Shown here in pieces: positions 1 to 24,000 of a stretch of DNA of 24,000 nucleotides (the first letter of the stretch is position 1; each line of letters begins with the position of its first letter). The DNA lies in contig JBNJGD010000009.1 of NCBI GenBank assembly GCA_051747425.1, forward strand, positions 27,778 through 51,777. Reading direction: 5' to 3'. The DNA comes from Pseudomonadota bacterium. Its GTDB lineage: Bacteria > Pseudomonadota > Gammaproteobacteria > HTCC5015. Under the pieces are notes generated by a model. That model did not search any database. It saw only the letters and a list, made by a program, of their open reading frames with translations, and had not been told where the DNA came from. Made by a program: the position numbers and the translations under genes.

Positions 1-1
1 G

Positions 2-919
2 GACGATGTGAACAACGAGGGTGAAAAGCTCTCCGACCACCCGCCGGTTCAGGGCGATTTCAACATCGCCACCGAAGCGGGCTACGACCTCGGCGACACC
101 ATCGGCGGCCCCCACGGCCAGTCGTTCAACAATGTCGCCACCATGCCCCAGAATCCCTCGGTGGCCAAAGTCACACTGAGAGCCGGCAGCCGGGTCGACC
201 AGGTTGGTCTCGAGTACCGCAATGGTTACATCAGCCAGCACGGTGGCAATGGCGGCAGCCTGCAGTCGTTAACCCTGGGCAGTGGCGAGTACATCGACAG
301 CGCCACTTTCTGCGCGGGCAAGAAGGACGGTCGGACGCGGATTTTCTACGCCGCCTTTGAAACCAACCTCGACCGCAGCATCAGCGGTGGCTCCACCACT
401 GGCAACTGCATGACCCACAACAGCGCACCGGGCCAGCAAATTGCCGGCCTGCACGGTCGCTCGGGCGGCGAGGTGGACAAACTGGGCGTGATCGAAACGC
501 CGGTCAACACCCAGGGGCAACCAGCCCAGTATGTGAGCCTGAAAAACCAGGCGTCCAATCTGTGCATGGACATCAACCAGGCCAACATGGCCAACGGCAC
601 CAATGTCCTCCAGTGGAACTGCACCGGTTCCGCCTGGCAACAGTGGAGCTACGACGACCACACCGGACTGGTTCGCAGCCAACACGACCCGCGATACTGC
701 CTGGACAACGGCGGCCAGTTCGGTAACGGCGCCAACCTGATGATCTGGGAGTGCAACGGCAGTGCCAACCAGCAGTTCACGCTGCAACAGGACGGACGCC
801 TGCACATGAGAACCCTGGAGAGCCAGGTAGTCGACGGCTACGGCGCCAACCCCGGTGACAATGTCGGCACCTGGGGCGACTGGGGCGGCCAGAATCAACG
901 CTGGACACCTCTGCCGTAA
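2..919 (+). CDS. Secreted lectin, jacalin-like domain fused to ricin-B (CBM13-type) beta-trefoil; 5'-truncated by the window edge
   Basis: The reading frame is open from nt 2. The translation shows a jacalin-like pattern (GGPHGQSF ... VDQVGLEYRNG ... HGGNGGS ... GLHGRSGGEVDKLGVI). Three ricin-B QxW-type repeats follow (SAWQQW, SANQQF, GQNQRW). The stop is TAA at 917-919, followed by a hairpin terminator. Confidence 0.8.
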   Translation, partial: DDVNNEGEKLSDHPPVQGDFNIATEAGYDLGDTIGGPHGQSFNNVATMPQNPSVAKVTLRAGSRVDQVGLEYRNGYISQHGGNGGSLQSLTLGSGEYIDSATFCAGKKDGRTRIFYAAFETNLDRSISGGSTTGNCMTHNSAPGQQIAGLHGRSGGEVDKLGVIETPVNTQGQPAQYVSLKNQASNLCMDINQANMANGTNVLQWNCTGSAWQQWSYDDHTGLVRSQHDPRYCLDNGGQFGNGANLMIWECNGSANQQFTLQQDGRLHMRTLESQVVDGYGANPGDNVGTWGDWGGQNQRWTPLP

Positions 920-927
920 TCCGGCAA

Positions 928-960
928 GCCGGGCCCTTTCTCCGGGCCCGGCTCTTTTCT
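928..960 (+). terminator. Rho-independent terminator of the lectin gene
   Basis: Perfect 9-bp GC stem: GCCGGGCCC (928-936) pairs with GGGCCCGGC (944-952). The loop is 7 nt and is followed by TCTTTTCT. Confidence 0.6.
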
Positions 961-965
961 CACCC

Positions 966-2213
966 TCACGACACTTCGGGAAGATCGCACCAGCGCGTGG
1001 TATAGCGCGGCGAGCGGTATTGCTGATTCATGCGCCAATCGCTGCCCACCGAGCTCGAAGCCAAATACAGTGCCCCCTGCCCCATTTTCCCGTTAACCGC
1101 ATCCATGACCCGGCCGCAGTCGGGGCGCCCGCTGTCGTCGACCCACAGCTCTCCCTGCAAGGCGCGCTCGGGCAATAAACCCTGCAAGATCACTCCCGCC
1201 TTTTTGTAGCGCTCGCCCGGTCGATACAGTCCCGCCAGTCCCCGCCGCGCCGCCCGGGCCAAAACCACAGGGTCACTGGATGGCTCGGACAGCACCATTT
1301 CAAGCTGACCGCCCGAGATGGCACCCCCCTCGGCAAAACGGTCTCCCCGGACAAAGACACCTACGCGCTGACATAATGAATGCTGGCTACGCAGCTTTTC
1401 CCCCGCCCGGCTGGCAAAGCTGACCAGTGCCGCCCGCAACTGGGCCTCGTCGCTGACACAGCGGCCAAAGGAGCGCGACACCAGTATCTGCTGGCGCGGA
1501 GCGGCGGCCAGATCCAGTGCCCGACAAGGCTCGCCACGCAATTCCCGCACGGTGGTCTCCAGGTTCACCGAGTACAGTTGCCGCGCCCGGGCCGGCGGGC
1601 ACTGGCGCAACTGCCACACCGTGGCAATCCCCGCGCGCTCCAGCCGTCTGGCCAGGCGCCGGCCCACGCCCCACACCTCGGTCACCGGCAGGGACTCCAG
1701 GCGCTGTCGCTCGCTGCCCAACAGGCGCCACACACCCCCACTGAGAGGATGCTGCTTGGCCACCTGGTTGGCCAGCTTGGCCAGAGTCTTGCTCGGCGCC
1801 ACGCCAATCGATACCGGAATGCCGGTGCAACGGGCAATCAGCTGACGCAAATGGCGACAATAGGCCGCCATCTCCTGTGGCGGCACCGGCGAGAGGTCGA
1901 TAAAGGCCTCATCGATGGAATACACCTCCACGGCCGGACACTGTTCCTCCAGAATCCCCATCACCCGGGCCGACAGATCGCCATAGAGCGCGAAGTTGGC
2001 GGAAAAAACGGCGGCGCCCGCCGCCTCCAGACGGGAGCGCCACTGGAACCAGGGCGCCCCCATGGGCACGCCCAACGCCTTGATCTCGGGGGAGCGGGCG
2101 ATGATGCAACCGTCGTTGTTGGAGAGCACAGCCACTGGCACCGCTGCCAGGTCGGGGCGAAAGACCCGCTCGCAGGAGGCATAAAAATTGTTGCAGTCGA
2201 CCAGACCCAGCAC
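966..2213 (-). CDS. umuC: DNA polymerase V catalytic subunit UmuC (Y-family translesion polymerase)
   Basis: The 415-aa ORF begins MLGLVDCNNFYASCERVFRPDL, the hallmark Y-family/UmuC N-terminus. It starts with GTG at 2213, 2 nt after the umuD stop, which is classic umuDC coupling. Confidence 0.93.
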   Translation of the reverse strand: MLGLVDCNNFYASCERVFRPDLAAVPVAVLSNNDGCIIARSPEIKALGVPMGAPWFQWRSRLEAAGAAVFSANFALYGDLSARVMGILEEQCPAVEVYSIDEAFIDLSPVPPQEMAAYCRHLRQLIARCTGIPVSIGVAPSKTLAKLANQVAKQHPLSGGVWRLLGSERQRLESLPVTEVWGVGRRLARRLERAGIATVWQLRQCPPARARQLYSVNLETTVRELRGEPCRALDLAAAPRQQILVSRSFGRCVSDEAQLRAALVSFASRAGEKLRSQHSLCQRVGVFVRGDRFAEGGAISGGQLEMVLSEPSSDPVVLARAARRGLAGLYRPGERYKKAGVILQGLLPERALQGELWVDDSGRPDCGRVMDAVNGKMGQGALYLASSSVGSDWRMNQQYRSPRYTTRWCDLPEVS

Positions 2214-2215
2214 GA

Positions 2216-2656
2216 TCAGCGCTGGAACGACTTGATGCAGCTGGTGACGACACCCCAGACCATCAGTTCATTGCCATCGGCCAGGAGAATGTCGGCGTAA
2301 TCCGGGTTATCCGCCACCAGCTTGACCTGTCCGTCCCGGCGGTGGAGCCGCTTGACGGTCAATTCACCATCGACGGCGGCAATCACAATGTCGTCGTGGC
2401 GGGGTTCCAGTGAGCGATCCACTACCAACAGATCGCCGTGGTCGAGACCGGCGCCGATCATCGATTCACCGCGCACACGCACAATGAAGGTGGCGGCGGG
2501 GCGCCGGATCAGGTGCTGATTGAGATCGAGGGCGCCCTCGACAAAATCCTCGGCTGGCGAGGGAAAGCCGGCCTGCACCGAATCCGTCACCAGCGGCGCG
2601 GCCGCCGCATGACTCAACGAAATCGTACTGAATATGCTATCGAGTGACGCCATCAT
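2216..2656 (-). CDS. umuD: UmuD, LexA-like S24 self-cleaving accessory subunit of Pol V
   Basis: Cleavage-site region VQAGFPSPAEDF, catalytic Ser in RGESM and Lys in TVKRL. Tandem ATGs at 2656/2653 give about 146 aa, the normal UmuD size. The longer 202-aa ORF (to 2824) would overlap the EAL gene 3' end. Confidence 0.88.
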   Translation of the reverse strand: MMASLDSIFSTISLSHAAAAPLVTDSVQAGFPSPAEDFVEGALDLNQHLIRRPAATFIVRVRGESMIGAGLDHGDLLVVDRSLEPRHDDIVIAAVDGELTVKRLHRRDGQVKLVADNPDYADILLADGNELMVWGVVTSCIKSFQR

Positions 2657-2666
2657 TGCCCAAAAA

Positions 2667-2686
2667 AGAGAACTTATAGAGAACTT
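2667..2686 (-). promoter_or_regulatory. Candidate SOS-type operator: direct repeat GTTC-N7-GTTC (plus strand AGAGAACTT x2 with 11-bp period) overlapping a TATAAG -10-like hexamer
   Basis: AGAGAACTT occurs at 2667-2675 and again at 2678-2686. The GAAC cores lie at 2670-2673 and 2681-2684 with exactly 7 nt between them, 14 nt upstream of the umuD ATG. No CTGT-N8-ACAG box exists in the 79-bp intergenic region. Confidence 0.4.
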
Positions 2687-2735
2687 TATCTTACCCAAGC
2701 CGGGAGTCCCGGACAAGCAGGCGATGGCAAAAAAG

Positions 2736-4223
2736 TCAGGCTGGTCGCTTCTGAATCCACTCTTCCAGGGCTTCGAAAGCCATGGGGTGGGCAATGCCAT
2801 AGCCTTGGGCCAAGTCGCAGCCATAATCCCTCAATGCCTTAATGGACGCGTCGTCCTCGGCACCTTCGGCGACCACTTTCAAGCCCATGCTTTTACCCAG
2901 CTGTATCGTCGATTGCACGATGGCCTGATCGGTGCGATCGGTGGTCACATCGCGGACAAAATCGCGGTCGATCTTGATTTCGCACAGATCCAGTTTTTTC
3001 AGATAGCTGAGCGAGGAATAGCCCGTGCCATAGTCGTCCAGAGAGACCCGGACGCCCAAGGTCTGCAGTGCCGTAAGAGCCTCTCGGGATTCGGCACTCT
3101 CCTCCATGAACAAGTTCTCGGTAATCTCCACCACCAGGCGCTCGGCGGGCACATTGTGCCGCTTCAGCGCCTCCCCGATAAACCGCACCTGGTCGGGGTG
3201 AATATCCTTTGGCGAGAGGTTGATCGACAGCTTGAGCGGCTGGCCGCGCTGCGCAAGGGCGGCATTTTCAACCAGAGCCGTGTCCACCACCCAGCGGGTG
3301 ATACTGCCAATCATATCGGCCTCTTCGGCCAGGGGAATAAAGTGATCCGGCGGCACCAACCCCTTCTCGGGATGCACCCAGCGCAACAGGGCTTCAACGC
3401 CCTTCACCTGGCCACTGTGCAAGTCGATCTGGGGCTGGTAGGCCAGCGAAAACTCGTTGCCGTGAATGGCCTGCTGAATGCTGTGTACCAGGTTGTGCGG
3501 ATCGAGCCCGCGTATGCGAAAAAAGCGCTCCAGTTCATCGTAACCAAAACGCAGCGTGACAAAGGCAAACAAAGCCACCAGAACGGCAAAGTAGAGGTGA
3601 ACCGAGATCATCAAGGGCTCATTGAAGACCGGCACACGCCAGAAAATCAGCCCGGCAAAGGCGATCGCCGCCAGGGAGCAGGCGACAAACATCCACCCCA
3701 TCAACCGGCCCAGCATGGTCTTGCCGAGCCCGAAAAGACAGAAAACGGTGCCGGAAATCGAGTGAGGCACACACAGAAGCATAATCAGCAATGTGGAAAG
3801 CCAGGGACTGGGCGTCACCGCCAAAACCAGCACGCAGGCGAGATCCAGGCCGTACAGGAAATAAATGTACCAGTTCCAGCGAATGGTCATGGCGTAGGCG
3901 TCATAGGACTGCAGCAGCGTGGACTTGACCAGAATATAGGTCGTAACAGCCAGGCCCACGGGCACCATCAGCTTGGCGATAAAGAACAGAGGCTGGGGCA
4001 TCAAGCCAACAGTCGCGGCGCCGTGAAACTGCTGGAAAAATACATTGAAAAAACCGAAGGCGGCGTAGGCCAGTGCCGCGAGCAACAGTGCCACACCCAT
4101 TTTCCGGTTTTCACGGCGGCCAAAAAAGGACAGTGCATAGGACAACACAATGACCACAATGGCAATGTACATGCCGTTGACGATTCCGTAGAGATGCTGG
4201 TAGAGCGCATCGGAGACGGGCAT
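2736..4223 (-). CDS. Membrane-bound cyclic-di-GMP phosphodiesterase: polytopic N-terminal sensor domain + EAL domain
   Basis: The C-terminal half carries the full EAL catalytic set: VEALLRW, SINLS, EITE, DDYGTGYSS, KIDR, AEGAE, QGY. The N-terminal ~250 aa are very hydrophobic (about 7-8 predicted TM segments). The first ATG is at 4223 with GAAGGA upstream. The track's 4271 start is a TTG. Confidence 0.85.
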   Translation of the reverse strand: MPVSDALYQHLYGIVNGMYIAIVVIVLSYALSFFGRRENRKMGVALLLAALAYAAFGFFNVFFQQFHGAATVGLMPQPLFFIAKLMVPVGLAVTTYILVKSTLLQSYDAYAMTIRWNWYIYFLYGLDLACVLVLAVTPSPWLSTLLIMLLCVPHSISGTVFCLFGLGKTMLGRLMGWMFVACSLAAIAFAGLIFWRVPVFNEPLMISVHLYFAVLVALFAFVTLRFGYDELERFFRIRGLDPHNLVHSIQQAIHGNEFSLAYQPQIDLHSGQVKGVEALLRWVHPEKGLVPPDHFIPLAEEADMIGSITRWVVDTALVENAALAQRGQPLKLSINLSPKDIHPDQVRFIGEALKRHNVPAERLVVEITENLFMEESAESREALTALQTLGVRVSLDDYGTGYSSLSYLKKLDLCEIKIDRDFVRDVTTDRTDQAIVQSTIQLGKSMGLKVVAEGAEDDASIKALRDYGCDLAQGYGIAHPMAFEALEEWIQKRPA

Positions 4224-4369
4224 GGGCGGGTTTTCCTTCAGTAGCTGGCAGTAGTGCCCGACTTCGGGCAACGCCTTTTATAATGGAAGCCTTCGGGCCT
4301 CTCTGGTGACGCTTTAAACACAGAATAAGCGCTGCACCGTGGCGGGGCAACCACCAAAGACACGCGCAC

Positions 4370-4394
4370 AAAAAAGGCGGACCAGAGGCCCGCC
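4370..4394 (-). terminator. Rho-independent terminator after the small secreted-protein gene
   Basis: On the minus strand the sequence reads GGCGG-(9 nt loop)-CCGCC followed by TTTTTT. On the plus strand this is the A-run at 4370-4375 with stem arms at 4376-4380 and 4390-4394. It lies 22 nt downstream of the stop at 4416. Confidence 0.6.
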
Positions 4395-4415
4395 CTTTCA
4401 CCATCTGTGCCGCCT

Positions 4416-4802
4416 TTACTGGTTGGACGGATGGTTTTCCGCCAGTTCCTGATACTCGCGACACTCTTCCGTCTGGAGTTGCTGCCCATCACCCTGGGTC
4501 ATCTGGGCGCAGCTCAGGCTGTTCAGACTGCGCAGACACTCGGCGCCGGCATCGGCAATATCCCGATACTCGGCCTGCTTGGCCTCGGTAAACTTCTCCT
4601 CCATGGCCGAGCACATGCCCTCCATGCTTTTCATTACCATATCGCGCATGGCCTCGGGGATTTCATCCGTATTCTGGCCCATTTGCTCCATGGTGCACTC
4701 TTTCACCTTGGTGCAATACTTGTTCCACTCGCTCTGAAAAGCGCTGGCCTGGGCCAGGTGGGGCAACATCAGTGCCGCTGCAATGATCATCAGTTTCTTC
4801 AT
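4416..4802 (-). CDS. Small secreted protein of unknown function, six Cys, Met/Glu-rich
   Basis: Signal peptide MKKLMIIAAALMLPHLAQASA. The mature ~107 aa contain 6 Cys and a Met cluster (MRDMVMKSMEGMCSAMEE). AAGGA lies 7 nt before the ATG. A terminator follows the gene. Confidence 0.7.
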   Translation of the reverse strand: MKKLMIIAAALMLPHLAQASAFQSEWNKYCTKVKECTMEQMGQNTDEIPEAMRDMVMKSMEGMCSAMEEKFTEAKQAEYRDIADAGAECLRSLNSLSCAQMTQGDGQQLQTEECREYQELAENHPSNQ

Positions 4803-4873
4803 GGCAAATCCTTGTGTTTTGTTGAGTCGACCCCGACAGCCTAATTCAGCACGGCCAATCCGGCAATGGTGGT

Positions 4874-5188
4874 TTATTTGTCGTCGTCCAGGTGCTTGAC
4901 ACTGTCATAGCCGCCGCGATTGATGACATTGATGTAACCCATTTTCTCCAGCGACTCTTTGGCCTTGCCGGCGCGGCGTCCGCTCGCGCAGTAGAGATTG
5001 ATTTGAGCCGTGCGGTCGGCTGTGACCTCTTCGATTTCCTCATCAATTTCATCGTGGGGGATATTAATGGCCTGATCCAGGTGACCTTCGCTGTACTCCT
5101 CGGCGGAGCGCACATCAATCCAGAGCGGCTCGGCCAGCGCCATTGTCGTAAACAGGGAAAGCGTCAAAAACAGGGCGACTCTTTTCAT
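4874..5188 (-). CDS. Periplasmic single-domain rhodanese (PspE-like thiosulfate sulfurtransferase)
   Basis: 104 aa with signal peptide MKRVALFLTLSLFTTMALA. Rhodanese core WIDVRSAEEYSEGHL and active-site loop YCASGRRAG. ATG at 5188 is preceded by GGAG. The track's 5206 start is a TTG. Confidence 0.85.
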   Translation of the reverse strand: MKRVALFLTLSLFTTMALAEPLWIDVRSAEEYSEGHLDQAINIPHDEIDEEIEEVTADRTAQINLYCASGRRAGKAKESLEKMGYINVINRGGYDSVKHLDDDK

Positions 5189-5347
5189 TTCAAACTCCGC
5201 TGCCAATCTTTAAAAGACAGACAGTGTATGACATTTTCCCGCTCCATTGAATTCGCAGTGCCGGCCCGCCGATTTCCTGGAATGTGTAAGAAAACTCTTT
5301 TCCGGGAGACTAATCGGGTGTCAGCCACTCACAAAGGAACTTACAGC

Positions 5348-5956
5348 ATGATATTGATAGACCGCGTCTCCCAACTCTACTCGTCCGCTCTCCAACAAGC
5401 ACAGCGAGCCGACTTTCTGGCCCCTGTCGCGCTGCGACTGTTTCTCGCCCCCATTTTCATTCTCGCCGGCTGGAACAAGCTGACCGGGCTCGAGGGCACC
5501 GCCTACTACTTTGGCGAAATGCTGGGCATGCCGGCCCCCATGTTCATGGCGGTGATGGCCGGATCGACCGAATTGATTGGCGGTATCAGTCTGCTGATCG
5601 GCCTTGGCATGCGCCTGATGACGCTGCCCCTGATGATGACGATGCTGGTGGCTGCGGTGACAGCTCACTGGGAAAACGGCTGGCATGTACTGCCCGAATC
5701 GACGCTGACCATGCCCTGGGAGTGGCGACCGGACCTGATCGAACAGGCCAATGAGAAAAAGGAAATGGCCAAAAGCATCTTGCGCGAGCACGGCAATTAC
5801 AGCTGGCTCACTGAAGCCGGGGCGATCACCGTATTGAAAAACGGCGTGGAATTTGCCGCTACCTACTTCGCCATGCTTCTGGCACTGTTCTTCATGGGCC
5901 CCGGTCGCTATATCAGCCTGGATTACTGGCTGAAGCGCAGCCTCGACAAGGACTGA
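5348..5956 (+). CDS. DoxX-family membrane protein with a long extramembrane insert
   Basis: ATG at 5348 is preceded by AAGGAA. The sequence LAPVALRLFLAPIFILAGWNKL ... STELIGGISLLIGLGMR is typical DoxX. A ~60-aa polar insert (HWENGWHVLPESTLTMPWEWRPDLIEQANEKKEMAKSILREHGNYSW) precedes the last TM. The upstream part of the 354-aa ORF is antisense to the rhodanese gene and is not coding. Confidence 0.8.
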   Translation: MILIDRVSQLYSSALQQAQRADFLAPVALRLFLAPIFILAGWNKLTGLEGTAYYFGEMLGMPAPMFMAVMAGSTELIGGISLLIGLGMRLMTLPLMMTMLVAAVTAHWENGWHVLPESTLTMPWEWRPDLIEQANEKKEMAKSILREHGNYSWLTEAGAITVLKNGVEFAATYFAMLLALFFMGPGRYISLDYWLKRSLDKD

Positions 5957-5977
5957 TTCAAAACAGAAAGGAAGGAA

Positions 5978-6004
5978 GGCGGGCGTGTTTGCAGCACGCC
6001 CGCC
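5978..6004. terminator. Bidirectional hairpin terminator between the convergent DoxX and CMD genes
   Basis: Perfect 10-bp stem: GGCGGGCGTG (5978-5987) pairs with CACGCCCGCC (5995-6004). T-rich tracts follow on both strands (TTTCAC on plus; TTCCTTCCTTTCTGTTTT on minus). Confidence 0.6.
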
Positions 6005-6011
6005 TTTCACG

Positions 6012-6563
6012 CTAGCTGGAAGGTTCCCAGGCAAAGGGTTGGAAGGGCTCGTCCACCGGCGTATCGGCAATGTGGTTGATGTAGTTACTCATCACCTTCT
6101 GCGACAGCGCCAACACCACTTCCAGAGCCTGTCGCTTTTCATAGCCCGCCTCGAAAAAGGCTTTCAATTCGTCCTCCCCGTGCCCACGGTTTCTCACCAT
6201 GGCCAGGGTAAACCGGCGCAGGGCCTCGAGTTTTTCGTCTTTCAGGGGGCTCTCTTCGCGCAGGGCGTCATCGATGTCGGTGTCCACACCCATGGAGCGG
6301 GCAATACCACTGTGAGCCGGAACGCAGTAGTGACACGCGTGCTCGACATTGATGGTCTGCCAGACCACCGTCTTCTCCTCGTCACTGAGACTGGACTCCA
6401 GCACCAGCCCGTGCAATCGCTGGTAGGCCTCCAGCGTGCCCGGCGCTTCCGCCATGACCGCGTGGAGATTGGGAATCATGCCAAAATCCTTCAGCGATTG
6501 TTCCAGTAGCGGCTTCGATTTTTCCGGTGCCGATTCCACATCGTGCAGTTGAAATGCAGTCAT
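6012..6563 (-). CDS. Carboxymuconolactone decarboxylase (AhpD-like) family protein with CxxC motif
   Basis: 183 aa from ATG 6563, preceded by a strong AAAGGAGG. Contains the AhpD-type motif EHACHYCVPAH and the typical CMD fold sequence (PNLHAVMAEAP..., EKRQALEVVLALSQ). Confidence 0.85.
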   Translation of the reverse strand: MTAFQLHDVESAPEKSKPLLEQSLKDFGMIPNLHAVMAEAPGTLEAYQRLHGLVLESSLSDEEKTVVWQTINVEHACHYCVPAHSGIARSMGVDTDIDDALREESPLKDEKLEALRRFTLAMVRNRGHGEDELKAFFEAGYEKRQALEVVLALSQKVMSNYINHIADTPVDEPFQPFAWEPSS

Positions 6564-6576
6564 GCATCCTCCTTTA

Positions 6577-6593
6577 TTTGAGTGATCGTTCAA
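6577..6593. promoter_or_regulatory. Candidate TetR operator, copy 1 (TTTGAGTGATCGTTCAA, imperfect palindrome around GATC)
   Basis: 17-mer repeated at 6610-6626 with 15/17 identity. The internal dyad is TTGA..GATC..TCAA. It lies in the 107-bp divergent region between the CMD gene and the TetR gene. Confidence 0.5.
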
Positions 6594-6609
6594 TTACAGC
6601 CTAACGATA

Positions 6610-6626
6610 TTTGAGCGATCATTCAA
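6610..6626. promoter_or_regulatory. Candidate TetR operator, copy 2 (TTTGAGCGATCATTCAA)
   Basis: Second copy of the 17-mer, 33 bp (three helical turns) from copy 1. It overlaps a possible -35 (TTGAGC) for the TetR operon. Confidence 0.5.
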
Positions 6627-6670
6627 ATTATGCTGAAATGGGGTCATTGAAACATTGCACGGAACCCAAC

Positions 6671-7273
6671 ATGCCCAGAACTGCCCAGTACAATCGCGAT
6701 CAAGCCCTGTCCGCCGCCGTCAGCCTCTTCTGGCATAAGGGCTACCACGCCACTTCGCTCAAGGCGGTGGAGCACGCCCTGAACATGCGCCCGGGCAGCC
6801 TCTACAACGCCTTTGGCAACAAGGAATCGCTGTTTCTCGAGGCCCTGGAGCACTACACCCGCAATATGGCGGAAGACCTGGAGCGCCATATTGAACAAAA
6901 GGGAAAGGTGCTCGACGGTATCCACAGCTATCTGGCCTGGTTGTTACTGGACGAGGGCCGCGAACAGGCCGCCTCCCCGGCCTGCATGCTGGTCAAGACC
7001 CTGCTCGAATCCACAGATAACACCCCGGTACTGCGGGAAAAGTCAGTGGCCCTGCTGGGCGAGATGGAGCGGCGTCTCACTGACGCCCTGGAGCGCGCCG
7101 CAGAGGCCGGCGAACTGAAACCCTCCGTGGATTGCCAGCGCCTGGCCCGCCTTCTGCAAACCCAGATCATGGGCATACGGGCCTTTGCCCACACCGGTGC
7201 CGACCAGGCGGCGCTGAGGGCCCTGCTCGATGACATCGAGTCCCTGCTCTCCCCCTACCAACCCGCCCACTGA
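6671..7273 (+). CDS. TetR/AcrR-family transcriptional regulator
   Basis: 200 aa from ATG 6671. The N-terminal HTH RDQALSAAVSLFWHKGYHATSLKAVEHALNMRPGSLYNAFGNKESLF is canonical TetR. Confidence 0.88.
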   Translation: MPRTAQYNRDQALSAAVSLFWHKGYHATSLKAVEHALNMRPGSLYNAFGNKESLFLEALEHYTRNMAEDLERHIEQKGKVLDGIHSYLAWLLLDEGREQAASPACMLVKTLLESTDNTPVLREKSVALLGEMERRLTDALERAAEAGELKPSVDCQRLARLLQTQIMGIRAFAHTGADQAALRALLDDIESLLSPYQPAH

Positions 7274-7287
7274 ACAAGGAGAAGACA

Positions 7288-7686
7288 ATGACGCAACAAA
7301 AAAGACTGGAATGGTCGCTACTGACCCTGAGAATCGGTGTGTTTATCGTGATGCTGATGTGGACGCTGGACAAGTTCGTCAACCCGGATCACGCCGCCGC
7401 CGTTTTTGACAAGTTTTACGGGCTGAGCGGGTGGGGGCCCGAAATTCTATACACCCTGGCCGGACTGGAACTGGTACTGCTGGCCGCCTTTCTGGCCGGC
7501 TGGCAAAAGCGCATCACCTACGGGCTGGTACTGGCATTTCACGGCGTGTCCACACTGTCCTCGTTTCCCCAGTATCTGGACGCGTTCAACAACCTGCTGT
7601 TTTTTGCCGCCTGGCCCATGCTCGCCGCTTGCATTGCGCTCTACCTGCTGCGCGACAGCGACAAACTGATGATCATCGGCCGATAA
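7288..7686 (+). CDS. Small four-TM membrane protein, DoxX-like, co-transcribed with the TetR gene
   Basis: 132 aa. AAGGAGAAG lies 5 nt upstream, and the gene starts 14 nt after the TetR stop. It has four hydrophobic segments. The DoxX-like assignment rests only on general resemblance. Confidence 0.65.
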   Translation: MTQQKRLEWSLLTLRIGVFIVMLMWTLDKFVNPDHAAAVFDKFYGLSGWGPEILYTLAGLELVLLAAFLAGWQKRITYGLVLAFHGVSTLSSFPQYLDAFNNLLFFAAWPMLAACIALYLLRDSDKLMIIGR

Positions 7687-7689
7687 CTG

Positions 7690-7905
7690 CTACCGGCCCT
7701 CTTCCCTGTTCTGATCCGATGGGCTGTCCCCTTCGGGTCGGGCATAGGCCCGGGAGATGTGTCGCAGGCTTTTCACCTGTCGGGAGAACTGATTACAGGC
7801 TGAACACATCAGCAAATGCATGCGCAGTTGTCCTCGCTTGGCCAAAGTCAGCTTTTCATCCTGTGCCCGGGACATGAGTTGTGTGGCTTGGTGACAATTC
7901 AGCAT
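7690..7905 (-). CDS. Short soluble zinc-binding (zf-HC2 / ZAS) anti-sigma factor
   Basis: 71 aa. H-x3-C-x2-C motif at H30/C34/C37 (RMHLLMCSAC), plus upstream C4/H5. No hydrophobic segment. GAGGAG lies 6 nt before the ATG, which is 9 nt after the sigma-factor stop. Confidence 0.8.
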   Translation of the reverse strand: MLNCHQATQLMSRAQDEKLTLAKRGQLRMHLLMCSACNQFSRQVKSLRHISRAYARPEGDSPSDQNREEGR

Positions 7906-7914
7906 AAAGGCTCC

Positions 7915-8511
7915 TCAGGAAAACCAGTGATTTTCCAGACATTCGCGCAGACGAAGGCGCGCACGATAGAGGGTGACATAAAGGTTGCTCTTGCCAATGT
8001 TCAACTCCGTGCACATTTCTTCCGTACTCAGACCGACAAACTCTCTCATCATAAAGAGCCGCCCCTGCTCTGCCGGCAAATGTTGTAAGCAAGCCTCGAA
8101 AACGGCCATGAATTGATCATCTGAAGTGATGTCCTCTGGAGACCCCCAGTGTTTGGGCCGCTCTCCCTTGTGCCAGAACCCTTTGGCATCAAACAACTGC
8201 TCTTCAAGGCCGGAATCGCTTTCCGTATTGTCGAAGTGAACTTCCTTGCGCCTCTCAATCTGCCTGAAGTGGTCCGCGATCTTGTGCTTCAGAATACCAA
8301 TCACCCAGGTCGAATAGGCCGATTGGCGGGAGAACGAGTGACTGCTTTTCAAGGCACCCAACAACGCTTCCTGAACCATATCTTCTGCCAGCGTCGCATT
8401 GGAGAGTTGCTGCCGGGCGAACCGAAGCATCTTGCTCTGAAGCTCCTCCAAATAGGCCGAGTCGTTCAGCCAGTCGGAACCAGTTTGAGCGAGTGGTTCT
8501 GTGCCGTTCAT
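7915..8511 (-). CDS. ECF (sigma-70 family, group 4) RNA polymerase sigma factor
   Basis: 198 aa from ATG 8511, preceded by GAGGG. Region 2 reads AEDMVQEALLGALKSSHSFSRQSAYSTWVIGILKHKIADHFR. Region 4 reads LPAEQGRLFMMREFVGLSTEEMCTELNIGKSNLYVTLYRARLRLRECL. The upstream part of the 255-aa ORF is Arg/Ala-rich and overlaps the ArsM gene 3' end. Confidence 0.88.
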   Translation of the reverse strand: MNGTEPLAQTGSDWLNDSAYLEELQSKMLRFARQQLSNATLAEDMVQEALLGALKSSHSFSRQSAYSTWVIGILKHKIADHFRQIERRKEVHFDNTESDSGLEEQLFDAKGFWHKGERPKHWGSPEDITSDDQFMAVFEACLQHLPAEQGRLFMMREFVGLSTEEMCTELNIGKSNLYVTLYRARLRLRECLENHWFS

Positions 8512-8578
8512 TCGGAGTGCCCTCAAACACGCTTGTCGTGCGCACACTCTATCATGGGAAGGCGACGCCGCCTGCTGC

Positions 8579-9631
8579 CTAACAGCAAGCGCCATCACGA
8601 CTTTCACTGCCACTCGCGGCGGAGCTGAACGGCACCGACTCGCCACAGCCCTCAAACAGGCCGTAGTGCCGGGTGAAGTCACCTATAAACTCGAAGTGCC
8701 CGGCAAAGCGACTCTCCTCAAGCATGCGGAAAGTATTGCCGCACACCGGGAACACCTTGCCGGTTTCAATGGCGTGATGGGCATCCAGATCGAATCGATG
8801 GGCGTGGCCCGGCACGCTGCCACGGTAGATCACGGCCTGGCCGTGGTCCTCGCAGGCGTCCTCCAGCTCATTGATGTTGAACAGTCGGTAAGTGGCCGAG
8901 TAAAAACGGATATTGCCGATGCGCTCGGCCAGCGCCGGGTCGGTCACGGCGAGCGGGCGGTCCTCGACCAGGCGCGGATCGTTAAAGCCCGCTGTACGGG
9001 ACAAGCGGATAAAATCTTTCCAGTAGAGGGCGCCCCCCAGGCACTCGCCGTAGAGCACCGGGTCGTTGGCCACCGACGCCGGGATGCGGCGGTCGGCATA
9101 AACATCGGAAAAGTAGAACTCGCCGCCGGGCTTGAGCAATTTTTTAACGCCGGCCAGCACAGCGGGCTTGTCGGGGGACAGATTGATGACGCAGTTGGAC
9201 ACCACCACATCAAAGGCGCCCTCCTCCAGGTCCAGCTCGTCGAGCTTTTCGATGTAACCCTTGAGGAAGCGCACATTGTCGTAACCAAACTGATCGGCGT
9301 GATAGATGCGGTGATCCTCGGCCACGGCCAGTTGCTCGTCGGTCATATCCACGCCGACCACTTCGCCCTTTGGTCCCACCAACTGAGCCAGCGCGTAGAC
9401 ATCCCGGCCGCTGCCGCAGCCCAGATCCAGCACTCTGCAGCCCTCCAGCAACTCGGGGCAGACCAGACCACAGCCGTAGTAGCGGGAGAGTACCTCGCCG
9501 TGGATGTTGGCCAGCAGCGGCTTGAGCCACTCGGGCACCTCGCTGGCGTCGCAGCAGGCATCGGTTTTCAGGTCATCGGTACTCTGCAGCGTTTTGCCGT
9601 AGTAGTCCTGAACAATATCGTGTGTCGACAT
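8579..9631 (-). CDS. arsM: As(III) S-adenosylmethionine methyltransferase ArsM
   Basis: 350 aa from ATG 9631, preceded by GAGGAG. It resembles characterised ArsM along its full length: DLKTDACC, YYGCGLVCP, SAM motif VLDLGCGSGRDV, SNCVINLS, FSDVYADRR, YGECLGGALY. All four As-binding Cys positions appear to be present. The ArsM C-terminal domain is present and the protein ends in GACC. Confidence 0.88.
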   Translation of the reverse strand: MSTHDIVQDYYGKTLQSTDDLKTDACCDASEVPEWLKPLLANIHGEVLSRYYGCGLVCPELLEGCRVLDLGCGSGRDVYALAQLVGPKGEVVGVDMTDEQLAVAEDHRIYHADQFGYDNVRFLKGYIEKLDELDLEEGAFDVVVSNCVINLSPDKPAVLAGVKKLLKPGGEFYFSDVYADRRIPASVANDPVLYGECLGGALYWKDFIRLSRTAGFNDPRLVEDRPLAVTDPALAERIGNIRFYSATYRLFNINELEDACEDHGQAVIYRGSVPGHAHRFDLDAHHAIETGKVFPVCGNTFRMLEESRFAGHFEFIGDFTRHYGLFEGCGESVPFSSAASGSESRDGACC

Positions 9632-9656
9632 TACATCTCCTCGGTCACTATCGGTC

Positions 9657-11807
9657 TTATCCGCGGCGCCACTGGTGGTAGCGCGCCAGCCAACGCAGCA
9701 CACCCTCCGGCTTGTGGGCCTGTTTCCACTGGCCGGCGGCAAACTTGTTGGCCTCGGCCAGTGTCGGGTAGGTGTGGATGGTCGAGAGAATCTTGTTCAG
9801 GCCCAGCCCCCAGCGCATGGCAAACACAAACTCGGCCAGTAGCTCGCCGGCGTGGAGGCCCACGATGGTGACACCCAGGATCCGGTCCTTGCCCGGCGGC
9901 GTCAGCACTTTGACGAAGCCCTTGATCTCGCTCTCGGCGATGGCCCGGTCGAGGTCGTCCAGGTCGTAGCGTGTGACTTCGAACGCCACGCCCTGCTCCG
10001 TCGCCTCCTGCTCGTTCAGTCCCACCCGGGCCACCTCGGGGTCGACAAAGGTGGTCCAGGGAATCACGCGGTAGTCCGCCTTGAACTTTTTGAACTGGCC
10101 AAACAAACCGTTCACCGCCGCGTACCAGGCCTGGTGGGCGGCGGTGTGGGTAAATTGATAGGGGCCGGCCACATCGCCCACGGCAAAGATATTGGGGTAC
10201 AGCGTTTCCAGATACTCGTTGGTGACCACGGTGCGATCGGTTTCGATGCCCAGGGTCTCCAGACCGTAACCGGTCAGACGCGGAGCGCGACCCACGGCAC
10301 AGAGCAACTCGTCAAAGGCAATCGCCTCCTCGCGCCCGTCAACCTCCACGATCAGGCGCTTCTCGTCGCCCTCGATCTCGCAGCGCAGGGCCTTGTGGCC
10401 GGTGAGGACGCGCACGCCCTCCTCGCTCAACTCGTGTTTAACCAGCTCGGACACCTCGGCGTCCTCTCGCGCCATCAAGCGCTCACCCATTTCCACCTGA
10501 GTCACTTCGCTGCCGAGTCGGGCAAGGGCCTGGGACAACTCGCAGCCGATGGGGCCGCCGCCGAGCACCAGCAAGCGACGCGGCGGCGACTCCAGGGAGG
10601 CGAAGCGATCCCACAGGGTATCGGAAGTCACATAGCCGACTTCTTCCAGTCCCGGCAACGGCGGCACAAAGGGGCTGGCGCCGGCGGCGATGACGATACT
10701 GCGGGTAGTCAGGCGCTGCGTTTCACCGTTGTCCTTGGCAATCTCAACCGTCCAGGGATCCACAATGGTGGCATAGCCCTGTTGCACATCGACGCCCAGA
10801 CTCTCGTAGCGCTCCACGCTGTCGTGGGGCTCGATATCGCGGATGATCGACTGGATTCGGCCCATGATGGCTTTGAAGGACACAGCGGGCTCGGCGGCCT
10901 CCAGACCGTAGCGCTCGGCGTGGCGCATTTGGTGGGCCAACTTGGCGCTCTTGATCAAGGCCTTGCTGGGGACACAGCCGTAGTTGAGGCAGTCGCCGCC
11001 CATTTTGTGGGCCTCCACCAGGGTGACCTCGGCCTTTACCGCCGCGGCAATATAGGCGCTGACCAGACCGCCGGCACCGGCGCCGATCACCACCATATTG
11101 CGATCAAAGCGTTTGGGCTTTTGCCAACCGCGATAGACCTTGCGGCGGCGGAAGAAAGCGACGATGGCCCTGGCAATCCAGGGAAAGAAGCCCAACAAAA
11201 CAAAGGAGAGGATCAGTTCGGGGGACAAAATACCCGAAGCGCTCTCCAGCTGTCCCAGCTGTGTGCCGGCATTCACATAGACCACCGTACCGGCCAGCAT
11301 GCCCACCTGGCTCACCGCGTAAAAGGTCACGGCGCGCATGGGCGTCAGCCCCATCACCAGGTTAATGACGAAAAACGGAAAGGCGGGAATCAGCCGCAGG
11401 GTAAAGAGATAAAAGGCGCCGTCGCGCTTGATGCCCCGGTTAATGGCTTTGAGGCGGTCGCCAAAGCGTTGCTGCACCGTGTCGCCAAAGACATAGCGGG
11501 CCGAGAGAAAGGCCAGTGTGGCGCCGATGGAGGAGGCAAAGGACACCAGCACCGTGCCCCACAACAGGCCAAACAGGGCACCGGCGGCCAGCGTCATGAT
11601 GGCCGCACCGGGCAGTGAAGCCGCCGTCACCAAGACATAGGCGATAAAGAAACCGCCTATAACCAGCCAGGGGGATTCCTGGCGCCAGAGCGCGACTTCG
11701 TCCAGGCCCGATTTAAGCCCGGCAAAGGTCAAATGCTGGTGGCCGCCCAAGGCAAAGAACACCACAGCAACGGTGGCGATCAGGGCAATAATGATCAGTT
11801 TTTTCAC
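9657..11807 (-). CDS. Fusion protein: N-terminal TVP38/TMEM64 (DedA-superfamily) membrane domain + C-terminal class-I FAD/NAD(P)H pyridine-nucleotide disulfide oxidoreductase
   Basis: The N-terminal ~230 aa are polytopic, with RLIPAFPFFVINLVMGLT (a TVP38/DedA signature). The rest reads VVIGAGAGGLV, redox-active GGDCLNYGCVPSK, a second Rossmann motif LVLGGGPIGCE, and the dimerisation-domain sequence HTYPTLAE. The preferred start is GTG 11807 (AGGA 7 nt upstream, 31 nt after the ArsS stop). The track's TTG at 11915 would overlap ArsS by 77 nt. Confidence 0.85.
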   Translation of the reverse strand: MKKLIIIALIATVAVVFFALGGHQHLTFAGLKSGLDEVALWRQESPWLVIGGFFIAYVLVTAASLPGAAIMTLAAGALFGLLWGTVLVSFASSIGATLAFLSARYVFGDTVQQRFGDRLKAINRGIKRDGAFYLFTLRLIPAFPFFVINLVMGLTPMRAVTFYAVSQVGMLAGTVVYVNAGTQLGQLESASGILSPELILSFVLLGFFPWIARAIVAFFRRRKVYRGWQKPKRFDRNMVVIGAGAGGLVSAYIAAAVKAEVTLVEAHKMGGDCLNYGCVPSKALIKSAKLAHQMRHAERYGLEAAEPAVSFKAIMGRIQSIIRDIEPHDSVERYESLGVDVQQGYATIVDPWTVEIAKDNGETQRLTTRSIVIAAGASPFVPPLPGLEEVGYVTSDTLWDRFASLESPPRRLLVLGGGPIGCELSQALARLGSEVTQVEMGERLMAREDAEVSELVKHELSEEGVRVLTGHKALRCEIEGDEKRLIVEVDGREEAIAFDELLCAVGRAPRLTGYGLETLGIETDRTVVTNEYLETLYPNIFAVGDVAGPYQFTHTAAHQAWYAAVNGLFGQFKKFKADYRVIPWTTFVDPEVARVGLNEQEATEQGVAFEVTRYDLDDLDRAIAESEIKGFVKVLTPPGKDRILGVTIVGLHAGELLAEFVFAMRWGLGLNKILSTIHTYPTLAEANKFAAGQWKQAHKPEGVLRWLARYHQWRRG

Positions 11808-11838
11808 AAGTTCATCCTGTCTTGGCAATGGTTTTGGT

Positions 11839-12813
11839 TCAGTGGCTTTCCAGGGCACCGCCGCAACTGGAGCCACTGCCGGCAGTGCAACCGTAGCAGT
11901 GATCGGCGACGACAATGGGCTGGCCCACGGCGTCGGAAGTCAGCAAGTCACGCAAGTGGGGGCGACCTTCGGAAAAACCCTGCGAAGGCATGGGCAGCTC
12001 CAGCATCTGGTTGAAATCGCAATCGTAGAGATAGCCCTGCCAGTCGACGCTGACCTGGCTGCGACACATCACATGGGGCAGGTTCGCCGCCGAGTGGTTG
12101 CTCTTGAGCAAATCCATGTAGGCGTCAAATTGATGAGTGGCCCGCAACATCGAACCAAAGCGCTTGATGGGCATATTGGTGATGGTGAAGAGCTGGTTGA
12201 ACTCGATGCCGAAGTGCTCGCGCAACTCGCGCTTGTAATCGGCCTCCAGAGCGCCCTGCTCCGGCGGCAGCGAAGCGCCTTGGGGGTTGTACACCAGATT
12301 CAGCACCAGATCGCTGCCGGGTTGGCCGTAACCCAGGGCATTGAGGCGCTTGAGAGCCTCGATACTGCCCTCGAAGACGCCGTCGCCGCGCTGGGCATCG
12401 ACATTGTCCAGGGAGTAGCACGGCAGCGAGGCCACCACTTCCACTTTGTGGTCGGCGAGAAACTGCGCCGTGTCCTCCTGACCCGGCTCGAGCAGTATGG
12501 TCAGGTTGCAGCGATCAATCACATGCACACCGCGCTCGGTGGCGGCCCGCACCAGGCCCTTGAAGCCCTCGTGAATTTCCGGCGCACCGCCGGTGAGATC
12601 CAGTGTTTTAAAGGGACGCTTCTCCAGCACCTCGACAATCAGGTCGAGATTGTCGTCGGTCATCATTTCCGTGCGGCTGGGACTGGAGCCCACATGGCAA
12701 TGACTGCAACTGAGATTGCAGCGGTAGCCAATATTGACTTGCAAGGTGTCCAGTGACTCCCGGCGCAAGGACGGGAAATCGGTATTTTCCAAAAGGGGCA
12801 GTACGGATTTCAT
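11839..12813 (-). CDS. arsS: Radical SAM / Cys-rich C-terminal domain protein of the ArsS (arsenosugar-pathway) family
   Basis: 324 aa. Radical-SAM cluster motif YRCNLSCSHC. The family-typical C-terminal Cys-rich tail reads DHCYGCTAGSGSSCGGAL. Size and layout match the rSAM/Cys-rich (ArsS) family. This is the Cys version, with no in-frame TGA. Confidence 0.82.
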   Translation of the reverse strand: MKSVLPLLENTDFPSLRRESLDTLQVNIGYRCNLSCSHCHVGSSPSRTEMMTDDNLDLIVEVLEKRPFKTLDLTGGAPEIHEGFKGLVRAATERGVHVIDRCNLTILLEPGQEDTAQFLADHKVEVVASLPCYSLDNVDAQRGDGVFEGSIEALKRLNALGYGQPGSDLVLNLVYNPQGASLPPEQGALEADYKRELREHFGIEFNQLFTITNMPIKRFGSMLRATHQFDAYMDLLKSNHSAANLPHVMCRSQVSVDWQGYLYDCDFNQMLELPMPSQGFSEGRPHLRDLLTSDAVGQPIVVADHCYGCTAGSGSSCGGALESH

Positions 12814-12895
12814 AATGATGAATGTATCTTCTCTTCTTTGTTGACGATGTTGTCTATTGAGTCGCTGTGCTGCGAAAACTCTTACAGTATTTTTC

Positions 12896-13741
12896 TCACG
12901 GGCGCCTGAATCGCAGGGTCATTCGGTCGCTTTCACCGATTTCACGGTACTTCTCAATGCAACCGCTGCGCTGTGAATCCTCCAGTGACCGGCAACCGCG
13001 CAGTGAAGGTGGCAGTGACCAGACTCCGGCATCATGGTCCCGGCTGTCTTTGGGGTTGTGGTTGAGTGGGCTCGATGCTTCCAGTTCAAAACCGGCGGAT
13101 TCCACCTTTTCGACCAGCCAGGCTTCGCGCACATAACCCGTGCGCTCTTCCCCTTCCGGAGTGGCGTCGGGCTGTGCCCGGTGTTGCACAATGGCCAGAA
13201 CACCGCCCGGTTTTAGCGCTTCCATGCTGGCAGCGAGCACCTGATCGACAATTCCGCCGCGGATAAAATTGTGGAAATGTCGGGATAAAATCACCATGTC
13301 CAGCGATTCGGGTTCGCCAAATGTGGTGTGCCGGGGAGGCTGGAACGGCACCACTTTCACATCGCCATAGACCGCCGGGCTGGATTCAATCATGTCGACA
13401 AAATCCCGCGCCATGGCGGCGCGCCAGTCCGGCCTGGCGTCCAGGGGAAAGTTGGCGACCACCAACTGGCCTTTGTCCCGCAAAGCCGGCCCCAAGATCT
13501 CGGAGTACCAGCCGCCACCGGGCCAGACCTCCAAAACAGTCATGTCCGGTTCCAGACCCCAGAATTCAAGGGTCTCAACCGGCCTTCTATGGACATCACG
13601 AGCGCGATTCTCGGCACTTCGATGATCGCCATTTACCGCCTTGAGGATGTGATCCTGCTCGGCCCGCTCCGGCAGCGACTGACAGGCCGTCAGCCCCAGC
13701 ACCAGCACCGAAAAAAACAGTTTAAAGGGAATCGCTTGCAT
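12896..13741 (-). CDS. Predicted lipoprotein class-I SAM-dependent methyltransferase (COG4798-like)
   Basis: 281 aa from ATG 13741. Signal peptide with lipobox MQAIPFKLFFSVLVLGLTAC. Methyltransferase core VLEVWPGGGWYSEIL ... LKPGGVLAIVQH. The upstream part of the 323-aa ORF has no coding features. Confidence 0.8.
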   Translation of the reverse strand: MQAIPFKLFFSVLVLGLTACQSLPERAEQDHILKAVNGDHRSAENRARDVHRRPVETLEFWGLEPDMTVLEVWPGGGWYSEILGPALRDKGQLVVANFPLDARPDWRAAMARDFVDMIESSPAVYGDVKVVPFQPPRHTTFGEPESLDMVILSRHFHNFIRGGIVDQVLAASMEALKPGGVLAIVQHRAQPDATPEGEERTGYVREAWLVEKVESAGFELEASSPLNHNPKDSRDHDAGVWSLPPSLRGCRSLEDSQRSGCIEKYREIGESDRMTLRFRRP

Positions 13742-13810
13742 CCTTGTTCTCCAAAATTCGAGTGATATCAACCGGAAACGCCCCCACTCAGTCGGCCCAA
13801 CCAGACATTT

Positions 13811-13827
13811 CTTACACATTGTGCAAG
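13811..13827. promoter_or_regulatory. Imperfect 17-bp palindrome CTTACACATTGTGCAAG, candidate operator upstream of the methyltransferase/ArsS operon
   Basis: 14 of 17 positions are self-complementary. It lies 70 bp upstream of ATG 13741, in the 317-bp region shared divergently with deaD. Confidence 0.3.
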
Positions 13828-13978
13828 AGAAGCCCTTTTTTTCGACTGAAGCAGTGTATTCAATCAATCGATGAAAAGCTTATGACGCACGCCACCTCCA
13901 CAAGCTGAACCTTACCGCGTTTGTGAAAAAAATTTGTGATATTAGCCAATATATCCTCTCTATTTCCGTCGCATGGCG

Positions 13979-13984
13979 TATAAT
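13979..13984 (+). promoter_or_regulatory. Candidate -10 hexamer (perfect TATAAT) for deaD
   Basis: A perfect TATAAT lies 75 nt upstream of the deaD ATG, in the most AT-rich stretch of the window. No convincing -35 was seen, so confidence is low. Confidence 0.3.
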
Positions 13985-14058
13985 GCGCACTCTTGTTTGG
14001 CAACGCTGGTTTTGGAAGTCTTTTGGCTGGCCGGTAACTGCCCCCTTAGGTTCTCTCC

Positions 14059-15825
14059 ATGACATCCCCCGATACCCTCCGTTTTTCCGAGCTGGCGCTC
14101 GCCGCGCCCGTATTGCAAACCCTTGAAAAGATAGGCTACGAAGTGCCCTCGCCGATTCAGGCCCAGAGCATTCCGCCGATTCTCGCCGGCCGCGACCTTA
14201 TGGGCGTGGCCCAGACCGGTACCGGCAAGACCGCCGCCTTTGCCCTGCCCCTGTTGTCGAACATCGACTGCGACCTGAAACAACCCCAGGTGCTGGTTCT
14301 GGCTCCCACGCGGGAGCTGGCCATCCAGGTGGCCGAGGCTTTCAAAACCTACGCCGGCCAACTCAAGGGCTTCCATGTGCTGCCCATCTACGGCGGCGCC
14401 GACATGGGCGGCCAGCTCAAGGCCCTGCGACGCGGCCCCCAGGTCGTGGTCGGCACTCCCGGGCGGGTCATGGACCACCTGCGGCGCAAAACCCTGGTCC
14501 TCGACCAGCTCAAGGCCGTGGTGCTCGATGAAGCCGACGAAATGCTGCGCATGGGCTTTATCGAGGATGTGAACTGGATCCTCGAGCACACCCCCCAACA
14601 GCGCCAGATCGCCCTCTTCTCGGCGACCATGCCGGCGCCGATCAAGAAACTCTCCAAGCAGTACTTGCGCGATCCGGTGTCGGTCAAAATTGAGGCCACC
14701 CAGAGTTCCATGGCCCAGATCGAACAGAGCTACTGGCTGGTCAAGGGCGCCAACAAACTGGAGGCCCTGACCCGCATCCTCGAGGTAGAGCCCTTTGATG
14801 GCATCATCATGTTCGCCCGGACGAAGAACATGACCGTGGAACTGGCCGACAAGCTGGACGCCCGAGGCTACCGCACGGCGGCGATCAACGGCGATATCAC
14901 GCAAAAACTGCGCGAGCGCACCATCGACCAGCTCAAGAAAAACAAGATCGACATCCTGGTAGCCACCGATGTGGCCGCCCGGGGTATCGATGTGGCCCGC
15001 ATCAGCCATGTGATCAACTTTGACATTCCCTACGACCCCGAGGCCTATGTCCACCGCATTGGCCGCACAGGTCGTGCAGGTCGCAGCGGCAAGGCGATTC
15101 TCTTTGTCGCTCCCCGCGAACGCCACCTGTTGAGAGCCATTGAAAAGGCTACCGGCCAGAGCGTCGCGCCCATGGACCTGCCCAGCCGCGAGGTCGTCCA
15201 GCGCCAGCGCGAGGATCGCTTTATCCAGCGCACTCTGGAAGTCGGTCAGTCACAGGATCTGGACTTCTACCACCGTCTGGTGCAAAGAGCCCTGTCCGAC
15301 GGCGAGGTGGACATTGAAACCCTGGCCGCCAGCCTGGCCTACATGGCTCAGGAAACACAGCCGCTGGTGCCGGAAACCCCGCAGTTTGAGCCCAGTCAGC
15401 GCAGCTCTGGCGCCTCCGAGCGCAGTGACAAGCGCCCGGGCAAATCACAGCGTCAAAAACAGGACGATGTGCCCATGGAGAGCTTTCGCATCGCCGTGGG
15501 CCGTAAACACGATGTCAAACCCGGCGACATCGTCGGCGCCATCGCCAACGAAGCCGGCGTCGAGAGCCGCTACATTGGCCGCATCGAACTGGGCGACTTG
15601 TGGAGCACCATCGGCCTGCCCGAGGGCATGCCCGGGGAAGTATTCGCCAAACTCAAAACCTTGCGCGTCCGTGGCCAGCCGCTGAACATTGAGCGCAGTG
15701 CCGGCCCGCAGTCGGGCAAGCGACCGCCCTCGCCTCCGGCCAAAAAAGGCAAGAAGCGCCCGGCACTGGAGCGCAAGAAACTCGAACAGAAAAAGAAAAA
15801 GGCCAAGGGCGGCAAAAACGCCTAG
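14059..15825 (+). CDS. deaD: DEAD-box ATP-dependent RNA helicase DeaD/CsdA
   Basis: 588 aa. Q-motif region FSELALAAPVLQTL..GYEVPSPIQ, motif I AQTGTGKT, motif II DEAD, SAT, HRIGRTGRAG. The C-terminal DbpA-type RNA-binding domain ends in a Lys-rich tail. Confidence 0.93.
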   Translation: MTSPDTLRFSELALAAPVLQTLEKIGYEVPSPIQAQSIPPILAGRDLMGVAQTGTGKTAAFALPLLSNIDCDLKQPQVLVLAPTRELAIQVAEAFKTYAGQLKGFHVLPIYGGADMGGQLKALRRGPQVVVGTPGRVMDHLRRKTLVLDQLKAVVLDEADEMLRMGFIEDVNWILEHTPQQRQIALFSATMPAPIKKLSKQYLRDPVSVKIEATQSSMAQIEQSYWLVKGANKLEALTRILEVEPFDGIIMFARTKNMTVELADKLDARGYRTAAINGDITQKLRERTIDQLKKNKIDILVATDVAARGIDVARISHVINFDIPYDPEAYVHRIGRTGRAGRSGKAILFVAPRERHLLRAIEKATGQSVAPMDLPSREVVQRQREDRFIQRTLEVGQSQDLDFYHRLVQRALSDGEVDIETLAASLAYMAQETQPLVPETPQFEPSQRSSGASERSDKRPGKSQRQKQDDVPMESFRIAVGRKHDVKPGDIVGAIANEAGVESRYIGRIELGDLWSTIGLPEGMPGEVFAKLKTLRVRGQPLNIERSAGPQSGKRPPSPPAKKGKKRPALERKKLEQKKKKAKGGKNA

Positions 15826-17648
15826 TCGCCGTCGGGTAGCTCGTCTTCCCGTTTTCCAAAACGGCGTCGCTTGGCCTCGGCCGTCAGTACCCGCTCCAGT
15901 TCCTGGTTGTTTTGATGGGAGCGGGTCATGTATTCCTTCTGATCGTCGATGTAATCGATCAGCTCGTGGAGATGGGCCTCGTCCATCCGACGAAATGTCT
16001 CTGCAGCCAGCGCCGTATGCTGCTCGTTGATGCCCATCAACTGCAGCGCCTGTTCCCCCATGCTCATGGCCGAGTGGAAGGTGTCGCGAATGACCACATC
16101 CACGCCGGCCTTGAGCAGTTTCTGGGCCTCGTAGCGGCCCGTAGCCCGGGCCATTATCGTCAGCCGGGGATGGTGCTTTTTGCTGTACTGGGCAATCGAC
16201 ATGACTTTTTCCGGATCGGCCAGGGCCAGCACCAGCAGTTTGGCTTCACCGATGCCCGCCGACTCGAGCAACTCCGGGCGCGAGGCGTCACCAAAAAACA
16301 CCTTCTGACCAAAGCGCCGCACCATCTCCACTTGCTGAACACTGTGATCCAGAACGGTCCCTTCAAAACCGTTGGTGCGCAGGAAGCGCCCCACCACTTG
16401 CCCGAAACGACCGTAGCCGGCCAGTATCACCGGAGTCTCGCCGTCGTCGATAAAATCCGGTTCTGGCTCGTTGCGCCCGCGCCACAATCGGGGGTACAGC
16501 ACGCGCTCGTAAAACAGCATCATCAGCGGCGTCACCGCCATGGACAGGGCCACTGCGAGTATGAGCGGGTCTATCAGCTCGCGCTCGAGTACCGACACGG
16601 ACGCCGCAAAACTGAACAGTACGAAGGCGAACTCGCCGCCCTGGGCCAGGGTCAGCGTGAACAACCAGCGCTGGTCGCGAGCCAGTCCAAAGAGGCGTGC
16701 CAGTACATAGAGCACCACAAACTTGATGGCGATCAGGCCCGTCAGGAGACCCAGGATCAATGCCGTCGAGTCCGCCAATAACTGAAAATCAATGCTGGCA
16801 CCCACCGAGATAAAGAACAGTCCCAGCAGCAGGCTTTTGAAGGGATCGATCTCGGCTTCCAGTTCGTGACGGTACTCACTGTCGGCGAGGACCACGCCGG
16901 CGAGAAAAGTACCCAGGGCCGCCGACAACCCCACCAGGTTCATCAACAATGTGATCCCGATGATCAGCATCAGTGAGGTAGCGGTAAACAACTCGCGCAT
17001 CCTGGCCATCGCCACCAGTCGGAAGAAGGGGCGCACGAGAAAACGCCCGGCGAGGATAATGCTGCCGATCACCGCGCCCACCAGCAGGGTTTGTTGCCAA
17101 CCGGCCAGCTGGCCGTAGAAGGTATCGCTGCCCGGCTCAACACTGGTCATTGCCAGCAGTGGCAACAGCGCCAACAGCGGTATCACCGCCATGTCCTGGA
17201 ACAGCAATACGGAAAAGGCCGAGCGGCCGGCCTCGGTCTTGATCAGCCCTTTTTCACTGAGCATCTGCAGCACAAGGGCGGTAGAGGAGAGAGCCAGAAT
17301 CAGGCCCACGGCCAGCGATTCCCGCCAGGAAAACCCCAGACTGAACCCGGCGACAAAAAGCAGGGCCGCCGTCACCAGTACCTGGGCGCCCCCCAAACCG
17401 AGAATGGGCGTTCGCAAACGCCACAATTTGGCCGGCTCCATTTCCAGACCGATCAAAAACAACATCATCACTACGCCGAGTTCGGCAAAGTGCATGACAT
17501 CGTGGATATCCTTGCCCACCAGGGCCAGCGCGTAGGGGCCAATCACGGCACCGGCAATCAGGTATCCGAGCACCGAGCCAAAACCCAGCCGGCGGGCAAT
17601 GGGAACGGCGATCACCGCGGCAAAAAGGAATACAAAGGCCTGGAACAT
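15822..17648 (-). CDS. Kef-type (CPA2) glutathione-gated K+ efflux / cation:proton antiporter with C-terminal RCK (TrkA-N) domain
   Basis: The N-terminus FAAVIAVPIARRLGFGSVLGYLIAGAVIGP aligns with KefB/KefC. About 13 TM segments are followed by VILAGYGRFGQVVGRFL, the Rossmann motif of an RCK domain. The first ATG is at 17648; the track's 17666 start is a TTG. No clear SD was seen. Confidence 0.86.
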   Translation of the reverse strand: MFQAFVFLFAAVIAVPIARRLGFGSVLGYLIAGAVIGPYALALVGKDIHDVMHFAELGVVMMLFLIGLEMEPAKLWRLRTPILGLGGAQVLVTAALLFVAGFSLGFSWRESLAVGLILALSSTALVLQMLSEKGLIKTEAGRSAFSVLLFQDMAVIPLLALLPLLAMTSVEPGSDTFYGQLAGWQQTLLVGAVIGSIILAGRFLVRPFFRLVAMARMRELFTATSLMLIIGITLLMNLVGLSAALGTFLAGVVLADSEYRHELEAEIDPFKSLLLGLFFISVGASIDFQLLADSTALILGLLTGLIAIKFVVLYVLARLFGLARDQRWLFTLTLAQGGEFAFVLFSFAASVSVLERELIDPLILAVALSMAVTPLMMLFYERVLYPRLWRGRNEPEPDFIDDGETPVILAGYGRFGQVVGRFLRTNGFEGTVLDHSVQQVEMVRRFGQKVFFGDASRPELLESAGIGEAKLLVLALADPEKVMSIAQYSKKHHPRLTIMARATGRYEAQKLLKAGVDVVIRDTFHSAMSMGEQALQLMGINEQHTALAAETFRRMDEAHLHELIDYIDDQKEYMTRSHQNNQELERVLTAEAKRRRFGKREDELPDGD

Positions 17649-17736
17649 CGGGGAAATGTATCCCAATCAAAGCCACGGGGAAAGAGGTTGCGGGAAAGAT
17701 GGAGTCCGTGGGCTTCCTGGCTCTGTGGTCAGGGAA

Positions 17737-18156
17737 TCACTCTTCTTCGGGGACCCACCAGGTAATTTCCAGATCCTCTTTCTTGCCCCACTCCCGTGCG
17801 GCTTCCACATCGGTGCCCATGAAGATGTCGATCTTTTCGTCCCAGCGCTTGTTCATTTTGTCGCGAACCACATAGTAGCCGGACAGACCCTCGATCTTGA
17901 CCTCGGTCTCGTGGTCCAACCCTTGGGGGATCAGGTCCCGGGAAACGGCGATGGCCTTCATGCCCGGCTCCAGCTGGTCGCCCCAGGCGGCCAGGCCAAC
18001 ATTGCCCTTCTTGGTTTCCTCTTCGCGCATGGTGTAGGCGCTTGCCGTGACTTCCATCGTCTTCGGCTCCCCGGCGGGTTCACAGCCGGTTAGCCCGGTG
18101 GCGCCCACGACGGCGGCGGTGATCAGTAGTGCGTGACTAGACTTCACCTGTTTCAT
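17737..18156 (-). CDS. 3D (Asp-Asp-Asp) domain lipoprotein, MltA/YuiC-like fold
   Basis: 139 aa from ATG 18156. Lipobox ATGLTGC. 3D-domain pattern ASAYT...GMKAIAVSRDLIPQG...VKIEGLSGYYVVRDKMNKRW..KIDIFMG. Confidence 0.72.
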   Translation of the reverse strand: MKQVKSSHALLITAAVVGATGLTGCEPAGEPKTMEVTASAYTMREEETKKGNVGLAAWGDQLEPGMKAIAVSRDLIPQGLDHETEVKIEGLSGYYVVRDKMNKRWDEKIDIFMGTDVEAAREWGKKEDLEITWWVPEEE

Positions 18157-18218
18157 GGCCTTGTCCTCTTTCTTTGACACTAACAGGTTAAACCACCACC
18201 GACATCGGGGCTTGAAGA

Positions 18219-18941
18219 TTAAAACCAGGCGGAAAAGCCGACCAGCCAGCGGGTTTCCCGGGTCTCCTCGCCCGCCGCGCGCCTCAGGTCGGCGGTTTGC
18301 CCCAGGGACTGCTCGTGGTGAACGCCAATGTATGGCCCCAGCTCCGGGGCGAACTCATAGCGCAGGCGCAAACCCGCCTCCATCAGGCTGACACCGCTCT
18401 CCTCGGCCTCGTCGGGCCGGTCGCTACCGTTGATGGTCAGCTCCACATCCGGCACCAGCACCCAGCGCTGGGTGATCATAAACTCGTACTCGCTCTCGAG
18501 CCGCAGCTGGCTGTTGCCATCGCCGTCGGCGTAGAGGGCAATGTCCGAATCCCAGTAGTACGGCGCCAGACCCTGAAGGCCCACGGCCAGCCAGTGCTGA
18601 TCGCCGTGGTGGCGGTCATCGTCCACGCGCCAACCGGCATAGGCTTCCCAGTAGGCCGTGACGGCGCGGGCCAGTCGCAGCTGCTGCTCGCTGTGGGCAT
18701 ATTCACCGTCCTCGGCTTCGCCGTGGCTGAGAAACCACAGTTTGGTGAGGTCGTAGCCGGCCCAGGCCTCGAAGTCCCAGGTCTGCACCGGTTCGTCAGC
18801 AGACTTCGGCGCAAAGCGGTGCTCGGCCTGGTGGAGCATGCCTTTTACCAACAGCGGGTCGTCGGGCATTTCCATGGCGTGCAGCACCACACTGAAGAGC
18901 AAGGCAACCAGTGCTATTCCCGCGTAAACAAGATGTCTCAT
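18219..18941 (-). CDS. copB: Copper resistance outer-membrane protein CopB/PcoB (short form lacking the Met/His-rich N-terminal region)
   Basis: 240 aa with a signal peptide. The CopB family pattern runs from WDFEAWAGYDLTKLW to the C-terminal GFSAWF beta-barrel terminus. Its ATG overlaps the copA TGA (ATGA at 18938-18941). Confidence 0.9.
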   Translation of the reverse strand: MRHLVYAGIALVALLFSVVLHAMEMPDDPLLVKGMLHQAEHRFAPKSADEPVQTWDFEAWAGYDLTKLWFLSHGEAEDGEYAHSEQQLRLARAVTAYWEAYAGWRVDDDRHHGDQHWLAVGLQGLAPYYWDSDIALYADGDGNSQLRLESEYEFMITQRWVLVPDVELTINGSDRPDEAEESGVSLMEAGLRLRYEFAPELGPYIGVHHEQSLGQTADLRRAAGEETRETRWLVGFSAWF

Positions 18942-20737
18942 GCTTCACCTCCTTCCACACGCACTTCCCGGAACATGCCCAGCATGTGATAGAGCAAGTG
19001 ACAGTGATAGGCCCAGCGCCCCGGTGCATCGGCGCTGACCAGGTAGGAGATCTTGGCCCCCGGCTGGGCAATCACCGTGTGCTTGCGCGGAATGTAGTCG
19101 GGGTCGCCGGTCTCCAGATCGCTCCACATACCGTGGAGGTGGATCGGGTGGTTCATCATGGTGTCGTTAACCAGGGTAATCCGCACCCGCTCGCCGTACT
19201 GTAGTTTCAGTGGCTCGGCATCGGCAAACTTGATGCCGTCCATGGACCACATGTAACGGCTCATATTGCCGGTCAGGTGCAACTGAATCTCCCGCCCCGG
19301 CTCGCGCGGGTCGGGTGTGCCGTGGCGGTGCCTGAGATCGGCGTAGGTCAACACCTTGCGGCCAAGCTTGTCGGCGTGATCGCGCAGGCCGATGCCCGGA
19401 TCGTCCAGACGGTACTGCGGCGCTTCGGCGCGCATGTCGATGTGCGGCCCGAACTCGCTGTCGGCGTGGGCTATTTCGGCCGATGACCCCAAACCGGCAC
19501 CGCCCTCACCCATCGAATCGCGCTTCATGTTGTGGTGGCCATGGTGACCGTGATGGTCGTGACCGCCACCCTGCCCCATGGAGGCCATCGCCATCCCCAT
19601 GTCCCTATGTTGCAACTCGGGCACGGCATCCATGGCCGGCACCTTGCCACGCAGTGACGGGTCGGGGGTCAGCGTGCCGCGGGCGTAACCGCTGCGGTCA
19701 ATGGCCTGGGCGAATACCGTCCAGGCACGATCGTCGGCAGGCTCCACCAATACATCGTAGGTCTCGGCCACGCCGATGCGGAATTCGTCCACCGTCACCG
19801 GCTCAATCGGCTGACCATCGGCCTCGACCACGGTCATTTTCAGGCCCGGTATGCGGACATCAAAAAAGGTCATGGCCGCGGCGTTAATCACCCGCAGGCG
19901 CACGGTTTGCCCGCGCTTGAACAGGCCCACCCAACCGCTGTCGGGGGTCTGGCCGTTCATCAGGAAAGTGTAGGTGTAGCCGGTGACATCGGAAATGTCG
20001 CGACTGCTCATGCGCATCTCGTTCCACATTTTCCGATCCCGCCAGGTTTGCAGCACCCCTTTCTTCTCAATGTCCCGCATCAAATCGGCCGCCGTGCGCT
20101 CCTGGCGATTGTAGAAGTGGGGCAGTTTTTTCAGAGTGGCGTAGATGTCCTCGGGGTCGTCGTCGCTCCAGTCGGAAAGTACCAGCGTGTGCTCCACATC
20201 GCTGTGTATCTCGTCGGCTTCCAGCGGATCGACGATCAGGGCGCCGTAGAGACCGGTCTGCTCCTGAAAACCCGAGTGGCTGTGGTACCAGTAGGTGCCA
20301 CTCTGCTCCAGTTTGAAGCGGTAGCGAAAGGTCTCGCCGGGCTGAATGCCGTCAAAGCTGAGCCCCGGCACACCGTCCATGCCGGTGGGCAGAATAATCC
20401 CGTGCCAATGAATCGAGCTGTCGTGGGGCAAGTGATTGGTGACATCAATGGTCACCGTATCGCCCTCGCGGAAGCGCAGGGTCGGCGCGGGCAAACTGCC
20501 GTTGACCACGGTGGCCCGGCGCTCGCGGCCGGTAAAATTGACCGGCGTCTCGCCAATCTGAAGCTGGATATGGCGGCCGGAGAGCTGCTCGGGACCGTTG
20601 TGGCCGCGCTGGCCCAGACGCTCACGGGTGGCACTATCGACCTGTCCCAGGGAGCGGGCGCTGAGCAGGCTCAGCCCGGCAATGGCGCCGGCGCCGAGCA
20701 CAAAGCGGCGACGACTGTGATGGATGGAGTCTTTCAT
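18938..20737 (-). CDS. copA: Periplasmic multicopper oxidase CopA/PcoA
   Basis: Tat signal SRRRFVLGAG. Copper ligand motifs HWHG, WYHSH, HPIHLHG, HCHLLYHMLGMF. A Met/His-rich insert reads MGMAMASMGQGGGHDHHGHHGHHNM. Confidence 0.93.
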   Translation of the reverse strand: MKDSIHHSRRRFVLGAGAIAGLSLLSARSLGQVDSATRERLGQRGHNGPEQLSGRHIQLQIGETPVNFTGRERRATVVNGSLPAPTLRFREGDTVTIDVTNHLPHDSSIHWHGIILPTGMDGVPGLSFDGIQPGETFRYRFKLEQSGTYWYHSHSGFQEQTGLYGALIVDPLEADEIHSDVEHTLVLSDWSDDDPEDIYATLKKLPHFYNRQERTAADLMRDIEKKGVLQTWRDRKMWNEMRMSSRDISDVTGYTYTFLMNGQTPDSGWVGLFKRGQTVRLRVINAAAMTFFDVRIPGLKMTVVEADGQPIEPVTVDEFRIGVAETYDVLVEPADDRAWTVFAQAIDRSGYARGTLTPDPSLRGKVPAMDAVPELQHRDMGMAMASMGQGGGHDHHGHHGHHNMKRDSMGEGGAGLGSSAEIAHADSEFGPHIDMRAEAPQYRLDDPGIGLRDHADKLGRKVLTYADLRHRHGTPDPREPGREIQLHLTGNMSRYMWSMDGIKFADAEPLKLQYGERVRITLVNDTMMNHPIHLHGMWSDLETGDPDYIPRKHTVIAQPGAKISYLVSADAPGRWAYHCHLLYHMLGMFREVRVEGGEA

Positions 20738-20787
20738 GTTGCACCTTCGGTAAAGTCGGTTGAAATCGCCACCGGATCAGTGGCTCG

Positions 20788-21174
20788 TCAAATACCGGAG
20801 TGCGCGATCGGGGGTCTCAGCAGGCGTTCGCGGTCGGGGCCGGGCAATGTCCGAACCCCGGGGAGGGGCTGAAAAACCAGAGGGCGGAGATCGATCAAAC
20901 CTGCCTGCGCCAACAGCAGGGGGACATGGCTGGCCGCACTGTAGCAGCAGCCACATTTGGACTCGCAGTGGTCGTGAATGGTCTCGCTGGCATCGGAGAC
21001 TTCATGGCAATCGCTTTCGTCCGCGGAGGCCGCGTGGTGCGGCATTTCAACCACCGCTGTCTTCGGCTCCGCCTCGGCTTCCACAGGCGACAACAGGGCG
21101 GCCACCGCCTGCCCGTTAAGCAGCGCAGCGAGGATCACAATGGCCAGTGTTCGAAAGCCGTTCATAGGAACCAT
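20788..21174 (-). CDS. copL: CopL-like / DUF2946-like Cys/His-rich metal-binding protein upstream of copA
   Basis: 128 aa (or 125 aa from ATG 21165). N-terminal hydrophobic segment ending LLNGQAVAA. His/Cys cluster HHAASADESDCHEVSDASETIHDHCESKCGCC. C-terminal LLRPPIA motif, as I recall for CopL-family proteins of xanthomonad copLAB loci. The family assignment is from memory and was not searched. Confidence 0.6.
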   Translation of the reverse strand: MVPMNGFRTLAIVILAALLNGQAVAALLSPVEAEAEPKTAVVEMPHHAASADESDCHEVSDASETIHDHCESKCGCCYSAASHVPLLLAQAGLIDLRPLVFQPLPGVRTLPGPDRERLLRPPIAHSGI

Positions 21175-21211
21175 TCTGGCCCTTGCCAGACGCCTGTCAA
21201 CAAGGTTTTGT

Positions 21212-23200
21212 CTATAGTAGCGATGCGAGCAGTCTCTGAAGCACCTTCTCTTTCAATGAACCGGTTTGCCACAGTTTCATTCGCTTCAAGGCGCTTTCAT
21301 GTTGTTTCTGTGGTTTTTTAAACCCACTCTTCGCTATCGCCATGAACAGGCCTGGCTTCGATGCCGACAGGGCTTTGAGCTTCATCAGGGCCGGCAACAG
21401 CTGCTGTTCGATCTCGTCAAAGTCCGTGCCCAGGGGATAGGTGGGAAAGAGGCGCTCGCGCTCGAGGTGTTTCAGCCGCTGTTCAAGCATTTGCGGCGTG
21501 TTGTTCTGAAAGGCCTCGGGAATGCGATAGTCCGCCGGCAGTTTGTGCGCCTTCCTCGCCGCTTCCAACAGCTCCTCCTGAAATCTCGAATCGGCGATAT
21601 TGAGCATGGCGGCATAGACCTCCTGGTCGTTGCGACCGCGCAGGTCAGCGATGCCGTACTCGGTAATCACAATATCGCGCAGATGGCGGGGAATGGTGGT
21701 GTGGCCATAGGCAAAACGGATGTTGGACTGGGCGTCGTCGCCACTGCCCCGCGTGGCCCGCACCAGCAGTATCGAGCGGGCATCGGCGAGCTGATGGGCC
21801 ATGGCGACAAAGTTGTACTGGCCACCGACGCCGCTCAATACGCGCCCGTCCTCCAGACCATCAGATACCACGGCGCCACTCAGGGTGGCCATCAGGCCGG
21901 TGTTGACGAAACGGGCGTGTTGACGCTGGGCCCGGAGCAATTCGGGGTCCCGGGTCAACTGATTGATGCAGCCGATGCTGCTCATATTGATTTTGGCCAG
22001 CAGCTCGGGCGACGCCTCACGCAGCCACTGGTAGAAATCCCGCGGACCGAGGAAGAAGCCGCCGTCGAGAATCTTGCCCCGACTACCCTCGGGTGCCGGT
22101 TCACCACGATTGACCGCGCGCTGGGTTTCCAGGTCGTCGTAGACCTCGCGGCTGATCACTCCCGCATCGATCAAAAAGCGGAAGCCATTGACGAACATTT
22201 CGCTGGAGCCGTAGAGCCCTCGCTCAAAGGGTTCGGTGCCGCCATCGGCGCCGATCAAATCACCGTACCGGGACGGCGCATCGAGCGCCTTGAGCAACTG
22301 GTGGTAATCCTCGGGCTGTCGCTGGCGCAGCAACAGCGCGTGAACCAGAGCGTCGGACATGGCACCGATGCCAATTTGCAGGGTGCCTCCGTCCCGAATC
22401 AATGCACTGGCGTAAAGCCCCATCAGGTAATCGCCCTGGCTCACGGCGTCGTTGGGCGTCGAGAACAGGGTTTTCTGCGTGGCGTCGCTGTCGATCAGCA
22501 CATCAAAAAAGTGACGGTCGATCTCGGCGTCGTTGGGCATAAAGGGCAAGTCGCGCTGAACCTGCCCCACGGTGACTACCCGGCGACCAATGCGCTCCGG
22601 TTCCCGCTCCACCCAGTCCGCCAAATCCAGAGTGACATCCGGGTTACAGCTCAGGCTGACCCGGCAATCGCCCGCAATGTCGCCCTCAACCGCTACCATC
22701 TGGGCCACCAGGTTGGCCCCCTGGTCGATCAGATCCCGGGCCACATGGGTGTAGTTGCTGGAGATGTAGTGTTGCTGAGCGTAGGGCGCACCCAACATAT
22801 CGCCGGGTTTAAAGAAAAATTCACAGACTTCGATATTGTCGGGCACGCGACCGGACTTCACATCGGCCACATAGTCGGGCTCCTCGTAGTCACCGAATAC
22901 GCGCTCCAGAAACGGTCCGGAAAAGCGCGCCTCGATGTCGCTTTTCGCTTTCGGCACCGCCAGACTCAAAGCGGTGATGATTTTGAGCGACAGCGCGGGG
23001 TTTTCCCGCACCCGGCGATAGAGCGCGTTGACGAAGGCCACCGGCTTGCCCAGCCCCAGGGGAATACCCAGAACAATGCGATCGCCCAGCAACTCCAGCA
23101 CCGCATCCACGGCGGTCTCGGTGTCCCGGTGCGCCTGCGGGGCGCGCTCGCGGTCGACAATCGACTGGCTATCCAATGTTGTTACCTCTGTGTCTGACAT
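21212..23200 (-). CDS. Acetyl-CoA hydrolase/CoA-transferase family protein (long form)
   Basis: 662 aa. The N-terminal GIPLGLGKP and the C-terminal-domain motif SGVGGQYNFVAMA are characteristic of the acetyl-CoA hydrolase/transferase family. Confidence 0.82.
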   Translation of the reverse strand: MSDTEVTTLDSQSIVDRERAPQAHRDTETAVDAVLELLGDRIVLGIPLGLGKPVAFVNALYRRVRENPALSLKIITALSLAVPKAKSDIEARFSGPFLERVFGDYEEPDYVADVKSGRVPDNIEVCEFFFKPGDMLGAPYAQQHYISSNYTHVARDLIDQGANLVAQMVAVEGDIAGDCRVSLSCNPDVTLDLADWVEREPERIGRRVVTVGQVQRDLPFMPNDAEIDRHFFDVLIDSDATQKTLFSTPNDAVSQGDYLMGLYASALIRDGGTLQIGIGAMSDALVHALLLRQRQPEDYHQLLKALDAPSRYGDLIGADGGTEPFERGLYGSSEMFVNGFRFLIDAGVISREVYDDLETQRAVNRGEPAPEGSRGKILDGGFFLGPRDFYQWLREASPELLAKINMSSIGCINQLTRDPELLRAQRQHARFVNTGLMATLSGAVVSDGLEDGRVLSGVGGQYNFVAMAHQLADARSILLVRATRGSGDDAQSNIRFAYGHTTIPRHLRDIVITEYGIADLRGRNDQEVYAAMLNIADSRFQEELLEAARKAHKLPADYRIPEAFQNNTPQMLEQRLKHLERERLFPTYPLGTDFDEIEQQLLPALMKLKALSASKPGLFMAIAKSGFKKPQKQHESALKRMKLWQTGSLKEKVLQRLLASLL

Positions 23201-23277
23201 GTCACTCGCTCTTCTCTACCAGCTTGCCCGTTTGTACGCCATGCTGCCGCGCTTTTCCAGCCTTTGTCTGCAGACAT

Positions 23278-23306
23278 AAAAAAGCCCGCCGGTTGGCGGG
23301 CTTTTT
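23278..23306. terminator. Rho-independent terminator downstream of mdh (functional on the minus strand; T-runs on both sides)
   Basis: GCCCGCC (23284-23290) pairs with GGCGGGC (23295-23301) around a GGTT loop. It is flanked by A6 (23278-23283) and T5 (23302-23306). It lies 23 nt after the mdh stop. Confidence 0.78.
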
Positions 23307-23328
23307 CTGGCGGGGTTGTCAGAAAACC

Positions 23329-24000
23329 CTAGAGCAGGTTTTCCACCGCCGACTTCTCTTCCAGCAGTTCCTGCTCGGTAGCGCGCATACGCTTGCGGCT
23401 GAACTCGCTGATCTCCAGCCCCTCGACCGGCTTGTAGTCACCATTCTCACAGACCATGGGGAAGGAGTAGATGATGTCCTCATCAATATCGTACCCATTG
23501 CCCTTGGAGAACACGCCCATGCTGACCCACTCGCCGTCCGAGCCGAGGGCCCAGCTGCGCATGTGATCGATGGCCGCGGAGGCGGCAGAGGCCGCCGAGG
23601 AGGCGCCGCGAGCCTTGATGATGGCTGCGCCGCGCTGCTGAACCGTGGGAATGAAATCGTCTTCCAGCCAGTCCTGGTCAACCAGGTCGGAAGCGGCTTT
23701 GCCCTTGACCTCGGCAAAGCTGATATCGGGGTACTGAGTCGCCGAGTGGTTGCCCCAAACGGCCATTTTGGTGATATCGCTGACATGACTCTCGGTCTTT
23801 TGAGCCAGCTGGGTCAACGCGCGGTTGTGATCCAGGCGCATCATCGCGGTGATATTGCGCGGGTTCAGGTCCGGGGCGTTTTTCATCGTAATCAGGGCGT
23901 TGGTGTTGGCGGGGTTGCCCACCACCAGAACGCGCACATCGCGGCTGGCGTTGTCGTTGAGTGCCTTGCCCTGGGCCGAGAAGATCTGGGCGTTGGCCTG
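23329..24000 (-). CDS. mdh: Malate dehydrogenase (LDH-like cytosolic-type MDH); 5' end lies beyond the right window edge
   Basis: The frame is open to nt 24000. The translation [14 protein letters not shown] ... MMRLDHNRA ... [12 protein letters not shown] ... [21 protein letters not shown] is a textbook MDH sequence. Confidence 0.92.

Follow-up and report, generated by a model that had tools for sequence, protein, structure and literature searches.

Six co-directional genes lie close together on the minus strand of the 24-kb stretch of DNA that was analysed (the window). In order of their orientation, they are:

12896-13741, minus strand: lipoMT, an exported protein with a class-I methyltransferase fold (lipobox LTAC; AlphaFold2 model)
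11839-12813, minus strand: ArsS, a radical-SAM enzyme (TIGR04167 equivalog; Pfam Radical_SAM and DUF3641)
9657-11807, minus strand, GTG start: a fusion of a DedA/TVP38 (VTT) domain to a class-I FAD pyridine-nucleotide disulfide reductase (Pfam VTT_dom, Pyr_redox_2, Pyr_redox_dim)
8579-9631, minus strand: ArsM, an As(III) S-adenosylmethionine methyltransferase (phmmer matches to solved ArsM structures)
7915-8511, minus strand: an ECF sigma factor of the TIGR02943 family (TIGR02943; Sigma70_r2, r4_2)
7690-7905, minus strand: a minimal, soluble, zinc-binding (ZAS) anti-sigma factor of 71 aa (NF052368; Pfam zf-HC2)

The gaps between these genes are 82, 31, 25, 67 and 9 nt, all six reading frames are intact, and none of the five gaps contains a terminator-like hairpin. 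A scan of positions 7200-14300 found five hairpin sites, below the 7.1 expected from shuffles; each lies within a gene or, on the plus strand, in the stretch ahead of lipoMT. The lipoMT start is supported by an NCBI-annotated MAG protein identical in sequence and length to the 281-aa product, and the GTG start of the fusion agrees with the gene called in a close relative, L161. The layout, the gaps and the lack of terminators had all been reported in a preliminary description, along with diagnostic motifs for ArsS, ArsM, the fusion, the anti-sigma and lipoMT; each was reproduced, and the gene identities were borne out by profile and structure-sequence matches. So, too, was the reported lack of ArsR, ArsB/Acr3 and ArsC: none of these domains occurs among the genes called across the window, and tblastn with E. 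coli ArsR and ArsC queries found no match in it.

ArsS scores 467 bits against the TIGR04167 equivalog model (cut-off 300), and carries both CNLSCSHC—CX3CX2C, at C32, C36 and C39—and the C-terminal tail motif CYGCTAGSGSSCGG. ArsM matches the solved ArsM structures of Chlamydomonas (5evj; E = 6.8e-110) and Cyanidioschyzon (4fr0; 1e-88); its C26 (C26/27), C54, C147 and C197 align with C44, C72, C174 and C224 of the latter, and all four As-binding cysteines are in place. Compared with L161, the closest relative, dN/dS is 0.024 for ArsS, 0.02-0.05 for ArsS and the fusion, and 0.02-0.09 for ArsS, the fusion and ArsM together, indicating that all three are under strong purifying selection. By homology, ArsM would methylate As(III) to dimethylarsenite, to which ArsS would be expected to add a 5'-deoxyadenosyl group, yielding 5'-deoxy-5'-dimethylarsinoyl-adenosine; the ArsS reaction has been described (PMC13598754). 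The organoarsenical logic proposed earlier, from ArsM to ArsS, holds; the genes of the block, taken together, would be expected to convert arsenite to an organoarsenic compound linked to adenosine.

The other two enzyme-like proteins had been called uncharacterised partners, and so they are. The fusion, which PGAP names ‘bifunctional TVP38/TMEM64 family protein/FAD-dependent oxidoreductase’, comprises a membrane domain (residues ~1-220, with about five hydrophobic segments and then a basic linker) and a cytoplasmic reductase (residues 237-716), the redox-active cysteines of which, C273 and C278, lie in CLNYGC at 273-278. This reductase is not MerA; its scores fall under the MerA, Lpd and GR cut-offs. 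LipoMT has no Pfam or NCBIfam match at E<=0.001. Its AlphaFold2 model (pLDDT 92.6) confidently predicts a class-I methyltransferase fold, and the solved structures closest to it, at a TM of ~0.5-0.57, are those of small-molecule SAM methyltransferases. The lipobox cysteine is at position 20, and in the family at large—more than 7,600 members—a hydrophobic, signal-peptide-like start was present in all 13 N-termini read, and two C-terminal cysteines are >=90% conserved in an alignment of 26 sequences.

Is the block a real association, or simply a coincidence of neighbours? Two sets of loci were compared: 80 related ArsS loci, and 29 loci of at least 5 kb each chosen by sigma homology alone. The fusion adjoins ArsS in 39 of the 80. 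About 16 of the 80 have members of the sigma cluster, 11 of these being homologues at >=35% identity. Among the 29 sigma-seeded loci, the anti-sigma is present in 24, one or more partner genes in 19, and ArsS, the fusion or TVP38 in 14. The pair is embedded within the ArsS operons of three loci (L095, L053 and L077), the first of which runs ArsS>sigma>anti-sigma>GT2>lipoMT>ArsM, and the same gene set occurs on plasmids of the cultured bacteria Acinetobacter portensis and Burkholderia thailandensis; B. glumae plasmids carry arsS, the fusion and the sigma gene. At many unrelated loci, members of these gene families are again found together, though in varying order. This confirms that the block is real and that its arrangement exceeds chance, and the suggestion that the partners belong beside arsS survives this neighbourhood comparison. 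What does not survive is the notion of a fixed six-gene unit, for the closest relative retains lipoMT-ArsS-fusion-ArsM without the sigma pair, and lipoMT is a rare partner, found in 3 of the 80 ArsS loci. Overall, lipoMT adjoins arsS in five loci (L019, L065, L070, L095 and L161) and the sigma pair in another (L142).

The sigma factor scores 215 bits against TIGR02943 (cut-off 162) and the anti-sigma, which starts 9 nt past the sigma gene, 66 bits against NF052368 (cut-off 50). The latter has C4 and H30-x3-C34-x2-C37. Of the 68 homologues read, 67 have H-x3-C-x2-C and the other one is a 23-aa fragment; a cysteine close to position 4 occurs throughout, and none of the 68 has a hydrophobic segment of membrane-spanning length. 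Sigma homologues adjoin ArsS, the fusion or TVP38 in many loci. Where arsS is absent, the same sigma family, and the motif described below, accompany genes for bufferin precursors, MsrB, DoxX, AhpD-like proteins, Trx/CcdA and TVP38/reductases. Because of this company, the sigma factor looks like a regulator of thiol or metal stress rather than one specific for arsenic; the idea of a pair dedicated to arsenic is not supported, and triggering by thiol or metal stress in general is no less likely than a direct attack on the anti-sigma by arsenite.

A bipartite, promoter-like motif, TGTAAG-N16/17-CGAC, is enriched ~40-fold around this sigma family, whose neighbouring genes it marks in dozens of bacteria besides this one. 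Exact and near copies in the window, and the genes that flank the block on its sigma side, are as follows:

13791-13816, minus strand: TGTAAGAAATGTCTGGTTGGGCCGAC (TGTAAG-N16-CGAC), ending 49 nt upstream of the lipoMT start codon
12861-12886, minus strand: TGTAAGAGTTTTCGCAGCACAGCGAC, in the 82-nt lipoMT-arsS gap, ending 47 nt upstream of the arsS start codon
7288-7686, plus strand: DoxX/MauE-like gene (Pfam, NCBIfam)
6611-7273, plus strand: TetR gene (Pfam, NCBIfam)
6012-6593, minus strand: AhpD-like/CMD gene (Pfam, NCBIfam)
5348-5956, plus strand: DoxX-family membrane protein (Pfam DoxX, 75.9 bits)
5285-5310 (plus strand) and 5320-5345 (minus strand): a divergent pair of motif copies, each with one mismatch, within the 159 nt that separate the rhodanese and DoxX genes
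4874-5188, minus strand: rhodanese-domain protein (Pfam Rhodanese, 57 bits) with a hydrophobic, signal-peptide-like N-terminus

The two exact copies are the only ones in the window, against 0.01 expected, and both are on the correct strand. Across 2.05 Mb of loci there are 88 exact N16/17 sites, against 4-7 in shuffles; density is 58 sites per 486 kb around homologues of this sigma factor, and zero in 63.5 kb around distant ones. The next gene after a site is ArsS in 15 cases (the A. portensis plasmid included), the fusion or a reductase in 13, and TVP38 in five; others are DUF547, ArsM, MtnP, AhpD-like genes and the first genes of sigma operons. In L161, with no sigma pair nearby, the CGAC half is absent upstream of arsS. 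From this co-occurrence, and from its ECF-like architecture, we infer that the motif is recognised by this sigma factor. Counting against the proposed control, about eight matches fall within sigma coding sequence, and none lies in the 67-nt gap ahead of the sigma gene. The earlier proposal that the sigma/anti-sigma pair controls the block nevertheless gains support from a conserved ECF-type promoter motif that lies immediately ahead of both lipoMT and arsS.

The regulon likely extends beyond the limits first set for the block, to the rhodanese/DoxX pair at ~4.9-6.0 kb. The window has four N16 matches with one mismatch allowed, against 0.72 expected, a number reached in none of 100 shuffles. 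DoxX genes recur beside this sigma family, and a Moraxella plasmid has a one-mismatch copy ahead of doxX; the DoxX gene here is probably a member of the same regulon, and the rhodanese gene, with its near copy 131 nt upstream, possibly so. The AhpD-like, TetR and DoxX/MauE-like genes (6012-7686) are recurrent neighbours, the connection of which to the block is only suggested: AhpD-like homologues occur near ArsS or the sigma gene in six loci (L005, L007, L081, L083, L094 and L121) and on the A. portensis plasmid, and in L081 the exact motif lies ahead of one.

We are somewhat more confident than doubtful that the block is an operon for making organoarsenicals, with two promoters that answer to the ECF sigma factor, whose gene lies at the 3' end of the block. 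In the unstressed cell, the soluble anti-sigma, with its Cys3-His zinc site, would hold the sigma factor. Thiol-reactive stress—trivalent arsenicals, copper, oxidants—would disrupt the zinc site and free the sigma factor, which would then initiate transcription from the two TGTAAG-N16-CGAC sites, one ahead of lipoMT and one ahead of arsS. Read-through would raise expression of the sigma and anti-sigma as well, creating a positive feedback loop, and the divergent rhodanese and DoxX genes are probably transcribed with the same factor. Judging from its anatomy, the fusion might anchor a disulfide reductase that uses NAD(P)H on the cytoplasmic side of a DedA-type lipid/solute translocator domain, there to keep thiol-dependent arsenic chemistry reduced, or to handle a membrane-bound product. 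LipoMT, by the same reasoning, might act on or bind something periplasmic, one candidate being the adenosine-like product. SAM is not expected in the periplasm.

The sigma pair could, instead, be a mere neighbour that serves a general thiol/metal-stress regulon (DoxX, rhodanese, AhpD-like), beside which ArsM-fusion-ArsS-lipoMT became inserted with unrelated promoters of its own. The ArsS-fusion-ArsM module is 92-97% identical in amino-acid sequence to that of the closest relative, and nucleotide homology ends 8 nt past the arsM stop codon; since that relative lacks the sigma pair, the pair may be a recent neighbour of the module. GC3 is ~0.63 for the sigma, anti-sigma and lipoMT genes and 0.76-0.78 for those of ArsS, the fusion and ArsM, a contrast that suggests a mosaic origin. 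The sigma family's occurrence with bufferin, MsrPQ and DoxX genes in places that lack arsS fits this alternative, too. We think it unlikely, however: the exact motifs are the two directly upstream of lipoMT and arsS, whereas the rhodanese/DoxX copies are the imperfect ones, and elsewhere the motif repeatedly precedes arsS and the pair sits inside ArsS operons.

Less probable again is that the enzymes act mainly not on arsenic but on selenium or tellurium, or that they build an unusual membrane-lipid head group, ‘arsenosugar’ being an annotation carried over from cyanobacteria. ArsM does score under every NCBIfam ArsM cut-off; the ArsS family can include selenoproteins; the neighbourhood repeatedly contains TIGR03169 oxidoreductases, a type that also occurs as a fusion with SelD; elsewhere, without arsS, the fusion accompanies ABC transporter, CDP-alcohol phosphatidyltransferase and sterol-desaturase-family genes; and ArsR is near just 2 of the 80 ArsS loci, ArsC near none. 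Yet ArsM, its four cysteines in place, is 57-60% similar in sequence to As(III) methyltransferases for which both biochemistry and structures are available, ArsS passes an equivalog-level model centred on the characterised enzyme, and the MtnP and phosphate transporter genes of related clusters are consistent with arsenic chemistry and the uptake of arsenate. Least probable is that a larger arsenosugar/arsenolipid cluster has here been cut short and has partly decayed, with no defined product any longer and only ArsM methylation/detoxification of consequence: GT2 (TIGR04283), DUF2064 (TIGR04282), MtnP, DUF547 and an FA-hydroxylase-family gene, several of which most ArsS loci carry, are absent from the window, as is the 136-aa membrane gene that L161 has between fusion and ArsM, but the reading frames and both promoter motifs are intact, dN/dS is low for ArsS and the fusion, and the missing genes could sit at other positions on the 112,758-bp source contig or outside that contig in the genome.

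The reductase of the fusion is about equally distant from the solved MerA and Lpd structures. ArsS clusters usually include the TIGR04283 and TIGR04282 glycosyltransferases and MtnP, and most include DUF547, whereas the window has none of these; the end product is uncertain for this reason, and the arsenosugar originally envisaged cannot be assumed. The closest relative has all but MtnP, and the FA-hydroxylase-family gene besides. The motif and the six-gene block point to a way of controlling arsenic genes for which we found no description in the literature, by a sigma pair that belongs to a widespread family, the predicted regulon of which combines ArsS clusters and genes for thiol and metal stress.

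As the preliminary description had it, the block consists of six consecutive minus-strand genes, separated in the ORF listing by gaps of 82, 31, 25, 67 and 9 nt:

12896-13741, minus strand: lipoMT, a predicted exported protein with a class-I methyltransferase fold, 281 aa
11839-12813, minus strand: ArsS
9657-11807, minus strand: fusion of a DedA/TVP38 (VTT) domain to an FAD disulfide reductase, GTG start
8579-9631, minus strand: ArsM
7915-8511, minus strand: ECF sigma factor
7690-7905, minus strand: anti-sigma factor

The gaps had been described as free of terminators, and this stands: a scan returned 5 sites in 7.1 kb against 7.1 expected, each either within a gene or, in the region upstream of lipoMT, on the plus strand, and none in the gaps. 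The lipoMT start is supported by an identical NCBI MAG protein (‘class I SAM-dependent methyltransferase [Pseudomonadota bacterium]’), and that of the fusion agrees with the gene called in a close relative. A sigma-70 promoter scan of the block gave nothing useful, an Rfam scan of the whole window found no riboswitch or other RNA family, and a search for repeats in 7600-14100 found short, chance-like matches only. The absence of ArsR, ArsB/Acr3 and ArsC was likewise borne out: no such domains occur among the called genes of the window, and tblastn with E. coli ArsR and ArsC queries was negative. A canonical ars operon, with its ArsR repressor, ArsB/Acr3 pump and ArsC reductase, is thus not what the window holds.

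ArsS passes the NCBI equivalog model TIGR04167 with 467 bits against a cut-off of 300. It has the radical-SAM motif CX3CX2C as CNLSCSHC (C32/C36/C39; Pfam Radical_SAM, 43.5 bits), a C-terminal DUF3641 domain (PF12345; 192 bits, residues 182-320) and a Cys-rich tail, CYGCTAGSGSSCGG, at C306/C309/C317. Characterized ArsS adenosylates dimethylarsenite to form DDMAA (PMC13598754), and by homology the ArsS of the block would do the same.

Similarity of ArsM to solved arsenite methyltransferases is nearly full length, C-terminal domain included: phmmer matches residues 6-346 to Chlamydomonas ArsM 5evj (E=6.8e-110) and residues 3-328 to Cyanidioschyzon ArsM 4fr0 (E=1e-88). The four arsenic-binding cysteines noticed earlier, C26, C54, C147 and C197, do align with C44, C72, C174 and C224 of the latter. 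Yet the protein falls below every NCBIfam ArsM cut-off (NF008823, 166 versus 263; NF038099 AsSugarArsM, 88 versus 400; NF040538, 141 versus 500), and because it does so while matching solved ArsM we take it, from sequence, to be a genuine ArsM of a distinct subfamily, one not named as such by PGAP. The homologue in Acinetobacter portensis (69% identity) is called by PGAP only ‘methyltransferase domain-containing protein’. Methylation of As(III) by ArsM is established elsewhere.

The fusion runs from a DedA domain (PF09335; 75.8 bits, residues 69-182, with about five hydrophobic segments in residues 1-216) through a basic linker to a class-I flavoprotein disulfide reductase, with redox pair C273/C278 and an HTYPTLAE motif close to the C-terminus. 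By the positive-inside rule, the reductase domain would be cytoplasmic. Its scores do not reach the cut-offs for MerA, Lpd or GR, and solved structures of MerA and Lpd lie at about the same distance from it. That it might be MerA we reject: TIGR02053 gives 363 bits against a cut-off of 454, and the vicinal Cys pair of the MerA C-terminus is missing, the chain ending ...HTYPTLAEANKF...WRRG with no cysteine; the only cysteines are at 273, 278, 422, 476 and 503.

LipoMT has no Pfam or NCBIfam match at E<=0.001. Its model (pLDDT 92.6) has a class-I methyltransferase fold, and the best solved matches, SpnF, AtmM, MitM and TleD, reach TM scores of about 0.5-0.57. All 13 N-termini examined in the family start with a hydrophobic, signal-peptide-like segment, followed in several by a lipobox-like cysteine, and by this token lipoMT is predicted to be truly exported. 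An alignment of 26 sequences shows two C-terminal cysteines conserved to at least 90%. SAM is not expected in the compartment where such a protein ends up.

The nearest relative of the ArsS-fusion-ArsM module, L161, comes from a Logan assembly and is ordered lipoMT>ArsS>fusion>136-aa membrane protein>ArsM, with GT2 and DUF2064 genes divergent upstream, DUF547 and FA-hydroxylase-family genes downstream, and no sigma pair. Amino-acid identity to the window is 97% for ArsS, 94% for the fusion and 92% for ArsM; these three genes have dS of 0.6-0.8 and dN/dS of 0.02-0.09, and hence have been under strong purifying selection. Nucleotide homology is limited to 13632-9661 and 9631-8571, stopping 8 nt past the arsM stop codon. 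LipoMT occupies the same place upstream of arsS in both (12896-13741 here, 8893-9765 in L161), but with only 68% identity and saturated dS it has been replaced, or has diverged for much longer, while keeping its position; it looks like a gene replacement in place. The block is also a mosaic in composition: GC3 is about 0.63-0.64 in the sigma, anti-sigma and lipoMT genes and 0.76-0.78 in the other three. Most flanking genes, like ArsS, the fusion and ArsM, have GC3 of 0.75-0.8. The 136-aa predicted membrane protein between fusion and ArsM in L161 (13005-13415) is cleanly missing from the window, where the gap is 25 nt.

The sigma factor scores 215 bits against the TIGR02943 cut-off of 162, and its domains are Sigma70_r2 and Sigma70_r4_2 only. 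The anti-sigma gene begins 9 nt further on; its product (NF052368, 66 bits versus a cut-off of 50; Pfam zf-HC2) has the ligand set C4 plus H30xxxC34xxC37. Among 68 homologues examined, mostly 60-104 aa long, a cysteine near position 4 occurs throughout and H-x3-C-x2-C in 67, the exception being a 23-aa fragment; none of the 68 has a hydrophobic stretch suited to crossing a membrane. A further element closely preceding the sigma gene, ATGATAG/CTATCAT, is found at 8540-8552 in the window, near 10440 in L053 (as a perfect inverted repeat, CTATCATTTATAATAATGATAG) and near 8200 in L077; it may be an operator or else the -10 element of a housekeeping promoter. In other loci a conserved 75-aa membrane protein is encoded directly upstream of sigma and overlaps it (L082 9730-9957, L123 4706-4933, L165 6761-6958), often preceded by an HD-GYP or FAD-oxidoreductase gene; in Sphingopyxis, PGAP calls it ‘nitrate/nitrite transporter NrtS’.

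Were the block a coincidence, its partners would not be conserved near arsS. The ArsS- and sigma-seeded loci and the plasmids searched point the other way, since the partners recur near arsS, including on plasmids of cultured bacteria. The ArsS-seeded set comprised 80 loci from species-representative genomes, mostly Beta- and Gammaproteobacteria, at 58-67% identity, with genes called by conservation between loci and then clustered.

Genes recurring in the 80 ArsS-seeded loci
TIGR04283 glycosyltransferase: 53
TIGR04282: 44
Fusion, or separate TVP38 and reductase genes: 39
Metallophosphoesterase-like protein: 20
ECF sigma cluster: about 16, of which 11 at >=35% identity to the window sigma
DUF3047: 15
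TIGR03169 oxidoreductase: 13
DUF547: 12
ArsM cluster: 12, window included
MtnP: 5
LipoMT: 3

An ArsR-like gene lay near ArsS in only 2 of these loci and ArsC in none. From the other side, 80 metagenome loci were gathered around sigma (top identity 55%), and the 29 that were at least 5 kb long with sigma identity of at least 35% were scored: the anti-sigma gene is directly downstream of sigma in 24, at least one partner gene is present in 19, and ArsS, the fusion or TVP38 in 14. Across loci membership is kept and gene order shuffled, as four of them illustrate:

L095: ArsS>sigma>anti-sigma>GT2>lipoMT>ArsM
L053: TVP38>reductase>sigma>anti-sigma
L077: reductase>sigma>TVP38>ArsS
L106: sigma>anti-sigma>DUF3047<ArsS>fusion>GT2>DUF2064

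On plasmid pJNE5-X3_NDM-1 of A. portensis, genes for CMD, sigma, anti-sigma, CcdA, Trx, arsS, fusion and DUF547 are joined by TIGR04283, TIGR04282, the ArsM homologue (69% identity), a phosphate transporter and MtnP. On a plasmid of Burkholderia thailandensis, arsS diverges from zf-HC2, sigma, CcdA and Trx genes, and B. glumae plasmids have arsS, the fusion and a sigma gene. By tblastn neither TIGR04283 (GT2) nor TIGR04282 (DUF2064) was found in the window, and MtnP and DUF547 are absent from it too. MtnP, S-methyl-5'-thioadenosine phosphorylase, occurs in the ArsS clusters L163 (the A. portensis plasmid, 15429-16292), L164, L002, L003, L009, L016 and L033, with a sigma-type motif upstream in L009; it is a logical candidate for the enzyme that cleaves adenine from DDMAA, leaving arsenoribose phosphate.

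What might the sigma factor recognize? A first search, for pairs of 5-mers and 4-mers in 29 upstream regions, found none above shuffles. A second, of 72 sigma-upstream regions, returned TTGTC-N16-19-GATAA, which precedes the sigma start codon by about 25 nt in about 16 loci (L108-L148, with an 84-aa anti-sigma) and occurs nowhere else in them; confined to this sister subgroup and absent from the window, it was rejected as the regulon motif. An apparent -10 element, ‘CTATAGTG’, near the sigma genes of the window's own subgroup proved to be coding sequence of the conserved 75-aa gene. Comparison of arsS upstream regions, however, gave the bipartite motif TGTAAG-N16/17-CGAC in 9-11 of the 80 ArsS loci. 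Exact sites number 88 in 2.05 Mb, both strands of all comparison loci, against 4-7 after shuffling. They are distributed with sigma: 58 in 486 kb of loci found by sigma homology at >=35% identity, none in 63.5 kb of loci with distant sigma factors only, and 24 in 1.33 Mb of ArsS-seeded loci. In architecture the motif resembles ECF promoters such as that of Bacillus subtilis sigma-X, whose consensus is TGTAAC-N17-CGAC.

Two exact sites occur in the window, both on the minus strand, where 0.01 were expected and no shuffle reached two: 13791-13816, ending 49 nt before the lipoMT start codon, and 12861-12886, ending 47 nt before arsS. The motif was first spotted using the latter; the lipoMT site and those of all other loci are independent of that. 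At one mismatch there are 4 sites against 0.72 expected, a number reached in 0 of 100 shuffles, the additional two lying divergently within 5285-5345, in the 159-nt gap between these genes:

4874-5188, minus strand: rhodanese gene, product with a signal-peptide-like N-terminus
5348-5956, plus strand: DoxX gene, 202 aa, divergent from the rhodanese gene

DoxX and rhodanese are known partners, in the DoxX-SseA-SodA complex of Mycobacterium tuberculosis. Upstream of arsS in L161, which lacks the sigma pair, TGTAAG is kept and no CGAC stands at the proper spacing. Across the loci the next gene after the motif is ArsS (15 times), fusion or reductase (13), TVP38 (5) or DUF547 (2) and, once each, ArsM, lipoMT, MtnP, an SSF-like transporter, an AhpD-like gene and a TIGR03169 gene. 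It precedes the first genes of sigma operons in L082, L086, L123 and Sphingopyxis pSFD01, consistent with autoregulation. Also behind it are two DUF2282 bufferin precursors, MsrB, DUF3179, a DinB-like gene and a cytochrome-c-like protein. With one mismatch, A. portensis has it ahead of the Trx-CcdA operon and of its ArsM homologue, a Klebsiella quasipneumoniae plasmid ahead of a DUF2282 operon, and a Moraxella plasmid ahead of doxX. The cytochrome-c-like protein (L094, about 8330-9130) has many AAKNPC repeats at both ends and could be metal-binding. Within several sigma genes, too, the stretch coding for region 4 (peptide CKELGIS.TN) contains copies of the motif, shortly before the anti-sigma gene and arsS (L045 9592; L055 8461 and 9640; L071 9665; L054 8859; L057 7968; L031 4017; L133 2475); these are either coincidences of coding sequence or internal promoters.

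The sigma family is not arsenic-specific. On K. quasipneumoniae plasmids the sigma/ZAS pair—ZAS denoting the zinc-binding anti-sigma—has MsrPQ, a CMD gene, DoxX and a DUF2282-DUF692-DUF2063 bufferin cluster as neighbors, and on a Moraxella plasmid DoxX and DUF692. In Sphingopyxis the fusion comes directly after the pair; in Ciceribacter hit coordinates place the sigma gene about 450 nt upstream of the fusion gene on the same record. On the most economical reading, such pairs form one family of ECF/ZAS switches that answer stress from thiol-reactive metals, metalloids or oxidants, with ArsS clusters as one of their cargo modules. The fusion has a life of its own, too: among plasmid records it is found on 91, as against only 54 for arsS. 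Its companions on Klebsiella and Pseudoalteromonas plasmids are a DUF547 or FAD-oxidoreductase gene, an ABC transporter and a CDP-alcohol phosphatidyltransferase, and in four plasmids of Alphaproteobacteria the phosphatidyltransferase gene is immediately adjacent to it. This second conserved context suggests a role in unusual phospholipid head-group chemistry. The arsS-less arrangement is seen in L167 (K. pneumoniae p_b78b_NDM5), L169 (Pseudoalteromonas) and plasmid hits H24 and H27-H29, and it also includes a sterol-desaturase-family gene.

The remainder of the window offers several observations of its own. The stretch 4416-4802 (minus), which lies downstream of the rhodanese gene and is read in the same direction, encodes a 128-aa protein with a signal-peptide-like N-terminus, eight cysteines and no Pfam match, which may belong to the same stress unit. 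At 6012-7686 an AhpD-like/CMD gene diverges from a TetR gene; behind the TetR gene comes a small DoxX/MauE-like gene, convergent with the anti-sigma gene and ending 3 nt from its stop codon. AhpD-like genes, sometimes with a divergent TetR, also lie near arsS or sigma in L005, L007, L081, L083, L094, L121 and the A. portensis plasmid, and NCBIfam has a fusion family, NF041537 (‘arsenite methyltransferase/AhpD domain selenoprotein’), that hints at an ArsM-AhpD partnership. Copper-resistance genes for CopB and a CopA-type multicopper oxidase (18219-20737, minus), 4.5 kb from the block, fit a metal-stress neighborhood. The window also has a UmuD-like (Peptidase_S24) and UmuC-like (IMS family) translesion-polymerase gene pair (966-2824, minus), an EAL-domain protein (2736-4271), and Jacalin and ricin-B lectin domains (8-919).

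Enzyme identities, architecture, conservation, motif positions and enrichment are the sequence-based part of this account. The mechanism we propose on top of them is inferred. The sigma factor would recognize TGTAAG-N16/17-CGAC, the anti-sigma would be inactivated through its Cys3-His site, and read-through from the arsS promoter would feed back positively on the genes for sigma and anti-sigma; the reductase domain would act in the cytoplasm on a thiol/disulfide or metalloid substrate, and lipoMT in the periplasm. A bolder joint reading, to which we give rather poor odds, is that the 71-aa ZAS protein senses As(III) or MAs(III)/DMAs(III) directly, its three cysteines binding the metalloid, expelling zinc and freeing sigma, and that the fusion is the missing membrane step—flippase or reductase—for arsenic lipids or their adenosylated precursor. 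If the direct-sensor reading were true, this would be the first alternative-sigma-factor switch for a metalloid, and the synthesis of organoarsenicals would be under feed-forward control.

The finding is real, widespread and mechanistically suggestive, and is built on known enzyme families; NCBI already labels ArsS-linked families ‘arsenosugar biosynthesis’. In the searchable literature we found no description of a link between ArsS/ArsM and an ECF/ZAS pair, of ECF control of arsenic genes, of ArsS neighborhoods, of this sigma family's targets, of the motif, or of any link of the fusion to the motif or to ArsS/ArsM-ECF/ZAS, and nothing on the control of ArsM/ArsS genes outside the ArsR paradigm. 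Nor did we find the fusion, the exported methyltransferase-fold protein or the ECF/anti-sigma pair described there for arsenic genes, and the suggestion that this regulatory logic is new to ars genes holds within that literature. To our knowledge, ArsM and ArsS are the only characterized steps of arsenosugar and arsenolipid synthesis. The locus and its relatives offer a concrete, testable circuit—a defined ECF sigma, a minimal Cys3-His anti-sigma and a defined motif—together with candidate parts for later steps: the fusion, DUF547, MtnP, TIGR04282/04283 and CDP-alcohol phosphatidyltransferase. Because the gene set is carried on plasmids of culturable Acinetobacter and Burkholderia, genetics is feasible. 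In the predicted regulon of the sigma family, organoarsenical synthesis stands together with copper-binding bufferins, DoxX, rhodanese and methionine-sulfoxide repair, a mixture suggestive of a single response common to thiol-reactive metals and metalloids.

Set beside known systems, the block shares ArsM and ArsS with the arsenosugar pathway of Synechocystis sp. PCC 6803. Its ArsM is of another subfamily, however, closest to algal ArsM and below the AsSugarArsM cut-off; of the NCBI arsenosugar families (TIGR04167, TIGR04282, TIGR04283) the window lacks the latter two; and the block adds the DedA-reductase fusion, the putative exported methyltransferase-fold protein and the sigma/anti-sigma pair. 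Canonical ars operons are arsenic-related as well, and they too can include ArsM, but without ArsR, efflux pump or ArsC the block appears to be controlled by an alternative sigma factor, rather than by a metalloid-binding repressor.

Fusion of COG0398 DedA to a pyridine-nucleotide disulfide oxidoreductase is the commonest fusion of that DedA subfamily according to Todor et al. 2023 (PMC10127716), who leave its function unexplained and link the fusion only to aerobic metabolism. The same domain architecture is tied here to ArsS clusters, the ECF sigma/ZAS pair and the motif, which gives this commonest of DedA domain fusions a first functional context.

SigR-RsrA of Streptomyces coelicolor likewise has a soluble ZAS anti-sigma encoded next to an ECF sigma, RsrA being redox-sensitive, and the spacing of zinc ligands—Cys, 25 residues, H-x3-C-x2-C—is common to both (C11/H37/C41/C44 in RsrA, C4/H30/C34/C37 in the block). 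Thiol-redox genes in the predicted regulon are a further likeness. The block sigma differs in being a TIGR02943 protein of Proteobacteria, whose anti-sigmas are far shorter (60-100 aa); its motif, TGTAAG-N16/17-CGAC, differs too, and its predicted regulon adds organoarsenical, DedA-reductase and bufferin genes.

In Caulobacter, SigF-NrsF controls bufferin operons and the response to heavy metals and oxidative stress. Bufferins there are copper-stress products under this ECF pair (PMC11626156). The predicted regulon of the block's sigma family overlaps with that of SigF: beside or behind the motif are DUF2282 bufferin precursors with DUF692, DUF2063 and DoxX, and methionine sulfoxide reductase genes. 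NrsF, however, is a multi-pass membrane protein, whereas the block anti-sigma is a small soluble ZAS; and the block sigma is of another family, with ArsS and the DedA-reductase fusion as extra predicted targets.

Follow-up and report, generated by a model that had tools for sequence, protein, structure and literature searches.

A TVP38/DedA-disulfide reductase fusion encoded between arsS and arsM and its recurring gene neighbours

On the minus strand of the window (the whole 24,000-nucleotide stretch of DNA analysed here), the gene at 9657..11807 encodes a 716-residue protein that joins a TVP38/DedA membrane domain to a class-I flavoprotein disulfide reductase (FDR), and it directly follows arsS, as it does in many other bacteria. 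The fusion is a member of a huge, very common and already annotated family without an assigned function, which NCBI names 'Bifunctional TVP38/TMEM64 family protein/FAD-dependent oxidoreductase'. We see about an even chance that the ArsM/ArsS organoarsenical pathway has recruited it as a module of a cytoplasm-facing reductase and a transporter. The most constant partner of the fusion is a secreted DUF547 protein, not arsS.

The same combination of domains, COG0398 DedA with PF07992/PF02852, is the commonest COG0398 DedA fusion in the survey of Todor, Herrera & Gross 2023 (PMC10127716), and the protein of the window resembles this family in architecture and length, with 66-94% identity over the full length and no sequence difference setting it apart. 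Todor et al. tie the fusion loosely to aerobic metabolism and leave arsS, DUF547 and arsenosugar genes unmentioned (PMC10127716). In our literature search, no paper connected arsenosugars with TVP38 or DedA proteins. Neither the TVP38-reductase fusion nor DUF547 has a model in the NCBIfam 'arsenosugar biosynthesis' set (TIGR04167, TIGR04282, TIGR04283, NF038099).

Architecture of the fusion protein

The open reading frame listed for the window spans 9657..11915 (minus strand) and offers two non-ATG starts, as the original prediction had correctly calculated: a TTG at 11915, which would overlap arsS by 77 nt, and a GTG at 11807, which lies 31 nt past the arsS stop and has an AGGA upstream. We settle on GTG 11807 as the start, because nearly all of the 120 homologues listed measure 716-719 residues and have MKK at the N-terminus, and because the equivalent codon is ATG in 47 of the 79 aligned loci; the stop codon occupies 9657-9659. 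In this single frame, Pfam detects VTT_dom (PF09335; 75.7 bits, cut-off 33.9) together with Pyr_redox_2 (201 bits), Pyr_redox (75.8 bits) and Pyr_redox_dim (100 bits), confirming the architecture originally proposed, i.e. a TVP38 membrane domain and a complete class-I FDR in one frame; the motifs quoted in its support (RLIPAFPFFVINLVMGLT, GAGAGG, CLNYGC, GGGPIGCE, HTYPTLAE) are all present in the translation.

The membrane part (residues 1-225; 11133..11807, minus strand), delimited by PF09335, hydropathy and charge distribution, and conservation, opens with an N-terminal transmembrane helix and an acidic loop, followed by the VTT/TVP38 core and a final transmembrane helix, with the Pfam VTT match at 11262-11603. 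The core keeps the DedA-type motifs FxxxR (F100-R104) and LRLxPxFPFF (137-146), and RLIPAFPFFVINLVMGLT corresponds to residues 138-155 of the 716-residue form. Across 79 homologues its mean identity is 69%, compared with 73-78% for the enzyme parts; with conservation on a par with that of the enzyme, the TVP38 domain probably functions as a transporter or scramblase and does more than anchor the protein. The protein contains five cysteines (residues 273, 278, 422, 476, 503), none of them in the TVP38 domain, which therefore cannot carry a thiol-disulfide relay across the membrane. After the last transmembrane helix, the basic linker FRRRKVYRGWQKPKRFDR (residues 219-236; 11100..11153, minus strand) carries nine K/R against zero in the preceding loop, and this positive-inside count places the reductase, by prediction, on the cytoplasmic side. 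The substrate channelling between the two domains that was originally suggested is compatible with such an orientation and would not be with a periplasmic one. The full-length AF2 monomer model is of moderate quality (pLDDT 70), and domain packing is not reliable from it.

The FDR domain (residues 237-685; 9753..11099, minus strand), defined by Pfam, NCBIfam, alignments and fold match, contains the FAD-binding GAGAGG, the NAD(P)H Rossmann motif GGGPIGCE, the redox-active CLNYGC (C273-LNYG-C278; 10974-10991) and the dimer-interface His678...Glu685 pair in HTYPTLAE (9753-9776). C273, C278, H678 and E685 are invariant in the homologue alignment, and D272, beside the redox cysteine, is a family-specific feature. 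A further family-specific element is the Cys-free C-terminal tail (residues 686-716; 9660..9752, minus strand), recognised by its invariant columns (N687, W694, K695, H698, P700, H711, W713), with a mean identity of 64% and low AF2 confidence in the monomer model. The earlier description of the enzyme as 'glutathione-reductase-type', after glutathione reductase (GR), is loose: the domain is about equally near to dihydrolipoyl dehydrogenase (Lpd) and mercuric reductase (MerA), with a fold match of TMt about 0.83 to both, GR scores are lower, and it falls under the curated cut-offs of all three.

The arsS-fusion-arsM block in this genome

The fusion gene is located within a co-directional block on the minus strand, headed by an ORF (12896..13741) with a lipoprotein signal and methyltransferase-like character, which has zero Pfam or NCBIfam matches and is lineage-specific, with a homologue in only 1 of 80 related loci. 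Downstream of it, arsS (11839..12813, minus strand) codes for the radical SAM enzyme of arsenosugar biosynthesis (TIGR04167, 467 bits, cut-off 300); the enzyme has CNLSCSHC as its cluster motif and ADHCYGCTAGSGSSCGG as its C-terminal tail, the tail motif being conserved in 23 loci. On the other side of the fusion lies an arsM-type As(III) SAM methyltransferase gene (8579..9631, minus strand; Methyltransf_31), whose product retains the four ArsM Cys motifs (ACC, YYGCG, SNCVINL, YGEC) and is 67-79% identical to its copies in other clusters; the ArsM models are its best NCBIfam matches, and this subtype falls short of the cut-offs of all of them. An ECF sigma factor gene (7915-8511, minus strand; Sigma70_r2/r4_2; TIGR02943, 213.8 bits, cut-off 162) and the gene for a 71-residue zf-HC2 anti-sigma protein (7690-7905, minus strand) form the 3' end of the block. 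Counting the window itself, 12 of 81 scanned sequences have a homologous sigma factor close to the fusion.

The genes are tightly packed, with gaps of 31 nt (arsS to fusion), 25 nt (fusion to arsM) and 67 nt (arsM to sigma). A search for promoters or terminators inside the block gave no credible candidate, and the fusion is predicted to be expressed from it together with ArsS and ArsM. This arrangement recalls the ArsM-ArsS pathway of Synechocystis sp. PCC 6803, where arsS is co-transcribed with arsM and ArsS adds a 5'-deoxyadenosyl radical to dimethylated arsenic species to give DDMAA (bioRxiv 10.64898/2026.04.29.721666; 10.1101/2022.09.23.509062); the window likewise holds co-directional arsS and arsM and an ArsS above cut-off. 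The DUF547 gene and two glycosyltransferase genes of this genome are on other contigs, outside the window, with TIGR04283 above cut-off and a DUF2064-type gene adjoining. The original image of a fusion 'wedged between arsS and arsM' describes a local, trimmed form of a conserved arsS-fusion-DUF547-GT-GT-arsM cluster.

Neighbourhoods and co-occurrence in other genomes

The association of the fusion with arsS extends well beyond this genome, in agreement with the original proposal. Across the 80 related loci, arsS is near the fusion in 27, and in 23 of the 26 ArsS-bearing loci with strand scored it immediately precedes the fusion on the same strand; its end overlaps the fusion start by 4-8 nt in seven loci and lies within 32 nt of it in 13 more. 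These loci are spread over many gamma- and betaproteobacterial families, and the ArsS-linked fusion copies are scattered over the family tree without forming an arsS-specific clade. The 'arsenosugar biosynthesis glycosyltransferases' TIGR04283 and TIGR04282 are encoded in 35 and 33 of the 80 loci, respectively (one related cluster has both above cut-off), and ArsM in 19; MTAP, PHO4/PstS-like genes and ArsP also occur at arsS-fusion loci. TIGR03169, a flavoprotein found fused to SelD, is present in 23 of the 80.

The secreted DUF547 protein is the commonest neighbour, its gene following the fusion in 39 of the 80 loci and usually starting about 4 nt past the fusion stop, and metagenome loci repeat the order ArsS-fusion-DUF547-GT2. 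These DUF547 proteins have signal peptides of the Sec or Tat type, and a Cys pair, C158-x4-C163 (CxxxxC), is invariant among them.

At the genome level, ArsS is encoded in 89 of 106 genomes with the fusion and in 99 of 294 without it, among 400 genomes drawn evenly from the class. After thinning to one genome per family (222 genomes), which corrects only partly for shared ancestry, the figures are 50/59 (85%) versus 60/163 (37%), with an odds ratio of 9.5. In the thinned sample, about 15% of the fusion genomes have no ArsS, and about half of the ArsS genomes have no fusion, indicating that ArsS does not depend on it. Split forms also exist: TVP38 and FDR are neighbouring genes in loci L088-L090, and in L084 the split pair is inside a PHO4-ArsS-ArsM-GT2-DUF2064 cluster. 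Stand-alone TVP38 genes of the fusion type were seen in 15 genomes, 13 of which have ArsS; confirmation of a partner FDR gene is limited to the four genomes retrieved.

Proposed role and alternative explanations

In the reading that we favour, the fusion would be a dimeric inner-membrane protein in which a polytopic TVP38/DedA domain (COG0398-type) is connected through the basic linker to a cytoplasm-facing class-I FDR. NAD(P)H would supply electrons that reach the C273/C278 dithiol by way of FAD. At the membrane surface, this dithiol and the His678-Glu685 dyad contributed by the other subunit may reduce a substrate of the disulfide type or a metalloid bound to thiols, and the TVP38 domain may import the substrate or export the product. 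In this genome, the fusion would then function as a redox and transport accessory of an organoarsenical (arsenosugar-type) pathway, holding either the thiols of that pathway or the methylated arsenic in the reduced/trivalent state that ArsM and ArsS need, possibly by way of the secreted CxxxxC protein DUF547 or in parallel with it.

It is also possible, though somewhat unlikely, that the fusion and the secreted DUF547 protein constitute a general envelope redox module with no specific tie to arsenic, which reduces a small thiol/disulfide, or a sulfur or selenium species, or shuttles it across the inner membrane, arsS being nearby merely via a shared stress regulon or metalloid island. The predominance of DUF547 among the neighbours and its signal peptides and invariant cysteines fit this explanation, as do the two-gene fusion-DUF547 pairs that stand alone in Marinomonas, Sphingomonas and Desulfobulbales and the absence of ArsS from four of five named fusion-DUF547 genomes (Marinomonas arctica, Sphingomonas sp. 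CCH21-G11, Hydrogenophaga pseudoflava, Gilvimarinus). The ECF sigma/zinc anti-sigma pair in the block and the frequency of TIGR03169 point the same way, and DUF547 is elsewhere joined to other proteins, in a DUF547-PstS-like fusion (P0195) and in the GRX-DEP-DUF547 fusions that are the plant class IV glutaredoxins (PMC13621322). The latter resemble the bacterial pair in joining DUF547 to a thiol-disulfide oxidoreductase, but they are cytosolic and uncharacterised, whereas the bacterial DUF547 partners are separate genes with signal peptides. An analogy, and no more, may be drawn with systems of the DsbD/CcdA type, which pass reducing power from the cytoplasm to Cys-pair proteins in the periplasm: the layout is similar, with an NAD(P)H-dependent reductase in the cytoplasm, a membrane protein of several helices and a secreted partner bearing a conserved Cys pair. 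There is no sequence relationship, however, and with a Cys-free TVP38 domain coupling could only proceed via a small molecule that is shuttled. Against a general module stand the fixed gene order, with the fusion start overlapping the arsS stop in many families, the enrichment of ArsS in fusion genomes, and the recurrence of curated arsenosugar genes in place of a variable set of neighbours.

We consider it improbable that TVP38 acts here as a lipid scramblase or flippase for an arsenosugar lipid or a polyprenyl-linked product of the GT2/CofC-like enzymes, with the reductase tuning or assisting it. Within the DedA superfamily, proteins act by scrambling phospholipids or by flipping undecaprenyl phosphate, and a scramblase role has been proposed for COG0398 members (PMC10127716); the high conservation of the VTT core and the co-clustering of GT2 (TIGR04283) and nucleotidyltransferase-like (TIGR04282) genes agree with such an activity. 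Yet this would leave the invariant CxxxxC/His-Glu reductase without a task, the fusion also occurs with no ArsS or GT genes nearby, and the GT genes of this genome are on another contig.

A MerA-like role, in which the enzyme would reduce Hg(II) or some other soft metal ion and the membrane domain would replace MerT as the uptake route, is very unlikely. The closest deposited relative among the matches listed (94% identity) is annotated 'mercuric reductase', the best PDB sequence match is MerA 5x1y (E = 6e-75), and a copper-resistance locus lies at a distance of 6 kb. MerA with MerT/MerP (Tn501, Lysinibacillus 5x1y) shares the class-I FDR, the CxxxxC pair and the NAD(P)H-FAD core and, conceptually, the pairing of a protein for uptake through the membrane with a reductase in the cytoplasm. 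The fusion, however, scores 363 bits against TIGR02053 (MerA; cut-off 454), has the disulfide-reductase His-Glu dyad where MerA has Tyr (H678 aligns with the catalytic His of T. thermophilus Lpd, 2eq6, and 5x1y has Y there), and no mer genes were found among its recurring neighbours or the annotated ORFs of the window. Pfam detects no HMA/NmerA domain, and the Cys positions include no C-terminal pair, the grounds on which it had already been judged not to be a bona fide MerA.

Scarcely credible, lastly, is a housekeeping Lpd or GR anchored to the membrane by chance, a role that would have removed the metalloid link: although the TIGR01350 score of 384.7 bits is near the Lpd cut-off of 408.8 and the fold, redox Cys pair, HxxxxE dyad and dimerisation domain are those of dihydrolipoyl dehydrogenase (E3)/GR, the protein is below every Lpd and GR cut-off, is membrane-tethered, has an Asp (D272) before the first Cys and a conserved Cys-free 31-residue tail, is not encoded alongside 2-oxoacid dehydrogenase (E1/E2) genes, and coexists with three further class-I reductase paralogues elsewhere in the genome.

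The conserved adjacency to arsS, in this genome and in many other bacteria, is a first testable lead to the role of a very common uncharacterised protein.

The fusion gene and its family

The frame that joins a TVP38/DedA membrane domain to a class-I flavoprotein disulfide reductase occupies, in its longest form, positions 9657..11915 of the minus strand, and it is confirmed as a single ORF by four Pfam domains read in one frame, namely VTT/TVP38 (PF09335, 75.7 bits, gathering score 33.9), Pyr_redox_2 (PF07992, 201 bits), Pyr_redox (PF00070, 75.8 bits), and Pyr_redox_dim (PF02852, 100 bits). The motifs quoted in the original prediction, RLIPAFPFFVINLVMGLT, GAGAGG, CLNYGC, GGGPIGCE, and HTYPTLAE, are all found in the translation. 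Of the two non-ATG starts that it offered, GTG 11807 is retained and TTG 11915 is discarded, since the latter adds 36 residues absent from every homologue. Specifically, homologue lengths are almost all 716-719 aa, with alignments that begin at query residue 1 (best 120 homologues listed), the codon matching GTG 11807 is ATG in 47 of 79 aligned loci, and this GTG is preceded by AGGA and lies 31 nt from the arsS stop; the fusion gene therefore spans 9657-11807 and encodes 716 aa.

A protein search for relatives returned at least 8,000 candidates, and most of the 120 homologues listed share 70-94% identity with the fusion at 100% query coverage, being colinear over the full length, with the same domain order and a conserved C-terminal tail. 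A 27-sequence alignment covers 716 columns with a mean column identity of 80%. The closest among the matches listed (94% identity), from gamma proteobacterium HTCC5015, is annotated as 'mercuric reductase', while the NCBI family name is now 'bifunctional TVP38/TMEM64 family protein/FAD-dependent oxidoreductase', a name used in no paper found by our literature search. The gene is real, and its product belongs to a family that is annotated and very common but without an assigned function. Among COG0398 DedA proteins, fusion to PF07992 and PF02852 is reported as more frequent than any other fusion, with a loose link to aerobic metabolism (Todor et al. 2023, PMC10127716).

The arsS-fusion-arsM block

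In the window, the gene order runs from a lipoprotein ORF through arsS, the fusion, and arsM to an ECF sigma factor and its anti-sigma factor. The arsS gene (11839..12813; TIGR04167, 467 bits, cut-off 300) lies upstream of the fusion, on the same strand and at a distance of 31 nt. Downstream, the ArsM-type methyltransferase (8579..9631, minus strand) scores below every curated ArsM cut-off (best 166 vs 263) and retains, as read from its translation, the four cysteine motifs of characterised ArsM enzymes; the ArsM proteins of this cluster type share 67-79% identity among distant genomes and form a subtype without a curated NCBIfam model. The block ends with an ECF sigma gene assigned to TIGR02943 and an anti-sigma gene (7690-8511, minus strand) whose zf-HC2 product of 71 aa carries H-x3-C-x2-C and no TM helix. 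Of 81 sequences scanned, the window among them, 12 have a related ECF sigma close to the fusion. The block opens with an ORF (12896-13741, minus strand) that has a lipoprotein signal and a core resembling methyltransferases; it matched no Pfam or NCBIfam model and has a homologue in only 1 of 80 loci. A scan of the block for promoters and terminators gave nothing above chance.

Just downstream of the block, at 4892-7686, a DoxX-domain protein, a CMD/AhpD-like protein, a TetR regulator, and a small DoxX/MauE-like membrane protein make up another thiol/redox-flavoured group. The E. coli COG0398 genes ydjX and ydjZ presumably adjoin rhodanese and AhpD-like genes.

The remaining members of the typical cluster are encoded elsewhere in the same genome. 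The pair of 'arsenosugar biosynthesis glycosyltransferases' (GT pair, TIGR04283 and TIGR04282) lies outside the window's operon on contig C5 (C5:88101-89413), where TIGR04283 at C5:88125-88778 reaches 245 bits (cut-off 182) with a DUF2064 gene adjoining, and a DUF547 gene lies on contig C3 at ~92290-92973; hence the GT pair and ArsM accompany the fusion at the genome level, with ArsM adjacent and the GT pair on C5. The block in the window is a trimmed form of the typical arsS - fusion - DUF547 - GT - GT - arsM cluster. Two genomes of the taxonomic family to which that of the window belongs (G125, G302) carry arsS and the fusion on separate contigs, and their fusions share 50-59% identity with that of the window over the first 330 residues, compared with 64-69% for more distant taxa; the arsS-linked copy of the window may have been acquired horizontally.

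Neighbourhoods in other genomes

The surroundings of the fusion were surveyed at 80 loci of 66-73% identity in species-representative genomes, scanned by tblastn, with neighbours named by Pfam and NCBIfam. The carriers belong to many gamma- and betaproteobacterial families; culturable, non-pathogenic bacteria with the arsS-fusion cluster include Herminiimonas fonticola S-94, Halioglobus japonicus, Marinimicrobium alkaliphilum, and Pseudomaricurvus alcaniphilus. DUF547 lies directly downstream of the fusion in 39/80 loci, TIGR04283 and TIGR04282 are present in 35/80 and 33/80, ArsS in 27/80, the flavoprotein TIGR03169 ('Nterm_to_SelD') in 23/80, ArsM in 19/80, and an MTAP-type phosphorylase in 10/80, followed by a PHO4 permease and a PstS-like binding protein (5/80 each) and ArsP (1/80). 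Among the 26 ArsS-bearing loci with strand scored, 23 have arsS directly upstream on the same strand; the two genes overlap by 4-8 nt in 7 loci and are separated by at most 32 nt in 13 more. The order ArsS-fusion-DUF547-GT2 recurs in metagenome loci.

ArsS combines the 5'-deoxyadenosyl radical with dimethylated arsenic species to yield DDMAA, and in Synechocystis arsM and arsS are co-transcribed (bioRxiv 10.64898/2026.04.29.721666; 10.1101/2022.09.23.509062). DDMAA then loses its adenine, leaving the ribose open to elaboration, and the MTAP-type phosphorylase found near arsS clusters (for example at L038:1646-2518, one of the homologous loci; TIGR01694, 317 bits, cut-off 275) is a plausible candidate for this removal. 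At the same locus, TIGR03169 (L038:2763-3872, 366.6 bits, cut-off 310) is a second recurring flavoprotein, whose family is otherwise fused to selenophosphate synthetase, which hints at a selenium side to these clusters. The fusion on a contig labelled as a Synechococcus sp. UW140 MAG (L056) nests in a Hydrogenophaga clade with 98% support; this contig is probably a binning contaminant and not cyanobacterial.

The DUF547 partner

Nearly all of the DUF547 partners (L005:6223-7032 and 38 other loci) carry a Sec-type signal peptide, replaced by a twin-arginine-type signal in Comamonadaceae, and their C158-x4-C163 pair is invariant, inside H.AVNCASIGCPAL. The AF2 model of DUF547 is confident (pLDDT 89.7), and a PDB fold search with it gave no match at E < 1 (best E = 1.1) and no clue to function; as modelled, the domain looks like an uncharacterised fold. 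In plants, DUF547 is found fused to glutaredoxin (PMC13621322). Our literature search retrieved no paper connecting TVP38/DedA or DUF547 with arsenosugars.

A profile search of the protein library returned P0195, in which a secreted DUF547 is joined to a PstS-like binding domain, and P0134, an apparent read-through from the reductase C-terminus into DUF547; its 150 best DUF547 hits include no TVP38-DUF547 fusion. In the four metagenome loci nearest to the latter (L092, L097, L098, L103), the reductase and DUF547 genes are in different frames, so P0134 is an unconfirmed fusion or an artefact and is not relied on as a Rosetta-stone link.

Co-occurrence with ArsS and its limits

An even sample of 400 genomes across the class has ArsS (TIGR04167) above cut-off in 186 (~47%) and the fusion in 106 (about a quarter). 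With the ArsS set defined at E <= 1e-40 (188 genomes), 89 genomes hold both, 17 the fusion only, 99 ArsS only, and 195 neither. When one genome per family is kept (n=222), which partly corrects for shared ancestry, ArsS is present in 50/59 genomes with the fusion and in 60/163 without it (odds ratio 9.5). The association in other genomes on which the original prediction hinged is therefore borne out both by gene order (23/26 loci) and by genome content.

The proposed survey of fused against split versions recovered both forms. Stand-alone TVP38 proteins share 44-60% identity with the membrane part, and 13 of the 15 genomes that carry them also have ArsS; a partner reductase was confirmed in the four loci fetched. 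Three of these, each from a different genome (L088-L090), have a TVP38 gene directly followed by a separate reductase gene with 58-62% identity to the enzyme part, and in the fourth, from one further genome (L084), the split pair sits within a PHO4-ArsS-ArsM-GT2-DUF2064 cluster. The existence of split pairs indicates that the two domains work together, whether fused or separate.

The family tree speaks against an arsS-specific clade of the fusion, as the copies linked to ArsS fall in scattered positions that require at least 7-12 state changes, and such a clade is rejected. Moreover, the fusion and DUF547 form a two-gene unit on their own in Marinomonas, Sphingomonas, and Desulfobulbales, and strict dependence on ArsS is refuted by its absence anywhere in 4 of the 5 named genomes with this unit. 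Conversely, about half of the ArsS genomes in the one-genome-per-family sample are without the fusion; neither module, then, strictly needs the other. These genomes are what would be expected of a general envelope redox module that is merely co-located with arsS, a reading that we consider somewhat unlikely, the same-strand order and close spacing of arsS and the fusion across many families speaking for a closer relation. The linkage of the fusion to arsenosugar clusters is strong and reproducible, but circumstantial and not universal.

The membrane domain and the orientation of the reductase

DedA/TVP38 proteins are present in nearly all organisms, and we know of no substrate for those of the COG0398 branch in bacteria. 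The membrane part of the fusion (residues 1-225) matches PF09335 above the gathering score and carries the conserved re-entrant-loop motifs of the DedA superfamily, F100xxxR104 and L137-R-L-x-P-x-F-P-F-F146, both invariant; its assignment to COG0398 is based on the NCBI TVP38/TMEM64 name of the homologues and on PMC10127716. This part is without any Cys. Across 79 homologues, the mean identity of the VTT core is 69% vs 73-78% for the enzyme parts, a constraint that points to a working domain and not a plain anchor, with a putative transport or scramblase activity. A role of the fusion as a lipid flippase would suit such an activity and is given little weight here, the same polypeptide carrying an intact disulfide reductase.

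The original prediction also called for a structural model of domain arrangement and topology. The full-length AF2 model of the monomer is moderate (pLDDT 69.9, pTM 0.59, with active-site and tail regions below 50) and too weak for domain packing, and a fold search with it matched only soluble dihydrolipoyl dehydrogenase (Lpd) and MerA; no solved structure related by sequence to the TVP38 part was found. Topology is therefore read from the charge distribution: the last TM helix is flanked by 0 K/R in the loop before it and by 9 in the linker after it, which by the positive-inside rule would place the reductase on the cytoplasmic side, the compartment that contains NAD(P)H and FAD.

The reductase domain

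The enzyme part has the complete set of elements of a class-I reductase. FAD binding is represented by VVIGAGAGG (residues 239-247), NAD(P)H binding by the second Rossmann motif LGGGPIGCE (residues 415-423), and the redox-active CxxxxC by C273-LNYG-C278, which is invariant in the 27- and 80-sequence alignments and lines up with the active-site pair of Lpd and MerA. The PF02852 match and the invariant acid-base dyad of H678 and E685 predict a dimer from the sequence; the two residues line up with HPHPTLSE of T. thermophilus Lpd, where H678 corresponds to the catalytic His, whereas MerA has Tyr at the equivalent position. C273, C278, H678, and E685 are invariant family-wide. Two further features are specific to the family, an invariant Asp directly N-terminal of the first redox Cys and a conserved, Cys-free tail of 31 residues in which W694, K695, H698, P700, H711, and W713 are invariant.

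By sequence, MerA 5x1y (E = 6e-75) and Lpd 2eq6 (E = 1e-71) are about equally close PDB relatives, and the predicted model of the fusion resembles both folds with a TM-score of ~0.83. The cues for NADH vs NADPH are mixed, Glu439 being Lpd-like and R443/R447 MerA-like. No named reductase model accommodates the protein, and its best NCBIfam match, the unnamed NF004991 'FAD-containing oxidoreductase', is itself below cut-off. A MerA-like role, to which the 5x1y match would lend itself, carries small weight, and the earlier view that the protein is not a bona fide MerA stands: TIGR02053 gives 363 bits against a cut-off of 454.45, no HMA (NmerA) domain is matched, and no Cys occurs beyond residue 503, which leaves no C-terminal pair. 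A housekeeping role, despite the Lpd-like active site, is unlikely and is weighted as little, since three other class-I reductase paralogues are encoded in the same genome (contigs C8, C27, and C9); the fusion also falls short of the models for Lpd (TIGR01350, 384.7 vs 408.8 bits), glutathione reductase (NF004776, 267 vs 480; TIGR01421/01424, 216 vs 556 and 241 vs 606), and all remaining named reductases, and no 2-oxoacid dehydrogenase E1/E2 gene lies near it in the window.

Proposed role and significance

The fusion combines an intact NAD(P)H-FAD-dithiol reductase with a DedA-type domain that is conserved, and its gene is closely packed with arsS and arsM in one block. From sequence and gene context, we infer that the fusion is an accessory of the ArsM/ArsS pathway, a reading that we hold with even confidence for and against, in which it would supply or recycle reducing power at the membrane. 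Its target may be a small disulfide or thiol-arsenical conjugate for which the TVP38 domain would be the carrier, a cysteine site of the pathway enzymes themselves (an oxidised Cys pair in ArsM or the invariant Cys-rich tail at the C-terminus of ArsS), or, reached indirectly, the secreted DUF547. Given the Cys-free membrane domain, any periplasmic coupling must use a shuttled small molecule.

A broader and distinctly more tentative proposal unites the fusion with DUF547, its secreted CxxxxC partner, in a trans-envelope redox/transport module, in which the DedA domain would carry a small thiol/disulfide or a thiol-bound metalloid through the inner membrane and the fused NAD(P)H reductase would recycle it on the cytoplasmic side, driving arsenosugar/arsenolipid synthesis by ArsM/ArsS and possibly selenium chemistry. 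If this proposal were true, it would give bacterial COG0398 DedA proteins and DUF547 their first biochemical role and would supply missing steps of the bacterial arsenosugar pathway. The fusion is the commonest multi-domain form of the COG0398 branch, and the presence of ArsS in close to half of the sampled genomes suggests that arsenosugar-type chemistry in bacteria may far exceed what the cyanobacterial model leads one to expect. The conserved, translationally coupled arsS-fusion pair bears both on the function of DedA-reductase proteins and on what the arsenosugar pathway needs beyond ArsM and ArsS.
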